Part shown: in pieces, positions 1 to 64,000 of the stretch
How the letters are laid out: each line of letters opens with the position of its first letter
Numbering within the stretch: the stretch's first letter is position 1
DNA from: Thermoanaerobaculia bacterium
GTDB lineage: Bacteria; Acidobacteriota; Thermoanaerobaculia; Multivoradales; Multivoraceae
Assembly (NCBI GenBank): GCA_022822365.1
Contig: JAJEBV010000008.1
Coordinates: forward strand, 169,524-233,523
Length of the DNA: 64,000 nt
Direction of reading: 5' to 3'
Program-made: the position numbers and the translations under genes
The notes under the pieces: model-generated
The model's database searches: none
What the model was told of the DNA's origin: nothing
What the model saw: the letters and a program-made list of their open reading frames with translations, nothing else

Positions 1-855
1 GAGAATGTCGGTCGAGACGAGGGGGTCTTCCGAGTACTGGAGGATGCCAGCCAGATTCGACTCCGCCGCCGCCTCTGCCGCCGCGTTGACGGCCTCGGGA
101 GTCGGAGCGCCGCGCAGCCGGCAGGTCAGGTCGACGATCGAGCCGTCCGCCACCGGCACCCGCATCGCCATGCCGTCGAGCTTGCCGTTCAGGTGCGGAA
201 GCACCTTGCCGACGGCGCGCGCGGCGCCGGTCGTCGTCGGGATGATGTTGGCGGTCGCGGAGCGGCTGCGGCGCGGATCGCTGTGCGGCGAATCGACCAG
301 GCGCTGGCCATTCGTGTACGCGTGGACCGTCGTGATGAAGCCCTCCTCGAAACCGAAGGCGTCGTCCAGCGTCTTGGCGAGGGGCGCCAGGCAGTTCGTC
401 GTGCAGGAGGCGTTCGAGACGACCCGATGCTCCGGCCCGAGATCCCCGTCGTTGACTCCGAGCACGATCATGGCGTCGATCTCGTCCTTGGCGGGAACCG
501 TGAGGACCACGCGCGGAGCGCCCGCTTCGAGATGTAGCGCCACCTGGGCGCGCGTCCGGAACACGCCGGTCGATTCGACCGCGACATCGACGCCGAGGTC
601 GTTCCAGGGCAACCTGGACGGGTCCCGCTCCGCCGAGAGCCGGATTTCCCGGCCGCCGACCCGAAAGCCGTTCCCGGCAACCTCGACCGGTTGATCGAAG
701 ACGCCCTGCACCGTGTCGTAGCGCAGCAGATAGGCGAGGCGGTCCGCGTCGAACAGGTCGTTGATGCCGACGACCTCGACGTTCGGCCGGCCGGCGAGAA
801 TACGGAAGACGCTGCGGCCGATACGACCGAAGCCGTTGATCCCGACTCTGATCAT
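1..855 (-). CDS. gap: glyceraldehyde-3-phosphate dehydrogenase (type I); 3' end lies beyond the window start
   Basis: Minus-strand translation from ATG (revcomp of cat at 853-855) gives MIRVGINGFGRIGRSVFRILAGRPNVEVVGINDL. Revcomp of 361-420 gives VSNASCTTNCLAPLAKTLDD (catalytic Cys motif) and revcomp of 301-360 gives AFGFEEGFITTVHAYTNGQR (catalytic His motif). The start overlaps the stop of the upstream paralog (ATGA). The gene is absent from the ORF track because it runs off the window edge. Confidence 0.8.
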   Translation of the reverse strand, partial: MIRVGINGFGRIGRSVFRILAGRPNVEVVGINDLFDADRLAYLLRYDTVQGVFDQPVEVAGNGFRVGGREIRLSAERDPSRLPWNDLGVDVAVESTGVFRTRAQVALHLEAGAPRVVLTVPAKDEIDAMIVLGVNDGDLGPEHRVVSNASCTTNCLAPLAKTLDDAFGFEEGFITTVHAYTNGQRLVDSPHSDPRRSRSATANIIPTTTGAARAVGKVLPHLNGKLDGMAMRVPVADGSIVDLTCRLRGAPTPEAVNAAAEAAAESNLAGILQYSEDPLVSTDIL

Positions 856-1883
856 CAGGCCGCCCCCTTCGCGTCCGCCGCGCTATCGAGCACGGCCAGC
901 AGCTCCACGAGCCGGTGCAGGTAGCCCCAGCCGTTGTCGAACCAGGCGATCGTCTTGGACACGCGATCACCCAGAGTCATCGTCGCCTGGGAGTCGAAGA
1001 TGCAGGTCGCCCGGCTGCCCACGGTATCGGCGGAGACGATCGCCTCGCGCTCGAAGCGCAACCGACCGTTCCATTCGCCGTCGGCGGCAGCCGCCACCGC
1101 GTCGTTGACCGAGTCGACCGTCACCGGATCGCGGTGCCAGCAGACCAGGTCGACGACCGAACCGTTCGACACCGGCACGTCCATCGCCGACGCCGAGAGC
1201 TTGCCGTTCAACTCGGGCAGCACGGTCGCGAGTTCTTCGGCCGCTCCCGTCGCGGCGGGAATGATGTTCTCGCCCGCGGCCCGGCCCTTGCGAAGTTCCG
1301 GCGCCGGCACGTCGGCCAGCCTCGAACCCGCCCCATAGGCGCGAACCGAGCTGATGAACGCCTGTTCGACGCCAAAGGCCCCATCGAGGATGCGCAGCAA
1401 CGGCCCCGCGCAGTGCGCGGTGAACGAGCCGGCAGAGACGATGCGGTCCGACGGTTCGAGTTGATCCTCGTTCAGGCCGACGACGACCGTCCGGTCCAGT
1501 TCGCCGCCCGGCGGAGCGCAGAGCACGACACGCTCGGCGCCCGCCGCGAGATGCCCCTCGAGTTCGCTCCGCGTCGGCTGGCTGTCCCGGAAATCGACGA
1601 CCGTCGTGACACCCAGGTCGCCCCAGGGAGCCTCGCCCGCGCCCCCCGCAGGAACCACAGGCGCGCTGCAGCCGTTGATGCTCAGGCTGCCGTCGTCCAG
1701 AGCAACTTCGCCGTCGAAGCGCCACGGCAGGATCGAGAACTGCAGGAGATAGCGGAGCATCTCCGGGTCGGCGGTCTCGGCCACGGCCCCTATCTCGACT
1801 TCGGGCCGGTCCAGGGAAAGGCGAAACAGGCTCCGGCCAAGAAGTCCGAAGCCCTGGAGTCCAATGCGAGTCGTTGTCGTCAT
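855..1883 (-). CDS. divergent GAPDH-family dehydrogenase paralog; the GAPDH catalytic Cys is present but the catalytic His is replaced by Arg
   Basis: 342 aa. N-terminus RIGLQGFGLLGRSL corresponds to NGFGRIGR. SFTAHCAGPL corresponds to SCTTNCLAPL (Cys kept). SSVRAYG stands in place of TTVHAYT (His to Arg). The overall architecture is GAPDH-like and the gene sits in tandem with a canonical gap. Confidence 0.65.
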   Translation of the reverse strand: MTTTTRIGLQGFGLLGRSLFRLSLDRPEVEIGAVAETADPEMLRYLLQFSILPWRFDGEVALDDGSLSINGCSAPVVPAGGAGEAPWGDLGVTTVVDFRDSQPTRSELEGHLAAGAERVVLCAPPGGELDRTVVVGLNEDQLEPSDRIVSAGSFTAHCAGPLLRILDGAFGVEQAFISSVRAYGAGSRLADVPAPELRKGRAAGENIIPAATGAAEELATVLPELNGKLSASAMDVPVSNGSVVDLVCWHRDPVTVDSVNDAVAAAADGEWNGRLRFEREAIVSADTVGSRATCIFDSQATMTLGDRVSKTIAWFDNGWGYLHRLVELLAVLDSAADAKGAA

Positions 1884-1958
1884 TCGGGTCTGAGAGTAGT
1901 GAACGGGTGGGAAGAAGCGGTCAACAGGCGGGCGCAGGATAACCGACCAGGAGAGGCC

Positions 1959-3257
1959 TCAACTCACCCCCTGTGCGGAGGCCAGGATCTCCATCGTGTG
2001 GCGGACCGGAACCCCGCTGCCGAGGCGCCGCAGGTGACTCTCGATCTGGGTCAGGCAGCCGATGTTGCCGGTAGCGATCACGTCCGGTTCGCCTTCCAGC
2101 AACGTCTCCGCCTTGCGTCGTCCCAACCGGGCCGCGAGTTCGGGTTCCTCCAGGTTGTAGATCCCCGCCGAACCGCAGCAGATCTGCCAGTCGCGGGACT
2201 CGACCAGGGTCAGGTTGGGCACGCCGGCCAGCAGTCGCCGCGGCGCCGTCCGCTCTCGCTGGGCGTGAGCGAGGTGGCAGGCATCGTGGTAGACGACGCG
2301 CAGCGGCTCCGGTAGCGGCCGCGGTGCCCCGGTTTCGAGGGCGGCCAGGAAGGTGGACACGTCGCGCACCTTGGCGGCCAGGGCACGGGCGGCTTTCTCC
2401 TCGGACCGTCCCGCGAACAGGAGGCCGTACTCCTTCAGGCCCGAGCCGCAGCCCGCCGCGTTGGTCAGCACCGCGTCGACGTCCGCCAGCAAACCATCTG
2501 GACGGAAAATCCGGACCAGGGCGCCGGCCGATGCCCGGGCGCGCCGGGCATCGCCGGCGTGAAAGGCCAGGGAGCCGCAGCACGCTTCCTCCCCGGGAAC
2601 GACGACCTCGACGCCGCGACGGGTGAGCACCTCGATCGTCGCCTGGTGGATGCGCGGCGCCAGGACCTGCTGCGCGCAGCCGGCCAGGAGCGCAACCCGG
2701 GCGCGCCGCTCGCCCACCGCCGGAAACGTCCCGAACTGGACCTCGGCCCGGTCCGCGGACCGAGGCAGCAGGTCGAGCGGGGCGGTGAGCCGGGCTGGCA
2801 ACAGTGCGCGCAGCAACCCGCGGAGTGGCGTAGCCATGCGGCCCAGGCGCAGCATCCAGCGCAACCGGGAGGGGCTCGCCAGACTGTCCAGCATCAGACC
2901 ACGCCAGAAGCGGTCGAATCCCGAACGGCGACGGCTGCGCTCGGCGAGTTCGCGGAAGGGCATCAGCAGCTCGCCGTACTCGACGCCGGAAGGACAGGCG
3001 GTCACGCAGGACATGCAGCCGAGGCAGGGATCGATGTGCCCCAGCGCCTCTTCCAGGTCGAGGTTGCCCTCGAGCACCTCCTTCATCAGCACGATGCGGC
3101 CGCGCGGCGAGTCCATCTCCTCGCCGAGTTCGACGTAGGTCGGGCAGGCCGGCAGGCAGAAACCGCAGTGGACGCAGGCCGAAACCGCTTCCGCCATCGG
3201 TGCGGCCGCGGCGCCGATCTCCGTTCGCAGCGCGTCCAACTCGATCGCGTGCTGCAT
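1959..3257 (-). CDS. glcF: glycolate oxidase iron-sulfur subunit GlcF-like (Fe-S oxidoreductase with CCG domains)
   Basis: 432 aa. Two 4Fe-4S ferredoxin motifs (CVHCGFCLPACP, CLGCMSCVTACP) and cysteine-rich CCG motifs (CCGSLAFHAG, CCGSAGIYNL). Confidence 0.75.
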   Translation of the reverse strand: MQHAIELDALRTEIGAAAAPMAEAVSACVHCGFCLPACPTYVELGEEMDSPRGRIVLMKEVLEGNLDLEEALGHIDPCLGCMSCVTACPSGVEYGELLMPFRELAERSRRRSGFDRFWRGLMLDSLASPSRLRWMLRLGRMATPLRGLLRALLPARLTAPLDLLPRSADRAEVQFGTFPAVGERRARVALLAGCAQQVLAPRIHQATIEVLTRRGVEVVVPGEEACCGSLAFHAGDARRARASAGALVRIFRPDGLLADVDAVLTNAAGCGSGLKEYGLLFAGRSEEKAARALAAKVRDVSTFLAALETGAPRPLPEPLRVVYHDACHLAHAQRERTAPRRLLAGVPNLTLVESRDWQICCGSAGIYNLEEPELAARLGRRKAETLLEGEPDVIATGNIGCLTQIESHLRRLGSGVPVRHTMEILASAQGVS

Positions 3258-3295
3258 TGGCCGGAGCGTAGCGCAGCAGTGGAGTGCGGAATCAC

Positions 3296-3338
3296 GCCGC
3301 CTGCGGCGGCAGCGGGTCAGAGGACCCGCGCACCCAGA
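3296..3338. repeat. 43-nt double-hairpin repeat, copy A (variant)
   Basis: cgccgccTGcggcggcagcgggtcagaGgacccgcgcacccag. Two stem-loops (GCCGCC/GGCGGC and GCGGGTC/GACCCGC). Lies intergenic between aceB and glcF. Confidence 0.7.
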
Positions 3339-3364
3339 GGACGGCCCCGGTGGAGGGGAGCGCT

Positions 3365-4936
3365 CTAGATGTGCTGGTACGCCTGCAGGGTCAGGAACTC
3401 CTGGAACTCGGAGCCAAGCACCAGGTCGTCGAGCAGTTCCACCGCGAGGCCGTAGCGGCTGGCTTCGCGGCCGCCGAGCTGGCTCAGCTCTTCGTCACGC
3501 ACCTGCTCGTAGAGCTCCGCCGTGACCTGTTCGCCGTTGTCCATCCGCGCGTTGCGATGGACCCACTGCCAGAGCTGGGCGCGGGCGATCTCGGCGGTCG
3601 CCGCGTCCTCCATCAGGTTGTTGATTGCCGCCGCGCCGTTGCCGTTGAGCCAGGAGTTCATGTACTGAAGCCCCACCGAGACGTTGTTGCGCAGCCCCTG
3701 CTCGGTCAGCGAACCGCCGGGCACGTTCAGGTCGATCAGGCTGCGGGGCTCGATGGAGACGTCCTCGCGCAGCCGCTCCTTCTGGTTGGGGCGGCCTTCC
3801 ATCTTCGTGGAGAACACTTCCAGGGCGATCGGCACCAGGTCCGGATGGGCCACCCAACTGCCGTCGAAACCGTCGCCGGCCTCGCGCTCCTTGTCGGCGC
3901 GGACCGCCTTGAGCGCCGTCGCGTTGACTTCCGGGTCGCGCCGGCTGGGGATGAAGGCCGCCATGCCGCCGATCGCGTGCGCACCGCGACTGTGGCAGGT
4001 GCGGACCAGGAGCTCGGTGTAGGAGCGCATGAAGGGAACGGTCATCGTGATCTGGCCGCGGTCGGGCAGCACCAGGTCCTCGCGGAACGCGAACTTCTTG
4101 ATCGCGCTGAAGATGTAGTCCCAGCGGCCGGCGTTGAGCCCCGCCGAGTGGTCGCGCAGCTCGTAGAGGATCTCCTCCATCTCGAAGGCGGCCAGAATCG
4201 TCTCGATCAGCACCGTGGCGCGGACGCTGCCCTGCGGCACGCCGAGCGCATCCTGGGCGGCAACGAAGATGTCGTTCCAGAGCCGCGCCTCGTGACGGTT
4301 CTCCAGCTTCGGCAGATAGAAGTAGGGACCGCTGCCGCGGCCCAGCGCTTCCTTCGCGCTGTGGAAGAAGTAGAGGCCGAAGTCGAAGATGCCGGCCGAG
4401 ACAGGGCGGCCGTCGATCAGCGCGTTCTTCTCGATCAGGTGCCAGCCGCGCGGGCGCACCAGCAGGGTCGCGATCTCGTCCTTGAGGCGGTACTCCTTGC
4501 CGTTGCCGGGGTTCGTGAACTCCAACTGGCGCCGCACGGCGTCGTAGAGGTTCTGCTGGCCCTCGATCACGTTGCGCCAACTCGGACTGAGCGCGTCCTC
4601 GATGTCGGCCATGAAGACCTTCGCGCCGGAGTTCAGCGCGTTGATCATCATCTTGCGGTCGACGGGGCCGGTGATCTCGGCCCAGCGGCAGTTCAGATCC
4701 GCCGGCGTGGGCGCGACCTTCCAGTCGCCGTCCCGGACTTCCTGCGTCTCGGACGGGAACGTCGGATCCTCGCCGGCCTGGATGCGGGCGTGACGGTCGA
4801 CCCGGTCCTGGAGCAACTGAACCCGGCGTTCTTCGAACTGCCTGCAAAGGTCGCCCGCGAACTCGAGCGCCTCCGGGGTCAGAATGTGCTCCGCCGCCTC
4901 GAAGTCCCGCGGTCCGGTGATCTCGATCCCACTCAT
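3365..4936 (-). CDS. aceB: malate synthase A
   Basis: 523 aa. Full-length malate synthase A architecture; the ~523 aa length and conserved blocks (for example [12 protein letters not shown]) are consistent with AceB. Co-oriented with glcF in a glyoxylate-related context. Confidence 0.9.
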
Positions 4937-5156
4937 GCTGCCGTCTCCCCTAAGGGCCGGCCTGTCGCCGGCGTCTCGTTTCCCTTAACTGCTGCAACCT
5001 GCCCAACCAGGACGCGTAGACCTGTCTGGCGAAGCGGCGGCAGCTTAGCGGAAGCGCCGGCGCCTCCCTCGAATGCCGCCCGGCCAACCGGTGAACGTGA
5101 GACAATGCCGCGGCGCTGCTCGCCCCGGAGCGAGGCGCCCCGACCGGAGGTTCCCA

Positions 5157-8100
5157 ATGATCGTCACCCGTCAGTTCCAGCGCGCGACGCGATGCGGCGT
5201 CGCTCTGCTTGCGCTCGCGACCATTCCGACGGCGACCCTCGCCCAGGCCGGCGAGCCCACCAGACTCCTGCGATTCCCCGACCTCTCGGGCGATCGGGTC
5301 GCGTTCACGTACGCGGGCGACATCTGGCTCGCGCCTGCAGCCGGTGGCACGGCGACCCGCCTCACCTCGCACCCGGGTCTGGAGCTGTTCGCCAAGTTCT
5401 CGCCGGACGGCCAGTGGATCGCCTTCACCGGCCAGTACGACGGCGACGAACAGGTGTACGTCGTGCCGACCGCCGGCGGCGCGCCGCGACAACTGACCTA
5501 CTACCCGGCCGCCGGACCGCTGGCGCCGCGCTGGGGCTACGACTACCAGGTCTACGGCTGGTCCCCCGACGGCAAGTCCGTGCTGTTCCGGTCTCTCCGC
5601 GACGGCTGGGACCTCGGCGACACGAAGCTGTTCCTGGTCGACGTCTCCGGCGGCCTGCCGCGGGCGCTGCCGATGCCCGAGTCGGGCGGCGGCGATCTCT
5701 CGCCGGACGGCAAGCGCGTCGTCTACTCGCCGGTGACCCGGGACTTCCGGCACTGGAAGCGCTACGAGGGCGGCTGGGCGCAGGACCTCTGGATCCTCGA
5801 CATCGAGAGCCTGGAGTCGATCCAGGTCACGAACCACAAGCGCTCCGACCGCGACCCGATGTGGATCGGCGACACGATCTACTTCTCGTCCGACCGTGAC
5901 GGCACACTGAACCTCTACGCCTACGACACGGCCTCGGGCGACATCGAGCAGCTCACCGAAGAGGACCGCTGGGACGTCCGCTGGCCCAGCGCGGACAAGG
6001 TGAACGGGCGGATCGTCTACGAGAAAGCCGGCTCGCTCGAGATCTTCGACACCGCCTCCGGCAGCGCGAGCGCCGTCCCCGTGCACGTGCCGACGGACCA
6101 GCTCGCCCGCCGGCCGAGCCGGGTCTCGGCGTCGAACCGGGTCTCCGGCTACTCCCTCAGCCCGAAAGCCAAGCGCGCGGCCTTCTCCGCCCGCGGCGAC
6201 ATCTTCAGCGTGCCGGTCGAGCACGGACCGACCCGCAACCTGACCCACAGCTCGGGCGCCAACGACCGCGGCCCCGCCTGGTCGCCCGACGGCCGGCGGA
6301 TCGCCTTCACCTCCGATCGCAGCGGAGAAACCGAGATCTGGGTGGTGGACCAGGACGGCAGCGGCGAACCGGTGCAACTCACCGAGGGCAGCGTCGGCCG
6401 CCACTACAACAACCTGCTCTGGGCGCCAGACAGCGACCGCATCGCCTTCATCGACCAGCAGGGACGGCTGGGCATCGTCGACGCGAGCGATCGGAGCGGC
6501 GACGGCGCCGCGACCGGCCCGCGGGAGGTCATCGAGGTCGCCGACGACTCCCGGCCCTTCGGCACCAGCTACGACTGGTCGCCGAAAGGGGACTACCTGG
6601 CGGTCGAACTCGGCGACCCGAACGAGTTCGGCTCGATCCACCTGTTCGAGGTCGAGAGCCGGACGCTCACCCGCGTGACGTCCGAGATGTGGAATGACTT
6701 CTTCCCCGTCTTCGGCGCGGGCGGGGACTATCTCTTCTTCCTCTCCGACCGGCAGTTCCAGCCGCAGATCGGCAGCTTCGAGTACAACTACGCCGCGGAT
6801 CGCGAGACGTACATCTACGCGCTCGCCCTGCGCGAGGACACGGCGCATCCTTTCCCGCCGCGAAGCGACGAGGTCGAGATCGAGGAAGAAGAGGAAGACG
6901 GCGACGCGGAAGGCGAGGAGAACGGCGACGGCGGCAAGGAGCACGACAGCGACGACGACAGTGAAGACGACGAGGACGGGAAGGACGGCGACCGGATCGA
7001 CCTCGACGGCATCGCGGCGCGCGTGGCCCGCGTTCCGGTCGACGCCGACAACTACTTCGGCCTCGGCGCGGCCGAAGGCAAGCTGCTCTACGTGCGTGGC
7101 GGCGCCGGCTACCTGGGCCGCTCCTCCGACGTCCAGACCGAGGTCTTCTCCTACGACCTCGACAAGCGCGAGAGCAAGAGCCTGGCCAAGGGCATCGGCG
7201 GCCTGGTCCTCTCCGGCGACCGCAGGAAACTGCTGGTCAGCGAGCGCGGCAGCTACCGGCTCCTCGACGTTGGCGGCGGCGAGGCGAAGACCATCTCCCT
7301 CGCCGGCCTGACCGTCGACCGCGTGCCGGACGAGGAATGGGCCCAGATCTTCGACGAGGTCTGGCGGCGTTTCCGGGACTTCTTCTACGCCCCGAACATG
7401 CACGGCTACGATTGGGAGGCGCTGCGCGAGCAGTACCGCCCCCTGCTCGCGCACGTCGGCCATCGCAGCGACCTGAACTACCTGATGAGCGAGATGGTCG
7501 CCGAGCTGAACGTGTCCCACGCCTACGTCAGCGGCGGCGACTGGGAGGCGCCCGACCGGCCGCGCGCCGCCCTGCTCGGCGCCCGTTTCGAACTCGACGA
7601 GGATGCCGGCCGCTACCGGATCGCCCGCATCTTCGAGGGCCAGAACGAGGAGCCCCGCTACCGCTCGCCGCTGACCGAGATCGGCGTCGGCATCGACGCG
7701 GGCGACTACCTGTTCGCGATCCAGGGCCGCGAGCTGACGCCGGACACGAACCCCTTCCAGCTCCTGCGCGAGGCCGGGCGGGGACCCCTGGAGCTGACCG
7801 TCGGTTCGACCGCCGACCGCGGCGAGGCGAGGAACGTCCTCGTCGATCCAATCGCGAACGAGGACGCGCTGATCTATCTCGCCTGGACCGAACGCGCCCG
7901 CGGCATCGTCGAGGAGCTCGGCGGCGGCCGGATCGGCTACCTCCACATCCCCGACATGTCGGCGAGCGGCATCCGGGAGTGGATCAAGTGGTACTACGGC
8001 CAGGTCCGCAAGGACGCCATGGTCGTCGACGTCCGCTCGAACGGCGGTGGCAACGTGTCGCCGATGATCATCGAGCGGCTGCGGCGCGAGACGCTGATGC

Positions 8101-8534
8101 TCGACTTCGAGCGCAACCGCGACTCCGTCGACACCTCGCCCGGCGGCGTCTTCCACGGCCACCTCGTCTGCGTGATCGACGAGGACACCGCCTCGGACGG
8201 CGACCAGTTCGCGTACCAGTTCCGCCGAGCCGGGCTGGGACCGATCGTCGGCAAGCGGAGCTGGGGCGGCGTCGTCGGCATCTACGGCCGGGCGCCGCTC
8301 ATCGACGGCGGTTCCGTCAACGTGCCCGAGGCCGGCTCCGCCGACCCGGAGGGCAACTGGGTGATCGAGGGGTACGGCGTCGACCCGGACATCGAGGTCA
8401 CGAACCTGCCCCGGGACATTCTCGAAGGACGGGACCCGCAACTCGCGAAAGCCGTCGAGCTCCTGCTCGAGAAGCTCGACGAAGATCCTCGGACGCTTCC
8501 GGGAAGACCCGCCGACCCGATCAAGACCCCGTAA
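5157..8534 (+). CDS. tricorn protease homolog (beta-propeller plus S41 peptidase) with an internal acidic low-complexity insertion
   Basis: The track ORF 5073..8534 has an internal ATG at 5157 (MIVTRQFQ...). The signal peptide LLALATIPTATLAQA is followed by repeated PDG-x-IAF propeller blocks and a C-terminal S41 core (VVDVRSNGGGN). A Glu/Asp-rich insert lies at about 6865-7000. Confidence 0.85.
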   Translation: MIVTRQFQRATRCGVALLALATIPTATLAQAGEPTRLLRFPDLSGDRVAFTYAGDIWLAPAAGGTATRLTSHPGLELFAKFSPDGQWIAFTGQYDGDEQVYVVPTAGGAPRQLTYYPAAGPLAPRWGYDYQVYGWSPDGKSVLFRSLRDGWDLGDTKLFLVDVSGGLPRALPMPESGGGDLSPDGKRVVYSPVTRDFRHWKRYEGGWAQDLWILDIESLESIQVTNHKRSDRDPMWIGDTIYFSSDRDGTLNLYAYDTASGDIEQLTEEDRWDVRWPSADKVNGRIVYEKAGSLEIFDTASGSASAVPVHVPTDQLARRPSRVSASNRVSGYSLSPKAKRAAFSARGDIFSVPVEHGPTRNLTHSSGANDRGPAWSPDGRRIAFTSDRSGETEIWVVDQDGSGEPVQLTEGSVGRHYNNLLWAPDSDRIAFIDQQGRLGIVDASDRSGDGAATGPREVIEVADDSRPFGTSYDWSPKGDYLAVELGDPNEFGSIHLFEVESRTLTRVTSEMWNDFFPVFGAGGDYLFFLSDRQFQPQIGSFEYNYAADRETYIYALALREDTAHPFPPRSDEVEIEEEEEDGDAEGEENGDGGKEHDSDDDSEDDEDGKDGDRIDLDGIAARVARVPVDADNYFGLGAAEGKLLYVRGGAGYLGRSSDVQTEVFSYDLDKRESKSLAKGIGGLVLSGDRRKLLVSERGSYRLLDVGGGEAKTISLAGLTVDRVPDEEWAQIFDEVWRRFRDFFYAPNMHGYDWEALREQYRPLLAHVGHRSDLNYLMSEMVAELNVSHAYVSGGDWEAPDRPRAALLGARFELDEDAGRYRIARIFEGQNEEPRYRSPLTEIGVGIDAGDYLFAIQGRELTPDTNPFQLLREAGRGPLELTVGSTADRGEARNVLVDPIANEDALIYLAWTERARGIVEELGGGRIGYLHIPDMSASGIREWIKWYYGQVRKDAMVVDVRSNGGGNVSPMIIERLRRETLMLDFERNRDSVDTSPGGVFHGHLVCVIDEDTASDGDQFAYQFRRAGLGPIVGKRSWGGVVGIYGRAPLIDGGSVNVPEAGSADPEGNWVIEGYGVDPDIEVTNLPRDILEGRDPQLAKAVELLLEKLDEDPRTLPGRPADPIKTP

Positions 8535-8554
8535 CATCCACGAACGAAACGCCT

Positions 8555-8618
8555 CCGCCACTGGGTGCGCCGGCGCCCCCGCCGGCACCAGGCGCGATGC
8601 CGCGAAGCGGCGAGCCCG
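8555..8618. repeat. ~65-nt GC-rich repeat, intergenic copy
   Basis: ccactgggtgcgccggcgcccccgccggcaccaggcgcgatgccgcgaagcggcgagcccga. Lies between the tricorn stop and the PQQ-protein start. Contains the hairpin GCCGGCG-CCC-CGCCGGC. A second copy lies at 18825-18888 inside the MTase CDS. Confidence 0.7.
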
Positions 8619-8643
8619 AGCCAATCCCATTCAGGAGAATCCC

Positions 8644-10029
8644 GTGTCGAAAAGCCTCGAATACCTCCTCGCCGCGACCCTTGCAGCAGCGCCCGTAGCT
8701 GCCGCCGACTCGAACGAAGCCAACGACTGGCCCGGCTTCCGTGGCGCCGACGGCAGCGGCATCGCCCGTTCCGGTCCCGGCCCGGCGGCCGACCTCGACC
8801 TCGATCGCAACCTGCTCTGGAAGGCGAAGGTCGAGGGCCGCGGCCACTCCTCGCCCGTGGTCGCGGACGGCAGAGTGTTCCTGACTACGGCGATCGTGGG
8901 CGACGTCATTCCGGGCGCGGGACCGCCCGAGCACACCTTCGCGGGTCAGCCGTTCACGCATCCCCAGTCCGTCGACGGAAACCGCCATCACACGATGAGG
9001 GTGATCGCCCTGGACGCCGACCAGGGCGACCTGCTCTGGTCCCACACGGCCTACGCGGGCCGCGTCTTCGACGACCGCCACTCCGAATCGTCCTACGCCT
9101 CGCCCACGCCGGTCACCGACGGCGAGCGGGTCTACGCCTACTTCGGTTCCGAGGGCGTCTACGCCTACACGGTCGACGGGGAGCCGGTCTGGGAGCGCGA
9201 CATCGGCGACATCAAGACGGTCGGCCTCGGCGTCGGCACCTCGCCCGTGCTCCACGACGGCCTGCTGATCATCCTGGCCGACGAGGACAGCGGCGACGAC
9301 TCCTTCATCGTCGCGCTCGACGCGGCGACCGGCGAAGAGGTCTGGAAGCGCGACCGGCCGGTGCAGGCGAGCTGGGCGACACCCGTCCTCGCCGAACACG
9401 ATGGCCAGCAGCAACTGCTCACCAGCGGCAACGAACTGGTCATCGCCTACGACCCCGCCGACGGAAGCGAGCTCTGGCGTGCGAAAGGCCTGGAGAACAA
9501 CGCGATCCACATCCCGATGATCGTTGACGATCTGGCCGTCTTCACTTCCGGCTACCCGGCCAAGATCTCGTTCGCGATCCGGCTCGACAGTCGCGGAGAC
9601 CTGACAGGCAGCGACGACGCGCGGGTCTGGACCTACCGCAAGGGCACCGGCTACGTGCCCTCGAACCTCCTCTACGACGGCCTCCTCTACCTGACCAACG
9701 ACGGCGGCGTGATCACGTGCCTCGACGCGCGCACCGGCGAAGTCGTCTACGAGGGCGGCCGGCTGCCGATCCGCGGACGCTACTCCGCTTCCATGGTCGG
9801 CGGCGGCGGCCGCATCCTGATGGTCAACACCGACGGCGACGCGGCGCTCTTCCGCGCCGGCCGCGAGCACGAGGTGCTCGGTAGCTTCTCGGTCGGCGAG
9901 TCGGTCTGGGCGACTCCCGCCATCGCCGGGGACCGGCTCTACATCCGTGGACGGGAGCACCTGTTCGCGTTCGGACCCGCCTCTGGAGAGGGCGCCACGG
10001 CAACGGGGAGCGGCAGCGACGCGCTATGA
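8644..10029 (+). CDS. secreted PQQ-repeat beta-propeller protein (BamB-like fold)
   Basis: 461 aa, GTG start. Signal peptide LLAATLAAAPVAAA. Repeated propeller blades of the form GS-ELWR / D-G--LW. Confidence 0.6.
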   Translation: MSKSLEYLLAATLAAAPVAAADSNEANDWPGFRGADGSGIARSGPGPAADLDLDRNLLWKAKVEGRGHSSPVVADGRVFLTTAIVGDVIPGAGPPEHTFAGQPFTHPQSVDGNRHHTMRVIALDADQGDLLWSHTAYAGRVFDDRHSESSYASPTPVTDGERVYAYFGSEGVYAYTVDGEPVWERDIGDIKTVGLGVGTSPVLHDGLLIILADEDSGDDSFIVALDAATGEEVWKRDRPVQASWATPVLAEHDGQQQLLTSGNELVIAYDPADGSELWRAKGLENNAIHIPMIVDDLAVFTSGYPAKISFAIRLDSRGDLTGSDDARVWTYRKGTGYVPSNLLYDGLLYLTNDGGVITCLDARTGEVVYEGGRLPIRGRYSASMVGGGGRILMVNTDGDAALFRAGREHEVLGSFSVGESVWATPAIAGDRLYIRGREHLFAFGPASGEGATATGSGSDAL

Positions 10030-10043
10030 TCTGACGGCGCGAT

Positions 10044-12233
10044 GTGAGCCCTCCGCATCCCAGCACGGAGCCACGGTCGACGAGAAGCGCCGGGCGCGTC
10101 GCGGTCCTCCTGCCCTGCCTCAACGAGGAGGCGACGATCGGCAGCGTCGTGGGGCAGTTTCAGACGGCCCTGCCCGAAGCCTCCATCTACGTCTGCGATA
10201 ACGGTTCGGAGGACGGCACCGCCGAAGCCGCCCGCAGGGCCGGCGCCGAGGTCATCGTCGAGGAAGGGCGCGGCAAGGGCCGGGCCGTGCGCCGCCTGTT
10301 CCAGGAAGTCGACGCCGATGTCTACCTGATCGCCGACGGCGACGGCACCTACCACGCCGCCAGCGCCGAGCGTCTCGTTTCCACGCTGGCCGGCCGCTAC
10401 CTGGACATGGTCGTCGCGGTTCGCCGGAGCACGGAGCCCGGCGCCTACACGCCGATCCGCCGCCTCGGCAACCGCCTCTTCAGCCTGCTCGCCCGGTGGC
10501 GCTGCCACCGAGCCGTCCGGGACCTGCTCTCCGGTTACCGCGCTTTCTCCCGCCGGTATGTCGACGCCTTCCCGGCCCGCTCCGACGGCTTCGAGGTCGA
10601 GACCGAGATGACCCTGTTCGCCGCGTCGGCGGGAATGGCCTGGGACGAGATCGAGTGCCCCTACTTCGCGCGCCCGCCAGGGTCGCGAAGCAAACTGCAC
10701 GCCTTCCGGGACGGTCTCCGGATCCTCCAGACGCTCCTCTGGGCGCCCGCTGCGGCCGCGGGTGAGCAGCGCCTCGGCGCCTTGCGGGCCGCCGTCCTGG
10801 TGGCCGCGGTAACGGCCGTCGCCACGGCCTCCTTCCTCGGCCTCAACTGGCTCGCGGCGACCGCCGATCCGGAGCCCGTTGCCGACGCTCTCCGGGCCTC
10901 GTACGAGCACCCGGAACGCACTCTCGAGGACTCCGCCGAGCGCTTCAACGACTGCCTGCTGAGCCTGATGGCGCTCGACCGCGGCGGCACGCTCGTCGAA
11001 CGTACCGTCTCGCCCCGGCGCGTCTACCGCTACACCCGGCCCCAGCGCCCCTGCGACGCCCTCGAGCAGCGGCTGAGCCAGGGGGCGGTCGACGACTCCG
11101 ACTACCTGACCGTCTTCTACCACCAGTACTGGGCCGGCCAGCGGGTGATGCTGCAGGGGCTGCTGCCGCCGCTCGGCGTCGACGGCCTGAGGCGAACGCT
11201 GCGGGTGCTGACGTTCGGCCTGCTCGGGCTCGGGTTCTTCGGCGCGCTGGGACGCATCGTCCTTCTCTTCATCGGCCGCGAGCCCGAAAGCAAGGCGGCC
11301 GGAGGCCGGCCGGAAGGCCGGCGCACCGACAGGGCGGCGCCGCGCCAGAGCGCCGGCAACTCGAGGCGCTGGCGCGAGCACTTCTTCCAGGCGACTGCCC
11401 TCGCCGCCCTCTTCCTCAGCCTGTTCCTGTTCCTCGACCTGGACCGTCGCGCGGGGAGCTTCACCACCGGCGCCTCCAACGTCCTGACTCTCGCCCTGCT
11501 CGTGGCGGTGCCGGCGTTCGGGATCGCCAACTGGAAACCGGGACGCCAGGTCCTCCTCTTCGCCGGTTTCGGCGCCGCGATCGCCTACCACGAACTCCTC
11601 TTCGGCAGCGCCCTGATCGGCCTGGTCTGCGTGCTCCTCGCCCTCTCCACGGCGCCGCCCCCCGTCCACGCCACGGTCGCGGTCGCCCGGCACTGGTGGC
11701 CCGCCCTCTACCTGCGCTGCGGCGGCGCCTACGTCGGTTGCCTCTCCGCCGTCTTCCTGCTCCGCGTCGTCATCGCCGAGTTCGTGTTCAGGGAACCGGT
11801 GCTGTTCAAGTTCTGGGATCAGCTCACGCACCGGCTCTACGGAGCGCCCCGCAGTTCGATCCATCCCGATATCGACGTCTTCTACGCCTCCCGGCCGACC
11901 TTGGAGAGGTTCCTCGAACGGCTCGGAAACAACCTGGGCACCGTCGGCTTCGGCTCGACCGCGGTCGCCCTCATCCTGATCGGCGGCGCGGCACTGATCC
12001 TGATCGCCGCGACCGTCTTCGTCCTGAAGCAACGGCCTTCCCTGGAAGAACCCTGGCGCTGGCTCGGCGTTCTCGCCGCCGGCTGGTGCGTTCCCGCGTG
12101 GTACGTCGTCTTCTCTGCTCACTCGATGGCGCACGTACCGGTGGCGATCCGCCTGCTGGCGCTGCCCTACGCGGCGGCGGCGGTGCTCATCGTGGGCGTT
12201 GCGGTGTTCGGCCGGCGGACCGAGGTTGTTTGA
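10044..12233 (+). CDS. family-2 glycosyltransferase fused to a large polytopic membrane domain
   Basis: The N-terminus (VAVLLPCLNEE...YVCDNGSEDGT...IADGDGTY) is a GT-A/GT2 fold with a DXD motif. The C-terminal ~450 aa has many hydrophobic helices. Confidence 0.75.
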   Translation: MSPPHPSTEPRSTRSAGRVAVLLPCLNEEATIGSVVGQFQTALPEASIYVCDNGSEDGTAEAARRAGAEVIVEEGRGKGRAVRRLFQEVDADVYLIADGDGTYHAASAERLVSTLAGRYLDMVVAVRRSTEPGAYTPIRRLGNRLFSLLARWRCHRAVRDLLSGYRAFSRRYVDAFPARSDGFEVETEMTLFAASAGMAWDEIECPYFARPPGSRSKLHAFRDGLRILQTLLWAPAAAAGEQRLGALRAAVLVAAVTAVATASFLGLNWLAATADPEPVADALRASYEHPERTLEDSAERFNDCLLSLMALDRGGTLVERTVSPRRVYRYTRPQRPCDALEQRLSQGAVDDSDYLTVFYHQYWAGQRVMLQGLLPPLGVDGLRRTLRVLTFGLLGLGFFGALGRIVLLFIGREPESKAAGGRPEGRRTDRAAPRQSAGNSRRWREHFFQATALAALFLSLFLFLDLDRRAGSFTTGASNVLTLALLVAVPAFGIANWKPGRQVLLFAGFGAAIAYHELLFGSALIGLVCVLLALSTAPPPVHATVAVARHWWPALYLRCGGAYVGCLSAVFLLRVVIAEFVFREPVLFKFWDQLTHRLYGAPRSSIHPDIDVFYASRPTLERFLERLGNNLGTVGFGSTAVALILIGGAALILIAATVFVLKQRPSLEEPWRWLGVLAAGWCVPAWYVVFSAHSMAHVPVAIRLLALPYAAAAVLIVGVAVFGRRTEVV

Positions 12234-12350
12234 AATCTCGGAGCTACTCATCATGAGATTGCGGACTGGAGATTCAGAAATCTCGGAGCTAGTGATCTTG
12301 AAATCTCGGAGTACACTAACCGGAAATCTCGGAGTACAACTGAGACTTCG
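12231..12350. repeat. AT-rich cluster of four direct 12-mer repeats GAAATCTCGGAG, with degenerate and inverted partial copies, upstream of the ATPase gene
   Basis: Exact copies at 12232, 12277, 12300 and 12323 (spacings 45, 23, 23). Partial inverted copies occur (gagatt at about 12255 and 12270). Local GC about 45% against a ~70% background. The 11-mer CTTGAAATCTC (12297-12307) recurs inverted at 33913-33923. Confidence 0.7.
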
Positions 12351-12365
12351 GTTAGAGTCGTCGAG

Positions 12366-13520
12366 ATGATCGACCGGGCCGAGTACCTCAGGCGAATGGC
12401 AACCGCCACGAAGCGATCGCCGGTCACGTCCCTGCTCGGACCGCGCCAGTGCGGCAAGACCACCCTGGCCCGTGAGTTCGCTTCGACCCGCGCGGCAACC
12501 CTGTTCGACCTGGGATCGGAGGCGGACGTCCGCCGGCTCAGCAACCCCGAGCTGGTCCTGGGCGAGCTCGAAGGACTCGTCGTCCTGGACGAGATCCAGA
12601 TCATGCCCCGCCTCTTCCGCGTCCTCCGCGTCCTTGCCGACCGGCCGGACTCCCACACGCGTTTCCTGATCCTCGGCAGTGCGTCCCCGGAAATCGTGGG
12701 CGGCGCCGCGGAGTCGCTGGCCGGCCGGGTCGAGTTCATCGACATGACCGGCTTCGACCTGGCCGAGACCGGCGCAGCCGATCTGCGGAAACTCTGGCGG
12801 CGCGGCGGCTTTCCCCGCTCCTACCTTGCCTCTTCCGAAGCCGACAGCTCGCGTTGGCGCAGCGGGTTCCTCCGGACCTTCCTGCGAAGGGATCTCCCGC
12901 AACTCGGTATCGCGATTCCTCCCACAGCAATGCGGCGCTTCTGGACCACCCTGGCGCACTACCACGGCCAGATCTGGAACGCGGCCAAACTCGGCCGATC
13001 GATCGGCGTCTCGGACAAGACGGCTCGCCACTACCTCGACCTGCTGACCGGCGCCTTCATGGTCCGCCAACTCCAGCCCTGGTTCGAGAACACGGCCAAG
13101 CGCCAGGTCAAAGCGCCCAAGACCTACATCCGCGACACCGGCCTCCTGCATTCGCTACTCGGCATCGGCAAGGACCAAGAACTCCTGGGTCACGCCCGCG
13201 TCGGCGCGTCCTGGGAGGGCTTCGCCATCGAGCAGGTCTTGAGCGCCCTCGGCCAACCCGACGCCTGGTTCTGGGCCACCCACGGCGGCGGCGAAGTCGA
13301 CCTGATGGTCCTTGCGCGCGGCCTCCGCATCGGCTTCGAGATGAAGTTCAGCGAAGCGCCCAAGGTCACCACGTCGATACGCAACGCAGCCGAAACGCTG
13401 GCGCTCGACCACCTCTTCGTCGTCTGCCCCACGCGGCACACCTATCCGGTGACCGAGAAGATCACTGTGCTGTCGGCAGGCGACATTCCCGGCTTGCGCG
13501 ACCGGATCGAGGCTCTCTAA
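12366..13520 (+). CDS. AAA-superfamily ATPase, DUF4143/COG1373 family
   Basis: 384 aa. Walker A GPRQCGKTT, Walker B VVLDEIQ. The C-terminal region is typical of the 'ATPase (AAA+ superfamily)' DUF4143 proteins. Confidence 0.8.
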   Translation: MIDRAEYLRRMATATKRSPVTSLLGPRQCGKTTLAREFASTRAATLFDLGSEADVRRLSNPELVLGELEGLVVLDEIQIMPRLFRVLRVLADRPDSHTRFLILGSASPEIVGGAAESLAGRVEFIDMTGFDLAETGAADLRKLWRRGGFPRSYLASSEADSSRWRSGFLRTFLRRDLPQLGIAIPPTAMRRFWTTLAHYHGQIWNAAKLGRSIGVSDKTARHYLDLLTGAFMVRQLQPWFENTAKRQVKAPKTYIRDTGLLHSLLGIGKDQELLGHARVGASWEGFAIEQVLSALGQPDAWFWATHGGGEVDLMVLARGLRIGFEMKFSEAPKVTTSIRNAAETLALDHLFVVCPTRHTYPVTEKITVLSAGDIPGLRDRIEAL

Positions 13521-13596
13521 CAACGCACCTGCGCACACCGACTTCCCCACAGAGCAACGCGGCCACCTTGCGGGCTAGAATCGCGCCGATTAGACG

Positions 13597-13881
13597 ATGA
13601 CTCGACCAATCGAAGTCAAACCCCGCAACGGATTCAAGCTCTGGCTCCGCTTCTCGGACGGTGCCGAAGGCGTCGTTGACCTCTCCCGCCTTGCCGGCAG
13701 GGGCGTCTTCCGATACTGGGCCAACGCGGACGCCTTTGACACAGTTCGGGTGGCCGAGCACGGCGCCGTCGTGTGGGGCGATGACGTGGAGCTATGCCCC
13801 GACGCGTTGTACCTCAAGGTCACCGGCAAGGCCGTTGACGAAGTGATGCCCGGGGCCGCTCAGCTCCTGTGCAATGCATGA
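13597..13881 (+). CDS. DUF2442-family small protein
   Basis: 94 aa. The pattern IEVKPRNGFKLWLRFSDGAEGVVDLS matches the DUF2442 N-terminal signature. Confidence 0.55.
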   Translation: MTRPIEVKPRNGFKLWLRFSDGAEGVVDLSRLAGRGVFRYWANADAFDTVRVAEHGAVVWGDDVELCPDALYLKVTGKAVDEVMPGAAQLLCNA

Positions 13882-13945
13882 ACTTTGCCGCTCCTGAAGG
13901 CAGGCCCTGAGCCACGGCTGCGGAGCCAGTAGCGACAAACCGGTC

Positions 13946-16900
13946 ATGCAGCCGTCAGCACCGCCGTCCATCCCCCGGGTGGGCATGCTCGCCCGGGTCC
14001 GCAACCGCCGCGGCATCGTCGCTTCCGTCGAGCCATTCGACAACCCACACGGCGCTGACGCCGGCCGGCTGCATCTGGTCCAGGTCGAGTACAAGGACCA
14101 CGACTCTCCGCACAGCGAGCGTCTCCTCTGGGAACTCGAACCGGGGCGCAAGCTGCTCCCACCAAGCCAGCTGCCGCGGGTCCACGACACCTCGCCGATG
14201 CCGGCCGAGGACTTCGACGCCCTGGTCCGCGCCGCACGCTGGACAGCCCTCATGCCGTACCTCGATCCCGACGGCGCCGGCCCGCTCGACCGCCAGCCGG
14301 TGTCGAGCCCGCTGCACAGCGGCATCCGGGTAGAGGACTACCAGCTCGTCCCCCTGCTGCGCGCGCTGCAGATGCCGCGAGTGAACCTCCTCATCGCCGA
14401 CGATGTCGGACTCGGCAAGACCGTCGAAGCCGGGCTCATCCTCAAGGAGCTCCTGCTGCGCCGACGCATCCGCCGAGTGCTCGTCCTGGCGCCCGCGGCA
14501 CTGCGCATGCAGTGGCGCGAGGAGCTCGACACCAAGTTCGCCCTGCCGTTCGAGGTCGTCGACCGCGACCGGACCGAGCGCTTGCGCCGCGAACTCGGCA
14601 TCGACGCAAACCCCTGGCGCTCGTTCAGCCGCATCGTCGCCTCCTACCACTACCTGCGCCAGCCGGACATCCAGGAGCAGTTCCTGGCCGCCAGCCAGAC
14701 GCACGACGGGTCGCCCCGGCTTGCCTGGGACCTCCTGATCGTCGACGAATGCCACAACCTGATGCCCTCGCCCTTCGGCGACGACAGCGAGCTGTGCCAG
14801 ATGCTGCGGCGGATCGCACCCTGCTTCGAACACCGGCTGTTCCTCTCCGCCACGCCGCACAACGGCCACACCCGGTCGTTCACCGGTCTGCTGGAGATCC
14901 TCGACCCGGTGCGCGTCAGCCAGACCGACGAACTGACCAACCGCGCCCGGGCCCGCGTCGGCCAGTTGGTGGTCCGCCGCCTGAAACGCGAGCTGAACCA
15001 GGAGTCCGCCGCGCCCCGGTTCTGCACTCGCAACCCACCGGAACCTCTCCTTCTCCACCGGAGCCGGCGCGAACAAACCCTGTCCGAGGCCTTCCACGCC
15101 TTCCGCACGGCCGTCCGCGGCGCCATCGCGGCCGGCCAGGCCCGCGAACGGGCGGGGACCTTCGCGATCGAGATCCTGGGCAAGCGCCTCCTGTCCTGCC
15201 CGACCGCCTTCGCCGACTCCTGGTACCGCGCGCGCGACGGCTACGCCCGAGCCGAACGGGCCGCAAGAGCCGCGACCGACGCCGACGTGACGGCGGCGCA
15301 ACGCTCAGTCGAGCGCGAAACCTCGGACGACCGGGAGACCGAAGAGCGCACGGGAACCGCTGCCGGCGTCGTCGGCGCCTGGCTGCTCAACGTGGCGGAC
15401 TCGGTCGCCGCCGAGATGACGGCCATCGACAACGTCCTCGAAGCCCTCGGCTTCACGCCGGACGGTCCGCCGGCCATCGAGCAGACTCCCAGGGTCGACG
15501 CCCGCTTCGACGCCCTGTCGGACCTGATCGACCGGCTCCTGCTTCTCCCGGCCGCCACTGACTCGACGCCTGCCTTCCACGACGACGAACGCCTCGTCGT
15601 CTTCACCGAGTACAAGACGACCCTCGACTACCTCGAACGGCGCCTGCGAGAGCGCTACGACTCCCGCGTGCTGACTCTCTTCGGGTCCGGCGGCGCCGGC
15701 GGCATGGACGACACCGACCGCAACCGGGTCCGGGAGGCCTTCAACGACCAGGACTCCGAGGTGCGCATCCTGATCGCTACCGACGCCGCCTCCGAAGGCC
15801 TGAACCTGCACCGCAGCGCGCGCTACCTGTTGCACTACGACTGCCCCTGGAACCCCTCTCGCTTGGAGCAACGCAACGGCCGGCTCGACCGCTACGGCCA
15901 GGCTCGCGACGTGACGGTGCATCACTTCCTGAGCAACGACGACCCGGACCTCCGGTTCCTCGACCACGTGATCAAGAAGGCCGACGAGATCCGCGAAGAC
16001 CTGGGATCGGTGAACGAACTCTTCGATGTCGCCGCTCACCGCCGGCTGATCGAGGGCGAGGACCTGCGAAGGGTCCAGTTCGACCTGAACCACGGACTCG
16101 AACATGAAGTCGAACGGCTACGAAGCCAGGGAATCCCAGGCCTGACCGCTTTTTCCTCGCAGGAGCAACTCGGCGAGGCGGAACTGCTCCGCGTTCGCGG
16201 CGGCCGGGCACTGGCCGACGAGGATCCGGCCAAGCGCCTGGCCGCGCTGGCCACCGAGATCGACTTCGATGCCGCCGCGCTCCGGCTCACGCTCGAAGCT
16301 GCCATGGCCGCCACCGGCGGAGGCCGGCCGCAACTTCGCCACGCTCCGGCCGAAGACGACTTCTGGCGTCTCCTCCGCCCGGATCTCCCGGGCTGGCGCG
16401 ACACGATCGACGAGTCGGTACGGCAGCCGACCAAAGACGGTGTTCACGGCGGGACCCGGTCACTCGCCTTCGACCCCGACTCCCTGCTACGCCGGGTGGG
16501 CGGCCGCGGCGTGTTCTCCCCACGGCAAGAGGTCGCGCTGCTCCACCTGGCGCATCCGATGATCGAGCGCACGCTGCGCGTGCTCACGCAACACCGCCTG
16601 CCGGGCCCAAACGAAAAGGCGCGTTGGACAGTGCGGCGCGGCGGCGTACCCCACGGCGTCGACGCCCTGATCCTGCTCAGCCTGGAGGAACTCGCCGTCA
16701 ACGAACTCCGCGAGACCTTCCACCACTGGGTGCGGACAATCGCCTTTCCCGTTCAGGGAGGCGTTCTAGGCGAACGCGAGCGCCACGTCCCCGCCCGCAA
16801 CCTGGCCGCTTCCGCGCGTGCGGCCCGCACAGACGCCGGCAACGGATCACTTCCCGGCGACTTGTCCGCACCGACGCAAGCCGAGGAGGACCTTGCAAGA

Positions 16901-17347
16901 ACGATCTTCCTCGATGTCGAAGCCGACCTGGAAGCCGTCGTGACCCGCCACGCCGAAGGCCTGACCGAGTCGCTGCGCGAGCAGTTGCAAGTCGACGGCC
17001 AGGAAGCCCTGAAACGCGAAGACGAGCGCTACCGCAGCCGCCAGGGCGAAGTCTCCGAACTGATCGAGCAAACCCGCATCCAACGGCTGGAACGAGAGAT
17101 CGAGAAACTCCGCCGCGAGCAGCAGCAACGCCTCCTCTTCGATCAACGCCGCGACCTGGAGCGCATCGCCGGCTCCATCCAGGAGAAGCAACGCGAGATC
17201 GAGCATCGCCGGCGCCACTACGAAGACGCACGCGAGCAACTGGAACTCGAGCGCCGGCGGATCGTCGACCGACTCCTGCCGAGGCGCCACGCGCTCGCCG
17301 GGAAGGCGCAGGCCTTCCCCGTCGCCGTCGAGGTGCGGCTACCTTGA
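13946..17347 (+). CDS. SNF2-family helicase (DISARM DrmD-like)
   Basis: 1133 aa. SNF2 N-domain motifs (LIADDVGLGKT, DLLIVDECHNL, LFLSATPHNG) and a helicase C-domain (LIATDAASEGLNL, CPWNPSRLEQRNGRLDRYGQ). Coiled-coil C-terminus. Immediately upstream of an N6-adenine MTase. Confidence 0.8.
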   Translation: MQPSAPPSIPRVGMLARVRNRRGIVASVEPFDNPHGADAGRLHLVQVEYKDHDSPHSERLLWELEPGRKLLPPSQLPRVHDTSPMPAEDFDALVRAARWTALMPYLDPDGAGPLDRQPVSSPLHSGIRVEDYQLVPLLRALQMPRVNLLIADDVGLGKTVEAGLILKELLLRRRIRRVLVLAPAALRMQWREELDTKFALPFEVVDRDRTERLRRELGIDANPWRSFSRIVASYHYLRQPDIQEQFLAASQTHDGSPRLAWDLLIVDECHNLMPSPFGDDSELCQMLRRIAPCFEHRLFLSATPHNGHTRSFTGLLEILDPVRVSQTDELTNRARARVGQLVVRRLKRELNQESAAPRFCTRNPPEPLLLHRSRREQTLSEAFHAFRTAVRGAIAAGQARERAGTFAIEILGKRLLSCPTAFADSWYRARDGYARAERAARAATDADVTAAQRSVERETSDDRETEERTGTAAGVVGAWLLNVADSVAAEMTAIDNVLEALGFTPDGPPAIEQTPRVDARFDALSDLIDRLLLLPAATDSTPAFHDDERLVVFTEYKTTLDYLERRLRERYDSRVLTLFGSGGAGGMDDTDRNRVREAFNDQDSEVRILIATDAASEGLNLHRSARYLLHYDCPWNPSRLEQRNGRLDRYGQARDVTVHHFLSNDDPDLRFLDHVIKKADEIREDLGSVNELFDVAAHRRLIEGEDLRRVQFDLNHGLEHEVERLRSQGIPGLTAFSSQEQLGEAELLRVRGGRALADEDPAKRLAALATEIDFDAAALRLTLEAAMAATGGGRPQLRHAPAEDDFWRLLRPDLPGWRDTIDESVRQPTKDGVHGGTRSLAFDPDSLLRRVGGRGVFSPRQEVALLHLAHPMIERTLRVLTQHRLPGPNEKARWTVRRGGVPHGVDALILLSLEELAVNELRETFHHWVRTIAFPVQGGVLGERERHVPARNLAASARAARTDAGNGSLPGDLSAPTQAEEDLARTIFLDVEADLEAVVTRHAEGLTESLREQLQVDGQEALKREDERYRSRQGEVSELIEQTRIQRLEREIEKLRREQQQRLLFDQRRDLERIAGSIQEKQREIEHRRRHYEDAREQLELERRRIVDRLLPRRHALAGKAQAFPVAVEVRLP

Positions 17348-20300
17348 GCCTCCAGGGCTGGAACGATCTGCGCCACGGCGGCCTGCTGCTCGACGCGCAA
17401 CGCCAAAGCGAAATCGCCGCCTCCACCCGTGCCCGCGTCCTCGATCCGTGGCTGGAGAGCGAGGCCCGCCGGCGGGCCGACCTGCTCCGCGACCCTGGCG
17501 CCGCCAACGCCGGCGAACGCACCGAGTTCGTCAGCTTCGTGCTGGAGAGCCTGTGCGGCTTCGAACCGGACGACCTGGGCAGCCGCTGGCTGCGCGGCAG
17601 CCGCATCCCAGCGGAATGGAGCCGTCGCGCCCTGACCGGCGAAAGCGTCCGCCCAAACCACCTATGGCTGGGGCCGAAGGGAGCCGTCCTCCCCGTCTTC
17701 GTCACCGGCGACAGGCAGGTCGGCATCGGCCGCGGCCGGCGCGAAACGAGCCGCGCCCTCGGTTGGCTGCGCGCCGGCAACGAACGGCTCGCCCTGCTCA
17801 CCAACGGCCGCCAGTGGCGGCTTCTCTTCGCCGGCCTCGACTTCGACGCCTGGTGCCAGTGGGACGCCGACCTCTGGTTCGCCGAGGGGGCTCCCACGCC
17901 GGCCCTGAACGCGCTGCTCACGCTGATCCAACCGGAGCTCTGGACACCCGAGGAAGAAGGCGCCGACCCGCCCCTGCTGCGCGCGGTCCGCGACAGCCGC
18001 AAGGGCCAGTCCGAACTCTCCGAGGCACTCGGCGAACGTGTGCGCGAGGCGGTCGAACGCCTGATCCAGGGCCACGGCGAAGCCCTGAAGCAAGAGTGCG
18101 CGACCGTGGACAAGGCCGACATCTACCGCGCCGCCTGCCGCGTCGTCATGCGCCTGGTGGTCATCCTCTTCGCCGAAGCGCGGGGACTGCTGCCGCGGAA
18201 CGACGCCGTCTACCACGACAGCTACGGCCTGGGCGGCCTGCACGAATCGCTGCGGCGCCGGGCGGCGGCCGGACGCTCGCAAACCCAGAGCTACGGGGCC
18301 TGGCCGCGGCTGCTGGCGCTGTTCAAGCTGGTCCGCAAGGGCTCACACCACCCCGACCTTGCCGTTCCCGCCTACGGCGGCGACCTGTTCGCACCCGGAT
18401 CGCCTACAGCCGACGACCGCCTTTCGCGCGCTCTGGCCGTCTTCGAGACCGCGTGTCTCGACGGCGAACTCCTCTCCGACGCCGAAGTCCACGAGATGCT
18501 GGAGCGTCTCACCCGGACCCGCATCCGCATCCGCCAGGGCAAGACCAGCCGCCTCGTAGCGGCGTCCGTCGACTTCTCCGATCTCTCGACCGAGTACATC
18601 GGCGTCCTCTACGAGGGTCTGCTCGACTACGAACTCAAGACGGCGCCGAGCGACGACTCGATCATCTTCCTTGCCGTCGGCGAGCAGCCGGCGCTGCCCC
18701 TGTCACGACTGGAAGAAATGGACGACAAGGCCCTCCGCAGCCTCTTCGCCGCGATGAAGAAGGCGTCCAGCCCCGACGCCGACGAGGATTCAGCGCCCAC
18801 CGACTCCGCATCCGACGACGCTCCCCCACTGGGTGCGCCGGCGCCCCCGCCGGCATCGGGCGCGACGCCGCGAAGCGGCGAGCCCGAACCCACCGAAGAC
18901 CCCCGCCAGACCATCCGCACCCACGCCGAAGCCTGGGCCCGCCACGCCGCCCTCACTGCCGGCCTCGTGAAGAAACCACCGAAGTCCCAAGCAACCCTCC
19001 TCTCCTCCCACGAAGACGAACTCCGCAAACGCGCCGCCCAACTCGTCAACCGCGTCGTCCTGCCCAACGAGTGGTACCTCGTGCGCTGGGGCGGCACCCG
19101 CAAGGGCTCCGGCAGCTTCTACACACGGCCCGGCCTCACCGTGCCCACCGTGCAACGCACTCTTCGCCCGCTGGCCTACGACCCGCCGCTCGATGACGAC
19201 GGCAAACCCGACCGCGATGCCCCACCCGCGGACTGGACTCCTAGGCGTCCCGAGGACATCCTGAGCCTGAAGGTCTGCGACCCGGCCTGCGGCTCCGGCA
19301 GCTTCCCGCTGGCCGCACTCCGCTTCCTCACCGACGCGCTCTACGCCTCCGTCCGGCACCACCGCCGCATCGAAGACCGGGACGACCGCTCCCTCGTCCG
19401 CCTGCTCGGCCTGGACGACTCCGGGGAGACCGAGGCCGATGCCGTCGAGCGACCGGGCGACGAACTCATCCCCTGCCCACCCGACGCCGACGACTTCGAG
19501 CCGCGGCTGCGCGCCGTTCTGCGGCGCTACGTAGTCGAACGCTGCATCTACGGTGTCGACGTCGACCCGCTGGCCGTTTCCCTCTGCCAGCTCTCCCTGT
19601 GGATCGAGACGATGGACCGGGACCTCCCCTTCTCCTTCCTCGACCACAAGATCCGCTGCGGCAACTCGCTCATCGGCGCCTGGTTCGACCAGTTCCAGCA
19701 CTACCCCGCGATGGCCTGGAAGAACCGCGAAGCCGGCGACAAGAACCATTCCAACGGCGTCCACTACGAGAAGGGCGCCCAGACCAAGGCGATAAAGGAG
19801 TGGGTCAAGAACGAACTGACCCCCGACCTGCGGCACACCCTGGAGGGCCGCACCCTCTTCCACGAAGACCTGCTCGAACAGGCGGCCGCCGCCCACGGCG
19901 CCGCCCTCGAAGGCCTGGAACGCATGCACCGGCTCCCCATCCGGGACTCCGCCGCCCGTGCCCGCCTCTACCGCGAGGAACTGACCGGTTCCGACGAGTG
20001 GCGCTCGCTCAAGAACGCGATGGACCTCTGGTGCGCCTGCTGGTTCTGGCCCGCCGACGAACTGGACCGCGCTCCCCTGCCCACCACGTTCACCGACCCC
20101 GGGCCCGAGACGCGCGCCGTAGCCGAACGCATCGCAGCCGCGATGCGCTTCTTCCACTGGGAACTGGAGTTCCCGGATGTGTTCCGGGAAGAGGGAGCGG
20201 GCTTCGACGCGATGCTGGGCAACCCACCATGGGACATCGCCAAACCGAAGTCGCAGGAGTTCTTCTCCAGCATCGATCCGCTCTACCGCTCCTACGGCAA

Positions 20301-22683
20301 GCAGGAAGCCCTGCGCCGGCAGAACGGCTACTTCGACGAGGACCAGGAGATCGAGCGCGACTGGCTCGCCTACAACGCCCGCTTCCGCGCCCAATCGAAC
20401 TTCGCAGCTCGTGCGGCCTCTCCCTTCGGCGATCCCGCGGAGAACGACCAGAGCGAACGGCGCTTTTACCTTGGCAAGGGCAATCTCAGTCTGCACGACA
20501 GTTGGCGCGAGACACGAGGTCGCTCACGCTGCTACGCCGACACCGACCACTCTTTCAGACACCAGGGGTCGGCTGACCTGAACCTGTACAAGCTGTTCCT
20601 AGAGCAGGCTCATGCGCTGCTCGCCATCGGAGGGCGGCTCGGCTTCCTCGTCCCGTCGGGCCTGTACTCCGACAAGGGCACCGGCCCTCTGCGGGACCTG
20701 TTCCTAGAACGGTGCCGATGGGAGTGGCTCTTCGGCTTCGAGAACCGAGCCAAGCTGTTCCCTATCGACAGCAGGTTCAAGTTCAACTCGGTGATCGTCC
20801 AGAAAGACAGCCAGACCCACGTCATCCGTACCGTCTTCATGCGCCGCGACCTGACCGATTGGGAAGAGGCCGAGGAGTTCGCCGTCCCCTACAGCCTCGA
20901 TCAGGTCAACCGATTCAGCCCGAAGAGCCGCGCGATCTTGGAGATCGAGTCACAACGTGACCTCGAAGTCCTCGAGAAGATCTACGCCAACTCGGTACTC
21001 CTCGGCGACGGCGGCCCCAACGGCTGGGGCATCGGCTACGCCACCGAGTTTCATATGACGAACGATTCGAAGCTCTTCCCGCCCCGCCCCCGGTGGGAAG
21101 CGAAGGGTTACCGCCCCGACGAGTACAGCCGCTGGCTCCTCGGCAACTGGCATCCGATCGACGAACTGTGGTCCGAACTCGGCGTCGGTCCCGATAATCC
21201 CGAGCCCGCTGCGATCGAAGTCGAAGACTGGCTGTACGAGCCCGACGCCAGCCCGGAGCGCCGCCAAGCTGAGCGCAGCTTCATCCATGGCCATTTCCTC
21301 GCACCCGGCGATGTCGAAGCCACCGGGTGGGAACTGCGGTGCGCCCAACCGCCCTACGACCGCCTGCCCGTGCCAAGAGTCGCCATTCCCGAGGGCATCG
21401 TCCTGTCGAGAGAAACCGACGCATGGATCCACGAGACCGAGATCGAGGACACGGCCCTTCCGCTGTACGAAGGCCGGATGATCGGCCAGTTCGACTTCAG
21501 CGAGAAGGGCTGGGTCAGCGGTAAGGGAAGAAGTGCCGTCTGGCGCGAGATTCCGTGGGAGCAGAAGCAGATCGAACCCCAGTACCTGATGGCGCAGAGC
21601 GCGTACGTCTCATCCGGGAAGTCGGTTTTGCGACCAAAGATCGCCTACATGCGAGTCAGTTCCTCGACAAACTCCAGGTCCACGATCGCTACGTATCTCG
21701 GCAGCCACCCCGCCGGGGACAGCGTCTTCTACTTCGTGCCCTGTGACGATGACCCGGAGGTTGCCACAGTCATCGCCTCTATCTTCTCGACGCTGGCGTT
21801 CGACTTCGTCATTCGCGCACGCCTCAGCGGCTTGAACATGAGCGAGTTCGTCATGGTGGACGCGGCCCTTCCGCCACGTCTCGGAAGCCTCACGCAAGCC
21901 ATGCTAGGGCCCGCCATAGCCCTTTGCCTCACCGGCCCCTCGTCAGCCGTGGAGCGCCTCCGCCTAGCGGCAGCCGACGGGTCTTCCCGTGCTTCCCGGC
22001 TCAAATCGCTGGCGGCCCTCACGCCGGCCGCACGGCTCGAGAGGATCTCGGCACTAGACGCGATAGTCGCAGCTTCCTTTGGCCTACGAACAGGCGACCT
22101 GAACTACGTGCTCAGGGGCTGCGACGAGATAGAGCCGGAGGGTCTGGCGCCGAAGGGCTTCTGGCGAGTCGACAAGGACAAACCGCCGGAACTCCGCCAC
22201 ACGGTCCTGGCCCAGATCGCCTTCACCGACCTTCAGCGCCACATCGAGTCCGCCGCCGGCGACCGCGAAGCCGGAATTCTGGCTTTCATGTCACAGAACC
22301 AGGGCGAAGGCTGGCACCTCCCCGAGACCCTCCGCCTCGCCGACTACAACCTCGGCCACGACGACCGCGCCCAAGAGCACCAGCGGGTAGCCACCGAACT
22401 CGGTCCTCGCTTCTACGATTGGCAGCTCGCCCAGACGCCTGAAGAAGCCTGGGCCGAAACCCACCTCCACGCCCGCAACCTCTTGGGCGAACACGCCTAC
22501 CGCAGACTTCGAGCCGAAATCGAGCAAAGGCCTCCAGAGCACACTCCCGCCACCACCGCCCCGACCTTCTCCGAGATCGCCGAAGAGCGCCACCGTTGGG
22601 ACTACTGGGTCAACCGGACGGCAGAGCCCACCTCGAAGCCCTCGAAATCAGTAAACACGGACCAGACTGACCTCTTCGACTGA
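17344..22683 (+). CDS. large N6-adenine DNA methyltransferase (PglX/DrmMI-like, gamma-class)
   Basis: TTG start overlapping the drmD-like stop (cTTGA). About 1779 aa. SAM motif I LKVCDPACGSGSFPLAAL (about 19272-19305) and catalytic motif IV GNPPWD (about 20221-20232). The track ORF 16624.. is extended upstream by read-through of the previous gene in another frame. Contains an in-frame copy of a ~65-nt repeat at 18825-18888. Confidence 0.8.
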   Translation: MSLQGWNDLRHGGLLLDAQRQSEIAASTRARVLDPWLESEARRRADLLRDPGAANAGERTEFVSFVLESLCGFEPDDLGSRWLRGSRIPAEWSRRALTGESVRPNHLWLGPKGAVLPVFVTGDRQVGIGRGRRETSRALGWLRAGNERLALLTNGRQWRLLFAGLDFDAWCQWDADLWFAEGAPTPALNALLTLIQPELWTPEEEGADPPLLRAVRDSRKGQSELSEALGERVREAVERLIQGHGEALKQECATVDKADIYRAACRVVMRLVVILFAEARGLLPRNDAVYHDSYGLGGLHESLRRRAAAGRSQTQSYGAWPRLLALFKLVRKGSHHPDLAVPAYGGDLFAPGSPTADDRLSRALAVFETACLDGELLSDAEVHEMLERLTRTRIRIRQGKTSRLVAASVDFSDLSTEYIGVLYEGLLDYELKTAPSDDSIIFLAVGEQPALPLSRLEEMDDKALRSLFAAMKKASSPDADEDSAPTDSASDDAPPLGAPAPPPASGATPRSGEPEPTEDPRQTIRTHAEAWARHAALTAGLVKKPPKSQATLLSSHEDELRKRAAQLVNRVVLPNEWYLVRWGGTRKGSGSFYTRPGLTVPTVQRTLRPLAYDPPLDDDGKPDRDAPPADWTPRRPEDILSLKVCDPACGSGSFPLAALRFLTDALYASVRHHRRIEDRDDRSLVRLLGLDDSGETEADAVERPGDELIPCPPDADDFEPRLRAVLRRYVVERCIYGVDVDPLAVSLCQLSLWIETMDRDLPFSFLDHKIRCGNSLIGAWFDQFQHYPAMAWKNREAGDKNHSNGVHYEKGAQTKAIKEWVKNELTPDLRHTLEGRTLFHEDLLEQAAAAHGAALEGLERMHRLPIRDSAARARLYREELTGSDEWRSLKNAMDLWCACWFWPADELDRAPLPTTFTDPGPETRAVAERIAAAMRFFHWELEFPDVFREEGAGFDAMLGNPPWDIAKPKSQEFFSSIDPLYRSYGKQEALRRQNGYFDEDQEIERDWLAYNARFRAQSNFAARAASPFGDPAENDQSERRFYLGKGNLSLHDSWRETRGRSRCYADTDHSFRHQGSADLNLYKLFLEQAHALLAIGGRLGFLVPSGLYSDKGTGPLRDLFLERCRWEWLFGFENRAKLFPIDSRFKFNSVIVQKDSQTHVIRTVFMRRDLTDWEEAEEFAVPYSLDQVNRFSPKSRAILEIESQRDLEVLEKIYANSVLLGDGGPNGWGIGYATEFHMTNDSKLFPPRPRWEAKGYRPDEYSRWLLGNWHPIDELWSELGVGPDNPEPAAIEVEDWLYEPDASPERRQAERSFIHGHFLAPGDVEATGWELRCAQPPYDRLPVPRVAIPEGIVLSRETDAWIHETEIEDTALPLYEGRMIGQFDFSEKGWVSGKGRSAVWREIPWEQKQIEPQYLMAQSAYVSSGKSVLRPKIAYMRVSSSTNSRSTIATYLGSHPAGDSVFYFVPCDDDPEVATVIASIFSTLAFDFVIRARLSGLNMSEFVMVDAALPPRLGSLTQAMLGPAIALCLTGPSSAVERLRLAAADGSSRASRLKSLAALTPAARLERISALDAIVAASFGLRTGDLNYVLRGCDEIEPEGLAPKGFWRVDKDKPPELRHTVLAQIAFTDLQRHIESAAGDREAGILAFMSQNQGEGWHLPETLRLADYNLGHDDRAQEHQRVATELGPRFYDWQLAQTPEEAWAETHLHARNLLGEHAYRRLRAEIEQRPPEHTPATTAPTFSEIAEERHRWDYWVNRTAEPTSKPSKSVNTDQTDLFD

Positions 22684-22799
22684 CAATCGGCCCCGAGGTC
22701 CAATCGAGTCGGCCCAATGTGCGCCGAAGACTCGCCCCCCGACGACCACCATCCTCCACGCCCCAACCCACACTAACTAGCAGCTAGAACCACCGAAGA

Positions 22800-23846
22800 A
22801 TGGCCGGACTCCCGCGAATCGTCAAGGACCAGCTAGAGCAGGCGAAAGGCGCGTGCCTCGCCGCCGTCGAGACCTACAACAGGCCCGGCGTGGCCTTTCG
22901 GACACGGACATTCACCGTTCTCATGGCGATTGCGTGGACGTCGCTGTTCCATGCGATCTTCTACCGTCGCGCCCGAAAGCCCTGGTACGTGCGAAGCGGC
23001 GCCGGCCGCGGCATCCGGTATGAGAAGGTAGACGGGGAACCGAAGCACTGGGAGCTGAGCGAATGCACGCGCCAGTTCTATGGCGGCCACAACCCTCCAC
23101 AACGCAAGAACCTCGAGTTCATGGTGCTTCTCCGGAACAAGATCGAGCACCGCCACCACCCCGAACTCGATCTCGCGCTGTACGGTGAATGCCAAGCGTG
23201 GCTGATGAATTTCGAGGAACTTCTCGTAGCCGAGTTTGGGGCCGCCCAAGCACTCGCCGGACATCTTGATCTCGCCCTGCAGTTCTCGGCCTTTCGGCCC
23301 GAAGGACAGCAAGAGGCGATCCGGCGCCTGAACTCATCCGCAGCCAAAGACCTCCTAAGCTTCATTCAGAGCTACCGCGCCGGTCTCCCGGCAGATGTTC
23401 TAGAGAGTTCCTCGTACTCCGTCAGAGTCTTCCTGCTCCCCAAGCTCGCCGTCCGGGACAACGCAGCCGACCTCGCCGTGGAGTTCGTGCCGTACGACCC
23501 CACGAACCCCGAAGAGATGAAGCGGTTGAAGCGAGTCACAGCGATGATCAAGGAGAAGCTGACACCCGTTGCAAGTGCCGGCCTCATGAGACCGTCAGAA
23601 GTCGTCGCTCGCATTCAGGAACACCTACCCGACTTCTCCATCCACACGCACACGCAAGCCTGGAGGACCTACAACGTCCGGCCGCCGACCGGTGCCAACA
23701 GCCCAGCTTCGACTCGGCCCGAGTTCTGCATCTACGACGAGTTAGCTCAAGGTTATGGCTACACGGAAGCTTGGGTGAAGTTCCTCCTCCGGAAACTCAG
23801 TGACACGGCTGAGTTCGACCGAGTGATGAGCTGGAAGCCCAGCTAG
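22800..23846 (+). CDS. hypothetical protein (defence-island accessory; no motif recognised)
   Basis: 348 aa ORF with an ATG start and a protein-like, non-Arg-biased composition. Positioned immediately after the MTase. Confidence 0.5.
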   Translation: MAGLPRIVKDQLEQAKGACLAAVETYNRPGVAFRTRTFTVLMAIAWTSLFHAIFYRRARKPWYVRSGAGRGIRYEKVDGEPKHWELSECTRQFYGGHNPPQRKNLEFMVLLRNKIEHRHHPELDLALYGECQAWLMNFEELLVAEFGAAQALAGHLDLALQFSAFRPEGQQEAIRRLNSSAAKDLLSFIQSYRAGLPADVLESSSYSVRVFLLPKLAVRDNAADLAVEFVPYDPTNPEEMKRLKRVTAMIKEKLTPVASAGLMRPSEVVARIQEHLPDFSIHTHTQAWRTYNVRPPTGANSPASTRPEFCIYDELAQGYGYTEAWVKFLLRKLSDTAEFDRVMSWKPS

Positions 23847-23972
23847 CTAACCACGCGACGGAGGACAGGAGATGGCGAAAATGCACTGTGGCGGTGGGAG
23901 CAGGGGAGGAGGACGGAAGACGGTATCCGCGACGCCGAGACGCAGGCACGCAGATTCCACCGCGCTCCCGGC

Positions 23973-24830
23973 TCAAGGTCTCGGCATTCGCCACCCGAAC
24001 AGCTCTCGCCACGTCTCAACCGCCGCCCTCAGCTTGCCCTCGTACTCGAGCTGCAGCGCCTCTTCACTGATCGCCAACCACCCGCGCGCGATGTCGGCGA
24101 GTTCTCTGCGACGTCCTTGTCCTATCCCAGCGTTCACACTTGGGCCTAAGCCCACCGGATCGGGCCAGTCGTCTGTTATCCGGTCCGCGATCGAAGCCAT
24201 GTAGAACCGGATCTCATGGCGGTACTCGCCAAACGGCTCCGTCACAAGGTCCAGGGCCATGACCTCGAGGAGAAACGCGGGCTCGATGGGGTCTCCTGCC
24301 TCGCGGTTGATTCCCTTCACCATCTTCACGAAGGGCACGAACTTCTCGTCGCACTCCTTATTCTTCGCGGTCACGAGCGCGTGCTGCTCCCGCGGATCCG
24401 TGGCCATCCACGCCGACCCGCTAGGCATCCAGTAGCCTCCTCCGCGTCGCGGGAACACCGGAGCGACCTCGTAAGACGCAACGTCTTCCTCGCCATAGTT
24501 GATCGTGACGACGTTGTCGTCGGCGGCCAGGTCCGGCCACCGCGTCGCCAGCAGGTCGCGCAACGCGAGCACCGCCGCCGTGCCCGTACCTTCGGCCAAG
24601 TCCGCCTGCGGTCCCTCCGGGTCAACGACGACAAAGATGTCCACGTCCTTCAACCTCTTCGTTTTCGTGTGCCGCCTGTAGCTGCCGGTCAGGAAGTCGT
24701 CCACTAGTTGCCACGATGCCCCGATGTGGTCACGCACCAACTCGTGCCGGGTTTGGGCCTGTCGACTCTCGGTCCTGGTGATCTCAAGATTCGACTTCAG
24801 GTTGTCGAAAGCGTCATCGACGTAGCTCAT
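23973..24830 (-). CDS. cGAS/DncV-like nucleotidyltransferase (CD-NTase, SMODS domain)
   Basis: An ATG at 24830 gives MSYVDD (the track starts at GTG 24839). Pol-beta NTase motif GSYRRHTKTKRLKDVDIFVVV (GS...DxD) and a third acidic residue in SYEVAPVF. Last gene of a four-gene coupled operon with a Trip13-like ATPase. Confidence 0.7.
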   Translation of the reverse strand: MSYVDDAFDNLKSNLEITRTESRQAQTRHELVRDHIGASWQLVDDFLTGSYRRHTKTKRLKDVDIFVVVDPEGPQADLAEGTGTAAVLALRDLLATRWPDLAADDNVVTINYGEEDVASYEVAPVFPRRGGGYWMPSGSAWMATDPREQHALVTAKNKECDEKFVPFVKMVKGINREAGDPIEPAFLLEVMALDLVTEPFGEYRHEIRFYMASIADRITDDWPDPVGLGPSVNAGIGQGRRRELADIARGWLAISEEALQLEYEGKLRAAVETWRELFGWRMPRP

Positions 24831-24839
24831 TCTCTTCAC

Positions 24840-25349
24840 CTACTTTCGGTAGTAGGTCATTCCGGCGCTTGCGTGTGGTCCGGCCGCTAGTGTGCCGAAG
24901 CTCACCGAGCGCATGCCGGCAACGGAGGTTCTCGTTCCCGGCGACCATCCTGGCTGGGGCGAATGGGGTCCGTTGAAGCTGCAGAAGAGGCGGTACGTGG
25001 TTCCACCGGGAACTCGCTCGAACTTCGCCATGAACTGCGCCAGCGCGGCGCGGTCCGCCGTGAATTTCCGATCTCCCACCCCGGTGAAGGTGTATGACAC
25101 GGGGAATTCGAAGATCGGGCTCACCGTTCCGCTTGGTTGGTGGCATTCGAGTGCGACGCGCTCAAGCGAACCTTCTTCGATCCAGTTTGAGATGGCCGCT
25201 TGATCCCTTGGCCAGTACGCGAACAGGCGCGTGGGGTCGATTCCCAGCGTCCCCAGAATGTCGGCTATCGAGCCCATGATGACGTCCGCCAAGTGAGTAG
25301 CCGTATGGGTACGCGTGTAGGTGGTGACCGAGGTCCTGGACGACGTCAT
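24840..25349 (-). CDS. small protein (169 aa), candidate HORMA-domain partner (by size and context only)
   Basis: Internal ATG at 25349 (MTSSRTSVTTY...) overlaps the stop of the upstream gene (ATGA). Lies between the Trip13-like and CD-NTase genes. Confidence 0.45.
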   Translation of the reverse strand: MTSSRTSVTTYTRTHTATHLADVIMGSIADILGTLGIDPTRLFAYWPRDQAAISNWIEEGSLERVALECHQPSGTVSPIFEFPVSYTFTGVGDRKFTADRAALAQFMAKFERVPGGTTYRLFCSFNGPHSPQPGWSPGTRTSVAGMRSVSFGTLAAGPHASAGMTYYRK

Positions 25350-25837
25350 GACTTCATTCTCAGCCTGCGGAGGGCGTCCATGTCGATGGCTGAACGGGAA
25401 GCTCGTTCCGTCTTGGCCGTGGGTGCCGTCTTCGGCGGCGCGTCGACAGATAGGTGCGCCGAGCGCTTGGCCGCGCTGGACACACTGTTGTCGAGCGCTC
25501 CGGGCAAAGGCACATGAAGTACCCACGCGGGCGTGGCACTCCCGCCGCCGGGCACAGGGTTGAGATTCTCCTTGACGGCGAGCGCCGCATCCGCAGTGAC
25601 GACTCTAATCGTCAGATGCAGCCCGACGTCGCAAAGAACCAAGCCGTCCGACTCCAGGTGTCCGCCCGCGATGAGGGCGGGGCCCAGACCCTCTAGCGCT
25701 GTCAGCTCGCGCTCTACGCTTCCGGCCGCAACGTTGGGGCTCCGCTCAAGCGTCGTAGCGATGAGCGTCGTGACCACGTTCCACGCTTCGGCGGCGCTTC
25801 GAACGGGGGAAGCGGCGATTGTCCTTTGTCGCTCCAT
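25346..25837 (-). CDS. small protein (163 aa), candidate HORMA-domain partner (by size and context only)
   Basis: ATG at 25837 (MERQRTIAAS...) lies 1 nt after the Trip13-like stop. Its stop overlaps the next start. Confidence 0.45.
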   Translation of the reverse strand: MERQRTIAASPVRSAAEAWNVVTTLIATTLERSPNVAAGSVERELTALEGLGPALIAGGHLESDGLVLCDVGLHLTIRVVTADAALAVKENLNPVPGGGSATPAWVLHVPLPGALDNSVSSAAKRSAHLSVDAPPKTAPTAKTERASRSAIDMDALRRLRMKS

Positions 25838-25838
25838 T

Positions 25839-26759
25839 TCAGCCCTCCGAACCTCCCTGACTGATACCGCCGTCCTCCATGACCCGCGAGGCCGCCGCGA
25901 GCAGGTCGTCGATCGTCGTACTTCCCGGGTCGAGCACCGTCTCGTCCCGGCCGAGCATCGCCTCCAGAATCGTCTTCCGGACCCGCCGGCCGTCCGCTCC
26001 CGCCAAGCGTCCCGCGACCTCTTCGAGCTGCTCGTCGCAAGCAAGTTCGCCGAGACACGCGTAAGCCGGCGCCATCGACCGAAGAGCGGACCTCAGGATC
26101 GCGACGATTCCCGCAGAATCCGGCACCGGGACGTGAATTTGCACGTCCACCCGCGACAAGAAGGCCTCGTCCAGGACGCCGACGAAGTTGCTCGTTGCCA
26201 CGAAGACCAGATTGGGGAACGCCGTCGTATTCGCGTCGAGCGCCGCCAACACGGCGTCCGTCGCTCGGTGCACGTCTGCCGGATTCGCCGCCAGCGACGC
26301 CTCGCTCCTCGCGACGGCCATCGACTCGATCTCGTCAAGGAGAACGACCGTAGGCACACCGTCGTCGGCAAGGCTCGGCACGTACTCCGCGAGCAACTGC
26401 GTTACAGCGCTCTGGCTCTCCCCATGCTCGGCGCTCATGAGACCGTGGGGATTGACCTCGACCAGCCGCGCTTGACGCTTCGGGGTGATCTTCGCCAGTT
26501 CATGGGCCAGACCACGTGCCAATGTCGTCTTACCTGTTCCCGGGGGGCCGTGTAGCAGGACGAGCCCATGCAGCGCCGTCGTCTCGAAGGGCAGTTCGCG
26601 ACGTAGGCGGAGATTCAACGCCGTGGCTCGGAGCAGACGGTCCTTCACCGAAGCATCAACTACAATCGAGTCCCACAGGCCCGCGTAGGCTGGATCCGGC
26701 ATCTCGCGAACAGCGCGCACGGACTCGGCCGCTTGACTGGGTGCGTTTTCGCTTCGCAT
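25839..26759 (-). CDS. Trip13/Pch2-like AAA+ ATPase
   Basis: ATG at 26759 (MRSENAPS...). Matches Trip13 blocks: LWDSIVVDASVKDRLL, LLHGPPGTGKTTLARGLA, EVNPHGLMSAEHGESQSAV, VLLDEIESMAVAR, NLVFVATSNFVGVLDEAFLSRVD. Confidence 0.85.
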   Translation of the reverse strand: MRSENAPSQAAESVRAVREMPDPAYAGLWDSIVVDASVKDRLLRATALNLRLRRELPFETTALHGLVLLHGPPGTGKTTLARGLAHELAKITPKRQARLVEVNPHGLMSAEHGESQSAVTQLLAEYVPSLADDGVPTVVLLDEIESMAVARSEASLAANPADVHRATDAVLAALDANTTAFPNLVFVATSNFVGVLDEAFLSRVDVQIHVPVPDSAGIVAILRSALRSMAPAYACLGELACDEQLEEVAGRLAGADGRRVRKTILEAMLGRDETVLDPGSTTIDDLLAAASRVMEDGGISQGGSEG

Positions 26760-26831
26760 GACTGCAACTCTACTTCGCAACAGGCGCGACCGCAACCCTC
26801 GAATCCGGCGACTCGAACATTCCCGTGCGGC

Positions 26832-27263
26832 ATGACCATGGTCGATCCCGGTTCCCCTAAGCCAACCGCGGCCCGGCCCTCGGCGAGACCCGCTCCCAAC
26901 CGCCGACGAGATCGCCCTCAGGTGGGCAGCGTTCTCCGCCGAGCCCGCCTGCACCACGACCTCTCGCTACGCGAGGTGGAACGCCGCATCGGCCGGTCCA
27001 ACGCGTATTTGTCCCAGGTGGAGCGCGGCCTGATCAAGCAGCCCGACCCGATCGTTCTCCTGGAACTGGCCGAACTCTACGGCCTGAACTTCGAGACCCT
27101 CGCGGCCTGGGCGAACTGGGTTTCCGCCGACCCGAACCCTTCGGGCGCGCAACCGCGTGACTCAACCGCCGTTCTCGTCCGGCAGGTCATGGAACTCGAC
27201 GCCGCCGAAAGGGCGACGGTTCTCCGCTTCGTCGACTCCATCCTGCGCAAGCGGCGGACGTAG
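26832..27263 (+). CDS. XRE-family helix-turn-helix transcriptional regulator
   Basis: ATG at 26832 (MTMVDPGS...). HTH LSLREVERRIGRSNAYLSQVERG. Divergent from the Trip13-like operon with a 72-bp intergenic region. Confidence 0.7.
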   Translation: MTMVDPGSPKPTAARPSARPAPNRRRDRPQVGSVLRRARLHHDLSLREVERRIGRSNAYLSQVERGLIKQPDPIVLLELAELYGLNFETLAAWANWVSADPNPSGAQPRDSTAVLVRQVMELDAAERATVLRFVDSILRKRRT

Positions 27264-27400
27264 GCACCCCTTCCCTCATGCCTGCACGCGCCAGACCGCT
27301 CCAAGGTCTGCACTCGCAACGCTGCTAGCCGCGCGCCCTCTCCCTCTAGCTTGACCGCGGCCCCCACGCTCGCACCTGTCCAGACACGATCCCCTCCGGT

Positions 27401-28246
27401 TCAACCTCGCTCTGCGGCCTCGTACACCGGCTTCCTCAACTTGAAGAACCACTCCGGCACCATCGGGCTAAGCCGCCGATGTTCGAAGAGGCGGGCCTGC
27501 ACGAGCCGGACGTCGCAAAGTGTCTGACTACCAGACTGCGCCCCAGCCCGTGACAGGAAGCGATGCAGCTTCTCCATGCGGATCCTTGCCGCAGATTGAG
27601 CAGTAACCGCCAATACCACCCACGCGACAAGCCTGAGACACGCCGCCACCAAGAGAACCACGTCCAGCAGTGAAGCCTCTGCAAGCACCGCCCCCAGAAG
27701 GACCGTCACCACCGACGCACCTACCAACGACTTGACGACCCAGATCCACTCCCTGCGTAATCGCTCCTCCCAGCGACAGCTAGCCCTCTGGCAGTGCAAC
27801 TGCGCCGCCACCGGCTCCGCGGGAATGGCTTCCGCTCGATACCAGTCAACCAGATCCTCCGGCGAGTCCCTTCGCGCGCTCCCTTTTCTCGCCAGCTCCT
27901 TCACTCTGTCATCCGTGGGCTGCTCCACACCGCTGTGAGCCGACCAAGGTAGGTCAAGGACGAAACAGTCAAACGCCTCCTGGATCGTCGCAGCTTCCTC
28001 CTTCATCCGGTCCCCCCACCGAGCCAGAAGCGGCTGGTCCACGAACCAAAGCAAGACAACGATGACGGTCGCTGCGTGACTGTCCGACCCCGCCTCCCTG
28101 GTCAAGCCCCAGAGCGCTACAACCGCAACGGCCACCACGCCCCCGAGCCGCACGCCCTCTACCTTCTTGACCTGCCGGTACAGCCAACGCAGCGCCGCCA
28201 GCCTTTCCAGTGACCGCTGGCTGTTCTGCCGCTCCCGAATGCTCAC
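27401..28246 (-). CDS. predicted multi-pass membrane protein (candidate effector)
   Basis: 281 aa, GTG start. Hydrophobic helices (GVVAVAVVALWGL, ATVIVVLLWFV, LVGASVVTVLLGAVLAEASLLDVVLLVAACLRLVAWVVLAV). No enzymatic motif recognised. Confidence 0.5.
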   Translation of the reverse strand: MSIRERQNSQRSLERLAALRWLYRQVKKVEGVRLGGVVAVAVVALWGLTREAGSDSHAATVIVVLLWFVDQPLLARWGDRMKEEAATIQEAFDCFVLDLPWSAHSGVEQPTDDRVKELARKGSARRDSPEDLVDWYRAEAIPAEPVAAQLHCQRASCRWEERLRREWIWVVKSLVGASVVTVLLGAVLAEASLLDVVLLVAACLRLVAWVVLAVTAQSAARIRMEKLHRFLSRAGAQSGSQTLCDVRLVQARLFEHRRLSPMVPEWFFKLRKPVYEAAERG

Positions 28247-28836
28247 CCGCTTCTACCCTCCTCCATCGAATCCTACTCAGCGGGCCTATAGACGAAGTGC
28301 TTAACCGGCGTTCAACGCTCGGGATCCCCGATCTTCTCAGCCGCCGGCACCATCGCATGCTCCACGAAGGCGGTTCCGGCGTCAGAATAGGCGATCAGCA
28401 CGCCGTCCTGTACCACCATCCCCACGGTCGGCATCTGCACGAGAGCCCGCCGCCGTCAATCGGCCCCACCTCCGCCCGTGAGCTCGTCAAAGGCCTGGAG
28501 GACGCGGGCATCCTGATCACCGGCAAGTAGTTCGCTTTCCGGCGTGGGACGGCCGGCCTATGGAGCCGCCCTACGTCCTGGTGTGCCTGTAACGACCGCC
28601 GCCGCACTTGGAGGAGGCAGTGCCGCGGGAGAACGGACCGTTCACACGCGGCTTAGCTCGAACCGCTACGTGGGTACCGCCTGGGCGCTCGAGAGATCTG
28701 CTGGTCCGCGAGTGCGGCACCCGGCCCAAGCCCCGTGTTCATGCCGACTCCGCTCCGTGCGTAGCGCACCAGCGGCACGCCGACGGCCGAAGCTCGTACA
28801 CTGAGCAGCCCCTAGACTGGGCCGGCGCTTCCTCTC

Positions 28837-29349
28837 ATGCTGAAACACTCCACGACCATACGCGACGTGAGCCGTGCGCTTCCAACGCTCGTGCCCTCGG
28901 ACCCCGGTCTTGCCGTGCCTCTCTCGGCCGACCGGCTTGATGCCCACACGAAAGAGCTACGCCACCACTACGACGACCTCTTCCCGGTTATCGATCGCGC
29001 AGGCCACACGCTCGCGGGGGCGATCAAGATGCTCGACCCCGGGGAGAGCCCCGATCCCGGTGGTGAAGGCGTCGCTGCTCTCGAACAGAGCGAGGCCTAC
29101 TTCAAGCACCGTCGAGAGCAGCTCCTGCACCTGCGCAACGCCTTCGTTGAGATCGGCGCTTCGCCTTCGCACGAGATCTTCGAAGCGCTCGACCGCCTCG
29201 ACGAGCTGTACATGTGGATCGTCGTGACGATGCAGGAGGCACGCTGGGACGTCTTGATCTTCAAGGGACTCAAGGCCGGGGCCGCATCCCCAAGGGAGCG
29301 CTCCTTCACGTCCTCAGCCGCGTGGCTGGCGTCGCTTCCCGGCCGTTGA
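28837..29349 (+). CDS. hypothetical protein
   Basis: 170 aa ORF with an ATG start, non-repetitive composition and no recognised motif. Confidence 0.35.
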   Translation: MLKHSTTIRDVSRALPTLVPSDPGLAVPLSADRLDAHTKELRHHYDDLFPVIDRAGHTLAGAIKMLDPGESPDPGGEGVAALEQSEAYFKHRREQLLHLRNAFVEIGASPSHEIFEALDRLDELYMWIVVTMQEARWDVLIFKGLKAGAASPRERSFTSSAAWLASLPGR

Positions 29350-29389
29350 CCTACGCCGTCACGCAGGCAAGGGGATCGGGTCGGGCCAG

Positions 29390-29725
29390 CTACCTGATCA
29401 GCGCGCGGCGCGCGCCGAACGCCTCTTTCGCCCTTGCAGCCCGGTGTTCTTCGTACAGCGCAGGATCAGGGTCGACCTCCACCATCTCGCCGTTCTCGAC
29501 GACCAGTACCTTCGTGCCGTGCACATGCGCGTCCCAGTGCGCGCGGCGCACCGCCCGCTCCATCGCCGCGGGCGCTGCCTGCATGTCGGGATCGTCGAGC
29601 TTCGACACGGGAAGTCGTTCGGACTCGTCCGCCACCGGGGTTTCTACCTCCTCGTGAGAGTCTACGAGATCCGGGTTCACCCGGCCGGCGTTATAGTCGA
29701 GAAGCTGAGGCTGGGAGCCGGTCAT
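29390..29725 (-). CDS. hypothetical small acidic protein
   Basis: Internal ATG of the track ORF 29390..29968 gives a ~111 aa acidic product. Divergent from the multiubiquitin gene with a 55-bp gap. Confidence 0.3.
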   Translation of the reverse strand: MTGSQPQLLDYNAGRVNPDLVDSHEEVETPVADESERLPVSKLDDPDMQAAPAAMERAVRRAHWDAHVHGTKVLVVENGEMVEVDPDPALYEEHRAARAKEAFGARRALIR

Positions 29726-29780
29726 CTGACCACCGCCTGGCCTCTCGGCGAGAGGAACTGGAGGTCTCCTGAGGGGCAGC

Positions 29781-30236
29781 ATGATCCACTTCACCATCAA
29801 CGGACAGGAGTTCGAGTCTCCGCAGAAACGCGTCTCCGTCGAGTGGCTCCTGAAGTTGATCGGCTGGAGCCCGAAGGACGCCCAGCTCGTGCGTGAGGTC
29901 ACGGGCGAGACGTGGTCCGACCCGTCCGCTGAGGTCGAGTTGCGCGAGGGGGACAAGTTCGAGGCCAAGCCGCGTCGGGGCCCGCTGCCTCCGGAGTCAA
30001 AGATCCACTACAAGGTGAACGGAGAGCCGCAGGTCACAACGAAGACGCCGATGATCCTCGAGGAAATCCTGCGCCGCGCGGGCGCCGACGCCGCCATCGA
30101 CCTCAACCAACTGGGGAGCTACTACCTCGACAACGTGGGTACGGGCGCCAGGTACGAGAACCTCGACGACGAAGTGCCGATCGTCGACGGCGACGAATTC
30201 GTGGCCCTCTACGCCGGACCGACGCCCGTCGCCTGA
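29781..30236 (+). CDS. multiubiquitin-like protein (two tandem beta-grasp/Ubl repeats)
   Basis: 151 aa. Two ~70-aa repeats each start with IH(F/Y)x(I/V)NG and end with (D/E)GDxF (IHFTINGQEF...EGDKFE; IHYKVNGEPQ...DGDEFVALYAG). First gene of an E2/E1/JAB operon. Confidence 0.6.
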   Translation: MIHFTINGQEFESPQKRVSVEWLLKLIGWSPKDAQLVREVTGETWSDPSAEVELREGDKFEAKPRRGPLPPESKIHYKVNGEPQVTTKTPMILEEILRRAGADAAIDLNQLGSYYLDNVGTGARYENLDDEVPIVDGDEFVALYAGPTPVA

Positions 30237-30240
30237 CGCA

Positions 30241-30621
30241 GTGCTCGAGACCATCGCCCGAGAGTTGCGGGAACTCGATGTCGAGGCCCGCGTCGTGCAT
30301 TCGTGGAACGGAATGGGGGGCGGCGGCGTCGTTTTCCCGCTCCGTGCGCCAAGCGGCCGCTTCAAGGGGAAGACACTGCAGCTTGGCCTGAGCTTTCAGG
30401 AGGATGCCTACCCTGAGTACCCGCCGCACTTCGTCCACTTTCGGCAAGCGGAGATCGAGGGCACGCACTTCACGATGCACTCGAAGCACGAGTTCGAAGG
30501 CGCCGAATGGTGGGCCTTCAGCTTCCCTCCGAGCGACTTCTGGGACCGTCTGGCGCCATCGGAGAAGAACATGCGGACCTACGTCCGGCGCCATCTCTAT
30601 CGCGTCCTGGAGCAATTGTGA
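30241..30621 (+). CDS. E2/UEV-like protein (UBC fold without a catalytic Cys)
   Basis: 126 aa, GTG start 5 nt after the previous stop. GKTLQLGLSFQEDAYPEYPPHFVHF mirrors the E2 core (FPxDYPFKPPKVxF), but the protein contains no cysteine. Confidence 0.5.
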   Translation: MLETIARELRELDVEARVVHSWNGMGGGGVVFPLRAPSGRFKGKTLQLGLSFQEDAYPEYPPHFVHFRQAEIEGTHFTMHSKHEFEGAEWWAFSFPPSDFWDRLAPSEKNMRTYVRRHLYRVLEQL

Positions 30622-32075
30622 CCTTCGAGGCGGCGTTCGTCGAGTCCACTCACGATGCAGCTTGCCGCCACCTGCTGGCGCATCTGCGCTCGGGCAGACG
30701 GCAGGAAGATCTCTGCTTCGCGCTGTGGCGGCCAAGTACCGGCGCCAGTCGGACGACCGCCCTGATTTCGGAGCTCGTCTTGCCGGAGGAAGGCGAGCGC
30801 ACCCTGCACGGCGGCGCGAGCTTCCAGCCGAACTTCCTGTCACGCGCCCTTCGCCTCGCCTGCGACCAGAACGCAGGTCTGGCCTTCCTGCACAGCCATC
30901 CGGTACCCGGCTGGCAGGGCATGAGTAGTGCGGATGTGAAGGCCGAACGGGACCGCATCGGCGGGCCGGCCCGAGCCACTGGTCTTCCGCTCGTAGGCCT
31001 CACGCTCGGAACGGACGAATCGTGGAGCGCCCGTTTCTGGAACTGGGAAGGCGGCGAGCTCGAGCGAACGTGGTGCCCGAAGGTGAGGGTCATCGGTCGT
31101 CGCCTGCGTCTGACCTGGAACGACGAACTGGTGCCGCCGCCCCGGCGGCGAGCGGTCCTCCGGCGCACGACAGACACTTGGGGCTGCGCGCGCCAATCAG
31201 ACCTGGCTCGGCTGCGGATAGGAGTCGTGGGTCTCGGGAGCGTCGGGTGCCTCGTTGCGGAGACACTCGCCCGCATCGGCGTCGAGAACATCGTTCTCGT
31301 GGACGCGGACCAAGTGAAGCGCCACAACCTGGACCGTCTCCTGTACGCTGGCGAGGACGACATCGGCCGCCTCAAAGTCGAACTCGCAGCCGAGAATCTG
31401 CGCCGGTCGGCGACGGCCGCGAACTTCACCGTCGAGTCCCACGTCGGCTGGCTCCAGCAGAGCGACTGCTATCGCGCCGCGCTGGACTGCGACGTCCTGT
31501 TCTCCTGTGTGGACCGACCTCTTCCAAAGGACCTTGTGAACCACATCGCCTACGCCCACTGCGTCCCCGTCGTGTTCGGCGGCGTCTTCGTCGACACGAA
31601 GCGGGACAGCACACTCGGCCAAGCGACCTGGAGCGTGGTCCGTGCCGGGCCCGAGCGCCGCTGCCTGCGATGCGACGGGCAGTACACGACCTCGGACGTC
31701 GCCATGGAGCGCGACGGCTCCCTGGACGACCCGAACTACATCGCCAGACTCACCGGCGGCAGACCTACGAACCAGAACGTGTTCCCGTTCAGCGCCAACC
31801 TCGCCAGTCTCATGACGCTCGAGATGATTCGAATGGTCGTGGGCGACACATGGTGGCCCCAGAATGCCGGCAAGCTGGACTACAGCTTCGTGCCGAACGT
31901 GCTTCGCACGGAAGACAGCCGCTGCCGCGAGTACTGTGAGGTGGCGAACCGGACGGCGCTGGGAGATCACATCGCCTATCCGTTCCTCGAAGCGGCGGCG
32001 CCCTCCGCCAACCTCGGGCGGATGGCTCGACTGCGAAGCTGGCTTCGGAAACTGGTAGGCGGGAGGGCCCCATGA
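30618..32075 (+). CDS. JAB/JAMM deubiquitinase-like domain fused to an E1-like (ThiF/MoeB) adenylyltransferase
   Basis: GTG start overlapping the E2-like stop (GTGA). JAMM motif LAFLHSHPVPGWQGMSSAD (HxHx7Sx2D). E1 Rossmann IGVVGLGSVGCLVAETLARIGV...VDADQVKRHNLDRLL. Cys-rich region CLRCDG. Confidence 0.8.
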   Translation: MTFEAAFVESTHDAACRHLLAHLRSGRRQEDLCFALWRPSTGASRTTALISELVLPEEGERTLHGGASFQPNFLSRALRLACDQNAGLAFLHSHPVPGWQGMSSADVKAERDRIGGPARATGLPLVGLTLGTDESWSARFWNWEGGELERTWCPKVRVIGRRLRLTWNDELVPPPRRRAVLRRTTDTWGCARQSDLARLRIGVVGLGSVGCLVAETLARIGVENIVLVDADQVKRHNLDRLLYAGEDDIGRLKVELAAENLRRSATAANFTVESHVGWLQQSDCYRAALDCDVLFSCVDRPLPKDLVNHIAYAHCVPVVFGGVFVDTKRDSTLGQATWSVVRAGPERRCLRCDGQYTTSDVAMERDGSLDDPNYIARLTGGRPTNQNVFPFSANLASLMTLEMIRMVVGDTWWPQNAGKLDYSFVPNVLRTEDSRCREYCEVANRTALGDHIAYPFLEAAAPSANLGRMARLRSWLRKLVGGRAP

Positions 32076-33340
32076 GCGCCATCACGAGTCTCGCTCTGAC
32101 GGACGTGCGCTGCTTCGAGGGTACTCAGCGTGTCGGACTGCCCCGCATCGCGGTGGTGGTGGGAGAGAACAGCGCAGGGAAGTCGACCTTCCTGGGCTGC
32201 CTTCGCGGCATGGCCAAACTGGCGAGTCTCGACGACCTGGACGACGAGAACCACTTCGATCAGCCGCCGTTCAACATGGGGCCGTTCAGCACGATCGCCC
32301 GCTCCGGCGCGGTAACCTTCGCGCTGGAAGCGACATTCGAGGGCCACAGCTACGAACGCGTGCGCGTCGTCTACGACGAAGGTCCCGACGGCGAACCCCG
32401 CGAGCGGGAGCTGGAATTCGTGCTCAGTACGAAGGGGCCCGACGCACTTGCCTTCGGCATCACGCGGATCGACCCGTCAGACGATGAACACAGGGAGACG
32501 TGGCGAGTCGCCGGACCGGGTTTCGAGTTCGACTTCGAACAGTCGTCGGTTTCCTACCGGCAGTTCAGCACTTGGCTCTCGCGCTCCGTCCGTCGGGGCA
32601 ACCTCCCGCACGACGGCGATCCGACCTTGAGGCGAAAGCGAACCGGCGACGTGACGCCGGAAGCGGATCGGGCGTTCACCCGCTTCGTGAACTTCTTCCG
32701 GGAAAGCCCTCGCGTTCCGCCGCCCGACCAGAAGCTCCTGGTTGTCGCCAACAACCCGGTCGGTTGGCCGCGCGACCGCTCGTTCGCCACAAACCCGTTC
32801 GGCCGGGCGATGGACGAGCCGAGGCTCTCCGAGATTCGGAAACTGGGTAGTGAACTCGGCCTCTTCGGCGACTTGGAGATTCGGCGCGGACCCGCTGGCG
32901 AGTACGAGGTGTGGGCCGACGCCTCCGGCGAGAGCCGCAACCTCGTCGACGTCGGCTTCGGCATTCAGAGCGCGCTGCCAATGCTCCATGCCATCGTTTC
33001 TGCGACGAAGGGGGCCACGCTCCTCCTGCAACAGCCCGAGGCTCATCTGCACCCAAGAACGCAGGCTGCGCTGGTGCGCGTGATCGTGTCGCGCGGTAGT
33101 CGGCTCCTGGTCGAGACGCATAGCGACCACGTTCCGGACTGGTTCCGTATCGCCGCGATGTCGGGGCAGGTGGATCCGCAAGACGTGGGGATCGCCTACT
33201 TCCACCGCAGTGACAACGGCGCCTCCACGACCCTGCACGACATTCGGCTTGACGATCAAGCGAATCTGGACGATCCACCGCGCGGTTTCCGGGACTTCTT
33301 CGTCGACGAGACCGAGCGACTTCTCGGCTTCCGCCGGTAG
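32072..33340 (+). CDS. ABC-type (AAA_15/AAA_21, OLD/SMC-like) ATPase
   Basis: ATG overlapping the previous stop (ATGA). Walker A GENSAGKST, Walker B/D-loop LLLQQPEAHLHP. Confidence 0.75.
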   Translation: MSAITSLALTDVRCFEGTQRVGLPRIAVVVGENSAGKSTFLGCLRGMAKLASLDDLDDENHFDQPPFNMGPFSTIARSGAVTFALEATFEGHSYERVRVVYDEGPDGEPRERELEFVLSTKGPDALAFGITRIDPSDDEHRETWRVAGPGFEFDFEQSSVSYRQFSTWLSRSVRRGNLPHDGDPTLRRKRTGDVTPEADRAFTRFVNFFRESPRVPPPDQKLLVVANNPVGWPRDRSFATNPFGRAMDEPRLSEIRKLGSELGLFGDLEIRRGPAGEYEVWADASGESRNLVDVGFGIQSALPMLHAIVSATKGATLLLQQPEAHLHPRTQAALVRVIVSRGSRLLVETHSDHVPDWFRIAAMSGQVDPQDVGIAYFHRSDNGASTTLHDIRLDDQANLDDPPRGFRDFFVDETERLLGFRR

Positions 33341-33349
33341 GGCTGGGAC

Positions 33350-33844
33350 GTGTGTACTCGGGTAGTGCTGGACGCAAGTGCGTTCGACGTCGTCAACGAG
33401 GAATCGCCGGCGTCGGCCGGCGTGCAGCTCCGACATTGGATAGCCGAAGGGCATGGGCGGGTTGCGTACTCCACCTACGATCGTTGCGGGAAGCAACTCA
33501 AGTGGGACGACAAGGTCTGGGCACTCGTTCGCCGCTACAGCCAGAGCGGCCTGGCGAATCGAGTAGCTGACCAAGATGTTCAACGGGAAGAAGAACGGCT
33601 GCGACCCGTCGTGACACGCTCCGGGGAGAACGACAGGCAAATGCTCGCCCTCGCGGCCGCCTCTGATGCGAGGGTGATGGTCGTCAAAGATGGGAACCTG
33701 ACGAAGGACTTTGAGGACGTGGCGATCCTGCCGAAGGTGCCGGGCTATCGGCGTCGGGCCTTCCCGAAGGAGCTTCCGAGCCCGGCACGCAACGACTTCC
33801 TCCACAGGCGTCGCTGCTCACGGCGGCTGTCCTCACGTTCCTGA
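33350..33844 (+). CDS. small protein with a PIN-like signature (tentative)
   Basis: GTG start 10 nt after the ATPase stop. The N-terminal VVLDASAF and the later SGENDRQMLALAAASDARVMVVKDG resemble PIN acidic-residue blocks. Weak call. Confidence 0.35.
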   Translation: MCTRVVLDASAFDVVNEESPASAGVQLRHWIAEGHGRVAYSTYDRCGKQLKWDDKVWALVRRYSQSGLANRVADQDVQREEERLRPVVTRSGENDRQMLALAAASDARVMVVKDGNLTKDFEDVAILPKVPGYRRRAFPKELPSPARNDFLHRRRCSRRLSSRS

Positions 33845-33888
33845 GGCGACGGTGGACGGATCGACCAGCGTCCGGGAGTGCCACTACG

Positions 33889-33923
33889 CTTGAAAATCCA
33901 GCAGTCACCGCCGAGATTTCAAG
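33889..33923. promoter_or_regulatory. inverted repeat CTTGAAAATCC-N13-GAGATTTCAAG upstream of the giant helicase gene
   Basis: The half-site matches the 11-mer CTTGAAATCTC found in the 12.2-kb direct-repeat cluster. Located about 80 bp upstream of the 34004 start. Confidence 0.55.
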
Positions 33924-34003
33924 CGCGATGACCCGCGCCTCGGCGTCGCTTAGAACGCACGCCTCAAGGCTCAGAGCCCACAAGCGTTAGCCTTGCCGGC
34001 TCC

Positions 34004-37000
34004 ATGGCCCTGAACCCGGTCGTCTTCACGGAGAAGGTCCTCCAGAGCTTTCTCCGCTACCAGTTGCGGGCCTATCCGTTCGCGGATCCGCGCCTGCACG
34101 GGCAGATGCGGGAACTGCTTTCGCTCGACGAAGCGCGGCAGTCGCCGCTGCTGCAGGGACCGTTCGTCAGCCTCTCGCGGCCCTTCCGCGGCGGCGCGGC
34201 TGTGGCGGATCTGGCGGATGAGGGCCTGCTCCACCCTCACCTGGAGCAACGGATCCCGAACGACATCAAGGAGCTCTACCGGCACCAGGAGAAGGCGATC
34301 CGCGCGATCGTCGGGGGGCGCTCGACGCTCGTTTCGACCGGCACCGGCTCCGGCAAGACGGAGTGCTTCCTCTACCCGATCGTCAGTCGCTGCCTGCGGC
34401 TGCGGGACGAGGGTGCGGCGGCCGGCATCAGCGCCGTGATCGTCTATCCGATGAACGCGCTGGCCGAGGATCAGTTGATGCGGCTGCGCTCGCTGCTGGC
34501 GGGCACGGGCGTTTCGTTCGGGATGTACGTCGGCAAGACGCCGGAGAGAGAAGGCGACGTGGTCGGCGTCAGGCTTCCTCCGGGATCTTCCCAGGCGGAC
34601 TACGAGGCGCAGCTAGAAGCGACGAGGAAGGCCAAGAGCGGCGAGAGCGTGTTCCCGGCCGAGGAGGCCTGCTCGCGGGAGGCGATGCGTTCGGCCGGCG
34701 AGCAACCGCGCATCCTGCTCACGAACGTGAAGCAACTGGAACTGCTTCTCACCCGCCAGCGGGACGCCGAGCTGTTCCACGGCGCCCGGCTCGACTACCT
34801 CGTGTTCGACGAGGCTCACACGTTCACCGGAGCGATGGGCGCCGAGACCGCGTGCCTCGTCCGCCGTTTACGGGCCTTCTGCGGGCGACAGGCCGCGGAC
34901 ACGGTCTGCGTCGCCACCTCGGCGACGATCGTCGACCGCGAGCGGCCGGAGGCGGCTCGCGCCTTCGCGTCACGGTTCTTCGGCGTGCCGGAGGAGTCCG
35001 TCGAGACGGTCGCGGAGGACTACGAGGAAGAGGTCTGGAGCGACGAGAGATGGCTGCCAGCGGCAGCGCCGCACGGAGACACCGCCGAGATCCTGGCTGA
35101 CTGCGTGGCGGCGGTCGAGGATGACGTGGAAGGGCCGGGAGACGCTGTCCGCCGCTCTTACCGGGCGCTTGCCGGCCGGGATCTGGACGGTGACAGTGAG
35201 CCCTGGCCCGAAGCGCTCTACGGAGCCCTGGCGCGGAGCGAGATCGTCTATCGCCTGAACGAGGCGCTACACGAGCCGCGGCCGCTCCACGAACTGCCGC
35301 CGAAGCTCGCGGAAGCCATCGGCCGGGGGATCACTGAAGCCGAGATCCTGGCCTGGCTGACCCTGGCCGCCGCGGCTCGAAGGGATGGCCGGCCTCTACT
35401 GCGGCCGGTGGTCCACGGCTTCGTGCGCGGGATTCCCGGCGCGGTCGTCTCCTTTCCGGGCGAGACGGACCAGCCTCGGCTCTGGCTGGCCGCGGAGGAC
35501 GAGATCGAGCACGGCGGGACGGCGCCGGCCGAGGGGACCGAACCGTCAGGCGAAGCGCGGTCGGCGCGTCTGCCCGTGCTCACCTGCACGACCTGCGGCC
35601 AGCACTACTATGAGGCCCATCTCGAGGACTTCTCGTTCACCGGCAAACGCCCGGGTGGCGGCGAGCCGCATGGGGACGGCGTCGTCTGGCGAAAGCTCGA
35701 CGAGGCCCGGGAGGGCAAGCGAGTGCTCCTGGTGGATCGCCTGATCGGCGGCGACGAGCACGACGCAGAGGACGAAGGCGGCCCGGCCCAGGAACGACGC
35801 AACGGCAACAGTGAGGCCGCGAGCGTCCTCGAACGGCGAACCGCTCCGGTTCACCTCTGCCGGTACTGCGGCGCGGCGCATGAACGACCGGGCGGGAACT
35901 GCCTCGCCTGCGGCGCGCCCGGCCCGAGAATCCGCCTTCACGCCGTCCGCCAGAAGAAGGACAGGCCCGGCGTCCTGACGAGCTGCCTCTCGTGCAACGC
36001 GCTGGGCGGCCGGGGCGGAGGCGGCCACTACCGCGAACCGGCGCGGCCCGTCCGCGCCAGCAACGCCGCCGACGTGCACGTTCTGGCTCAGGACATGGTC
36101 CAACAATCGGAGCGGAGGCGGCTGCTCGTGTTCTGCGACAACCGGCAAGACGCTGCGTTCCAGGCCGGCTGGATGAAGGACCACGCCCGCCGGTTCCGGC
36201 TGCGGTCGTTGATGGCCGACGGGCTCAAGGATGGGCACAGGTCGGTGGGCGACCTGACGTGGTTCCTGGAAGACGCGCTGGAGGAGGACGAGGCGCTCTC
36301 TCGCGCGTTGATCCCGGAGGTCTGGGTCGTGGCCCGCAAGGAGGCTGTCGGCCAACGCCACCGCGAGGAACGGCGGAAGTTCCTGCGCATGCAGGTGCTG
36401 CGCGAGATCTCGGAGTCCGCCCGGCAACCCCTGGGGCTCGAACCCTGGGGCCGGATGAAGGTCGACTACGCCGGTCTGGACGCCTCGCTGCCGTGGATCC
36501 AGGATCAGGCGAACCGGCTCGGCCTGCCGCCGGAATCGATGCGCGAAGGGGTCGCCGCAGCACTCGACTACGTTAGGCGGCAGAAGGTCCTCCACGACGC
36601 GGAGTACAAGACGTTCACCAAGAACTGGCTCGCCGGCGACCTGGAGATCCAGCAGGGCTATCTCCGGCGGACTGGCGGGCCAAAGGGCGTCAAGTTGAAA
36701 CGCGGCCCCGGCGACGATCGCGGCCGCGTCCTGCAATGGTTGAGTGAGGGCGGCCAGACCACGATGAGGCAGATGGCCGTGAAGTGGGGCGCCGAGCCGG
36801 AACAGGCGGAGGAGCTGCTGCGGAGCCTGTTCGAGATGTTGGTAGAGCGCGGCCTGCTGCAATCGGTGCAACTCCTGGGCGCACACAGAAACCCGATGCC
36901 GAACGCCAGCGGCGTGTACCAGGTCGACGCCGACCGAATCGAGCTGTCGCCCCACCGCGGCGTCTACCGCTGCCGCAGTTGCCGCGCCCGCACGGTCCGC

Positions 37001-40000
37001 CGGACGCCGCACGACCGCTGCCCGGCCTGGCGGTGCAACGGCACGCTGGAGTGGCTGCGCGAAGACCCGGACGACTACGACCTGCAGCTCCTGGACGGCG
37101 GCTACTCCATGCTGCGCCCGGAGGAGCACACCGCGATGGTTCCGAACCGGGAGCGGGAACGGCTGGAGAACCTGTTCAAGAGCCAGAGCGACGCGGTGAA
37201 CTGCTTCGTCTGCACCGCCACGCTTGAGCTCGGGGTCGACATCGGCGCTCTCGACGCCGTGCTGATGCGCAACGTACCGCCCCTGCCCGCCAACTACTGG
37301 CAGCGAGCCGGCCGCGCCGGCCGACGCCATCGGATGGCCGTTGATCTGACGTACTGCCGGCCCGTGTCTCACGACCGCGCCTACTTCGCCCAGCCCGAGA
37401 AGCTGCTGGCCGGGCGGGTCGACCCGCCGGCCTTCAACCTGAGCAACGACGTGATGGTCCGCAAGCACGTCAACGCTTCCGTTCTGACCGGGTTGCAGCG
37501 GCTCAGTCGGGAGAACGGTGCCGCGCCGGGCAGACTTCCCGCGGCTGAACGGGAGGAGATCGGAGCGGCGCTCGAACGCTGCCTGCCGCGCCGCGTGTCG
37601 GCCTGGCTGTTCGAGGGCGACACCGTGCGTACCGCGCCGTTCGATTTCGGGCCCCTCGCCGAGGTGATCCGGCGGCACCGGCGTACGCTTCTCGCCGAAG
37701 CCGAAGACGCCTTCGCCCAGGGTTGGCCGGCAGCGGACGCCGAGGCGGCTACGCGCGACGTGCTGGGCCGCTGCGTCGACTCCTTCACCGCCGGCCTGAA
37801 AGAAGCCGAACGCTCTCTGCGGCGCCGGCTGGAGTGGGCGCTCGCCCAGATGGAGAGGCTGAACGCGACCCGCCGACCGCGCGGCACGCTCGACCCGGAG
37901 GACAAGGCTCTGTTCCGCCGTTGCGAACAGCTCGTAGAGCGGCTCAAGGGACTTGCGCGCACGAACCGCCGCGACGCCCAGGGGCACTACGACGCGAACA
38001 CGTTCAACGTGTTGGCGGCGCAGGGCTTTCTTCCCGGCTACGGGCTCGAGACCGGGTCCGTCCAGGCGATCGCGGAAGTGCCGGTCTGGCACTCCGGGGC
38101 GCTCGCCTTCAACCTGCCCCGGCCGACCGGCATCGCGCTGCGCGAGTACGTCCCGGGCAACCTGATCTACGCCAACGGGCACCGTTTCGTGGCCAGGAGG
38201 TTCCTGCGCGGTACAGGCGAAGACCGGGAGGAGATGCCCGCGTTCGAGGTCTCGACCGAGCACCAGGCGGTGCGGCAGTGCGACGCCGGCGCTCCGGCAT
38301 CGACGATCGGCGGCGGAACGCTCAGCACGCTCGCGGTCTGCGACGTGGACCTGGCCCATCGGTCCCAGATCTCGGACGACGAGGACTACCGCTTTCAGAT
38401 GGCGGTTGCCGTCCACGGCGTCGAACGCGACGGGCACCGCGGCGGCCGCGCCTTCCAATGGGGCGAGCAGGATGCGTTGCTACGTCACGGCGTCGAACTG
38501 CGACTGGTCAATGTGGGTTCGTCGTCCGCGATCGGCGACGGTTCCGGGCTCGGCTACCCGGTATGTACGGTCTGCGGCCAGAGTGTCTCGCCGCTGTCCT
38601 CCGAGCGCCAGCAGACCGAGTTCACCAAGAGCCACCTGGAGCGGTGCGGGCGCCCGGTGGATCGGATCGGCTTCCACGCTGACGTCACTGCCGATGTCCT
38701 CTCCCTGCCGAGCCTGCCGGAGCCAGCGACCGCCTACAGCGTGCTGGAGGCACTGCGGTTCGGTGCCGCCGGGGTGCTGGACATGCACCTGGACGATTTA
38801 CAGGTCCTGGTCGTGGGCCAGGTCGACCGTCCCGAAGTAAACGCGCTGCTGTGGGACCCGATGCCCGGCGGTTCGGGCCTGCTCGATCAACTCGTCGAGC
38901 GCTTCGACGAAGTCGCCGAGGCCGCGGAAGCCACTGTCGGCGGTTGCGCGTCCGGCTGCGACCACTCGTGCATCGACTGCCTCCAGACCTTCCGAAACGG
39001 CTACTACCACAGCCATCTCAGCCGAAAGACAGCGCTGGAGTGCCTGCGCCAATGGGGGCGCGAACTGGCGCTTTCGCACCCCATTCCCGCTGCCACGCCA
39101 GCCGGTGGCGAGCCCACCGCGCAGCCCGTGAACGAGGCCGAACGCCGCCTCAGGCACCTGCTGACAGCAGCGGGCTTCGCCGAAGGCGTGCGGGGAGAAC
39201 AGATCAACCTCGGCCCGGGCCTGGGCACGACGACGCCCGACGTCATCTACCCGGGCCATGGCGGCATGCCCGATGTCTGCGTCTACCTCGACGGCCTGAG
39301 CGAGCACCTGCACGGGAATCCCCGGACCGCCGAGCGGGACCGGGAGATCCGGTACTGGTTGCGACAGCAGGGCTACGAGGTGGTCGAGATCACCGTGACG
39401 GACCTTGATGACGCCGGAGCGATGGCACGCCACTTCGTGCGGCTCGCGATGTACCTGGGCGCCGAGGAGGTGCGGAAGGCTGTCAGCGTCGGCGGTGCGT
39501 GGTTTGAAGAGGCGGCACCGGCAGGGCCAGCCGCTGCGGCTCCGCCGCCGGAGGAAACTCAGCCAAGCCGGGCCGCCGTACTCCGATTCGTCGAGCCGAC
39601 CCCGGAGAACCGCTACCGAAGCTGCGTGCCGTTTCTGGAAGACCTCGAAGCCGCAGCGGGCAACTTCGGCGACCCTCACGGCGCCTTAGGCGAGATTGGG
39701 GATTCCGGAACCCCTTGGATCGAGGTCGACTTCGGGCGCCAGCCAACGCCCGACATGTTCGCGGCCAGAGTGGCTGGAAGGTCGATGGAGCCACGTATCC
39801 CAGACGGTTCCGTCTGCCTGTTCCGCAGAGGCGTCGCCGGGAGCCGAACTGGCCGCATCGTGTTGGCCCGGCTACGGGACGCCGTCGACCCGGAAACCGG
39901 CGAGCGCTTCACCGTGAAGCGCTATCGAAGCGAGAAGCGGACGGCAGCCGATGGGCCTTGGCGCCATGTCCGGATCACGTTAGAACCGCTGAACCCCGAG

Positions 40001-40117
40001 TTCGCACCCATCGAGCTAGTCGCAGAAAACGACCAAGGTTCGGATGCGATCAACATCCTGGCCGAGTTCGTCGACGTGCTTCACACGGACACTCGGCGCG
40101 AGTCGATGAGGAGCTGA
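34004..40117 (+). CDS. giant multidomain protein: DEAH-box helicase (DrmA-like), Zn ribbons, DUF1998 (DrmB-like), DUF559-like endonuclease and a C-terminal LexA-type S24 peptidase
   Basis: 2037 aa. Walker A TGTGSGKTE (about 34340), DEAH LVFDEAHTF (about 34805), motif VI QRAGRAGRR (about 37300). CxxC pairs CTTCGQ and CRYCGA...CLACGA. DUF1998-like Cys cluster CTVCGQ...CASGCDHSCIDCLQTF (about 38540-39010). DUF559-like AERRLRHLL...VCVYLDGLSEH...YEVVEI (about 39138-39415). S24 domain RVAGRSMEP...GRIVLARL...FTVKRY...LEPLNPEFAPIELV (about 39700-40114) preceded by AAAG (about 39650). Confidence 0.85.
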   Translation: MALNPVVFTEKVLQSFLRYQLRAYPFADPRLHGQMRELLSLDEARQSPLLQGPFVSLSRPFRGGAAVADLADEGLLHPHLEQRIPNDIKELYRHQEKAIRAIVGGRSTLVSTGTGSGKTECFLYPIVSRCLRLRDEGAAAGISAVIVYPMNALAEDQLMRLRSLLAGTGVSFGMYVGKTPEREGDVVGVRLPPGSSQADYEAQLEATRKAKSGESVFPAEEACSREAMRSAGEQPRILLTNVKQLELLLTRQRDAELFHGARLDYLVFDEAHTFTGAMGAETACLVRRLRAFCGRQAADTVCVATSATIVDRERPEAARAFASRFFGVPEESVETVAEDYEEEVWSDERWLPAAAPHGDTAEILADCVAAVEDDVEGPGDAVRRSYRALAGRDLDGDSEPWPEALYGALARSEIVYRLNEALHEPRPLHELPPKLAEAIGRGITEAEILAWLTLAAAARRDGRPLLRPVVHGFVRGIPGAVVSFPGETDQPRLWLAAEDEIEHGGTAPAEGTEPSGEARSARLPVLTCTTCGQHYYEAHLEDFSFTGKRPGGGEPHGDGVVWRKLDEAREGKRVLLVDRLIGGDEHDAEDEGGPAQERRNGNSEAASVLERRTAPVHLCRYCGAAHERPGGNCLACGAPGPRIRLHAVRQKKDRPGVLTSCLSCNALGGRGGGGHYREPARPVRASNAADVHVLAQDMVQQSERRRLLVFCDNRQDAAFQAGWMKDHARRFRLRSLMADGLKDGHRSVGDLTWFLEDALEEDEALSRALIPEVWVVARKEAVGQRHREERRKFLRMQVLREISESARQPLGLEPWGRMKVDYAGLDASLPWIQDQANRLGLPPESMREGVAAALDYVRRQKVLHDAEYKTFTKNWLAGDLEIQQGYLRRTGGPKGVKLKRGPGDDRGRVLQWLSEGGQTTMRQMAVKWGAEPEQAEELLRSLFEMLVERGLLQSVQLLGAHRNPMPNASGVYQVDADRIELSPHRGVYRCRSCRARTVRRTPHDRCPAWRCNGTLEWLREDPDDYDLQLLDGGYSMLRPEEHTAMVPNRERERLENLFKSQSDAVNCFVCTATLELGVDIGALDAVLMRNVPPLPANYWQRAGRAGRRHRMAVDLTYCRPVSHDRAYFAQPEKLLAGRVDPPAFNLSNDVMVRKHVNASVLTGLQRLSRENGAAPGRLPAAEREEIGAALERCLPRRVSAWLFEGDTVRTAPFDFGPLAEVIRRHRRTLLAEAEDAFAQGWPAADAEAATRDVLGRCVDSFTAGLKEAERSLRRRLEWALAQMERLNATRRPRGTLDPEDKALFRRCEQLVERLKGLARTNRRDAQGHYDANTFNVLAAQGFLPGYGLETGSVQAIAEVPVWHSGALAFNLPRPTGIALREYVPGNLIYANGHRFVARRFLRGTGEDREEMPAFEVSTEHQAVRQCDAGAPASTIGGGTLSTLAVCDVDLAHRSQISDDEDYRFQMAVAVHGVERDGHRGGRAFQWGEQDALLRHGVELRLVNVGSSSAIGDGSGLGYPVCTVCGQSVSPLSSERQQTEFTKSHLERCGRPVDRIGFHADVTADVLSLPSLPEPATAYSVLEALRFGAAGVLDMHLDDLQVLVVGQVDRPEVNALLWDPMPGGSGLLDQLVERFDEVAEAAEATVGGCASGCDHSCIDCLQTFRNGYYHSHLSRKTALECLRQWGRELALSHPIPAATPAGGEPTAQPVNEAERRLRHLLTAAGFAEGVRGEQINLGPGLGTTTPDVIYPGHGGMPDVCVYLDGLSEHLHGNPRTAERDREIRYWLRQQGYEVVEITVTDLDDAGAMARHFVRLAMYLGAEEVRKAVSVGGAWFEEAAPAGPAAAAPPPEETQPSRAAVLRFVEPTPENRYRSCVPFLEDLEAAAGNFGDPHGALGEIGDSGTPWIEVDFGRQPTPDMFAARVAGRSMEPRIPDGSVCLFRRGVAGSRTGRIVLARLRDAVDPETGERFTVKRYRSEKRTAADGPWRHVRITLEPLNPEFAPIELVAENDQGSDAINILAEFVDVLHTDTRRESMRS

Positions 40118-40119
40118 GA

Positions 40120-41007
40120 ATGACCTCAGAGTTGGGAGAACTCGTAACGGCGGACCTGCGAAAGGCGTGGTCGCACGAAGCACACGACTTCACGCCCTGG
40201 CTCGCCGAGAACCTGGACCGCCTGTCGGCCGTGATCGGCCTTGATCTGGACCTTGAGGGATGCGAAGTCCAGGTGGGACCGTACCGTGCGGACATCGTGG
40301 CCAATGATCCATCGGATGGCACTCGGGTGCTCATCGAGAACCAACTCGAGGACGCGAACCTCCAGCATCTAGGCCAGGTCCTGGCCTATCTGGCCGGCTT
40401 GGAGGCGAAGGTGGTTGTCTGGATCGCCAAGGAGTTCGACCAACAGCACCGGTCAGCCATCCGGTGGCTGAACGACCACACCGATGATCCGTTCGCCTTC
40501 TTCGCAGTGCGCGTCCGTGTCGTCCAGATTGGGGAGTCACCACTAGCGCCTGTGTTCGAGGTGCTGGAACGCCCGAACGAGTGGGACCGGAGAGTGCACG
40601 ACGACGTCCGGACCGGGGAACTCAGCGAACTCGGCCAGTTCAGGCGTGACTTCTGGAACCACGTCGCCTCGAAGCACCCCACTGAGGTTCGACCGAACTA
40701 CGCCGCTAGTTCCGTTCGTCACGACGTTGAGGCAACCGACCTGGCGGTCACACAGTTCGTTGCTCGCCACGAAGTCGGCGTCTTCCTGGTCGGCAAGCGT
40801 GGGGAACGCGACAAGGAGGTACTAGCAAGAGTCAAGCCCTACCGAAAGGCCCTTCAGGAGAAGCTCGGCGCCAAGCCGACGGACAAGTGGGGAACGAGCG
40901 TTCTGGCGATGGACACGCGCGATCCAACTAACTGGGATCGAGCCGCAGAGTGGCTCCACGATCAGCGGAAGAAGTACGAGAAGGTGCTACGCGACGTCAG
41001 TGATTGA
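40120..41007 (+). CDS. PD-(D/E)xK nuclease-like protein (NucS/RecB-like fold)
   Basis: ATG 3 nt after the giant gene's stop. 295 aa. YRADIVANDPSDGTRVLIENQLE resembles a D...E-x-K/Q restriction-endonuclease-like core. Lower local GC. Confidence 0.5.
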   Translation: MTSELGELVTADLRKAWSHEAHDFTPWLAENLDRLSAVIGLDLDLEGCEVQVGPYRADIVANDPSDGTRVLIENQLEDANLQHLGQVLAYLAGLEAKVVVWIAKEFDQQHRSAIRWLNDHTDDPFAFFAVRVRVVQIGESPLAPVFEVLERPNEWDRRVHDDVRTGELSELGQFRRDFWNHVASKHPTEVRPNYAASSVRHDVEATDLAVTQFVARHEVGVFLVGKRGERDKEVLARVKPYRKALQEKLGAKPTDKWGTSVLAMDTRDPTNWDRAAEWLHDQRKKYEKVLRDVSD

Positions 41008-41028
41008 GCAACCAGTCTCTCGGACGGT

Positions 41029-41394
41029 TCAAGACGCTCCTGACGAAGATGGCCAGGACACCCGAACGCGCTCTCCTCGTATCGTGATCATCGCTCGCGC
41101 CTCCAGAGCTGGGCGTTGCCGCTCAAGCACCTCACTCATCAAGGCGATACGCCTCTCCGCCGGTGTGTCCGGAAGGCGCACTAGGCCCGCATGAGGCACT
41201 GCCTGTACGAAGACGAGTTCACCGAAGTCGGTATCGATCGTAACCAGAATTCGATCGTCTTCAGCGGCAAGCTCCAGCAGCGCACGGTCGCCTGGGTCGG
41301 TCCCAAGCTCCCGTGACTCGACCACATCGTGTCCTTCCTGCCGCAGCCAATCGGCCAACCGGCGACCGGCGCACCGGTCGATGAGGAACCGCAC
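41029..41394 (-). CDS. DUF5615-family PIN-like toxin candidate
   Basis: 121 aa. MRFLIDRCAG...ILVTIDTDFGELV is typical of DUF5615. The start overlaps the stop of an upstream DUF433 gene. Confidence 0.55.
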   Translation of the reverse strand: MRFLIDRCAGRRLADWLRQEGHDVVESRELGTDPGDRALLELAAEDDRILVTIDTDFGELVFVQAVPHAGLVRLPDTPAERRIALMSEVLERQRPALEARAMITIRGERVRVSWPSSSGAS

Positions 41395-41639
41395 TATTCG
41401 CCAACAGTCACGGCGGACAGCGTGTCGCGGGCGATGACCGCGTGGGCGTATGCGGCGCAGGCCCGAACATCGTCCGCTTCCAGACCGGGGTAGTCCTCCA
41501 GGATGGCTTCTTCGGTCACACCCTGCGCCAGCAGGCCGAGGATGAGTTCGACGGAGATCCGCATGTCACGGATGATCGGCTTGCCTCCGAAGACGTCCGG
41601 GCGGGCAGTGATGCGGGCGAGGAGTTCTGTGTTCGTCAT
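41394..41639 (-). CDS. DUF433-family antitoxin candidate
   Basis: Internal ATG at 41639 (MTNTELLARITARPDVFGGKPIIRDMRISVELILGLLAQGVTEEAILEDYPGLEADDV) matches the DUF433 signature. Confidence 0.6.
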   Translation of the reverse strand: MTNTELLARITARPDVFGGKPIIRDMRISVELILGLLAQGVTEEAILEDYPGLEADDVRACAAYAHAVIARDTLSAVTVGE

Positions 41640-41718
41640 GCTCGGGCTCCTCAGGTGGGCAGACTCGTAGCCTACGCTCCGGCCCCCCGGTCGTCCAACT
41701 CCAGAGGCGACTGGTAAC

Positions 41719-44382
41719 TTGGCTCCTATGCCACCAAACCGACGCGCGTTCGCTGTGCTGAGCGGTCTCGCTCTGCTTCTCCTCTCAGCGGGCGCCACGG
41801 TCGCCCAGACACCGTCGAAGCCCAACATCATCGTCATCCTCGCCGACGACCTCGGCGTCGAGACCCTGGGCGTCTACGGCGGCACGTCCTACGAGACGCC
41901 GGAGCTCGACCGGGTCGCCGCGGAGGGGATGCGGTTCGAGAACGGGCACTCGCAGCCGCTGTGCACGCCGACCCGGGTCAAGCTGATGACGGGGCTGCAC
42001 AACCACCGGAACTACCGGGAGTTCATGGAACTTGATCCGGCCGACGTCACGTTCGCCCACGTGCTGGCGCAGGCCGGCTACCGGACGGTGATCTCGGGCA
42101 AGTGGCAGTTGACGAACAACCTCTACGTGGTCCACGAGGGGGCCTCGCCGCAGCAGGCGGGCTTCGACGAGCACCGGCTCTGGCAACTCCGGCGGGAGGG
42201 TCGCGGATCGCGCTACTGGGGACCGACCCTGGTCACGAACGACCGGAAGGAGACCTGGGGTGAAGACATCTTCGGGCCCGATCTGACGAACGACTTCGTG
42301 CTCGAGGCGATCGACGAACACGCTGCGGCGGATCCGGCGACCCGCAAGCCGCTCTTCGTCTACTACCCGATGGCGCTTCCCCACGATCCGTTCGTGACGA
42401 CGCCGCACCATCCGGACGCGGAGTCGAACCAGGAGCGGTTCGCGGCGATGGTGGCCTACATGGACCACCTGGTGGGGCGGGTGCGGGCGAAGCTCGTCGA
42501 GCACGAGCTGGACCGAGACACGCTGCTCCTGTTCATCGGCGACAACGGCACCTCGACCCGGATCACGTCGGTCCGCGACGGCCGGGAGGTCCCCGGAGGC
42601 AAGGGGCGGTCGCTCCAGACCGGCAGCCACGTGCCCTACCTCGCCTGGTGGCCGGGGACGATCCCCGGCGGCCAGGTGAACGAGACCCTGGTCGATGTCG
42701 GCGACGTGTTTCCAACCCTGGTCGAGGCGGCCGGCGCCGGCCTGCCTCCGGGCCTCGACCTGGACGGCGAGAGCCTGCTGCCGATGCTGAAGGGCGGTGC
42801 GCCGCTGGAACGGGACGCCCTGTTCATCCACTACGAGTCACGCTGGTACGCCGGCCCTCCGGCGCGCTATGCCTTCGACGAGCGCTTCAAGCGCTACGAC
42901 GACGGTCGGCTGTTCGACCTCCTCGCCGACCCGAACGAGCAATCGCCGCTCGGCGCCGCGAGCCTCGCGCCGGAAGACGCCGCCCGCGTCGACGCGATCG
43001 ACGCCCTGCTCGCCTCCAAGCCCGGAGCGATCCGCACCGCCGGCGCCTGGAGGCCCCCGACACCCGCCGTCAACCGCTGGACGCCGCCCGCCCACCGGCC
43101 GAACATCCTCCTCTTCATCGCCGACGACATGACGTACAGCGACGCCGGCGCCCTGGGCAACCCCCAAGTCCACACCCCGAACCTCGACCGCCTGGCCGAG
43201 CAGGGAACGACCTTCACCCACATGTACACCGCCACCGCGATGTGCTCGCCCACCCGGCACATGCTCTACACCGGCCAGTACCCGGTGCGAAGCGGCGCCT
43301 ACCCGAACCACGCCAAGGCGAATCCCGGCACGAAGAGCGTCGTCCACTACCTGAGCGGCCTCGGCTACCGGGTCGGCCTGGCCGGCAAGTCCCACGTGGC
43401 GCCCGAGGAGGTCTACCCGTTCGAGAAGGTCGCGGGACGCGACCTCGACCCGGGCCGGATCGGCGAGTTCGTCGGCCGCGATCCGGAGCAGCCCTTCGCG
43501 CTGATCGTCGCCTCGACCGAGCCCCACCAGCCCTGGAGCAAGGGCGATCCGTCACGCTACGACGCGGCGTCGCTCAAGCTGCCGCCCTACTTCGTCGACA
43601 CGCCGGAGACGCGCGAGGCGTTGACCCGCTACTACGCCGAGATCACCTTCATGGACGGCCAACTCGGCCAAGTCCTCGACCTGCTCCGGGAGCACGCCGC
43701 GCACGAGAACACGCTGACCATGTTCTACAGCGAGCAGGGGATCAGCGGCCCCTTGGCCAAATGGACGCTGTACGAAGCGGGCATCCGCACCTCGCTCGTG
43801 GCCCGCTGGTCCCGCAGGATTCCGGCCGGGCGGACGTCAGCCGCGCTGCTCCAGATCAACGACCTTCTGCCGACCTGGATCGAGGCCGCCGGTGGCGCCG
43901 TGCCGCCCGAGATCGAGGGCGAGAGCATGCTCGACCTGCTGCTCGAGCCCGGCCCGAAGCACCGCGACGTCGTCTACGGCATTCAGACGACGACCGGCAT
44001 CATCGCGAACCTGGCGCCCTATCCGATCCGGTCGATCCGCGACGAGCGCTACAAGCTGATCTGGAACATCGCCCACGAGAACCGCTTCACGAACCTGGTC
44101 ACGCAGGAGAACCGCGACGGCTTCTACTTCTCGTGGCGCGACGCCGGGGAAACGGATCCGGCTGCCCAGGCGCTCTACGAGCGCTACCAGCATCGGCCGG
44201 AGTTCGAGTTCTTCGATCTGGAGGCGGATCCGCATGAGATGACGAACCTGGCGGACACACCGCAGCACCAGGAGCGGCTCGCTTCGCTGCACAAGCAGTT
44301 GCGCGCATGGATGGAAGATCAGGGCGATCTCGGGCTGGAAACCGAGATCGAAGCCCCGGAGCACCAGTCGCGGCCGCGCTAG
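41719..44382 (+). CDS. tandem-domain arylsulfatase (two complete sulfatase domains)
   Basis: 887 aa with a signal peptide. Domain 1 has PNIIVILADDLG and the formylglycine motif CTPTR. Domain 2 has PNILLFIADDMT and CSPTR. Confidence 0.85.
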   Translation: MAPMPPNRRAFAVLSGLALLLLSAGATVAQTPSKPNIIVILADDLGVETLGVYGGTSYETPELDRVAAEGMRFENGHSQPLCTPTRVKLMTGLHNHRNYREFMELDPADVTFAHVLAQAGYRTVISGKWQLTNNLYVVHEGASPQQAGFDEHRLWQLRREGRGSRYWGPTLVTNDRKETWGEDIFGPDLTNDFVLEAIDEHAAADPATRKPLFVYYPMALPHDPFVTTPHHPDAESNQERFAAMVAYMDHLVGRVRAKLVEHELDRDTLLLFIGDNGTSTRITSVRDGREVPGGKGRSLQTGSHVPYLAWWPGTIPGGQVNETLVDVGDVFPTLVEAAGAGLPPGLDLDGESLLPMLKGGAPLERDALFIHYESRWYAGPPARYAFDERFKRYDDGRLFDLLADPNEQSPLGAASLAPEDAARVDAIDALLASKPGAIRTAGAWRPPTPAVNRWTPPAHRPNILLFIADDMTYSDAGALGNPQVHTPNLDRLAEQGTTFTHMYTATAMCSPTRHMLYTGQYPVRSGAYPNHAKANPGTKSVVHYLSGLGYRVGLAGKSHVAPEEVYPFEKVAGRDLDPGRIGEFVGRDPEQPFALIVASTEPHQPWSKGDPSRYDAASLKLPPYFVDTPETREALTRYYAEITFMDGQLGQVLDLLREHAAHENTLTMFYSEQGISGPLAKWTLYEAGIRTSLVARWSRRIPAGRTSAALLQINDLLPTWIEAAGGAVPPEIEGESMLDLLLEPGPKHRDVVYGIQTTTGIIANLAPYPIRSIRDERYKLIWNIAHENRFTNLVTQENRDGFYFSWRDAGETDPAAQALYERYQHRPEFEFFDLEADPHEMTNLADTPQHQERLASLHKQLRAWMEDQGDLGLETEIEAPEHQSRPR

Positions 44383-45368
44383 CGGTCGCCCCCCGCAGGC
44401 GGCGGATAGTACGTCTCCCCAACCGTGCGGCCACCGTTGCCGTTCGGTCGCTCCAGTCGACCTGACAGTGCCTGCCGCGCCAGCTGGTTCGCAGCGATCA
44501 GTGAAACGACCGCCAGGCCGCCGATGTAGTCGGCCAGCGCCTTCAGGTCGCCGCCATCGGCCAGTTCCAGCGCGTTGATGTAAGCCGTCTTCTCCTGCGC
44601 CGTGATCACCGGCGGCGGCAACGAGCGCTTCAGGTACGCCCAGGCCATCAGGAGCCGGGACACCCTGCCGTTGCCGTCCTGAAACGGATGACAGCACACG
44701 AAGCGGTGGTGTAGCCAGGCGGCCTCCGCGTTGACGGGATAGCCGCCTGTGCCCACAAGCTCATACTCGGCAAAGAAACGGTCCATCTCGGGTTGCACCT
44801 GCTCGGGCGGGCAGTACTCGTGAACCCGGCCGTCGGCGCGTCTTGGGTTGTTGGGCTGGATCTTCCACTGGCCCCTGGTCCTGAACGGAACGGCCACCCG
44901 GCGGCCCTCCAGGTCCACGCCGGCAACCGTCTCCTGGTGGCGGGTCAACAGTTGATGCCAGCTCTTGACCATGTGCTCCGAAAGCGCGCGTCCGCTCGCG
45001 ACATCTTCGAACACCATGTCGTAGGCGGCTTCCTGGTCCTCGAGCAAGCCGCGGATCGTGTCGTCGCCAAGCGCCTCGACCGTGTGTGCGCCTGCCACGC
45101 CCGCAAAGCCCTCCGCCACCAACTGCTCGGTGACCCCGTGACGCATCGTGTAGAGACCCTCGATCTGCCCGGTCTCGACAGCGAATGCCCGAACGCGCTC
45201 CCGGAGCCAGGCCTGCATGAAGCGCTCCTTGGCGGCATCACGCTTGAGCTCAGCCAGGTGCCGTGCCCAGGCCGTCTCCTGTTCCACCTGTCCGGGCAAC
45301 GCCCACGACTCGGCACCTTCGGGCATTCCCTCGAGGGGCGTCCAGCGCCACGGCTCATCGGCGGTCAT
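44379..45368 (-). CDS. Fic/DOC family protein
   Basis: 329 aa. Fic motif HPFQDGNGRVSRLLM. Confidence 0.85.
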   Translation of the reverse strand: MTADEPWRWTPLEGMPEGAESWALPGQVEQETAWARHLAELKRDAAKERFMQAWLRERVRAFAVETGQIEGLYTMRHGVTEQLVAEGFAGVAGAHTVEALGDDTIRGLLEDQEAAYDMVFEDVASGRALSEHMVKSWHQLLTRHQETVAGVDLEGRRVAVPFRTRGQWKIQPNNPRRADGRVHEYCPPEQVQPEMDRFFAEYELVGTGGYPVNAEAAWLHHRFVCCHPFQDGNGRVSRLLMAWAYLKRSLPPPVITAQEKTAYINALELADGGDLKALADYIGGLAVVSLIAANQLARQALSGRLERPNGNGGRTVGETYYPPPAGGDR

Positions 45369-45392
45369 CGCCTGATTGTAGTGACGCTCCCG

Positions 45393-47266
45393 CTACGCTG
45401 CCGTCTCCTGTTGCGCGTACTGCAACTGGTACAGGCGCCAGTAGACGCCGCGGAGCTCCAGGAGTTCGTCGTGGGTGCCGTGCTCGCAGATGGCGCCGTG
45501 GTGAAAGACGTAGATGCGGTCGACGTCCTTGATCGTCGACAGGCGGTGGGCGACGACGATCGAGGTCTTGCCTTCCATCAGGTGGCGGAGGGCGTCCTGG
45601 ATCAGGGCCTCGGTTTCGGTGTCGACGCTGGAGGTCGCTTCGTCGAGCAGCAGGAGCTGCGGTTCGCGGGCCAGGGCGCGGGCGAAGGAGAGCAACTGCC
45701 GCTGGCCGGTCGAGAAGTTCACGCCGCGCTCGCTGACCTTGTGCGCCCAGCCGTTCGGCAGGCGCTCGATCAGGTCGTCGACGTGGGTGGCGCGCGCCGC
45801 CTCGTCCACTACCTCCTCGGCGACGTCGCGGCCCAGGACGATGTTGTAGCGGAGGTCCCCGTCGAACAGGAAGACGTCCTGGAGCACGAACGCCATCCGC
45901 CGGCGCAACTCCGGTTTCGGGATGTCCCGGATGTCCCTGCCGTCGACCCGGATCGATCCTTCCTGCAGCTCGTAGAGGCGCGCCAGCAGCTTGAGCGTCG
46001 TCGTCTTCCCGGAGCCCGTGTGGCCGACGATCGCGACCCGTTCGCCGGGTCTGACCCGGAACGAGACGTCGCGCAGCACCGTCTCCGCGCCGTAGGCGAA
46101 GGTCACGCCCTCGAACTCCACCTCGCAGCCAGCCGCCGGCACTCCCGACTCCGCCGCGGCGACCGCTGCTGCGGCCGCCGATTCGACCCTGCCCTCCGGT
46201 TCCCGCGGCTCGTCCAGCAACTGGAACACGCGCTCGGCACTCGCCATGGACGACTGCATCACGGAGTACTTCGCCGACAGGTCCATCAGCGGCCGGAAGA
46301 ACCGGCTCATGTAGTCGGAGAACACGTAGATCGTGCCCAGCGTGATGCCGCCCAGTCCCATCATCTGCGCGCCGTACCAGAAGATGAGCGCCCGGGTCAG
46401 GTTCGTCGCCAGATCGACGGTCGAGAACAGCAGCGCGTCGTAGCGGATCGAGCGCAGCCAGGAATCCCGGTGAGAGGCGTTCTCCCGACTGAAGTCCTCG
46501 AAGTTGCGCCGTTCGCGGGCGAACAACTGGACCACCTTCATGCCGGAGATCGTCTCCTGCAGGTGGGCGTTGAGTCGCGCGATCTTGACCCGCACCTCCC
46601 GGTAGGCCTCCCGCACCTTGTAGCGGAAGATCGCCGCCGCGATGCCCAGGACCGGCACCAGGGCCAGGGCCGCCAGCGCCAGCCGCGGGTCGATCGCGAA
46701 CAGCATGGTGAGAATGACGACCATGACGAACACGTCCGCCACCATCGCGATGACACCCGCCGAGAACATCTCGGCAAGGTGCTCCAGGTCGTTCGTGAGC
46801 CGCGTCACGAGGCGGCCGACCGGGTAGCGGTCGAAGAAGCGCATCGGCAGCCGCTGGACGTGATCGAACAGCGTCCTGCGGACGTCCCGGACCGTGCGCT
46901 GGCCGAGCGAGATCATCGTGAAGGCCCGCAGCCAGTCCATGATCAACGTGACGATCGAGATGGCGAACACCAGCCCGAACATCCAGGCCAGGGACCCGAG
47001 TCCCAGGCGGGGCGCGACGAAGGGCGCCATCCACCCCACCTCCGTCGTCGCCTCTCCCTCGGTCAGGTAGTTCAGCGCGGCGCCGACGACCAGGGCCGGC
47101 ATGAGTTCGAGGACGGCGCGCGGCGGAATCAGGGCGAAGTTCAGCCCGATCCAGCCGCGATACGGCCGCATGAACGGCCAGAGCCGCTTGATCAAGTCCG
47201 TGTCGTAGACCTTGCCGAGGTCACGCTCGCGGCCGAGCTGGGCAGCCTCGCTCCGCTCCTCGCTCA
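45393..47266 (-). CDS. ABC exporter, fused permease/ATPase (MsbA-like), heterodimer half
   Basis: GTG start at about 47266 (VSEERSEA...). TM domain followed by an NBD with GHTGSGKTT, LSGGQRQ and LLLDEATS. Confidence 0.85.
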
Positions 47267-49201
47267 CGACGGCTCCCCCAGGGGCAACCGCTGCTGACCC
47301 GCAACGGCCGGGGCAGGGACGCCGGCGGCCGGCTCCGGCACCGCCGCACCGCCGTCGCCAAGGTCGAGTTCCGACAACAGCTCCTGGCGATGGTGCAGGC
47401 GGGCATAGAAGCCGCCCAGCTCGACGAGCTCGCGGTGGGTCCCACGCTCGCTGATCCGGCCGTTCTCGAGCACGACGATCTGGTCCGCGTGCCGCACGGC
47501 CGAGATCCGGTGCGCCACGATGAAGCACGTGCGGCCGCGCCGCCGACCCTCGAGGTCGCCCAGGATCGCCTCTTCGGTGCCGTGGTCGACGCTCGAGAGA
47601 GAGTCGTCCAGGATGAGGATCGACGGGCGCAGGATCATCGCCCGCGCCAGGGCGACGCGCTGGCGCTGGCCACCCGACAGGGTGACCCCCCGCTCGCCGA
47701 CGACGGTGTCGAAGCCGTCCTCGAACTCCTCGATCTCCCGCTCGACCTGGGCCCGGGCGGCCGCCCGCCTCACCTCCTCGAGGTGAACGTCCGGCACGCC
47801 GTAGCGGATGTTCTCGGCCACCGAAATGGAGAACAGGAAGCTGTCCTGCGGCACCATCGCGATGCTCGAGCGGAGCAGATGGACCGGCATCCGGTTGAGA
47901 TCCACGCCGTCGATCAGGATCGCGTCGTCGTCGACCTCAAGGAGTCGCGGCACCAGGCTGACGAGGGTCGTCTTGCCGGAGCCGACCGGTCCCACGATGC
48001 CGACCGTGCTGCCGGCCTCCACGGTCAGATCGACGCCCTTGAGCGCCGGCACGTAGCTGCCCGGATAGGTGAACGTGAGGTTGCGGAACTCGACGCGCCC
48101 CCTGATCTCCGAAACCGCGGCGACATCCTCGCGATCGCGGATCGACGGCACGATGTCCAGAACGGATCCCAGCCGCTCCAGCGCCGCGAGGCCGCGCTGG
48201 GTGATCGACACGACGAAGCCCAGCATCATCGTCGGGAACGTGAGCATGCCGATCAGGCCCCAGAACAGCCACAGGTCCTCGGTGCCGAGCTGACCCGCCT
48301 GCACCCGCTGCCCGCCCAACCACAGCACGACGGCAGCCGACAGGGCCGGCACCAGGCCGACGCTGGCGAACATCGTCGTCTGCATGACCCCGACCCTCAT
48401 CATCCGCCGGAAGAGCTCCTGGTTCTGGTCCTCGAAGCGGTCCCGCTCCAGGTCGGACAGGTCGTAGGCCTTCACGACCAGCGCGCCCGACGCGTTCTCC
48501 TGCACGACCGTGGAGACCTTGCCCAGCTGCTCCTGGCCGGCCAGATTGGCCTGGAACATGTAGCGGCTGTAGTGGCGCGTGATCAGGACGAAGAGCGGGA
48601 AGGGCCCCAGCGCCCAGAGAGTCAGCGTCGCGTCCACCGGCAGCAGAACGATCAGCGCGCCCGCGAACAGCACCGGCGTCTGCAGCAGGTTCAGGAGTCC
48701 CATCCCCAGGAACATCCGGATGCTGTTGATGTCGTTCACGGCCCGCGACATGAGGTCGCCGGTGCGGTGAGCGAGGTAGAAGGACTGCGGCAGGCTCTGG
48801 AGATGGACGAAGTAGTCGTTGCGGATCCGGTACTCGATCTGCCGGCCGATGTTGAACATGACGATGCGCGAGAAGAGCCGCGCCAGAGCCAGGCAGACCG
48901 AGGCGACGACCAGCCAGAGGATCGCCCGCCCGACCACGTCCGGGGCGTTCTCGAAGGCGGCGACGATGTCCCGGATGGATAGCGGGATGAGCTGAAAGAA
49001 GGCCGCGTAGAGGAGCGTGAGTATCCCGCCCAGGACGTAGGCGCCGGGGGCGAGCCGCATGTACGCGAACAGGCGGGCAAGCGGCTTCTGGCTTCCTGCC
49101 GACCCACCGTCCATGGCGGGGGGACCATAACAACGCACCTCCCCCGATCGCCTCGCGGCTGGGGTAGGCTGCCGCAGCTTTCCCCAAGCTCCGTACGCCA
49201 T
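47264..49201 (-). CDS. ABC exporter, fused permease/ATPase, heterodimer half
   Basis: 645 aa. TM domain followed by an NBD with GPVGSGKTT, LSGGQRQRV and LILDDSLS. Confidence 0.85.
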   Translation of the reverse strand: MAYGAWGKLRQPTPAARRSGEVRCYGPPAMDGGSAGSQKPLARLFAYMRLAPGAYVLGGILTLLYAAFFQLIPLSIRDIVAAFENAPDVVGRAILWLVVASVCLALARLFSRIVMFNIGRQIEYRIRNDYFVHLQSLPQSFYLAHRTGDLMSRAVNDINSIRMFLGMGLLNLLQTPVLFAGALIVLLPVDATLTLWALGPFPLFVLITRHYSRYMFQANLAGQEQLGKVSTVVQENASGALVVKAYDLSDLERDRFEDQNQELFRRMMRVGVMQTTMFASVGLVPALSAAVVLWLGGQRVQAGQLGTEDLWLFWGLIGMLTFPTMMLGFVVSITQRGLAALERLGSVLDIVPSIRDREDVAAVSEIRGRVEFRNLTFTYPGSYVPALKGVDLTVEAGSTVGIVGPVGSGKTTLVSLVPRLLEVDDDAILIDGVDLNRMPVHLLRSSIAMVPQDSFLFSISVAENIRYGVPDVHLEEVRRAAARAQVEREIEEFEDGFDTVVGERGVTLSGGQRQRVALARAMILRPSILILDDSLSSVDHGTEEAILGDLEGRRRGRTCFIVAHRISAVRHADQIVVLENGRISERGTHRELVELGGFYARLHHRQELLSELDLGDGGAAVPEPAAGVPAPAVAGQQRLPLGEPS

Positions 49202-49203
49202 TC

Positions 49204-49812
49204 ATGAAGCTCCACTGGTTCGTCTTCCTCACGCTGATCGGCATGTGCTTGGCGGTCGGCGCGGCGTTCGTCGCGCCAACGGAGGTCGTCGTACAGGACG
49301 GCGCGACCGAGCAGGTCGTGAGCAGCAGCGGCTTTCAGCACGACCGCTTCTCCACGATGCGCCAGGGCGGTCCTGGCGCCGAGCGCCACGCCACGACGCT
49401 CTGGATCGGCTGGGCCTTCGTCATCTTCCAGGTGCTCTTCTTCGGCGGCTGCCTGGCGATGGGCATGGAGCGCCGGGGCGCCGAAGGCCCGTCACTGGGG
49501 CCCGCCCGCGGTCCGCTCCTCTACGCCACGTTGATTCTGGCGGCGATCTTCACCGCGCTCGTCTTCTCGTACCAGCGCTACGCCACCGCGGACACGCACA
49601 CCCTGTTCCTCGGCTTCCCCAGGCCGACGGCGTGGGTCTTCTACGCGGTCTGGCCCTTCCCGGTGTACCTCATGTTCGTCTACATGCGGATCTTCGACCG
49701 CTGGTTCTTCACCGAAGAGGACGAACGCAAGGTCGCGGAGCTCGCCGCGGCCCAGCGGCAGCGGGAGCTTGAAGCCGGCGGCAGCGACGCGGCCCGGGCG
49801 GGAGGCGGCTGA
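49204..49812 (+). CDS. DUF4212-family small membrane subunit of a sodium:solute symporter
   Basis: 202 aa hydrophobic protein immediately upstream of, and overlapping, an SSS-family transporter. This pairing is known. Confidence 0.55.
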   Translation: MKLHWFVFLTLIGMCLAVGAAFVAPTEVVVQDGATEQVVSSSGFQHDRFSTMRQGGPGAERHATTLWIGWAFVIFQVLFFGGCLAMGMERRGAEGPSLGPARGPLLYATLILAAIFTALVFSYQRYATADTHTLFLGFPRPTAWVFYAVWPFPVYLMFVYMRIFDRWFFTEEDERKVAELAAAQRQRELEAGGSDAARAGGG

Positions 49813-51299
49813 TGGAGGAGAGTCGCAACGCGGTCGTCCTGACCTGCCTGCTCATCTACTTCGCGCTGTGCATCGGCGTCGGCGTCTGGGCGCTCAGGCG
49901 CACGAAGTCGTCCCAGGACTTCTTCATGGCTGGCCGCGAACTCGGCATCATCGTCACCGCGTTCGCCCTCTTCTCGAGCACGCTCTCCGGGTTCGGCTTC
50001 GTCGGCGGCCCCGGACTCGTCTACAGCCAGGGCATGACGTCGGTGTGGATGATCGTCTGCGGCACGGTGGCGAGCTGCTTCACGTTCTTCCTCGTGGCGA
50101 AGCGGCTGCGCATCTTCTCCGAGGTCTACCAGACGGTCTCGCTGCCCGACACGGTGGCGCTCCGCTACCAGAGCGAGGTCACCCGCTTCCTCACAGCGGT
50201 GGCGATCATCCTCGGCGTCGTCGGCTACCTGGCGGCGCAGATCATGGCGATGGCGGTCGTGCTGCAGGAGATCCTGAACAGCGTCGACGGCATGCCCCAT
50301 GTGAGCCTGGGCGCCTCGATGGCGATCTCCGTCGCCGTCCTCGTCTTCTACTGCGTGACCGGCGGCATCATCGCCGGCGTCTACACCGACGTCGTCCAGG
50401 GCGCCGTGATGGCGGTGGCCGGTGTGCTGGTCGTGATCGCGGCCGTCAACGCGGTCGACGGCGGCCTCGCCGGCGGCGCAATGACCCTGGTGAACGACGA
50501 TCCGGAGGCGATCGGCCCCTGGGGCACCCTGGGCATCATGGGGGCGCTGTCGTACTACTTCCTGTTCGTGGCCGGCGCCTGCGGACAGCCGCACATCGTC
50601 ACGAAGTTGATGATGAACAAGAAGATCCGCCAGTTCAAGCAGATCTTCCTCGTCAGCGCGATCGCCGGCGTTCTCGCGGCGCTGCTGTGGATCGCGATCG
50701 GTTTCGCGATGCGGGCTCTGGTCGTGGCGGGCGACCACCCCGAACTCGGCCAGCCTGACGACGCGGCCTACGCCTTCCTGCAGGCGTACGCGCATCCGAT
50801 CCTGGCCGGCATCGTCTTCGCCGCCCTCTTCGCGGCGATCATGTCGACCGCCGACGGTTTCCTGAACATCGGCGCGGCGGCGATCATCCATGACATTCCC
50901 AAGGCGATCACCGGCAAGCCGCTCAAGAAGGAGCTGTTCTGGGCGCGCACGGCGACGCTCGCCCTGGCCGTTGGCGCGGCGCTCTTCGTGAGTCTCTCCA
51001 AGGAGGACCTGGTCGCCCTGCTCGGCACCTTCGGCTGGGGGACGTTCGCAGCGGCGCTCGTGCCCACCGTGGCGATCGGCTTCAACTGGAAACGGGCGAC
51101 CGCGCTCGCGGCGAACGTCGCGATCATCTCCAGCCTGGCGGTCAACTTCTTCATCGAGATCAGGGAGATCCAGGTACCCCACGGCATCCACGGCGGCGCC
51201 ATCTCGCTGCTGCTGTCGCTGACGCTCTTCTTCGGCATCTCCCTGCTGTCGAAACCGAAACCGCTGCCAGACGAGATCGACGCGATCATCGACCTGTAG
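49812..51299 (+). CDS. sodium:solute symporter family transporter
   Basis: 495 aa with about 13 TM helices. SSF N-terminal region (QDFFMAGRELG). Confidence 0.8.
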   Translation: MEESRNAVVLTCLLIYFALCIGVGVWALRRTKSSQDFFMAGRELGIIVTAFALFSSTLSGFGFVGGPGLVYSQGMTSVWMIVCGTVASCFTFFLVAKRLRIFSEVYQTVSLPDTVALRYQSEVTRFLTAVAIILGVVGYLAAQIMAMAVVLQEILNSVDGMPHVSLGASMAISVAVLVFYCVTGGIIAGVYTDVVQGAVMAVAGVLVVIAAVNAVDGGLAGGAMTLVNDDPEAIGPWGTLGIMGALSYYFLFVAGACGQPHIVTKLMMNKKIRQFKQIFLVSAIAGVLAALLWIAIGFAMRALVVAGDHPELGQPDDAAYAFLQAYAHPILAGIVFAALFAAIMSTADGFLNIGAAAIIHDIPKAITGKPLKKELFWARTATLALAVGAALFVSLSKEDLVALLGTFGWGTFAAALVPTVAIGFNWKRATALAANVAIISSLAVNFFIEIREIQVPHGIHGGAISLLLSLTLFFGISLLSKPKPLPDEIDAIIDL

Positions 51300-52243
51300 T
51301 GACCGTCTCCCCCGATTTCCAACGCCCCGACGCCGCCGTAGAACCCCGCTTCCCGGACGTCGACGCGGTCATCGCCGCACTCCGCGCCGAGGACTACATC
51401 GCGGAGCGCGACCTCGCCACCGCGATCTACCTGTCGCTGCGCATGGGCAAGCCGATCTTCCTGGAGGGCGAGCCCGGCGTCGGCAAGACGGAGGTCGCCA
51501 AGGCCCTCTCACGCTGCCTGGGCTCCGAGCTGATCCGGCTCCAGTGCTACGAGGGCCTCGACGTCTCGACCGCCGTCTACGAGTGGAACTACCGCCGGCA
51601 ACTGCTCCACCTGCGCGGGCTCGAGGCGACGGGCGGCGGCGACGCCCGCACCGCGGTCGACGACGTGTTCTCCGCCGACTTCCTGCTCGAGCGGCCCCTG
51701 CTGCGAGCGGTCCGCCAGAGCCGCAGGGGCGAGGCCCCGCCCGTGCTGCTGATCGACGAACTGGACCGGGCCGACGAGGAGTTCGAGGCCTACCTGCTCG
51801 AAATCCTGGCCGACTTCCAGATCACGATCCCGGAGATCGGCACCGTCGCCGCCGAGACGCCGCCGGTCGCCGTCGTGACGTCCAACCGCACCCGCGAAGT
51901 CCACGACGCGCTGAAGCGCCGCTGCCTCTACCACTGGATCGACTTCCCGGACTACGAGAAGGAAGTCCAGATCGTCCTCCGCCGCGTCCCCGAGGCGCCC
52001 GAGCACTTCGCCGCCGAGATCGTCCGCCTGGTCCAGGCGCTCCGCGAGGAGGATCTCTTCAAGCATCCAGGCGTCGCCGAGACCCTCGACTGGACGAACG
52101 CCCTGATCGCCCTCGACCAGGAAACGCTCTCCGACGCCATCCTGCGCGACACGCTGGGCGTGCTACTCAAGTACCAGGACGACCTCGACAAGATCGACGA
52201 CGAGGCGGTGCGCCGGCTGTTGCGGAAGAGCCAGTCAGAGTAG
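51299..52243 (+). CDS. MoxR-family AAA+ ATPase
   Basis: 314 aa. FLEGEPGVGKTEVAKAL, LLIDELDRA. MoxR/CoxD-like. Confidence 0.85.
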   Translation: MTVSPDFQRPDAAVEPRFPDVDAVIAALRAEDYIAERDLATAIYLSLRMGKPIFLEGEPGVGKTEVAKALSRCLGSELIRLQCYEGLDVSTAVYEWNYRRQLLHLRGLEATGGGDARTAVDDVFSADFLLERPLLRAVRQSRRGEAPPVLLIDELDRADEEFEAYLLEILADFQITIPEIGTVAAETPPVAVVTSNRTREVHDALKRRCLYHWIDFPDYEKEVQIVLRRVPEAPEHFAAEIVRLVQALREEDLFKHPGVAETLDWTNALIALDQETLSDAILRDTLGVLLKYQDDLDKIDDEAVRRLLRKSQSE

Positions 52244-52266
52244 CGGGCACGCCAGAGAGCAAGGAC

Positions 52267-53169
52267 TCAAGGAGTGAGCGTCCGGGCTACTCGGATACCG
52301 TTGTTGCGGAAACGGTTGCCGGCGCTGTACCTGTAGCGGTTCGCGGAGCGGAGGAACCTCGGATAGCCGTACCAGGAACTGCCGCGCAAGACGCGACGGG
52401 AACAATCGCCCGACTGCCAGGCGCTCCCGTCCGAGGGCGCACCCCCGTAGCTACCATTCCAGCAGTCCTGCACCCACTCGAACACGTTCCCGTGCATGTC
52501 GTGAAGACCCAACCCGTTCGCGTCAAACGAACCCACGGGAGCCGTCCCTTCCCAATCCCACCGGCTCCCGCAACCACTGCAGTTCGCGCGACCCGAACCG
52601 ATCTCGTTCCCCCAACTGTAAGCCGTCGACGTACCAGCGCGAGCCGCATACTCCCACTCCGATTCGCTCAGCAAACGGTACTCCGCTCCCGTCTCGGTAG
52701 ACAACCAACTCACGTACTCCTGAGCGTCATCCCAGGACACGTTCACCACCGGACGATTGCCGCGACCCCAGCCCTCATCGTCCGGACGATGACTGCAACC
52801 GCCGGCCGACACGCAAGCCTCCCACTGCGCGAACGTCACCTCGTGCTTCGACACCGCGAAAGCCTGCGGGATCGTCACCTCGTGCACCGGCAGCTCGGCG
52901 TCCCCGCAGCGCACACCCGACACGCAACCCATACGAAAACCGCCCGCCGGAATCACCACCATCTCCGGACCGTTCCCACCCGAACGCAGCGCGTCATGGA
53001 ACGTCTCGCCCGATACGCCCCGACCGCTGCCGGCGGAAGCCGCCGCAGCCCCGGTTTCCGCCGCATCGATCTGCCTGTCCGGGGGCAACTGCGCGGCGGC
53101 GGGAGTCGACGTACACAACACAGCGAATGCCAGGGCGGCAGTCGGAAGTCGCAGGGGCCTCTCGGTCAT
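52267..53169 (-). CDS. formylglycine-generating enzyme (SUMF1/FGE-sulfatase) family protein, secreted
   Basis: 300 aa with a signal peptide. FGE-sulfatase blocks (RGGSW..., RSANRYRYSAGNRFRNNGIRVARTL). Confidence 0.8.
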   Translation of the reverse strand: MTERPLRLPTAALAFAVLCTSTPAAAQLPPDRQIDAAETGAAAASAGSGRGVSGETFHDALRSGGNGPEMVVIPAGGFRMGCVSGVRCGDAELPVHEVTIPQAFAVSKHEVTFAQWEACVSAGGCSHRPDDEGWGRGNRPVVNVSWDDAQEYVSWLSTETGAEYRLLSESEWEYAARAGTSTAYSWGNEIGSGRANCSGCGSRWDWEGTAPVGSFDANGLGLHDMHGNVFEWVQDCWNGSYGGAPSDGSAWQSGDCSRRVLRGSSWYGYPRFLRSANRYRYSAGNRFRNNGIRVARTLTP

Positions 53170-53224
53170 CTCGCTCTCCTTGGGATGGCGGGTGGCGCGA
53201 CTCTACTAGCCACCCCCTCGGCGC

Positions 53225-54430
53225 TTGGACCGGCCCTCGGCGACGATGACTGAGACGGCCGCGGCTGTGACGCGCGGCCACCTGCTGCGCAACATCGTCC
53301 TCTTCGGCCGCCTGCTGCGGGTCGGCAGCCTCGACGTCACGCCGACCCAGCTCCGCGACTGGGTGGCCGCGCTCGAACTGGTCGACCTCGCCCGCAAGCG
53401 GGACGTGAAGGCGGCGGCCCAAGCCGTCCTCGTCAGCCGGCGCCGCGACCTGCCCTGGTTCAACAAGGCGTTCGAGCTGTTCTGGCAGGCCCGCGACCCG
53501 CGGGAGCTCGAACAACTCGAACTCGGACTGATGATCCAGCGCCGGACCGAGCGGACAAAGCGAGCGGCGATCCAGAAGCTGGCGCTGAACGACAGCGACG
53601 GGGGCGATGAGCGCGAGGACGACCGGGACCGTACCGCCCGCGCCCAGCTCTACAGCGCCCGCGAAGCGTTGCGCCAGAAGGACTTCGCCGAACTCGAAGG
53701 CGACGAACTGGACGACATCAAGCGCCTGATGGCCACGATGCGTTGGGAGCTCGAGACCCGCCGTACCCGGCGGCTCCGGCCGGACCGCCACGGCCACCGC
53801 CTCGACCTGCGCCGGACGCTGCGCCGCAGCCTGACCCAGGGCGGGGAAATGGTCGACCTGGTCCACCGGGGCCGCAAGCACCGGCGGCGACCGCTGGTCC
53901 TGCTCTGCGACATCTCGGGCTCCATGGAGCCCTACTCGCGGCTGCTGCTCCACTTCATCTACGCCGTCTCACACCCACGGTCCGCCGACCCGGGCGTGTC
54001 GCGAGTCGAGGCATTCGCGTTCGGCACCCGGCTGACCCGTCTGACCCAGGAGCTGGCCGAACGCGACGTCGACCGGGCGCTACAGGCAGCCGCCCATCGC
54101 ATCGAGGACTGGGGCGGCGGCACCCGCACCGGCGACGCCCTGCGCGAGTTCAACTTCACCTGGAGCCGCCGCCTGCTCGGTCAGGGCGCCGCCGTCCTGA
54201 TCATCAGCGACGGCTGGGACCGCGGCGACATCGGCCTGCTCGGCCACGAGATGGAACGCATCCACCGGAGTTGTCATCGCCTGATCTGGCTCAATCCACT
54301 GCTGGGTTCGCCGGACTACCAGCCGCTGACCCGCGGCATCGTGGCCGCGCTCCCGCATGTCGACGACTTTCTGCCGGTCCACAACCTGGCGAGCCTGGAG
54401 CAGTTGGGGGACTTGCTGGCCGCGATGTAG
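53225..54430 (+). CDS. VWA-domain protein (CoxE-like) partner of MoxR
   Basis: 401 aa. VWA MIDAS region LVLLCDISGSM. Confidence 0.8.
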   Translation: MDRPSATMTETAAAVTRGHLLRNIVLFGRLLRVGSLDVTPTQLRDWVAALELVDLARKRDVKAAAQAVLVSRRRDLPWFNKAFELFWQARDPRELEQLELGLMIQRRTERTKRAAIQKLALNDSDGGDEREDDRDRTARAQLYSAREALRQKDFAELEGDELDDIKRLMATMRWELETRRTRRLRPDRHGHRLDLRRTLRRSLTQGGEMVDLVHRGRKHRRRPLVLLCDISGSMEPYSRLLLHFIYAVSHPRSADPGVSRVEAFAFGTRLTRLTQELAERDVDRALQAAAHRIEDWGGGTRTGDALREFNFTWSRRLLGQGAAVLIISDGWDRGDIGLLGHEMERIHRSCHRLIWLNPLLGSPDYQPLTRGIVAALPHVDDFLPVHNLASLEQLGDLLAAM

Positions 54431-54473
54431 CGCCGCCTTCGGCGGCAGCGGGTCAGAAGACCCGCGCACCCAG
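54431..54473. repeat. 43-nt double-hairpin repeat, copy B
   Basis: cgccgccttcggcggcagcgggtcagaagacccgcgcacccag. Lies between convergent VWA and nucleoside hydrolase genes. Identical to copy C. Confidence 0.75.
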
Positions 54474-54486
54474 CGGATCCAGCGGA

Positions 54487-55610
54487 CTACCGCCGGAGGT
54501 TCTGCTCCAGAAAGCGCGTCATCATCCGCTCGATGAACGCGGCGTCGTCGATCTCCAGCGCGACCGTCGACGCCGGCTCGGCCCCGGGTTCGAACAGGGT
54601 CATGCTGCGCTCGTCGACGGTGACGCGGCCATGTTCGAGGCCGAACAGGTCGGGCCACAGCAGGTAGCCGACGGCGACGGCGTCGAAGAGGCGCGGCGTG
54701 GTCTGGTTCCGCCCCTCGTTCCGCCACAGGGAGTAGAGCGCGGTGACCGCGTCGGTCAGCGGCGTGCCGCGCATGTGCAGGTGGAGTCGCCGGTCGGCGT
54801 CGAGGCGGACGTGATCCGTCACGTCGAGCGGGATGTAGACCACGTCCGTGCCTCCGGCCTGCACCGCAGCGTCGAAGATGCGCGACGAGGCGGCGTCCGC
54901 GAGGACGTTCCACTCGCGCTGCGGGTCGCCGCCGTCGTAGCCCGAGCGGATGGAGCCGTACATCGAGACGACCCGCTTCGCGTTCTTCAGCACGTCCGGG
55001 TCGAGTTCCAGCGCGTCGGCGATGTTCGTCACCGGGCCGACGGTGAGCAGCGTGATCTCGCCTGGACTGGCTGCCAGGGTCTCGACGATGAACTCGGCCG
55101 CCGGCTGCGCCCGCGGCTGCACCTCGTCGAAACCGCGCGCCCAGTGGAACTGCCGGTTGTACGGCGCCTCGGCGAACTGCTCGTGGGGGTTGCCGTCACG
55201 CAGCGTGACCAGGGGCGTCTCTCGGCCGACGTGGACGGGGACGTCATCGAACCCCGTCTCCCAGAGCATGCGGAGCGCCAGGGGCGCGCGGTCCGGCGTG
55301 CGCGCATGACCGACGGTGATGCCGACAAGCTCGATCTCGGGGCTCGCGAGAAGCAGAGCCAGAGCGTAGGCGTCGTCGATGTCCGAGCCGATGTCGCAGT
55401 CGAAGAGGACCTTCTGGGGCTCGGCTGGGGTGGGTTGCGCGGCAGCGGGCGCCATGGAAACGAGGAGGGCGAGGAGGAGAAGAGCCGGAGCCGGCCAGAG
55501 GCCGGCGCGTTCTTGACGCCGCCTTCGGCGGCAGCGGGTCAGAAGACCCGCGCACCCAGTGGCCAACGCCGCAACAAGTTGCCTCCCGAGACCGTCCGTT
55601 TCCTTCGTCA
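54487..55610 (-). CDS. inosine-uridine-preferring nucleoside hydrolase family protein, secreted
   Basis: Start ATG at 55610 (MVMTKET...) with the SD GGAGAGGAG upstream. Signal h-region LLLLALLVSMAPAAA. IUNH aspartate cluster DCDIGSDIDDAYAL. The N-region encodes a copy of the 43-nt double-hairpin repeat. Confidence 0.75.
55517..55559. repeat. 43-nt double-hairpin repeat, copy C (inside the 5' coding region of the nucleoside hydrolase gene)
   Basis: Identical to copy B. Its reverse complement is in frame with the hydrolase ORF and encodes GCAGLLTRCRRRRRQERAG in the signal-peptide n-region. Confidence 0.7.
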
Positions 55611-55672
55611 TCACCATGCTCCTCTCCTCGCTTCCATGCCTTTCGACGCCGAGGGCGTAGTATTCCGCGTTC

Positions 55673-56596
55673 ATGCCCGACTCGCGACTCCGACGGTTCG
55701 TTCGCGATCCCCTGTTCGTGTTCCTGGTGATCGGGGTCGGGGTGTTCGCGCTCGACCGCATGGCCGGCGGGGTCTTCGACGCGGAAGGCCGAACGATCGT
55801 CGTCAACCGGGCGCAGGTGATCCGTCTGGCCGATCTCTGGAGCGCGCAGATCGGCCGGCTGCCGACCGTGGCGGAACTCGACTCCCTGGTTGACGACCAC
55901 GTCCGGGAGGAGATCCTGGTGCGAGAGGCGGCCCGCATGGGTCTCGACCAGGACGACACGATCGTCCGCCGGCGCCTGGCCCAGAAGATGTCCTTCCTGA
56001 TCGAGGACACGGCGGTCGCGGACGCGGTGCCGGACGCCGAGCTTGAGCAGTACTTCGAGGAGAACGCGGAGCGCTACGGGGAACCGCGGCGCTTCACGCT
56101 CCGCCACGTCTACGTCAGCCCCGATCGCCGCGGCAGCGACGAGGAAGCGGCCAGGGCGGCTTCCGACATTCTCGATCAGCTCCGCGCCGAGGGCAACGAC
56201 GCCGCCCCCGAGAACACGCTCTGGCGGCGACTCGGTGATCCCTTCATGCTGCGCCGCGAGTACGGACGCCGCACCGCCGAGGACCTGGCCGAACTGTTCG
56301 GCGGCGCCTTCGTCGACGGACTGGAGACACTGCCGATCGGCGAGTGGGCGGGACCGGTCGAGTCCGCCTACGGCTACCACGTCGTTCGGCTCTCCGTCCG
56401 CACGGAAGCGCAGCCGGCGGTGCTCGAGGACGTGCGCCGGCGCGTGCTGGACGACGCCCAGCGCGACGCTCGCGACGCCGCGAACCGGGCCGCGCACGAG
56501 CAACTGCGCGAGCGCTACCGGATCGTGGTCGAGGAGATCGACTTCCTCTCCGAACTGGAAGGCGGCGGCGTGGGCGAGGCCGGAGCCGAGCCCTGA
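55673..56596 (+). CDS. parvulin-type peptidyl-prolyl cis-trans isomerase (SurA/PpiD-like), membrane-anchored
   Basis: 307 aa. N-terminal TM. Parvulin core FGGAFVDGLETLPIGEWAGPVESAYGYHVVRL. Confidence 0.6.
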   Translation: MPDSRLRRFVRDPLFVFLVIGVGVFALDRMAGGVFDAEGRTIVVNRAQVIRLADLWSAQIGRLPTVAELDSLVDDHVREEILVREAARMGLDQDDTIVRRRLAQKMSFLIEDTAVADAVPDAELEQYFEENAERYGEPRRFTLRHVYVSPDRRGSDEEAARAASDILDQLRAEGNDAAPENTLWRRLGDPFMLRREYGRRTAEDLAELFGGAFVDGLETLPIGEWAGPVESAYGYHVVRLSVRTEAQPAVLEDVRRRVLDDAQRDARDAANRAAHEQLRERYRIVVEEIDFLSELEGGGVGEAGAEP

Positions 56597-56599
56597 GCC

Positions 56600-57618
56600 G
56601 CCCCCTCGGCCACCTGCTCCCGGCGGTAGCGACTCTCGCCGGGTTGTTCGTAGCGGCGATCCCCGCGGAGGCCCACGAGGTCCGCCCCGGCTACTTCGAA
56701 CTGAACGAGTCGGAGCCCGGAACCTTCGAGGTCTTCTGGAAGCAGCCGCGCCGCGGCGCGCTCCTGCTCGTGCTCGATCCGTTACTGCCCGAACACTGCA
56801 CCGAGACCGCCCGGCACCCGCCTGAGCACCTGGCCGGCGCCCTGGTCGAACGCTGGACCGTGGAGTGCGAGGCGGCGGACGGCGACCCGGACCGCATGTT
56901 CCACGGCGAGACCTTCGGCATCGACGGTCTGGAACGCACCCTGACGGACGTCCTGCTCCGGATCAGCTTCGCCAACGGCGACAGCCTCACCCAGTTGCTC
57001 CGGCCGGAAGAGCCCTCGGTCACCGTGGACCGGGAGGCCGCCGGCAACGCCTGGCCCTACTTCCGACTCGGCGTCGAGCACCTGGTGTTCGGCTTCGACC
57101 ACATCCTGTTCGTCATCGGCCTGCTCTTCTACGTCCGCGACCCCTGGCGCCTGGTCGGCGTGATCACGTCGTTCACTCTCGCCCACAGCATCACGCTGGC
57201 TCTTTCGTCCCTGGACGTGGTCAAGCTCTCACCCGCGCCGGTCGAGGCGGTGATCGCCCTGTCCATCCTGTTCCTGGCGGTCGAACTGCTGCGTCCCGAG
57301 GATCAGCGATCGCCGATCACGACGAAGAGCCCGTGGCTCATCGCCTTCGCCTTCGGCCTGCTGCACGGCTTCGGCTTCGCCGGCGCCCTGGCCGAGATCG
57401 GCCTGCCGCAACGGGCGATCGCGATGGCGCTCTTCCTGTTCAACGTGGGCGTCGAGGTCGGGCAGCTCCTCGTCGTCGCGGTGGTGCTTTCCCTGCTGGC
57501 CCTGGTCAAGCGAGTCGGCATCGTCGTGCCGGAGCTCATCGTGCGGGCGCCGATCTACGCCACCGGGATCATCGCGGCGTTCTGGTTCGTGGAGCGGATG
57601 GGCCGGATCGTCGTCTAG
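56600..57618 (+). CDS. HupE/UreJ-family metal-transport membrane protein
   Basis: The start codon is uncertain (no ATG near; possible TTG). Predicted mature N-terminal His after AEA. HupE motifs VFGFDHILFVIG and GLLHGFGFAGAL. Six TM helices. Confidence 0.6.
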
Positions 57619-57675
57619 AACCGGGCGCTAAGATGACGCTTCCGTCAACACCGCAGCGACAGTGAAGGGAGCCCC

Positions 57676-59247
57676 ATGGCGAAGGCAGGCGACGACGACC
57701 GGAAGGGCGACAACGGCAAGCCGAAGGGCCTCATCAACCGCTTCCTGACCGCCATCGAGGTCGTCGGCAACAAGCTGCCGGACCCGGCGATCCTGTTCCT
57801 GCTGCTGCTGTTCCTGACCTGGATCGCTTCGGCGCTGCTGGCGCCGGTCCAGCTCGCGGACATCCACCCGGTCACCGGCGAACCGGTCCGCATCCAGAAC
57901 CAGCTCACCGGCGAGGCACTGGCGACGTTCATGGCGCGGCTGGTGACGACGTTCACCGGGTTCGCTCCGCTGGGCGTGGTGCTCGTCGCGCTGCTCGGCG
58001 TCGGCGTGGCGGAGAAGACGGGATTCATCAACACGGGCCTGCGGCTGATCCTCGGCTTCACGCCGAAGAGTCTGCTGACCCCGATGCTGATCCTCGCGTC
58101 GATCGTCAGCCACACGGCGGCGGACGCCGGTTACGTCCTCGTCATCCCGCTAGGCGGGGTCATCTTCTATGCCGCCGGACGGCATCCGCTCGCGGGCATC
58201 GCGGCCGCCTTCGCCGGCGTGTCGGGCGGCTTCTCGGCCAACTTCATCCCCTCGGGCATCGATCCGCTACTGCAGGGCTTCACCCAGTCCGCGGCCCAGA
58301 TCCTCGATCCCGAAGTCCTGGTCAACCCGCTCTGCAACTGGCTCTTCACGAGTCTGTCCTCGGTCCTCATCGTCGGCGTCGGCTGGTACCTGACGGATCG
58401 CGTCATCGAACCACGGCTGCGCAGCACGGAGATCGACGGCGATCCGGAGGACATGCCGACGATGGAGCAACCGAGCCGCCGAGACCGCCTCGGCTTCCTC
58501 GCCGGCACGGGTTCCATCGTCCTCGGCCTGGTCGTCCTCTTCGCCTGGGCGTGGCCGGCGTCGTCGGCACTGCGCAGCCCGGACGGAGAGCTCACCGCCT
58601 TCACGGCGCCGCTGATGCAGATGATGGTGCCGCTCATCTTCGTCTTCTTCCTGATCCCGGGCGTCGTCCACGGCTACGTCGCCGGCACAGTGAAGACGCA
58701 CCGGGACATCGTCGACGGCATGAGCGACGCGATGCGCACGATGGCCTACTACCTGGTGATGGCCTTCTTCGCCGCCCAGTTCATCGCCGCCTTCAGCAGC
58801 TCGAACGTCGGCCTGCTGATCGCGTTGAAGGGCGCGAACTTCCTCCGCGACCTCGGGCTGCCGGCGCAGGCGACCGTGGTCGGCATCATCCTGCTGTCGG
58901 CGGTCGTCAACCTGTTCGTCGGCTCGGCCTCCGCCAAGTGGGCGGTGCTCTCCGTCATCTTCGTGCCGATGTTGATGGACCTCGGCATCTCGCCCGAACT
59001 GACGCAGGCCGCCTACCGCGTCGGCGACAGCGTGACGAACATCGTCACGCCGCTCATGCCCTACTTCCCGCTGGTCGTCGTGTTCTGCCAGCGCTACACG
59101 AAGAACGCCGGCATCGGCACCGTCCTGTCGCTGATGATCCCGTACGCCGTCACGCTGCTCATCACCTGGACGATCTTCCTGATCGGCTACTGGCTGCTGG
59201 GCATCCCGCTCGGCCTCCAGGCGGGCTACACGTATCCCGCGGCCTGA
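57676..59247 (+). CDS. AbgT-family transporter (p-aminobenzoyl-glutamate/MtrF-like)
   Basis: 523 aa polytopic protein. AbgT N-terminal region INRFLTAIEVVGNKLPDP. Confidence 0.85.
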   Translation: MAKAGDDDRKGDNGKPKGLINRFLTAIEVVGNKLPDPAILFLLLLFLTWIASALLAPVQLADIHPVTGEPVRIQNQLTGEALATFMARLVTTFTGFAPLGVVLVALLGVGVAEKTGFINTGLRLILGFTPKSLLTPMLILASIVSHTAADAGYVLVIPLGGVIFYAAGRHPLAGIAAAFAGVSGGFSANFIPSGIDPLLQGFTQSAAQILDPEVLVNPLCNWLFTSLSSVLIVGVGWYLTDRVIEPRLRSTEIDGDPEDMPTMEQPSRRDRLGFLAGTGSIVLGLVVLFAWAWPASSALRSPDGELTAFTAPLMQMMVPLIFVFFLIPGVVHGYVAGTVKTHRDIVDGMSDAMRTMAYYLVMAFFAAQFIAAFSSSNVGLLIALKGANFLRDLGLPAQATVVGIILLSAVVNLFVGSASAKWAVLSVIFVPMLMDLGISPELTQAAYRVGDSVTNIVTPLMPYFPLVVVFCQRYTKNAGIGTVLSLMIPYAVTLLITWTIFLIGYWLLGIPLGLQAGYTYPAA

Positions 59248-59254
59248 TCGCGCA

Positions 59255-59752
59255 ATGAAGACACCGTCGACACTCCCGGCGCTGGCCCTGTTTCTCCTGC
59301 TGGCCACCGCGTTCGCGCCGGCCGCCGGAGCGCAGCCGACCCGGCCCGTCTACCCGGTCTACGAGGGCTACGTGCCGAACGACGACGGCACCGCGGTCCT
59401 CGTCTTCGGCTACTTCAACCACAACTCGGTCGCGGTCGAGATCCCTGCGGGAGAAGAGAACGGCTTCGATCCCGGACCGGCCGATCGCGGCCAGCCGACC
59501 GTTTTCGAACCGGGCCGCCAGCGCAACGTCTGCCTGATCGTCCTGCCGGCCGACCACGAGGGCAACCTGCGCTGGTCGGTTACGGTGGCCGGGAACACGC
59601 AGAGGACGACGGAACGGGGCGGAATCGATACGCTCTACCTGATCGAGAACATCTCCATGGCCTACCGTCTGGCAAGGCGCGTCGACACCGCCACCGCCGA
59701 GCGCGGCGTCTGCGTCGAGCCGGAGCCGGCCACGACCGGGAGCGAACGATGA
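59255..59752 (+). CDS. secreted hypothetical protein
   Basis: 165 aa with a signal peptide LALFLLLATAFAPAAGA. Overlaps the next gene's start. Confidence 0.45.
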   Translation: MKTPSTLPALALFLLLATAFAPAAGAQPTRPVYPVYEGYVPNDDGTAVLVFGYFNHNSVAVEIPAGEENGFDPGPADRGQPTVFEPGRQRNVCLIVLPADHEGNLRWSVTVAGNTQRTTERGGIDTLYLIENISMAYRLARRVDTATAERGVCVEPEPATTGSER

Positions 59753-61119
59753 AGAACGCACTCCCCCTGTTGACTCCGGCAGCGATCCTGGCACTCGCGT
59801 TCCTTGCCGCTCCGGCTGCCCCGCCGGCCGCAGCGGCCGACGCGGACACGCCGACGTTCAGCCGCGACATCGCGCCGATCTTCCAGCGCTCGTGCCAGCG
59901 CTGCCACCGGCCCGAGACCGCCGCGCCGATGTCTCTGATCACCTACGAGCAGATCCGGCCCTGGGCACGGTCCATCCAGCGCCGCGTCGAGTCCCGGCAG
60001 ATGCCGCCCTGGCACATCGACCGGACGATCGGCGTCTACGAGCCGGACCCGAGCCTCAGCGACGAGGAGATCGCCCTGGTGACGGCCTGGGTCGATGGCG
60101 GCGCTCCGCGCGGCAACCCCGCCGACCTGCCGCCGTCGATCGAGTGGCCGGACGGCGACGCCTGGGAGTACGGCGAGCCCGACCTCGTTGTCGAGATGCA
60201 GGAGGACATGGTGGTGCCGGCCGAGGGCCCCGACCTGTTCGTCAACTTCATCGCGGACACGGGTCTCACCGAAGATCGCTACATCCGCTGGATCGAGGTC
60301 AAGCCGAGCAAGGCCGGCAGGCCGACCGTCCACCACACGATGGTCTATGCCATCCAGGACGACGCGGAGTACGTCGGCGAGGACTTCTTCGAGCGCGACG
60401 ACGACCCGAACCGTCGCGACGCCGACGGCAACCCGGTCGGCTCGCTCCTCATCGAGTACGCGGTCGGCAACACCGGCGACATCTACGCCGAGAACACCGG
60501 CAAGCTGCTGATGGCCGGCGCCAAAATCCGTTTCAGCGGCCACTACCACTCGCTCGGCGAGGAGATCCGCGACCGCCAGCGGGTCGGCTTCGGCTTCTAC
60601 CCCAAGGGCGTCGTGCCGAAGCACCGGATCGTCTCCACCCGGCTCTTCGCCGGCCTGCCAAGCAACCGCGGCTGGCGCAACAACGAGCTCTCCATCCCGC
60701 CCGGCGCCGACAACGTCCGCCACGACGGCTACCGCGTCCTCGACCGGCCGATCCAGTTGATCAGCTTCCAGGCCCACATGCACTACCGCGGCAAGGGGAT
60801 GGAACTCGAGGCGATCCATCCCGACGGCCGCCGCGAACTGCTGACCCGGATTCAGAACTACGACTTCAACTGGCAGATCGCCTATCCCTACAAGCACCCG
60901 CCGGTTTTCCCCGCCGGCACTGTCCTGCACGTGACCTCCTACCACGACAACTCGGAGAACAACCCCTACAACCCCGACCCGACCGCCTGGGTCGGCTGGG
61001 GCAACCGCACCGTCGACGACATGGCGATCGGCTGGACGAACTTCGTGTTCCTGTCGGAAGAGGACTACGAGGAGCACACGGCGGCCGGCGCCGCGACGGG
61101 GGCCGGCGCGGGCGACTAG
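59749..61119 (+). CDS. c-type cytochrome domain protein (PSCyt1/planctomycete cytochrome C-like N-terminus)
   Basis: Signal peptide. FSRDIAPIFQRSCQRCH contains a CxxCH haem-binding motif in the PSCyt1 arrangement. Confidence 0.55.
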   Translation: MKNALPLLTPAAILALAFLAAPAAPPAAAADADTPTFSRDIAPIFQRSCQRCHRPETAAPMSLITYEQIRPWARSIQRRVESRQMPPWHIDRTIGVYEPDPSLSDEEIALVTAWVDGGAPRGNPADLPPSIEWPDGDAWEYGEPDLVVEMQEDMVVPAEGPDLFVNFIADTGLTEDRYIRWIEVKPSKAGRPTVHHTMVYAIQDDAEYVGEDFFERDDDPNRRDADGNPVGSLLIEYAVGNTGDIYAENTGKLLMAGAKIRFSGHYHSLGEEIRDRQRVGFGFYPKGVVPKHRIVSTRLFAGLPSNRGWRNNELSIPPGADNVRHDGYRVLDRPIQLISFQAHMHYRGKGMELEAIHPDGRRELLTRIQNYDFNWQIAYPYKHPPVFPAGTVLHVTSYHDNSENNPYNPDPTAWVGWGNRTVDDMAIGWTNFVFLSEEDYEEHTAAGAATGAGAGD

Positions 61120-61223
61120 GCAAGGCCACCCGAGCCGCTACCCTGAACCCGCACGCCCGGTATCCGGCCCGCTTATCTCTCACCAAGAGACGCTGAACTG
61201 CCGCCGTCTCGCTGCCGCCGGCG

Positions 61224-61988
61224 CTACTTCCAGGTCACCGCCATGGCGAAGAAGTGGTCGAAGACTTCCCGGTTGGGGTGGTTCGCGTCGTTGTTCTCGG
61301 GACTGCGGATGTAGAAGTCGAGTTGCTGGGCAGCGGGGTTCACTGCTCCCGCGGGGCCTTCGGCCGGCTCGAGCTGCACCTGGAGCGTTTCTCGGTCGCG
61401 CATTCCCTGCGTCACCATGAAGTGGATCTGATACTCGCTGTACAGCTCCTCGCCGTCCAGCGTGGCGCGGCCGTAGCCCCAGCCGGCGATGTACAGCAAG
61501 CTCTTGGGCCAGTTCGAGTCGCCGCAGCCGGCATCGCCGTGTTCGAACAGGTAGGCCGCGATGCCGCCGTCCTGGCACGGCGAGAACTCGTGGAAGCGGT
61601 CGAGTTCGACGACGTAGTCGCCTTCCGAAAGCTGCAACTCGGCCCGGAAGGTCCCCGTGTTCGCGATCTCGTCGACGTCGATCAGGATCTCCCCTGCGAC
61701 CGGCGCCACGTTGCTCGCGTCGTCGCCCATGTGGTCCCAGGGCGACTCGTCGTCCAGCCGGCCGACCTGGTGCACGTCGCTGCCCACGATGACGAAGCGG
61801 CCGTCGTACAACTCGTGCTGCTCCGGCTCGTAGAGGCCCATGCCGGTGCCCGGCTGGTTGCGGGCGGTGACCGGCGCCGGCTCGGGCTCGGACTCGGCGG
61901 TCCCGTCGCCGATGCGTACGGCACAGCCGGCCAGCAGCAGAAGCATGGCCACGGACAACGTCATGCTCGATCGGTACACCCTCATCAC
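61224..61988 (-). CDS. putative lipoprotein, hypothetical
   Basis: 254 aa. Lipobox LLLLAGC near the N-terminus. Confidence 0.5.
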   Translation of the reverse strand: MMRVYRSSMTLSVAMLLLLAGCAVRIGDGTAESEPEPAPVTARNQPGTGMGLYEPEQHELYDGRFVIVGSDVHQVGRLDDESPWDHMGDDASNVAPVAGEILIDVDEIANTGTFRAELQLSEGDYVVELDRFHEFSPCQDGGIAAYLFEHGDAGCGDSNWPKSLLYIAGWGYGRATLDGEELYSEYQIHFMVTQGMRDRETLQVQLEPAEGPAGAVNPAAQQLDFYIRSPENNDANHPNREVFDHFFAMAVTWK

Positions 61989-62060
61989 TCCACCTCCTCC
62001 GAACCACTATAGCCACGCGACAAGGCGTGGGAAGTCGTCGGCGGGGGCTAGAATGCCCTC

Positions 62061-62375
62061 GTGCTGGACATCCTCTCCGACGTGGACCGCTGGCGCGCGG
62101 ACGGCCAACGCGTGGCCGTCGCCACCGTGATTCGCACCGTCGGCTCATCGCCCCGGCCCCTCGGCTCGAAGATGGCCGTGTCCGGCGACGGCGGCATCGC
62201 CGGTTCGGTCAGCGGCGGCTGCATCGAGGGCGCGGTGATCGAGGAGGCGCAGTCGGTGCTCGAGGACGGTCGCCCCAAGCGGCTCAGCTACGGCATCTCG
62301 GACGAGCTTGCGTGGTCCGTCGGCCTGACCTGCGGCGGCGAGGTCGAGGTGCTGGTCGAACGCATCGACGGCTGA
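62061..62375 (+). CDS. XdhC/CoxI-family N-terminal domain protein
   Basis: 104 aa. WRADGQRVAVATVIRTVGSSPR...GSVSGGCIEG matches the XdhC_CoxI domain. Confidence 0.6.
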   Translation: MLDILSDVDRWRADGQRVAVATVIRTVGSSPRPLGSKMAVSGDGGIAGSVSGGCIEGAVIEEAQSVLEDGRPKRLSYGISDELAWSVGLTCGGEVEVLVERIDG

Positions 62376-62391
62376 GGTCGGGGACCTGCCC

Positions 62392-63115
62392 GATGGGTTT
62401 CGATTCCCTCCGCCGGTCCCTGCTCGCGGGCGAGCGGGTGGTCGCCTTCACCCGCGCCGACGGTGACGAACTCGGGGCGCGCATGCTCGTGTGGCCGGAC
62501 GGCCGAACAGAAGGCACCCTCCGCGAGCAGGAACTCGACGGAACGGCCCTGGCCATCGCCTCGGCGGAGACCCTGCCGGCCACGGGTCTGCGCGAGATCG
62601 AGGGCGTCGAGGTGTTCGTCGAGACCTTCGAGCCGCTGCCCCAGTTGTTCGTCGTCGGCGCCGTCCACGTCGCGATCCACCTCGTCCACTTCGCGCGGCA
62701 GCTCGGCTTTCGCACCGTCGTCGTCGACGCCCGCTCGGCCTTTGCCACCGCCGAGCGCTTCCCCCACGCCGACGAGCTCGTCGTCGAGTGGCCGGCGGAC
62801 TACCTGGCCCGCGTGCCGCTCCACGCCAACACCTACTGCGTCTTCCTCACGCACGACGAGAAGCTGGACAACCCGGCGCTCCAGGTCGCTCTCGAGGCCG
62901 GGGTCCGCTACGTCGGCGCCCTGGGCTCCTCGCGAACGCACGCGAAGCGGGTCGCGGCGCTTCGCGAAGGCGGCCTGGGGCAGGAGCTGATTGACCGGAT
63001 CCACGCGCCGATCGGCCTCGACCTCGGCGGCCGCAGGCCCGAGGAGATCGCGATGGCGATCGCCGCCGAACTCGTCGCGGTGCGCAACGGCAGGCAGGCT
63101 GCCGGCAAGGGATGA
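62392..63115 (+). CDS. XdhC Rossmann-like C-terminal domain protein
   Basis: ATG 17 nt after the previous stop but in a different frame. VGAVHVAIHLVHFARQLGFRTVVVD...HDEKLDNPALQVAL...ALGSSRT matches the XdhC C-domain. Confidence 0.7.
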
Positions 63116-63723
63116 CCGGCCCCGTCTCCGGCGTCGTCCTCGCCGCCGGGCTCTCGACCCGGTTCGAAACCAGCCCGGACAAGCCGAAGCAGCTCTACCG
63201 GATCGGCGGCGAGAGCCTGGTCCGCCGAACCTGCCGGGCGGCGCTTGCGTCCGCTCTCGGGGAGGTGATTCTCGTCACCGGCCACGCGGCCGAGAGTGTG
63301 CGGTCGGAGGTCGCCGACCTCGACCTGCGGGCGGTCCACAACCCGTCCTACGCCGACGGCCAGAGCGCATCGGTGCGTTGCGGCCTGGCCGCCGTCGGGG
63401 ACGACGTCGAGGGCACCATGTTCCTGCCGATCGACCAACCCGGTCTCGACGCGGCCGTCATCGACCGGCTGCTCGGTGCGTTCGACGGCCCCGACTCGAT
63501 CGTCGTGCCGACGTTCCGGGGGCGCCGCGGCGCCCCGGTCACCTTCGGCCGCGCCTGGTTTGCCCACCTGGACGGCCTCCGAGGCGACGAGGGCGCGCGT
63601 CCCCTGCTCCGCGAACTGGCCGCTCACGTCGAGGAACTGGAACTCGACTCGGAACTGCCGCTGGTCGACATCGACACGGAGCCCGAGGCCCGGTCGTGGA
63701 ACGAAAGGCACGGCACGCCGTGA
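63112..63723 (+). CDS. mocA: molybdenum cofactor cytidylyltransferase (MocA-like NTP transferase)
   Basis: 203 aa. GVVLAAGLSTRF N-terminal nucleotide-binding motif. Downstream of xdhC. Confidence 0.7.
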   Translation: MTGPVSGVVLAAGLSTRFETSPDKPKQLYRIGGESLVRRTCRAALASALGEVILVTGHAAESVRSEVADLDLRAVHNPSYADGQSASVRCGLAAVGDDVEGTMFLPIDQPGLDAAVIDRLLGAFDGPDSIVVPTFRGRRGAPVTFGRAWFAHLDGLRGDEGARPLLRELAAHVEELELDSELPLVDIDTEPEARSWNERHGTP

Positions 63724-64000
63724 CGCCGCTCGACCGACCCCTGCGGCTGGTGCCGCGCGTCCGGAACTACGACTGGGGCACGCTCGACTTCATCCCCTGT
63801 CTCTGCGGCCGCGAACCCACCGGCAGTCCGGAAGCCGAGCTCTGGTTCGGGGGCCACCCGGACGCACCGGCCGATGTCGTCCTCGGGTCCGGCGAAGCCG
63901 GCTCGATTCCTCTTGACCGATTGATCGCGGAGCGGCGGGTCGACGTGCTCGGCCGCGGCGCCGACCTCCCCTTCCTGACCAAGATCCTCTCCGCCGGCAG
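63720..64000 (+). CDS. manA: mannose-6-phosphate isomerase class I, 5' portion (runs off the window)
   Basis: N-terminus VRNYDWGT...ELWFGGHPDAP matches the ManA N-terminal signature (NYAWG...ELWMGAHP). Confidence 0.6.
   Translation, partial: MTPLDRPLRLVPRVRNYDWGTLDFIPCLCGREPTGSPEAELWFGGHPDAPADVVLGSGEAGSIPLDRLIAERRVDVLGRGADLPFLTKILSAG

Follow-up and report, generated by a model that had tools for sequence, protein, structure and literature searches.

The DNA analysed here (the window) is a stretch of 64,000 nucleotides from a Thermoanaerobaculia bacterium. It holds a gene for an N6-adenine methyltransferase (MTase) next to one for an SNF2 helicase, and the adjacency of these two genes was kept in all syntenic loci (Table 1). 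The TTG start of the MTase gene overlaps the stop codon of the upstream helicase gene. The MTase matched Pfam PF07669 (68 bits) and, in PADLOC, REase_MTase_IIG (1354 bits, the best match) as well as DrmMI (418 bits). The motifs DPACGSGSF and NPPW were legible in its translation, and full-length orthologues covered 100% of the protein. DISARM class 1 was tried as an assignment, as the DrmD-like and DrmMI-like genes are adjacent, but was rejected: DrmA, DrmB (DUF1998) and DrmC were all missing among the genes neighbouring the pair.

Table 1. Features of the window. Positions are those of the window; R1 is the covariance model of the repeat.
Feature	Position	Strand	Evidence
Short B-type REP relative, intergenic	3290..3344	-	R1 30.8 bits; repeat search; motif count
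Full REP copy, intergenic	8554..8621	+	R1 81.5 bits, E 1.7e-18
Partial REP-like segment, antisense inside glycosyltransferase gene 10044-12233	11255..11337	-	R1 27.4 bits, E 7e-5
SNF2 helicase (DrmD-like), partner of the MTase	13946..17347	+	PADLOC DrmD 634 bits; synteny
Eco57I-type (type IIG / DrmMI-like) N6-adenine MTase, intact, 1779 aa	17344..22683	+	Pfam, PADLOC
Full REP copy in MTase gene	18822..18889	+	R1 81.2 bits, E 1.9e-18
Short B-type REP relative, between convergent genes	54409..54480	-	R1 29.9 bits
Short B-type REP relative, intergenic	55509..55566	-	R1 33.0 bits

The original prediction had placed a repeat of about 92% identity at 18825-18888, in frame within the MTase gene, and at 8555-8618, between the tricorn and PQQ-protein genes, and all of this was borne out. 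Comparison of the window with itself aligned 8553-8622 with 18821-18890 on the same strand, with 65 of 70 nucleotides identical (93%). Within the window the 30-mer CCACTGGGTGCGCCGGCGCCCCCGCCGGCA and the 29-mer GGCGCGAYGCCGCGAAGCGGCGAGCCCGA each occurred exactly twice, and in 100 window shuffles these two repeat halves gave 0 matches. The 63-nt unit in the MTase gene (18826-18888) lies in frame 0 of ORF 17344-22683, where its translation reads PPLGAPAPPPASGATPRSGEPEP; amino acids 495-515 are PLGAPAPPPASGATPRSGEPE. It is built of the head CACTGGGTGC, hairpin 1 (18837-18854) and hairpin 2 (18866-18880). The intergenic copy, with its hairpins at 8569-8586 and 8598-8612, sits in a 109-nt spacer flanked by the tricorn protease gene (5073-8534) and a PQQ/BamB-like gene (8644-10029). 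According to the gene tables this spacer is filled by a REP in the window and in the related locus L005, and measures 18-23 nt, with no repeat, in L002-L004. The hairpin GCCGGCG/CGCCGGC proposed earlier does have its 7-bp stem, but the loop is the 4-nt CCCC and not CCC, and the second hairpin, CGCCGC-GAA-GCGGCG, had been overlooked. That the two window copies are each other's closest relatives was rejected by copy comparison: the MTase copy was nearest to orthologous MTase copies and next to helicase copies, and the intergenic copy ranked no closer than copies at unrelated loci.

In total the 64-kb window contains two full and three short REP copies. The short element at 3290..3344 has the head CTGGGTGCGC, then GCGGGTC-CTCT-GACCCGC and, directly after it, GCCGCC-GCA-GGCGGC. 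The window has five occurrences of this head motif where 0.33 would be expected, all of them within an element. The segment in the glycosyltransferase gene carries the head variant GTGTCGGTGC and the hairpin GCCGGCC-TTCC-GGCCGGC at a place where the gene encodes GGRPEGRRTDRAAP, and R1 matches were found at the equivalent place in L001, L002 and L005. It is the weakest member among the window elements.

The architecture of the element was determined from an alignment of 71 distinct copies. The unit of 63 nt, or 21 codons, consists of the head (C)CACTGGGTGC, a 7-bp hairpin, a spacer, the hairpin GCCGC-GAA-GCGGC and the tail GAGCCCGA. Hairpin 1 was 100% paired: four of its seven pairs had changed in both partners, and there was no broken cell. 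Hairpin 2 was 98% paired, and its pair 47-57, at which the search pattern permitted all four base combinations, was CG in 65 copies, UA in six and broken in none. Sliding the partners by 1-3 columns dropped the pairing to 26-43%. An outer third helix (columns 36-40 with 61-65), present in the MTase copy, was only 70% paired across copies and was rejected. Covariation across copies was used since single-sequence folding is uninformative here, GC-rich shuffles folding about equally well (intergenic copy, z = -0.1; MTase copy, z = -2.4). As judged from the aligned sequences, the stem covariation shows a constraint on nucleic-acid structure and not on the peptide. The whole window gave no match in Rfam at gathering thresholds, and the element is therefore not a described RNA family.

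Next, related genomes were searched for further copies, whose absence would have counted against the original prediction; many were found. A scan with one genome per species gave at least 110 stretches matching the 3' half of the repeat, and among the matches listed all hosts were Thermoanaerobaculia / Ca. Multivorans-like Acidobacteriota MAGs, with several copies per genome in, for example, OY762911.1 and COS1_bin_13. The viral contigs searched held no copy, and within the scans run the family is confined to this group. Altogether 123 copies were extracted, and nhmmer gave 206 matches in 1.09 Mb of fetched DNA. In about 25 genomes, 69 copies were clearly intergenic, 30 were within stop-to-stop ORFs and 27 were unplaced; these counts are approximate, as the gene calls were GC3-based and stop-to-stop. 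This caller also labels copies in 5'-UTRs (frames f0 and f2) as genic, and only copies with a coding signal on both sides were taken as genic, about 10-15% of those sampled. By neighbouring genes, 30 copies were convergent, 33 co-directional and six divergent, and the co-directional ones were oriented with the genes in 26 cases and against them in seven (p = 0.0013). Most copies are thus located directly downstream of genes, and a minority inside genes.

These data bear on the reading that the segment is an ancestral linker, selected as protein, of which the non-coding copies are derived fragments, or else a coincidence of GC-rich low complexity. Many orthologues do carry the segment at exactly one position, and its peptide composition is like that of other Pro/Ala-rich linkers. 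However, the copy number (more than 100, with 69 clearly intergenic) and the covariation of the stems refute both versions, which we regard as close to untenable. The RAYT genes flanked by repeats (see below) and the lack of the segment in MTase homologues of about 60% identity and in several close ones also speak against an ancestral linker, and the window shuffles against a coincidence.

The original prediction called the repeat REP/MITE-like. We retain REP and drop MITE on account of the two hairpins, of the position of most copies at the 3' ends of genes and of the relatives that flank a RAYT gene. In the 71 copies neither foot of hairpin 1 or of hairpin 2 had a conserved GTAG or CGTC tag; the conserved flank was CTGGGTGC. 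Terminal inverted repeats were absent, the unit ends CACTGGGTGC and GAGCCCGA not being mutually inverted. No target-site duplication was visible between filled and empty intergenic sites, but these have diverged so far that neither a firm statement nor a definition of insertion boundaries can be based on them. REPINs, the inverted doublets usual in RAYT systems, have been described as lying almost entirely in extragenic DNA. Such doublets were not the organisation found here: with inverted neighbours counted within 250 nt, the 206 nhmmer matches were made up of 170 singlets, 28 with only a same-strand neighbour and eight with an inverted neighbour.

In two related genomes (L031 and L039), on which the link between RAYT and the repeat rests, a RAYT gene was directly flanked by REP repeats. 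Up to about 200 nt to either side of these genes there were heads and hairpins of the repeat, as well as one full copy. The L031 protein matched NCBIfam NF047646 REP_Tyr_transpos with 83.5 bits (cutoff 80) and Pfam Y1_Tnp with 36.5 bits; the L039 protein also matched NF047646 REP_Tyr_transpos, and Y1_Tnp with 34.8 bits. The 64-kb window itself contains no RAYT gene. By analogy with IS200/IS605 and the RAYT literature, the family may have been spread by RAYT, a Y1 HUH transposase that would make or maintain the copies by acting on single-stranded DNA hairpins. Taken as a whole, the repeat is very likely a member of a lineage-specific REP family with one copy in frame in the MTase linker.

A census of host proteins, based on DNA loci, found in-frame REPs beyond the MTase in an SNF2 helicase, an S9 peptidase (2-3 inserts), a radical-SAM/SPASM protein and an aldo-keto reductase. 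The helicase orthologue of L005 had two tandem in-frame REPs, at 8573-8640 (80 bits) and 8654-8721 (84 bits) of that locus. All complete genic copies examined shared one reading frame, reading ...GAPA..PRSGEPE. This is the only sense frame with a near-zero net charge (-1); in the other two the charge is +1 to +8, according to the kind of hairpin. Hairpins of the GGGTC-TTCT type place a TGA in the used frame, and there were none among the genic copies examined. Surviving genic copies keep the frame, and their peptide is rich in Pro/Ala/Gly/Ser and nearly uncharged. An artificial 52-aa double REP peptide had no match in the protein database (18 word-sharing candidates).

At the MTase site itself, about half of the syntenic orthologues (67-81% identical) carried the REP at the same place, and in the rest it was absent or decayed. 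Variant forms of the segment also occurred among the close syntenic orthologues. It was absent from P0003, P0011, P0012, P0015, P0020-23, P0027, P0028 and P0032, as well as from MTase homologues of about 60% identity. Decayed copies were found in P0005/6, P0013, P0014/18 and P0033, with the gene still intact. Alignment of the homologues, suggested in the original prediction as a check for a segment ancestral to all, thus showed that not all carry it. The proposed insertion into the MTase gene stands as far as the repeat-derived nature of the segment is concerned, but it is not private to one genome. Because the same site is occupied in many syntenic orthologues of this identity, the insertion is old or recurrent, not recent.

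The tolerant linker that the original prediction had assumed is supported by homologues in which this region varies in both length and sequence. An AlphaFold model of amino acids 300-800 was poor (mean pLDDT 51, pTM 0.35), and in it the REP peptide fell within the coil of lowest confidence (pLDDT about 33), which gives weak support. The MTase copy would lie between conserved protein blocks, in an acidic spacer that is hypervariable.

The original prediction also offered the repeat as a recombination hotspot, which would swap N- and C-terminal modules of the defence MTase between strains. Dispersed repeats can in principle supply homology for recombination. Linkers with a REP and purely acidic ones were scattered over the MTase tree, and similar acidic linkers occurred in different subclades, suggesting exchange of linker alleles. 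However, in every orthologue the identity to the window protein was equal in amino acids 1-470 and 530-1000 (for example 95/96, 94/93, 91/92 and 89/90%), and the sharp drop in identity, to about 50%, came in amino acids 1400-1779, about 900 residues downstream of the repeat. The hotspot was therefore not borne out, and we consider it very improbable.

Both hairpins were perfect in nine of the ten MTase copies compared as DNA, although the proteins of these orthologues are 20-30% different. In the L003 copy the stem changes were fully compensatory (GCGGACC/GGTCCGC and GTCGC/GCGAC), and in the decayed L004 copy hairpin 1 was still perfect. Such conservation could mean selection on the hairpins, and it is not predicted if the copy is a neutral passenger. 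The hairpins might then function as DNA or RNA in defence genes, as a pause or attenuation site, as an mRNA-stability element, or as a RAYT target that varies linker length or switches the gene. The in-frame copy number does vary, with two copies in the MTase as well as in the SNF2 helicase of L005; MTase copies were the commonest genic copies in the sample, and the adjacent helicase is also affected. However, this excess is partly an artefact of sampling one orthologous site in many genomes, housekeeping enzymes also carry the element, and some MTase orthologues are intact with a decayed copy or none. The same stem variants were moreover found in the intergenic copies L060, L070, L073 and L115, so that replacement or gene conversion suffices without selection at the MTase site. 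On balance we find hairpins kept by selection for such functions quite unlikely.

We infer instead that the MTase copy is a neutral passenger, probably translated, as the intact ORF suggests, and old enough to be common to many orthologues. Its hairpins would most likely have been kept through gene conversion with other REP copies, or replacement by them, and not by a need of the protein. A further reading, which we consider unlikely, is that the family may be coding-compatible: a recurrent, RAYT-dependent source of linkers and loops, with the hairpins in the defence pair kept by selection or conversion and the copy number tuned. It builds on the unit being exactly 21 codons, open in nearly all frames, and on the use of the one frame that gives a flexible peptide. 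If this were true, one or two in-frame units would tune or diversify the helicase-MTase defence proteins.

Events of this kind have precedents in Rickettsia and in a small number of other bacteria. Di Nocera et al. 2013 (PMC3733652) described two REP superfamilies marked by a terminal GTAG or CGTC tag and argued that intragenic copies are located where the protein has a flexible linker or loop. The present element resembles theirs in being a high-copy short hairpin repeat, mostly between convergent or co-directional genes near 3' ends, with a minority entirely within ORFs (about 20-30 aa, sometimes two per gene), often in proteins of DNA transactions, helicases for example, and with repeat-flanked RAYT genes. 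It differs in having the conserved head CACTGGGTGC and no GTAG/CGTC tag, two different hairpins in 63 nt compared to the 20-40 bp typical of REPs, and hosts among uncultured Thermoanaerobaculia. A single frame is used by all complete genic copies examined here; text searches of PMC3733652 gave no statement on frame use.

The RPEs of Rickettsia (Ogata et al. 2000, 2002), as far as they are summarised in PMC10969869 and PMC3733652, are likewise palindromic repeats in frame within many unrelated, intact genes, with a conserved peptide that protein folding is believed to tolerate and with non-coding copies as well. According to these summaries, RPE-1 is about 150 bp and is not known to have a transposase, and the hosts have reduced, obligate intracellular genomes. 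In some RPE families nearly half of the copies are genic, compared with about 10-15% of the sampled Acidobacteriota copies, which moreover have an associated RAYT. The REPIN-RAYT systems of Pseudomonas and Enterobacteria (Bertels and Rainey 2011, PMC3116915) share with the present family a single-copy-type gene for a Y1 transposase, on the flanks of which lie members of a genome-wide set of short-hairpin repeats, apparently vertically inherited and common to related species. They differ in that REPINs are inverted doublets, in contrast to the organisation found here (170/206 singlets, 28 head-to-tail, eight with an inverted neighbour).

The REP in the MTase reveals no new defence mechanism. 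It accounts for an odd Pro/Ala-rich stretch in such an enzyme by tracing it to selfish repeat DNA that has come to be read as protein, and annotators should be aware that segments like this one stem from repeats and are no features of a domain. In addition, the repeat is a specific metagenome marker for this uncultured Thermoanaerobaculia clade. As a clean and well-sampled case, the family shows how palindromic repeats have colonised protein-coding genes in bacteria other than Rickettsia. It is unusually informative, as a RAYT can be linked to it, orthologous sites are filled, decayed or empty across about 25 related genomes, and one frame is shared.

The MTase segment belongs to a large repeat family. 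Comparison of the window with itself gave a repeat family, D6, of two same-strand copies (8553-8622 and 18821-18890), which form a gap-free 70-nt alignment (93% identity) and lie where originally predicted. Each half is found at exactly two places in the window, and 100 dinucleotide-preserving shuffles yielded no match. One copy lies in the 109 nt that separate a tricorn protease gene from a PQQ/BamB-like gene. The other was confirmed to be in frame 0 of an ORF of 5.3 kb (17344-22683), where it encodes PPLGAPAPPPASGATPRSGEPEP. This ORF starts with TTG, overlapping the stop of the upstream gene, and encodes an Eco57I-family N6-adenine methyltransferase (MTase; Pfam PF07669, 68 bits) with readable DPACGSGSF and NPPW motifs; PADLOC gave 1354 bits for REase_MTase_IIG and 418 bits for DrmMI. 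It has many full-length homologues, and is itself intact and full length in comparison to them. There is no sign that the REP copy disrupts the gene.

When only the 3' half of the element was used as query against one genome per species, at least 110 stretches matched. All the matches listed came from MAGs labelled Ca. Multivorans, Thermoanaerobaculia, Holophagales, Vicinamibacteraceae or Acidobacteria, with several per genome; Ca. Multivorans is placed in the Acidobacteriota, class Thermoanaerobaculia (NCBI taxonomy). We extracted 123 copies from the fetched loci of related genomes, and a profile search found 206 in their 1.09 Mb, so the predicted repeat exists in many further copies. The viral collection searched yielded no copy, and Rfam has no family for this element.

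The layout of the unit is constant: a head, (C)CACTGGGTGC (variant GTGTCGGTGC), is followed by hairpin 1, the spacer AYCARGCGCGAY, hairpin 2 (GCCGC-GAA-GCGGC) and the tail GAGCCCGA, and head-to-tail arrays have a period of exactly 63 nt (locus L029). The predicted hairpin, which corresponds to hairpin 1, is real and has a 7-bp stem; its loop is 4 nt instead of 3 nt, and the second hairpin (CGCCGC-GAA-GCGGCG in the MTase copy) had been overlooked. At such a GC content, single-copy folding gave no useful information. Compensatory changes conserve the structure, as an alignment of 71 distinct copies shows. Hairpin 1, which was outside the search pattern, was paired in 100% of cells with none broken, and four of its seven pairs were changed on both sides, giving the stem types GCCGGCG, GCCGGCC, GCGGGTC, GCGGACC and GCGGGCC, each with its exact complement. 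In hairpin 2 the pair left free in the search pattern (four combinations allowed) was CG in 65 copies and UA in 6, without mismatches. As a control, sliding the partner columns by 1-3 reduced pairing to 26-43%. The MTase copy also shows an outer, third helix, which was dropped because it is only 70% paired across copies.

Five occurrences of CTGGGTGCGC, the 10-mer in the head of the repeat, were counted in the window (0.33 expected). The three extra sites belong to a second repeat family, D2, which has on the opposite strand the same head and the same kind of hairpin 1 (GCGGGTC-TTCT-GACCCGC), followed by a GAA-loop hairpin without the spacer.

The distribution of the copies was determined with our own GC3-based gene calls. 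Flanking genes were convergent for 30 intergenic copies, co-directional for 33 and divergent for 6; among the co-directional cases 26 copies were oriented as the genes and 7 opposite (p = 0.0013). The start of many copies is only a few bases away from a stop codon. Intergenic placement with a bias to the 3' end of genes is the pattern that PMC3733652 reports for REPs.

Features of the window and of related loci (window positions unless a locus is named)
Feature	Location	Strand	Remarks
D2 shorter sister copy	3290-3344	-	Intergenic; CTGGGTGCGC head and hairpin 1, GAA/GCA-loop hairpin directly after
D2 shorter sister copy	54409-54480	-	As 3290-3344
D2 shorter sister copy	55509-55566	-	As 3290-3344
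Partial REP-like segment	11255-11337	-	Antisense in glycosyltransferase gene 10044-12233; 27 bits, E 7e-5
Equivalent partial segments	L001 2142-2257; L002 3823-3938; L005 3338-3453		Three of the five syntenic loci
34-nt direct repeat, three times	12232-12333		GAAATCTCGGAGCTA...; between glycosyltransferase and PDC-S01 ATPase genes
PDC-S01 ATPase (AAA_14/DUF4143)			Defence island
SNF2 helicase and MTase			Defence island
PDC-S19/DUF3644	22800-23846		Defence island
CBASS-type cyclase	23973-24839	-	Defence island
4TM effector with CBASS-type cyclase	27401-28246	-	Defence island
ThiF/E1-like protein	30507-32075		Defence island
NsnB-like AAA_21 ATPase	32072-33340		Defence island
DruE-like helicase, 2037 aa	34004-40117		Defence island; MZB and S24 peptidase domains
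SNF2 helicase adjoining MTase	L005, gene 6150-10004, units 8573-8721		Two tandem in-frame REP units (…PPLGAPAPPPAPGAKSRSDEPEPNSGAPPLGAPAPPPASSAKSRSDEPEP…)
S9 prolyl-oligopeptidase-family protein	L024, L039, L042, L070		2-3 REP-derived inserts at orthologous sites in four genomes
Radical-SAM/SPASM protein	Two genomes		In-frame REP copy
Aldo-keto reductase	L058, 727-aa ORF	-	REP segment at N-terminus, directly after MTYRPFDG start

The MTase lies in a defence island of the window (12366-40117, about 12.4 to 40 kb), where GC drops to 0.63-0.66 from 20 to 34 kb. Five fetched loci are syntenic with the window (tricorn, PQQ, glycosyltransferase, ..., SNF2 helicase, MTase, then variable defence genes); different genes follow the MTase in each locus. 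The 34-nt direct repeat has no relation to the REP family. The MTase and its SNF2 neighbour are similar to DrmMI and DrmD of DISARM, respectively. However, DrmA, DrmB and DrmC were all absent from the neighbouring genes and the best MTase model is type IIG, so we do not call the pair DISARM.

In the protein alignment the 21 REP-encoded residues fall inside an acidic-rich stretch, hypervariable in length and sequence and flanked by well-conserved blocks, which supports the prediction of a REP-like element in a tolerant linker of a defence gene. This alignment is the stronger evidence for a putative tolerant linker; the AlphaFold model of aa 300-800 is poor (mean pLDDT 51) and is given little weight. 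In it, confidence is lowest (pLDDT about 33) in a coil at aa 476-517 that includes the REP peptide; the helix after this coil is better predicted (fragment residues 221-239, pLDDT 71-83).

The segment is patchily distributed among MTase orthologues 67-81% identical to the window protein. It is present with a GCCGGCG-type stem (…LGAPA.PPA…) in P0002, 7, 8, 10, 16, 17, 19, 25, 26, 29 and 34, and twice in P0030; with a GCGGACC-type stem (…LGARTF(R/W)SA…) in P0004, 9 and 36; and recognisably decayed in P0005/6, 13, 14/18 and 33. An acidic linker replaces it in P0003, 11, 12, 15, 20-23, 27, 28 and 32. It is thus not common to all homologues, being absent from these close orthologues and from the approximately 60%-identical homologues compared. 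A neighbour-joining tree of the conserved flanking regions shows these states interspersed. The MTase copy is no recent event in the window genome. All filled alleles have the same insertion site in the DNA alignment, which implies that a single old insertion was followed by recurrent loss, decay and conversion, or else that the site was hit more than once. The intergenic site shows a similar pattern: the tricorn/PQQ spacer is filled in the window, in L005 and in several other genomes, and is 18-23 nt without the repeat in L002-L004. The MTase copy is nearest to orthologous MTase copies and then to helicase copies. The intergenic window copy is no closer to it than copies from unrelated loci, and the two copies in the window do not form a closest pair.

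The hairpins were perfect in 9 of the 10 MTase copies compared as DNA. The simplest reading of the sequences is conversion from, or replacement by, other family members, as the same stem variants occur at unrelated loci. The main rival explanation, a less probable one, is selection acting on the hairpins at this site. The alternative proposal of a recombination hotspot failed, since identity to each orthologue was equal on both sides of the repeat (95/96, 94/93, 91/92, …). Over aa 1400-1779 (window 21541-22683, the last ~380 residues), identity was ~50% among orthologues 80-96% identical over the first 1000. This part is probably the specificity module, and its divergence looks like exchange of a target-recognition module.

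Other genes also host the repeat. By a strict test for an open frame with coding-type GC3 to both sides, 12 of 120 copies were genic; several MTase copies fell below the threshold, so the fraction is roughly 10-15%. Eleven of the 12 were sense, all 11 in the frame reading …GAPA…PRSGEPE…. The chance of one shared sense frame (of three) is p ~0.01 with at least five unrelated host genes and ~5e-4 with eight separate sites. Units of the GCCGGCG type, as in the window, are open in all six frames; for each of the two other common stem types, one or two frames contain a stop. The common GGGTC-TTCT-GACCC stem gives TGA in the used frame and was absent among the genic copies examined, and a TTCC-loop variant of the GGGTC stem was seen in genic copies. 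As translated, the used frame is set apart by its peptide, which is Pro/Ala/Gly/Ser-rich with a net charge of about -1 (+1 to +8 by hairpin type for the other sense frames). "Always sense" is true only for complete copies, given the weaker, partial antisense copy in the glycosyltransferase gene; this has a head variant and the hairpin GCCGGCC-TTCC-GGCCGGC, and encodes a hydrophilic ...GGRPEGRRTDRAAP... between hydrophobic stretches.

The two-unit SNF2 helicase of L005 is 1284 aa long (1125-1133 aa elsewhere), and the MTase of this locus has one truncated and one full unit. The inserts in the S9 peptidase differ in stem type and degree of decay, which makes them well suited as a second case for testing insertion age and conversion. 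The L058 aldo-keto reductase forms one continuous ORF with an upstream GFO/IDH/MocA oxidoreductase; this could reflect gene fusion or be a pitfall for annotation.

HUH/Y1 protein genes were detected in two loci, L031 and L039, by motif search across all fetched DNA. Both proteins passed Pfam Y1_Tnp, and that of L031 passed the NCBIfam equivalog model for REP-associated tyrosine transposase (RAYT; NF047646, 83.5 bits, cutoff 80). The L031 gene has a full repeat copy ~180 nt upstream and head-motif arrays on both sides. The L039 gene has head motifs upstream and, downstream, a tandem hairpin-1 array and then an inverted short copy (5890-5960) closely matching D2 of the window. The L039 frame, as read, continues into the array (5706-5850), giving a C-terminal tail of VRGSSDPH four times. 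A RAYT gene embedded in repeats is an arrangement that PMC3733652 and PMC3116915 describe for REPs and RAYTs. The motif search found no RAYT gene in the 64-kb window, so for the window genome the link is by relatedness only.

PMC3733652 describes REPs lying entirely within ORFs in several species, with the largest numbers in Opitutus terrae and Rickettsia conorii. Such copies commonly code for 20-30 aa, can be present two to a gene, and are often found in genes for DNA repair and helicases; that paper argues for a position in flexible linkers. For in-frame insertion the classic example is that of the Rickettsia palindromic elements (RPEs; PMC10969869). The present family behaves like intragenic REPs and RPEs and is also RAYT-associated. 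It differs from described REPs in its tag (neither GTAG nor CGTC of the described superfamilies was present in the 71-copy alignment), its two-hairpin 63-nt unit, its host clade and its singlet organisation; unlike REPINs, the 206 profile matches were mostly singlets (170), with 28 in tandem and 8 with an inverted neighbour. Membership of the family, the structure, the distribution, the in-frame position and the patchy occurrence among orthologues are shown by these data; beyond them, copies would spread in dependence on a RAYT, and the segment in the MTase would be translated as part of the enzyme and is probably neutral. In-frame palindromic repeats are already known, and we file the present family as a further member.

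Follow-up and report, generated by a model that had tools for sequence, protein, structure and literature searches.

The window (the whole 64-kb stretch of DNA that was analyzed) carries at positions 23973-26759 four co-directional reverse-strand open reading frames, which we assign to TRIP13, HORMA3, HORMA2 and a CdnD-type CD-NTase; a divergent XRE-family gene lies upstream of this block, and beyond it a gene for a predicted S-4TM (SMODS-associating four-transmembrane) effector (Table 1). An initial annotation had described the four genes as translationally coupled, and on inspection of the sequence we re-found all of its junctions: a gap of 1 nt between TRIP13 and HORMA3, an ATGA overlap between HORMA3 and HORMA2, and a 9-nt gap between HORMA2 and the CD-NTase ATG (24830). 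An alternative CD-NTase start, GTG at 24839, would sit flush against the HORMA2 stop codon.

Table 1. Genes and candidate regulatory sites of the locus, in window coordinates
Feature	Coordinates	Strand	Details
DUF3644/PDC-S19 gene	22800-23846	convergent	PADLOC PDC-S19 2.6e-120
CdnD-type CD-NTase	23973..24830	-	ATG 24830, end 23973; 285 aa
HORMA2 (small ORF 2)	24840..25349	-	ATG 25349, TAG 24840; 169 aa
HORMA3 (small ORF 1)	25346..25837	-	ATG 25837, TGA 25346; 163 aa
TRIP13	25839..26759	-	ATG 26759, TGA 25839; 306 aa
Putative sensor-operon promoter with its operator pair	26742..26795	-	TGCRAAN8GCA pattern, conservation
Candidate operator O2 (TGCGAAGCGAAAACGCA)	26758-26742	-	17 bp; overlaps start codon
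Candidate operator O1 (TGCGAAGTAGAGTTGCA)	26779-26763	-	17 bp; overlaps -10
Putative -10 TAGAGT	26772-26767	-	
Putative -35 TTGCGG	26795-26790	-	
XRE-family HTH repressor, CapH-like by position	26832..27263	+	Pfam HTH_31 2.4e-10, HTH_3 2.9e-10; 143 aa
S-4TM CBASS effector (predicted)	27401..28246	-	Pfam S_4TM (PF18159) 4.8e-50; 281 aa

The four-gene sensor operon

Family matches are strong for all four genes, which bears out the original description of the block, with its Trip13, CD-NTase and pair of HORMA proteins, as the sensor module of a type III CBASS; the closest solved relatives of its CdnD, HORMA2 and HORMA3 are the corresponding proteins of Pseudomonas aeruginosa ATCC27853. The AAA+ protein, previously recognized as Trip13/Pch2, matches PADLOC TRIP13 at 1.2e-110 and Pfam AAA at 2.5e-23, its best solved relatives are eukaryotic TRIP13/Pch2 proteins (4.6e-32), and its Walker A (GPPGTGKT at residue 71) and Walker B (VVLLDE at residue 138) motifs are both intact. 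By the role of its P. aeruginosa homologue, this TRIP13/Pch2-like ATPase is predicted to be a negative regulator that dismantles the HORMA2:CdnD complex.

The two ORFs of about 165 aa, singled out before for their HORMA-like size, are both HORMA proteins by their matches to PADLOC, bacHORMA_2, 6P8R and 6P8P. The second, whose gene adjoins the cyclase gene, matches PADLOC HORMA at 2.6e-78 and Pfam bacHORMA_2 at 5.1e-25 (164 of 166 profile positions covered), has P. aeruginosa HORMA2 as its best solved relatives (6P8R/6P8S, 5.4e-17) and carries a Thr-rich N-terminal tail (TSSRTSVTTYTRTHTATH); we assign it to HORMA2 (Cap7-type) which, by analogy with the P. aeruginosa protein, would be the closure-motif-binding activator of the cyclase. 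The first matches PADLOC HORMA at 8.9e-33. Its single sequence found only a match of E 0.22 in the PDB, and a profile built from 19 homologues matches 6P8P at 6.6e-35; the AlphaFold check that had been proposed, run on this small ORF, likewise gave 6P8P as top fold match (AF2 model of pLDDT 72.8; probability 1.00, TM-scores 0.49/0.60). We assign it to HORMA3, predicted from its P. aeruginosa homologue to be a locked-open scaffold HORMA. The P. aeruginosa ATCC27853 form of this Cap8-type protein goes by the name 'HORMA1' in the 2019 preprint (bioRxiv 10.1101/694695) and in PDB entry 6P8P.

The nucleotidyltransferase scores 229.5 bits against the NCBIfam CBASS_cyclase_b model (cut-off 200 bits) and also matches PADLOC cyclase (4.2e-86) and Pfam SMODS (1.5e-13). 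The GS...DxD...E motif that had been read in its sequence is present: G49, S50, D62 and D64 are invariant among the 36 homologues compared, and the third acidic residue, E121, is E in 23 of these and D in the remaining 13. Among solved structures P. aeruginosa CdnD (6P8U/6P82/6P8J) is closest to it, matched over the full length at 4.5e-37; the next CD-NTase in the PDB search reaches only 2.7e-7, and no CdnC is among the PDB matches at 0.01. By this best match the protein is a signaling CD-NTase of CdnD type, so that the earlier assignment to the CBASS-type CD-NTases stands. The CdnD that goes with two-HORMA operons belongs to clade D and is subclade D05 in Whiteley et al.

The S-4TM gene, the XRE gene and candidate operators

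The Pfam S_4TM match of the upstream gene (171 bits, against a gathering cut-off of 26.9) spans residues 2-277 of 281, PADLOC Effector/4TM is matched at 8e-43, and the hydropathy profile contains four spans (approximately residues 29-49 and 57-75, and a double span at 166-220); a PDB search with the single sequence gave nothing useful, no solved structure matching. The S-4TM gene shares the strand of TRIP13 and comes to its end 641 nt upstream of the TRIP13 ATG; it lies beyond the XRE gene, with which it is convergent, and forms a transcription unit of its own. The initial annotation had found no effector in the operon, which is correct for the four-gene block itself but not for the system, since a predicted S-4TM effector of CBASS is present about 640 bases upstream, beyond the repressor gene. 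This is the membrane protein that had been listed as one of several candidates, and the suggestion that the effector is encoded outside the coupled block fits its position. A search of the scanned neighbors for nucleotide-sensor domains, also proposed there, found no nucleotide-sensor protein other than the S-4TM effector.

The XRE gene is divergent from the sensor operon, starting 72 nt from the TRIP13 ATG. Its product matches PADLOC capH weakly (1.5e-4); Rhizobium CapH matches some members of the subclade (7e-6 to 5e-4), but not the window's protein. The profile of the XRE protein matches generic XRE repressors (phage immunity repressor, ClgR, SinR, ImmR and DdrO), and its single sequence found nothing useful in the PDB. 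No CapP was found in the window (tblastn with Rhizobium CapP, E 0.01), and a peptidase domain is absent both from the 143-aa XRE protein and from the scanned neighbors.

The pattern TGCRAAN8GCA occurs just twice in the 64-kb window, both times at the TRIP13 promoter and 21 bp apart. O2 is kept in register in the window and in seven of the nine subclade loci scanned, O1 likewise in the window and seven of nine, and the intergenic DNA around the two sites does not align between subclade loci. O1 and O2 look like operators of the XRE repressor, and the XRE protein probably represses the TRIP13-HORMA3-HORMA2-cdnD operon through them. The mRNA of this operon is probably leaderless, because the TRIP13 ATG lies 8 nt past the putative -10. 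The promoter assignment fails a strict consensus, a sigma-70 consensus scan of 23700-29000 having found no promoter. A further conserved site, TGCGAC-N8-TGCA at 25617-25633, was rejected as an operator: it lies in conserved HORMA3 codons for CDVGLH, and we attribute its conservation to coding constraint.

Upstream of the 4TM gene, a generic repeat search for operators shared with the TRIP13 promoter returned short chance-like pairs only, and a motif scan of the subclade loci returned one 16-mer (in L005), probably by chance. The S-4TM gene lacks an operator-like site of this kind, and its expression is probably independent; co-regulation of effector and sensor is unproven, because there is neither co-transcription nor a shared operator upstream of the 4TM gene. 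A terminator scan of 23700-29000 gave a single terminator-like site, which falls within the coding sequence of the 4TM gene; shuffled sequence gives more. The convergent spacer between the 4TM and XRE genes folds with the stability of shuffled sequence (z = -0.15), so that no terminator is claimed for it.

Gene order and effector linkage in related loci

The order TRIP13-HORMA3-HORMA2-CdnD was found in all of approximately 48 informative related loci, from at least eight phyla, and RefSeq-annotated plasmids of Rhizobium, Polaromonas and Rhodococcus have the order TRIP13-HORMA-HORMA-cyclase too. A two-HORMA operon thus normally begins with TRIP13. The gene order of the window had been regarded as reversed, which the invariant order in every related locus examined contradicts; the arrangement CD-NTase-HORMA-Trip13-effector that had served as the standard for type III holds for the one-HORMA E. 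coli MS115-1 type and not for the two-HORMA class. Cyclase-first order being specific to one-HORMA systems, gene order should not serve to flag a two-HORMA CBASS locus as odd.

The CdnD of the window's clade is always accompanied by HORMA2, HORMA3 and TRIP13 in the related loci, and nearly all of them have a 4TM gene flanking this core, at a distance of no more than about 1.2 kb in at least 40 loci and usually just after the cyclase. In relatives the 4TM gene can be located upstream, on the strand of the XRE gene, or immediately behind cdnD at a distance of 10-130 nt. On the Rhodococcus opacus plasmid pLPS8, for example, the annotated genes are an AAA protein, two hypothetical proteins, a 'CBASS oligonucleotide cyclase' and an 'S-4TM family putative pore-forming effector'; on the Rhizobium and Polaromonas plasmids, CapP-CapH is divergent from AAA-HORMA-HORMA-cyclase-DUF6602. 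An XRE homologue is divergent upstream of TRIP13 in approximately 25 related loci, and the full layout of the window (4TM gene, reverse-strand XRE gene, TRIP13) recurs in ten (L001-L008, L013 and L043), assigned to Acidobacteriota, Spirochaetia, Gemmatimonadota, Alphaproteobacteria and Gammaproteobacteria.

The islands of the window and of L001, its closest relative, are near-identical, with 92-98% identity in the core, whereas the 4TM proteins are 56% identical; judged by these sequences, the effector cassette has been exchanged around a conserved sensor core in the window's subclade. What is specific to the subclade is an effector that forms a separate unit, convergent with a divergent XRE gene that lacks CapP, together with this exchanged effector cassette. 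That the signal from the window's CdnD is paired with the window's own 4TM allele is an assumption.

Interpretation and comparison with known CBASS systems

We read the locus as a complete two-HORMA (HORMA2/HORMA3) type III CBASS with an S-4TM effector, split into two units by its own repressor gene, and put the probability of this reading at about 85%. The steps of its mechanism are modeled on the characterized P. aeruginosa homologues (Ye et al., bioRxiv 10.1101/694695). What the analysis shows is which genes are present, that their order and linkage are conserved, that the catalytic and ATPase motifs are intact and that the operator-like sites are conserved; for the CBASS of the window we infer the chemistry of the signal, pore formation, repression and what sets off derepression. 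HORMA2 would bind a closure-motif peptide arising in phage infection, with HORMA3 as the scaffold of the HORMA2 complex; CdnD, once activated, would make a cyclic oligonucleotide, and this signal would diffuse to the S-4TM protein, through which the inner membrane would be disrupted and the infection aborted. In uninfected cells TRIP13 would keep the CBASS silent, pulling on the Thr-rich N-terminal tail of HORMA2 and so dismantling HORMA2:CdnD complexes that form spontaneously, and the XRE protein would repress the leaderless sensor operon via two 17-bp operators that overlap the -10 and the start codon.

An effector-less alternative takes the four-gene block for a degenerate or 'sensor-only' module whose signal either has a distant effector as its target or has no target, and the S-4TM gene for an orphan of a separate type I CBASS. 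It would account for the separate transcription unit without shared operator and for the decoupling of the 4TM sequence from the core in the comparison with L001, and it draws on three loci (L009, L011 and L014) in which a second, different cyclase directly precedes the 4TM gene in a type I-like manner, such that the 4TM gene of these loci could belong to a type I system. Against this, neither the window nor any of the ten loci of its layout contains a second cyclase or a remnant of one (in the window, tblastn with the second cyclases of L009 and L014 matched only cdnD); in L016 and L048, close relatives without a second cyclase, the same 4TM lineages directly follow the type III core; the CdnD clade has a 4TM companion gene, variously placed, in at least 40 loci; and the scanned neighbors contain no other nucleotide-sensor protein. 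We consider this alternative unlikely.

Still less probable is that another neighbor serves as effector, either the convergent DUF3644 gene (22800-23846) or the downstream-island gene at 33350-33844, both put forward in the initial annotation. The former is adjacent and, by its PDC-S19 match, a PADLOC candidate defense protein; it is a single-gene candidate system in PADLOC, however, and has no homologue in any of 53 related loci, and we rejected it as a conserved partner. The latter has no SAVED, CARF or other family match and lies 6.6 kb away behind an AAA_21/NsnB-like ATPase, on the other side of an unrelated E1-like operon, and we rejected it as well. A non-signaling minimal nucleotidyltransferase, in a cluster that is not CBASS at all, is hardly credible: its sole point in favor is the E in place of D at the third catalytic position, and E and D alternate at residue 121 among clear orthologues in which GS and DxD are invariant, the NCBIfam CBASS cyclase equivalog is matched above its cut-off, P. 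aeruginosa CdnD is matched over its full length, and the gene is always found together with HORMA2, HORMA3 and TRIP13. The HORMA matches, the 6P8P fold match, CBASS_cyclase_b and the CdnD match together contradict the case, raised initially, of small proteins without HORMA-like fold beside a minimal nucleotidyltransferase.

Within the preferred reading of a complete CBASS, we suggest tentatively, and with considerable doubt, that sensor and effector are independent, separately regulated modules in this subclade, the CapP-less XRE protein gating only the leaderless sensor operon while the S-4TM gene is expressed apart and is freely exchangeable by recombination. The second, HORMA-independent cyclase before the 4TM gene in L009, L011 and L014 hints at two sensors feeding one effector. 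The main value of the analysis is corrective, and it leaves the present understanding of CBASS unaltered: effector searches must extend past the divergent regulator gene. The subclade is a compact natural case in which an effector cassette is exchanged while the sensor module stays conserved, and it includes a CBASS repressor that has no CapP protease, with candidate operators that are open to direct testing.

The two-HORMA type III CBASS of P. aeruginosa ATCC27853 comprises CdnD, whose product is cyclic tri-AMP, HORMA2, HORMA3, Trip13 and NucC (Ye et al., bioRxiv 10.1101/694695; PDB 6P82, 6P8R, 6P8P and 6P8U). The window has the same four sensor-module families, a Thr-rich HORMA2 N-terminus and a eukaryote-like TRIP13, at a sequence identity of only about 20-35%; the effector of P. 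aeruginosa is the cAAA-activated nuclease NucC, whereas that of the window is an S-4TM protein encoded upstream, behind a regulator gene. The one-HORMA type III CBASS of E. coli MS115-1 (CdnC-HORMA-Trip13-NucC, with divergent CapH and CapP) resembles the window in its HORMA-activated cyclase, its reset by Trip13 and a divergent HTH repressor at the operon promoter, and differs in cyclase-first order, a single HORMA, a cyclase of CdnC type (clade C01), a nuclease effector and the CapP protease. Of the features of CapH/CapP regulation, the window has the opposite-strand HTH gene at a shared promoter region but not the CapP partner. A clade-D cyclase is likewise paired with a 4TM effector in the type I CdnD12-4TM operon, which was shown experimentally to protect E. 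coli from phage (bioRxiv 10.1101/2023.05.21.541620); this is a two-gene operon without HORMA or Trip13 regulators.

'Type III (HORMA2/3) / 4TM' systems are already catalogued in Lentzea, Frankia, Streptomyces and Amycolatopsis (Lau et al. 2022, Table S1). The actinobacterial systems, including that of R. opacus pLPS8 (NZ_CP093381.1), whose CdnD is 60% identical to that of the window, match the window in all five components and in the order of the sensor genes. They differ in that the 4TM gene is last in the operon (directly after cdnD in L018-L038) and any regulator listed is a CapH-CapP fusion, whereas the 4TM gene of the window is found upstream, convergent with an XRE gene that stands alone; between the two groups, 4TM proteins are only 24-32% identical. 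The two-HORMA type III CBASS with a 4TM effector is therefore an already known class, and the locus of the window is an ordinary member of it, in normal order.

The four-gene core and its order

The four open reading frames of the minus strand between positions 23973 and 26759 are tightly packed, and the coordinates and junctions read in the initial annotation match the sequence exactly (see the table). The type III CBASS identity proposed there is supported by family and structure matches of all four proteins. The AAA+ protein matches the TRIP13 model of PADLOC (1.2e-110), has the eukaryotic TRIP13/Pch2 proteins as its best solved relatives (4.6e-32) and carries Walker A (GPPGTGKT) and Walker B (VVLLDE) motifs. 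The nucleotidyltransferase scores above the NCBIfam CBASS_cyclase_b equivalog cut-off (229.5 bits versus 200), and its best solved relative, Pseudomonas aeruginosa CdnD (4.5e-37), comes thirty orders of magnitude before any other CD-NTase. Across 36 homologues G49, S50, D62 and D64 never vary, and the third acidic position is E in 23 and D in 13; the glutamate noted in the initial annotation is therefore a normal variant.

Both small proteins, previously suspected from their size, proved to be HORMA proteins. HORMA2, the second, matches Pfam bacHORMA_2 (5.1e-25) and among solved structures is closest to P. aeruginosa HORMA2 (6P8R/6P8S, 5.4e-17); its N-terminus, TSSRTSVTTYTRTHTATH, is the Ser/Thr-rich tail described as a handle for the Pch2 pore loops (Ye et al., bioRxiv 10.1101/694695). 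The first, HORMA3, has no match in our local copy of Pfam; it matches the PADLOC HORMA model (8.9e-33), and a profile of 19 homologues from related loci matches PDB 6P8P (6.6e-35), the other HORMA protein of P. aeruginosa (titled HORMA1 in both the PDB and the preprint, later known as HORMA3/Cap8). For HORMA3, an AlphaFold2 model (mean pLDDT 72.8) has 6P8P as its sole significant fold match (probability 1.00, TM-scores 0.49/0.60); its predicted N-terminal strand is ordered and its C-terminus is of low confidence with a short helix at the end, which fits the 'locked-open' description of the 6P8P protein. Together, these matches establish that the locus has the sensor half of a two-HORMA type III CBASS, apparently intact.

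The gene order had been regarded as reversed and unusual. We mapped the window's proteins by tblastn onto 53 related loci, obtained by scanning one genome per species, and found TRIP13-HORMA3-HORMA2-cyclase wherever a locus was informative. These loci reach down to 30% identity in the cyclase and belong to Acidobacteriota, Actinomycetota, Pseudomonadota, Spirochaetia, Gemmatimonadota, Verrucomicrobiota, Chloroflexota and Dormibacterota. RefSeq annotation agrees: Rhizobium leguminosarum pRlBT01c and Polaromonas JS666 plasmid 1 read AAA ATPase-hypothetical-HORMA-'CBASS oligonucleotide cyclase'-DUF6602, with ImmA/IrrE peptidase and HTH genes divergent from this run, and Rhodococcus opacus pLPS8 reads AAA ATPase-hyp-hyp-cyclase-'S-4TM family putative pore-forming effector'. 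Because all informative loci and the annotated plasmids share it, this order is the norm for the two-HORMA class. One locus, L017 (315-6855, a Rubritalea MAG), carries TRIP13-HORMA3-HORMA2-cdnD twice in tandem, the second copy's TRIP13 being truncated.

Features of the CBASS locus and its surroundings (window positions)
Feature	Position	Strand	Remarks
Very long ORF	4950-8630	-	1226 aa
Very long ORF	9939-13151	-	1070 aa
DrmD-like SNF2 helicase, then type IIG restriction/methylase or DrmMI-like protein	13946-22683	+	helicase 1.1e-190; second ~1780 aa
DUF3644 protein, PDC-S19	22800-23846	+	PADLOC candidate system 2.6e-120; convergent with cdnD
Nucleotidyltransferase (cdnD)	24830 (ATG) to 23973	-	285 codons; 9 nt after HORMA2
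Small ORF 2 (HORMA2)	25349-24840	-	169 codons; start overlaps HORMA3 stop as ATGA
Small ORF 1 (HORMA3)	25837-25346	-	163 codons; 1 nt after TRIP13 stop
TRIP13	26759 (ATG) to 25839 (TGA)	-	AAA+ protein
XRE regulator	26832-27263	+	start 72 nt from TRIP13 ATG
S-4TM effector	27401-28246	-	upstream of core
Hypothetical gene	28837-29349	+	170 aa; divergent from S-4TM; no family matches
E1-like (ThiF) operon	29781-32075	+	small ORFs of 151 and 126 aa, then 522-aa ThiF E1 protein
AAA_21 ATPase, Menshen NsnB-like	32072-33340	+	4.7e-39
ORF after AAA_21 ATPase	33350-33844	+	164 aa; no family matches
DruE-like helicase	34004-40117	+	2037 aa; 1.4e-112; MrfA zinc domain and C-terminal LexA-like S24 peptidase domain

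The S-4TM effector

The initial annotation also saw no effector in the operon and suggested that one is encoded separately. An effector is not missing; it does lie outside the coupled block. The same-strand gene upstream of the core matches Pfam S_4TM ('SMODS-associating 4TM effector domain') over its whole length (4.8e-50) as well as the PADLOC 4TM effector models (8e-43). By hydropathy, a soluble region of about 90 residues separates a pair of N-terminal membrane spans from a C-terminal pair. The neighbours put forward as alternative candidates did not hold up: the DUF3644 protein is a single-gene PADLOC candidate with no homologue found in any related locus, and the 164-aa protein, part of another gene pair, contains no domain that we could recognise.

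In at least 40 related loci the core comes with a 4TM gene, whose position varies. Most actinobacterial and several acidobacterial loci have it directly 3' of cdnD; in L016 it follows cdnD and an XRE gene of the same direction, and in L010 and L012 it shares the strand of XRE. The layout of the window (upstream, convergent with XRE) recurs in L001-L008, L013 and L043. NucC replaces 4TM in more distant two-HORMA relatives, downstream in L055 and L056 and, as a NucC-like gene, upstream of TRIP13 instead of after the cyclase in L050 (240-761) and L051 (3435-4091), so that effector-first layouts occur with nuclease effectors too. Between the type III core and 4TM, three loci (L009, 6889-8964; L011, same coordinates; L014, 7158-9519) hold a second CD-NTase differing from cdnD, and two cyclases therefore precede one effector.

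The main alternative is that the window's 4TM gene is an orphan left from a type I system. The three loci with an inserted cyclase favour this account, since that enzyme (PADLOC PDLC00776, ~1e-112) stands directly before 4TM; however, we found no second cyclase or remnant in the window or the ten loci sharing its layout, and close relatives of those 4TM lineages directly follow a type III core in L016 and L048. We consider an orphan origin very improbable, and read the 4TM gene as the effector of the type III core.

Comparison with the closest relative, L001 (a Candidatus Multivorans MAG, Acidobacteriota), bears on the history of this gene. From the stop of cdnD to that of XRE (23972-27273) nucleotide identity is 94%; within 27273-28833 it falls to 68% precisely at the S-4TM gene and returns to 82% beyond it. 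Protein identity is 56% for 4TM and 92-98% for the other five proteins, and the comparably close pair L002/L005 retains 82% in 4TM. We conclude that the effector was exchanged as a cassette at least once, its surroundings unchanged.

Proposed regulation and mechanism

The XRE gene is divergent from TRIP13, and about 25 related loci have a homologue placed in the same way. The XRE protein has about 28 extra N-terminal residues, rich in Pro and Arg, followed by an HTH domain, a linker and a C-terminal helix that is conserved; position and architecture resemble those of CapH, with marginal sequence similarity. Proteobacterial relatives encode CapH and CapP separately and actinobacterial systems encode a CapH-CapP fusion (Lau et al. 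2022, Table S1), whereas we found no CapP peptidase, separate or fused, in the window.

Just upstream of TRIP13, loci of the window's subclade have a common promoter-like arrangement amid otherwise unalignable intergenic sequence. The -35-like hexamer reads TTGCGG in most and TTGACT in two; after a spacer of 17 nt comes a -10-like hexamer (TAGAGT, TACAGT or TATAGT), and the ATG follows 8 nt on, a distance that implies a leaderless TRIP13 operon mRNA. Two 17-bp sites, TGCRAA-N8-GCA, lie 21 bp apart within 26742-26795 (-) and are conserved across the subclade. They are the only matches in the 64-kb window, with none upstream of the 4TM gene; one overlaps the -10 hexamer and the other covers TRIP13 codons 1-6, where it is kept although residues 3-5 differ among loci. 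We read the pair as putative XRE operators.

By homology to the P. aeruginosa proteins (Ye et al., bioRxiv 10.1101/694695), HORMA2 would close on a peptide appearing in infection and then bind and activate CdnD, with HORMA3 as scaffold of the complex, and TRIP13 would remove HORMA2 and so keep the system quiet in uninfected cells. The cyclic oligonucleotide made by CdnD (cAAA in P. aeruginosa; same preprint) would activate the effector, which here is a membrane protein and would presumably act by breaching the inner membrane. Expression of the sensor operon is probably kept low by the XRE repressor; because the signal would be diffusible, separate transcription of the effector should make no functional difference.

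Defence island and relation to known systems

The CBASS sits in a defence island together with the DrmD-like helicase and its type IIG/DrmMI neighbour, PDC-S19, the E1-like operon, the NsnB-like ATPase and the DruE-like helicase. The DrmD-like helicase and the type IIG/DrmMI protein form a DISARM-like pair, and part of 13946-22683 is common to the window, L001 and L007. The same two loci share the hypothetical gene beside 4TM at 78-82% nucleotide identity, rearranged relative to 4TM in L001. The E1-like protein matches Pfam ThiF (2.4e-32) and the PADLOC CBASS-type E1-E2 model (1e-19), its two small companions have no family matches, and the operon resembles Bil-type defence by ubiquitin-like conjugation, without a cyclase of its own. 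Joining a DruE-like helicase to an S24 peptidase domain is an unusual fusion. The two very long ORFs match nothing in Pfam or PADLOC and may be spurious or novel, the sequence being 68% G+C.

In the one-HORMA operon of E. coli MS115-1 the cyclase comes first (CdnC, HORMA, Pch2, NucC; Ye et al., bioRxiv 10.1101/694695), whereas the window has two HORMA genes, with TRIP13 first and the cyclase last. Experiments have shown a type I CdnD12-4TM operon to be active in defence (bioRxiv 10.1101/2023.05.21.541620), and nine 'Type III (HORMA2/3) / 4TM' systems are already listed (Lau et al. 2022, Table S1). Because an S-4TM effector accompanies the core and such systems are on record, the window holds a complete CBASS of the catalogued two-HORMA/4TM type, with minor architectural variation.

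Follow-up and report, generated by a model that had tools for sequence, protein, structure and literature searches.

A five-gene cassette combining a strongly diverged Bub-type ubiquitin-like conjugation module with an ABC-type ATPase and a PIN-like protein

For ubiquitin-like conjugation a catalytic cysteine is not always required, and in 2024 Bub pathways were described which conjugate their ubiquitin-like protein (Ubl) without any catalytic cysteine (PMC11601596). According to the authors, no Bub operon has given phage protection so far (PMC11601596). The window analyzed here, 64 kb of DNA from a Thermoanaerobaculia bacterium, contains genes for a Ubl, an E2-like protein devoid of cysteine and a fusion of a JAB peptidase with an E1. 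This raises the questions of whether such an operon is able to conjugate its Ubl and what the conjugation would serve. The best explanation, to which we assign a probability of roughly 0.6, is a diverged Bub conjugation module based on serine and tyrosine, together with an ATPase-controlled PIN effector that is switched by Ubl conjugation.

The three open reading frames of the preliminary description (29781–30236, 30241–30621 and 30618–32075) were found as given. That description let the operon end with the third gene; the conserved unit, however, extends to 33844 and contains two further genes that had been missed. The operon is a five-gene, translationally coupled cassette (29781–33844), and the finding noted before corresponds to its genes 1–3:

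29781 to 30236, forward strand: gene 1, Ubl (BubA-like), 151 aa (AlphaFold2, Foldseek, family alignment A2)
30241 to 30621, forward strand: gene 2, E2-like protein (BubB-like UBC fold) without cysteine, 126 aa
30618 to 32075, forward strand: gene 3, fusion of a JAB/JAMM peptidase and a ThiF-type E1 (BubCD-like), 485 aa, GTG start
32072 to 33340, forward strand: gene 4, ABC-type (AAA_21/AAA_15) ATPase, NsnB-like, 422 aa
33350 to 33844, forward strand: gene 5, PIN-like protein, 164 aa (Pfam PIN matches, alignment A4)

Between genes 1 and 2 lies a gap of 4 nt (cgca) instead of the 5 nt claimed, while the GTGA overlap of the gene 2 stop with the GTG start of gene 3 had been described correctly. 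In the same manner, the stop of gene 3 overlaps with the ATG of gene 4 (ATGA, 32072–32075). In the 73 loci mapped by tblastn and ORF maps, overlaps of 4 nt or 1 nt occur between genes 2/3 and 3/4, and the ATGA overlap of E1 and ATPase is kept in most of them.

The repeat motifs quoted for gene 1 are present, and the AlphaFold2 model (pLDDT 88) displays two beta-grasp units; in its predicted structure gene 1 is a beta-grasp protein. In Foldseek, the model comes closest to the multi-ubiquitin (BubA) structures 9cd2 and 9d5a from E. coli and Citrobacter (E 4e-8 to 3e-6), with di-ubiquitin and ISG15 next. On sequence level, Pfam Multi_ubiq is matched with E 0.006 and 17.2 bits, under the cut-off of 24.5 bits, and PDB searches with the Ubl, by sequence as well as by profile, returned noise only.

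The C-terminus of the Ubl is of special relevance, and its conserved part is encoded as follows:

30216 to 30233, forward strand: codons of the Ubl C-terminal motif G146-P-T-P-V-A151, invariant in the family

The earlier idea that the JAB might trim the Ubl to an Ala-Gly terminus is not supported. Across 65 relatives the block G-x-T-P-V-A is invariant at the C-terminus, and 42 of these proteins end exactly at the alanine of TPVA, 16 carry a variable extension of 2–13 residues behind it and seven are fused in frame to the E2, the junction lying after this alanine and not after a glycine. Since extensions and fusions start directly after the alanine, the aligned sequences make Ala151, and not Gly146, the likely reactive end that is adenylated and conjugated. 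From the same pattern it follows that the Ubl of the window already ends at the likely mature Ala151. Conjugation via a C-terminal alanine has a precedent in the cGAS of CBASS (PMC10097602). The tail PTPVA could also be a propeptide, in which case the cut would lie behind Gly146 and TPVA would be a conserved P' segment, and Gly146 is likewise invariant; this reading is ranked below the alanine terminus because conservation stops exactly at the alanine.

For gene 2, the E2 pattern AYPEYPPHFVHF and the complete lack of cysteines were found as described, and no conserved cysteine occurs among 33 aligned homologues (drawn from 114 clusters). The protein takes a UBC fold. Here, Foldseek against the PDB gave no significant E-value, with BubB reaching the top TM-score (0.56, E 0.6). 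Sequence relationships are remote: neither the E2 nor the JAB half of gene 3 matched anything in Pfam, NCBIfam or PADLOC, even up to E 10, and PDB searches with the E2, by sequence and by profile, gave noise only. An hhalign comparison of the E2 family to a single BubB sequence failed (probability 1%), and Bub could be aligned only when several canonical E2s, in a small alignment, took the place of the single sequence. Furthermore, the family is bridged by sequence to Pfam Prok-E2_E through two intermediate proteins (P0350 and P0360), a link that is transitive only. Two residues of the putative active site deserve attention:

30520 to 30522, forward strand: codon of Ser94, putative catalytic serine of the E2 (oxyester site), invariant in the family
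30427 to 30429, forward strand: codon of His63, partner residue of Ser94, invariant in the family

In MAFFT and hhalign alignments, Ser94 falls on the serine of the W-S-R-H motif of canonical BubB (S333) and His63 on the position of BubB Asp299. Bub E2s use a catalytic serine and an oxyester, and the double mutant S333A/H335A of Citrobacter BubB abolished conjugation (PMC11601596). The preliminary description took gene 2 as UEV-like and unable to form a thioester; if this is read as inactive, we find no support for it; since Ser94 is kept and aligned with the catalytic serine of BubB, the E2 is, judged from these alignments, probably catalytic and not UEV-like. However, the signature pair of Type I is missing, with Pro96 at the +2 position (His335) and His63 at that of Asp299, and therefore catalysis could differ or be lost. 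A non-catalytic UEV/RWD-like nature of such E2s was also proposed by Iyer et al. in 2006 (PMC1779556). The protein would then be an adaptor binding the Ubl or the E1, and the E1 would transfer from its adenylate or tyrosine ester straight to the target, or the Ubl would act as an unconjugated scaffold. We consider this quite unlikely, since Ser94 is invariant, the E1 retains the catalytic tyrosine, and further polar residues of the E2 besides Ser94 (H63, D99, D102, K109, H118 and R121) are invariant, which suggests a preserved active site.

The third gene was described as a fusion of a JAMM peptidase and a ThiF/E1 domain with a cysteine region, and this holds: the JAMM motif, a ThiF match (E 2e-32) and the cysteines C349-x2-C352 and C436-x3-C440 are all present. 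The relevant sites are:

30705 to 30935, forward strand: JAMM residues E30 (30705–30707) and H92-S-H94-P-x7-S103-x2-D106 (30891–30935), invariant in 67 homologues
31737 to 31739, forward strand: codon of Tyr374 in the E1 crossover loop, putative catalytic tyrosine, invariant, aligned with BubCD Y370
31662 to 31673 and 31923 to 31937, forward strand: Zn-site cysteines C349/C352 and C436/C440, all four invariant, flanking Tyr374

The best sequence match in the PDB is BubCD from Citrobacter (9ea4), with E 5e-16 for the single sequence, covering JAB and E1 domains, and 1.4e-28 for the profile. Using hhalign, a plasmid BubCD homologue was aligned over 381 columns (probability 99.4%, E 5.5e-22); this alignment reached the crossover loop, of which the profile search against the PDB fell short. 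The JAMM residues align with the Zn ligands and the catalytic glutamate of BubCD. The position of Tyr374 is invariant across this family and the canonical JAB-E1 proteins, and for Citrobacter BubCD the corresponding mutant Y370F has been described (PMC11601596). No conserved cysteine beyond the CxxC...CxxxC set is found in the crossover loop. By comparison with MoeB, ThiF and UBA5, the four invariant cysteines are read as a structural Zn site; one of them may nevertheless be catalytic.

The resemblance of this Zn site to MoeB, as well as matches of the ThiF and MoeB models to the Rossmann domain (well under the family cut-offs), could point to a sulfur-carrier or biosynthetic system of the ThiF/MoeB type, in which a ThiS/MoaD-like carrier and its adenylyltransferase act without protein conjugation. 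This is highly improbable. BubCD, and neither MoeB nor ThiF, is the best match, the operon includes a JAMM peptidase in fusion and a partner of UBC fold, and the Ubl, with its two beta-grasp domains, terminates in TPVA instead of GG. Moreover, genes for a rhodanese, a cysteine desulfurase or cofactor synthesis were absent from the scanned ORFs of the window and did not recur across the loci, and the setting is a defence island.

Genes 1–3 are a strongly diverged branch of the 6e/Type I Bub conjugation pathway. Of the family placement proposed before, Bil/Bub-like, the Bub part stands and the Bil part does not, and the operon of Ubl, E2 and JAB-E1 as such is confirmed by folds and homology. Contrary to the preliminary description, the combination of a Cys-less E2 with a JAB-E1 fusion is not unusual; in Iyer et al. 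(2006; PMC1779556) it appears as operon type 6e, consisting of a polyUbl, a Cys-less E2-like protein, including cases with a stand-alone E2 gene between, and a JAB-E1 fusion. Ye et al. (2024; PMC11601596) describe the same layout as Type I Bub (formerly 6E.1), which works via tyrosine and serine oxyesters. Of the Pfam searches suggested in the preliminary description, only ThiF passes, whereas Multi_ubiq remains below its cut-off and neither Prok-E2 nor Prok-JAB is matched. Nevertheless, the domain assignments are confirmed by fold and profile-profile evidence. Canonical Bub proteins score 5e-33, 9e-24 and 6e-11 with Multi_ubiq, Prok-E2_E and Prok-JAB; identity of the window proteins to Type I Bub is about 21–27% for the E1 and about 10–20% for the E2, and because it is so low, these models miss the proteins at their thresholds.

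The ATPase encoded by gene 4 is closest to PADLOC NsnB (E 4.7e-39), by about 19 orders of magnitude ahead of the second match, PDC-M55A (2e-20), with AriA at 1e-16, and it also matches Pfam AAA_21 (E 2.8e-16). The conserved motifs are Walker A (G31..K37-S-T39), a Walker B of the form QQPE and a GxG signature. A homologue search with the ATPase returned, among the matches listed, only members of the same cassette and no outgroup. Gene 5 is weakly assigned as PIN-like on the basis of its sequence family, of which 15 of 30 members match PIN PF01850 (best E 2e-4), seven PIN_9 and four PIN_3; its profile hit only de novo TIM-barrel noise in the PDB. Conserved in alignment A4 are D8, E49, D95, D114, D120 and Cys156, and Met1-Cys2 is invariant. 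Neither gene 4 nor gene 5 matches Pfam DUF6527, the family of BubE.

Are these two genes part of the same system? The family is rare, with 74 representatives among 1.84 billion proteins, and all genomic copies are metagenome-assembled genomes (MAGs), several from sponge-metagenome bin series. In about 64 of 73 related loci, which span at least eight phyla, the conjugation genes are followed by ATPase and PIN; taken singly, the ATPase is syntenic in 67 of 74 loci and the PIN gene in 64 of 74, located 8–14 nt past the ATPase. In 39 complete loci, the five proteins co-diverge, with correlations of the pairwise-identity matrices of r 0.82–0.93, and according to ORF clustering no other family neighbors the cassette in more than 13 loci. 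BubE is found neither in the 64-kb window nor in the 73 loci (best E 0.87 with a custom HMM, positive controls 1e-52 to 1e-60).

As proposed before, the operon is of a defence-associated kind, and it sits in a defence island: upstream lies a type III CBASS (HORMA/TRIP13) on the other strand, and downstream a DruE-like helicase, a Fic protein and mad3-like ATPases are found. DruE was considered as a member of the cassette and rejected, since it accompanies the five genes in only nine loci, eight of which are close relatives, and can lie on one side or the other. A scan of IMG/VR found no relative, and therefore carriage by phages is without support.

Within such an island unrelated systems are packed together, and genes 1–3 could be a minimal Bub operon without BubE that merely adjoins a separate ATPase and PIN defence or toxin system (genes 4–5), without cross-talk. 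Three-gene loci of Ubl, E2 and E1 lacking ATPase and PIN do exist among the nearest outgroups, in the close relatives L069–L071 and the bridging loci L078 and L079, and NsnB-type ATPases of Menshen pair with PIN-like proteins without any Ubl machinery (PMC12065111). We judge two independent systems unlikely, since order and spacing are constant in the about 64 loci while all other neighbors change, the divergence of E1 and ATPase is tightly correlated (r 0.93), their genes keep the ATGA overlap in most loci, and the pair sits exactly where BubE has been lost in this clade. A functional link of the conjugation module with the ATPase/PIN pair is what we infer, adjacency and co-inheritance not being proof of regulation.

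For the diverged Bub module coupled to its effector, the following mechanism can be proposed. In analogy to Citrobacter Bub, the E1 would adenylate the C-terminal carboxylate of the Ubl, here Ala151, with no processing needed in this genome, and the Ubl would then be loaded on the crossover-loop residue Tyr374, forming an oxyester. From there it would pass to Ser94 of the E2, helped by His63 instead of the His/Asp pair of canonical BubB, and the E2 would transfer it to an amine of the target. The JAB probably removes extensions or the fused E2 from the Ubl in those relatives that have them, and all its catalytic residues are kept also in genomes whose Ubl requires no trimming; probably it also deconjugates, which is the role of BubE in canonical Bub operons. 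The oxyester chemistry in this clade, the alanine as reactive residue and this dual role of the JAB are inferred. Genes 4 and 5, in the place of BubE, most likely represent a nuclease effector under ATPase control, of the Menshen, PARIS or Septu type, and Ubl conjugation would switch its activity; the Ubl could be attached to this pair or to a protein of the phage. A more detailed version is conceivable, although we hold it only tentatively: the Bub-type module replaced both a Menshen-like NsnA sensor and BubE, and attachment and removal of the Ala-linked Ubl would license a PIN nuclease held by the ABC-type ATPase, with the ATPase, the PIN protein (conceivably at Cys2) or a phage protein as target.

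Since the conjugation module is coupled to, and co-evolves with, a defence-type ATPase and a PIN protein while BubE is lost, a testable hypothesis for the output of Bub is at hand. If the detailed version is true, a Bub pathway would have a defined output for the first time, and an abortive-infection effector of the ATPase-nuclease kind would for the first time be seen under ubiquitin-like control; the cassette would also be an immune module that the marine-sponge microbiome shares by horizontal transfer. That the family seems confined to uncultured MAGs, which belong to many phyla and in several cases come from sponge metagenomes, suggests such a niche-specific horizontal spread. The alanine terminus of the Ubl (TPVA) and a Ser/His constellation of the E2 unlike that of either Bub type would widen the known chemistry, and the current Pfam and PADLOC models miss this whole branch of bacterial ubiquitin-like systems.

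The closest characterized relative is the Type I Bub system BubAB/BubCD/BubE from Citrobacter sp. RHBSTW-00271 (PMC11601596; PDB 9ea4, 9eav). Both have in common a Ubl of multiple beta-grasp domains, a Cys-less E2 of UBC fold with an invariant serine at the catalytic position, an E1 with a single adenylation domain and an N-terminal JAB carrying the JAMM residues, a crossover-loop tyrosine in place of the catalytic cysteine (Y374 and Y370, respectively), the order Ubl, E2, JAB-E1 and a location in defence or mobile regions. In Type I Bub, the first gene codes for a Ubl with one to three beta-grasp domains, which agrees with the two units of gene 1. In Citrobacter, however, Ubl and E2 are fused and cleaved by the JAB after a conserved glycine, whereas the window has separate genes with the 4-nt gap. 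The Ubl of Type I ends in glycine, that of the window in the alanine of TPVA, and the BubB serine is accompanied by an invariant histidine at +2 and an invariant aspartate in beta-4, in contrast to Pro96 and His63 here. The E1 of the window keeps a four-cysteine Zn site, which is lacking in the plasmid homologue used for the alignment, a protein with about 83% identity to Citrobacter BubCD. It has been stated that "all Bub operons possess bubE" (PMC11601596); this hallmark, the DUF6527 serine protease, is missing from the cassette, and the ABC ATPase and the PIN protein are extra.

A Ubl-E2 fusion does not strictly define 6e, because canonical 6e operons with a split E2 are known, from plasmids of Synechocystis PCC 6803 (pSYSX), Nostoc PCC 7120 (pCC7120beta) and Paracoccus marcusii (pMARC5). 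These have nearly the same sizes as the window genes (Ubl 151–179 aa, stand-alone E2 126 aa, JAB-E1 about 470 aa), a four-part layout, similar stop/start overlaps and the Zn-site cysteines of the E1. They differ in ending with DUF6527 (BubE), in the Ubl terminus TTEG and the W-S-R-H motif of the E2, and, in two of three, in upstream regulators of the ImmA/IrrE type (HTH and ImmA/IrrE in Synechocystis), none of which is present in the window.

For genes 4 and 5, the nearest counterpart is Menshen (NsnA-NsnB-NsnC), reportedly an anti-phage system from the work of Millman in 2022. The pairing of NsnB with the PIN protein NsnC and the parallels to the ATPase-nuclease systems Septu and PARIS have been outlined (PMC12065111). 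Gene 4 is nearest to NsnB and shares its GxG signature, and as NsnB is followed by NsnC, the ATPase of the window is followed by a small PIN-fold protein. NsnA (ParB/DUF262), in contrast, is missing, with no match to PADLOC NsnA or Pfam DUF262 in the cassette genes, and the Ubl-E2-JAB/E1 module stands upstream instead. NsnC carries an N-terminal PIN-like domain that has lost its acidic residues and is predicted to dock on the NsnB dimer, followed by a C-terminal effector domain (PMC12065111). Gene 5 retains the acidic D-E-D-D set (D8/E49/D95/D114), its tail is short, at about 40 aa, and forms no separate effector domain, and no PADLOC NsnC model matches it.

In type II CBASS (Cap2/Cap3), an E1/E2/JAB machinery is likewise tied to an immune effector pathway, conjugation proceeds via a single C-terminal glycine or alanine and not via Gly-Gly, and the JAB serves as trimming enzyme and deconjugase, as proposed for the window. 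Cap2, however, uses cysteine thioesters and is an E2-E1 fusion, in contrast to the JAB-E1 fusion, of which the PADLOC E1-E2 models match only the Rossmann part, and the conjugated protein is the cyclase itself (CD-NTase) instead of a beta-grasp Ubl. The Bil system (BilABCD) resembles the cassette in a bacterial Ubl conjugated by E1 and E2, a JAB peptidase and a link to anti-phage defence. Its E2 contains the cysteine, its E1 has the architecture IAD-AAD-CYS and its JAB stands alone, whereas the window combines a Cys-less E2 with an E1 of 485 aa that is a JAB fusion with a single ThiF domain.

Genes 1–3 of the operon starting at 29781 encode a ubiquitin-like (Ubl) protein, an E2-like protein and a JAB-E1 fusion, and with a probability of about 0.9 they form a Bub-type conjugation module. 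The preliminary description included these three genes and placed the end of the unit too early, as two further genes continue in the 3' direction. All motifs it quoted for genes 1–3 were found in the ORFs of the window, whose G+C content is about 65–70%. The GTGA overlap of genes 2 and 3 is present as described, while the gap between genes 1 and 2 measures 4 nt instead of 5 nt.

29781-30236, + strand: gene 1, Ubl, ORF of 151 aa
30241-30621, + strand: gene 2, E2, ORF of 126 aa with a GTG start 4 nt past the gene 1 stop
30618-32075, + strand: gene 3, JAB-E1, 485 aa; its GTG start overlaps the gene 2 TGA as GTGA
32072-33340, + strand: gene 4, ATPase, 422 aa; its ATG overlaps the gene 3 stop (ATGA)
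33350-33844, + strand: gene 5, PIN-like protein, 164 aa, 9 nt past gene 4

In the database scans of genes 1–3, the sole match above threshold was ThiF on gene 3 (E 2e-32). Here, the Multi_ubiq match of gene 1 stayed below the Pfam threshold (E 0.006), gene 2 gave no match in Pfam, NCBIfam, PADLOC or a PDB sequence search, and none was obtained for the JAB half of gene 3. The predicted model of gene 1 (pLDDT 88) displays two beta-grasp units, and its top Foldseek matches are the BubA multi-ubiquitins of E. coli ZDHYS365 and Citrobacter (9cd2, 9d5a), behind which di-ubiquitin and ISG15 are ranked. The best PDB sequence match of gene 3 is BubCD of Citrobacter (E 5e-16 as single sequence, 1.4e-28 with the family profile); the single-sequence alignment covers the JAB as well as the E1 domain, and hhalign against a plasmid BubCD homologue yields 99.4% probability across 381 columns. 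With a BubA fold in gene 1 and BubCD matches in gene 3, the Bub-like family had been named correctly.

Operons of this type are known as 6e and have four parts, a polyUbl, a Cys-less E2/RWD-like domain, a JAB-E1 fusion and a metal-binding protein (Iyer, Burroughs, Aravind 2006, PMC1779556, Table 1). The E2-like domain is sometimes a separate gene between polyUbl and JAB-E1 (PMC1779556). They were renamed Bub by Ye et al. 2024 (PMC11601596), who showed that the BubAB fusion is cut after a Gly by BubCD, the JAB-E1 protein, and that the fourth protein, BubE (DUF6527), is a Ser-His protease. A fused canonical operon was found on an IncHI2 plasmid (Prok-E2_E 5e-33, Multi_ubiq 9e-24, Prok-JAB 6e-11, DUF6527 9e-22). 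Split canonical operons are present on Synechocystis pSYSX, Nostoc pCC7120beta and Paracoccus pMARC5, with proteins of 151-179 aa (Ubl), 126 aa (E2) and ~470 aa (JAB-E1) besides DUF6527. The combination of a Cys-less E2 with a JAB-E1, previously considered unusual, is shared by the 6e/Bub operons (PMC1779556, PMC11601596) and is thus a hallmark of the family rather than an oddity.

Divergent genes for M78 (ImmA/IrrE) metallopeptidases lie upstream of related three- or four-gene Ubl-E2-E1 operons on two plasmids (L075, L077) and on a TARA metagenome scaffold (L079). In L075 and L079 the M78 gene is paired with an annotated HTH gene, and these pairs resemble CapH/CapP-type regulators. For the five-gene cassette, ORF clustering across the loci revealed no conserved regulator.

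A genome scan with E2 motifs identified 73 loci, across which the order Ubl, E2, JAB-E1, ATPase and 164-aa gene is constant (tblastn and ORF mapping). In the related loci, 4 or 1 nt are shared between genes 2 and 3 and between genes 3 and 4, and a spacer of 8-14 nt separates gene 4 from gene 5. With the window counted, the ATPase is present in 67/74 loci and the fifth gene in 64/74; where one of them is lacking, the locus mostly lies at a contig end, contains a frameshift or is one of a few degenerate copies. All-against-all ORF clustering revealed no other flanking family in more than 13 loci. Furthermore, the pairwise-identity matrices of the five proteins correlate in the 39 complete loci with r 0.82-0.93 (E1 and ATPase 0.93), and therefore the five genes were inherited as one block. 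It is thus very likely that genes 1–3 belong to a five-gene unit. The closest outgroup loci, those of P0350 (TARA sample) and P0360, consist of three genes (Ubl-E2-E1) and lack ATPase and PIN genes, and one of them has an HTH and M78 peptidase regulator pair; that the cassette represents two merely adjacent systems is nevertheless unlikely. Neither the 64-kb window nor any of the loci yielded a match to a BubE HMM, the best E being 0.87, while its positive controls gave 1e-52 to 1e-60.

In one locus of a Rhodothermales MAG (L023), a 1.47 kb insert at 6527-8001 separates the Ubl gene from the E2 gene, which are tightly coupled elsewhere; judged by eye, its product is a TnpB/IS605-type protein (…CSVCGH…FTCMSCGHADHADLNAAANI…). 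In the three most divergent loci (L069, L070 and L071, from Dehalococcoidia and Terriglobia), tblastn detected E2 and JAB-E1 and no Ubl, ATPase or PIN gene. The pair in L069 is flanked by housekeeping genes. These loci represent a minimal form or have decayed.

Every genomic copy (73 loci) is found in an uncultured MAG, distributed over at least eight phyla. The hosts include Acidobacteriota (Thermoanaerobaculia with Ca. Multivorans, Vicinamibacteria, Bryobacterales), Gemmatimonadota, Rhodothermales, Alpha- and Gammaproteobacteria, Spirochaetia, Ca. Binatia, Latescibacterota and Dehalococcoidia. The closest locus, from Ca. Multivorans, displays 86-93% protein identity to the window. Several host taxon names are sponge-derived, for example Ca. 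Poriferihabitans; the abstract of a genome and metagenome note on sponges names Poriferihabitaceae. Several of the MAGs belong to sponge-metagenome bin series, of which SB066x and PNGco_C appear among the sponge-associated genomes of PMC7883664. This suggests a horizontal spread of the cassette within the sponge microbiome, and a restriction to this microbiome is only a lead. No relatives were found in IMG/VR.

On the level of catalytic residues, the JAMM residues E30, H92, H94, S103 and D106 of gene 3 are invariant in 67 homologues, as are the pairs C349-x2-C352 and C436-x3-C440. These four cysteines, which we take to be a structural Zn site like that of MoeB, ThiF and UBA5, are kept in the split canonical JAB-E1s, whereas the plasmid BubCD homologue lacks them. 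The crossover loop between the two pairs contains no further conserved Cys. An adenylation-site Arg corresponding to R227 of BubCD is conserved. Sulfur-carrier chemistry as the function of the system is highly improbable. In Bub, the E1 uses the crossover-loop tyrosine Y370 and the E2 the serine S333 together with H335 and D299, and therefore the pathway runs on oxyesters (PMC11601596). Tyr374 in the crossover loop of gene 3 is invariant, falls on Y370 of BubCD by hhalign and stays invariant when four canonical proteins are aligned together with the family.

Among 1.84 billion representatives, an exhaustive HMM search identified only 74 proteins of the E2 family at E 1e-3 or better. Invariant are the blocks SFQE-AYPEYPPHF and F-S94-x-PPSDFWD as well as K109, H118 and R121. 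Against the canonical E2s, hhalign yields a probability of 72% (E 3e-5), and MAFFT and hhalign agree in placing S94 on the serine of the canonical W-S-R-H motif, H63 on the position of Asp299 and P96 on that of His335. The outgroup proteins P0350 and P0360, weaker matches of the family with the motif PH[FW][VI]H...KWSRP, also pass Pfam Prok-E2_E; belonging to both searches, they represent a sequence bridge between the E2 family and Prok-E2_E. Judged from these alignments, gene 2 is a diverged Prok-E2_E/BubB, in which the catalytic serine is kept and the helper residues differ. Since this serine is kept, oxyester catalysis would be expected; the initial UEV-like reading, if taken to mean an inactive E2, is not supported. 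The differing helper residues might fit a non-catalytic adaptor, which, with S94 invariant and aligned to the catalytic serine, is rather improbable.

The last conserved block of the Ubl is G-x-T-P-V-A in 65 relatives, 42 of which end exactly at this Ala. Unrelated extensions of 2-13 residues past the Ala (WAP, QL, CRSTQ, LLPIP...) are present in 16/65, most of them owing to an overlap of the gene with the E2 start. The remaining 7/65 read in frame into E2; they amount to fusions like BubAB, and their junction lies immediately past the Ala. The halt of conservation at the Ala and, in most lineages, the stop codon at this site mark Ala as the putative mature and reactive end. In type II CBASS, the E1 accepts a substrate with a C-terminal Ala (PMC10097602). 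It had been proposed that JAB exposes an Ala-Gly end; Gly146 is likewise invariant, yet this is less likely, as conservation and most stops fall at the Ala. Ending already in …AGPTPVA, the Ubl of the window would need no processing. Because the JAMM site is invariant even without a need for trimming and BubE is missing, the JAB domain is proposed to deconjugate as well, and the odds are even that it acts as both trimming enzyme and deconjugase. With Ala as reactive end, the Ubl would be relayed by oxyester from Ala151-AMP via Y374 and S94 to a target amine, a route which we somewhat favor.

The cassette is surrounded by further defence-type genes, including a type III CBASS that is complete and encoded upstream on the other strand (23973-28246):

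23973-24839, - strand: CBASS CD-NTase cyclase (PADLOC 4e-86)
24840-25526, - strand: CBASS HORMA
25839-26957, - strand: CBASS TRIP13
26733-27263, + strand: HTH gene between TRIP13 and the 4TM effector
27401-28246, - strand: CBASS 4TM effector
~29390-29640, - strand: small conserved ORF (…LPVSKLDDPDMQAAPAAMERAVRRAHWDAHVHGTKVLVVENGEMVEVDPDPALYE…), divergent from gene 1
34004-40117, + strand: DruE-like helicase, 2037 aa (PADLOC DruE3 1e-112)

Since this CBASS uses HORMA/TRIP13 and not Cap2/Cap3, the Ubl machinery does not serve it. The small ORF, which could be an antitoxin-like or regulatory protein, is found again in ~7 related Thermoanaerobaculia loci, where its position relative to the cassette varies. 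The helicase contains DEAD, Helicase_C and MrfA Zn-binding domains and a C-terminal S24/LexA-type peptidase; it accompanies the cassette, upstream or downstream, in 9 loci (L001-L008, L064), eight of them closely related. More defence-type genes lie at 44382-49201 on the - strand, among them a protein with a Fic domain (PADLOC PDC-S04/SoFic, 1e-18) and two large ATPases whose C-terminal halves are mad3-like (4e-29 and 8e-24); these genes confirm the whole region as a defence island.

Gene 4 encodes an ABC-type ATPase (Pfam AAA_21 2.8e-16, also AAA_15) with conserved Walker A, QQPE Walker B, H-loop and GxG signature. Its best PADLOC match is NsnB of Menshen (4.7e-39), followed by PDC-M55A (2e-20) and AriA (1e-16). 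In the gene 5 family, 15/30 members match PF01850 (best E 2e-4), and some others match PIN_9 or PIN_3. The family alignment contains the acidic residues D8/E49/D95/D114, a pattern presumably typical of active PIN RNases. The Met-Cys N-terminus (33350-33355) is invariant in 30/30 aligned homologues, and a second invariant cysteine, Cys156 (33815-33817), lies in the basic C-terminal tail. With the Met removed, the N-terminal Cys would be an unusual and chemically attractive acyl acceptor. That conjugation controls the ATPase-PIN effector is only tentatively proposed.

The cassette belongs to a branch of 6e/Type I Bub that is rare and invisible to the databases. What is new goes beyond the preliminary description and comprises four points: the branch itself, the swap of BubE for an NsnB-like ATPase and a PIN nuclease, the TPVA end of the Ubl, and the Ser/His constellation of the E2. 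The branch is moderately interesting, as it provides a starting point for finding the output of Bub pathways. For Menshen, the prediction is that NsnB binds the catalytically dead N-terminal PIN-like domain of NsnC, which has been likened to PtuA holding PtuB and AriA holding AriB (PMC12065111). In the cassette, the Ubl-E2-JAB/E1 module occupies the place of NsnA and, in contrast to the dead domain of NsnC, the PIN domain of gene 5 looks catalytically competent by its sequence.
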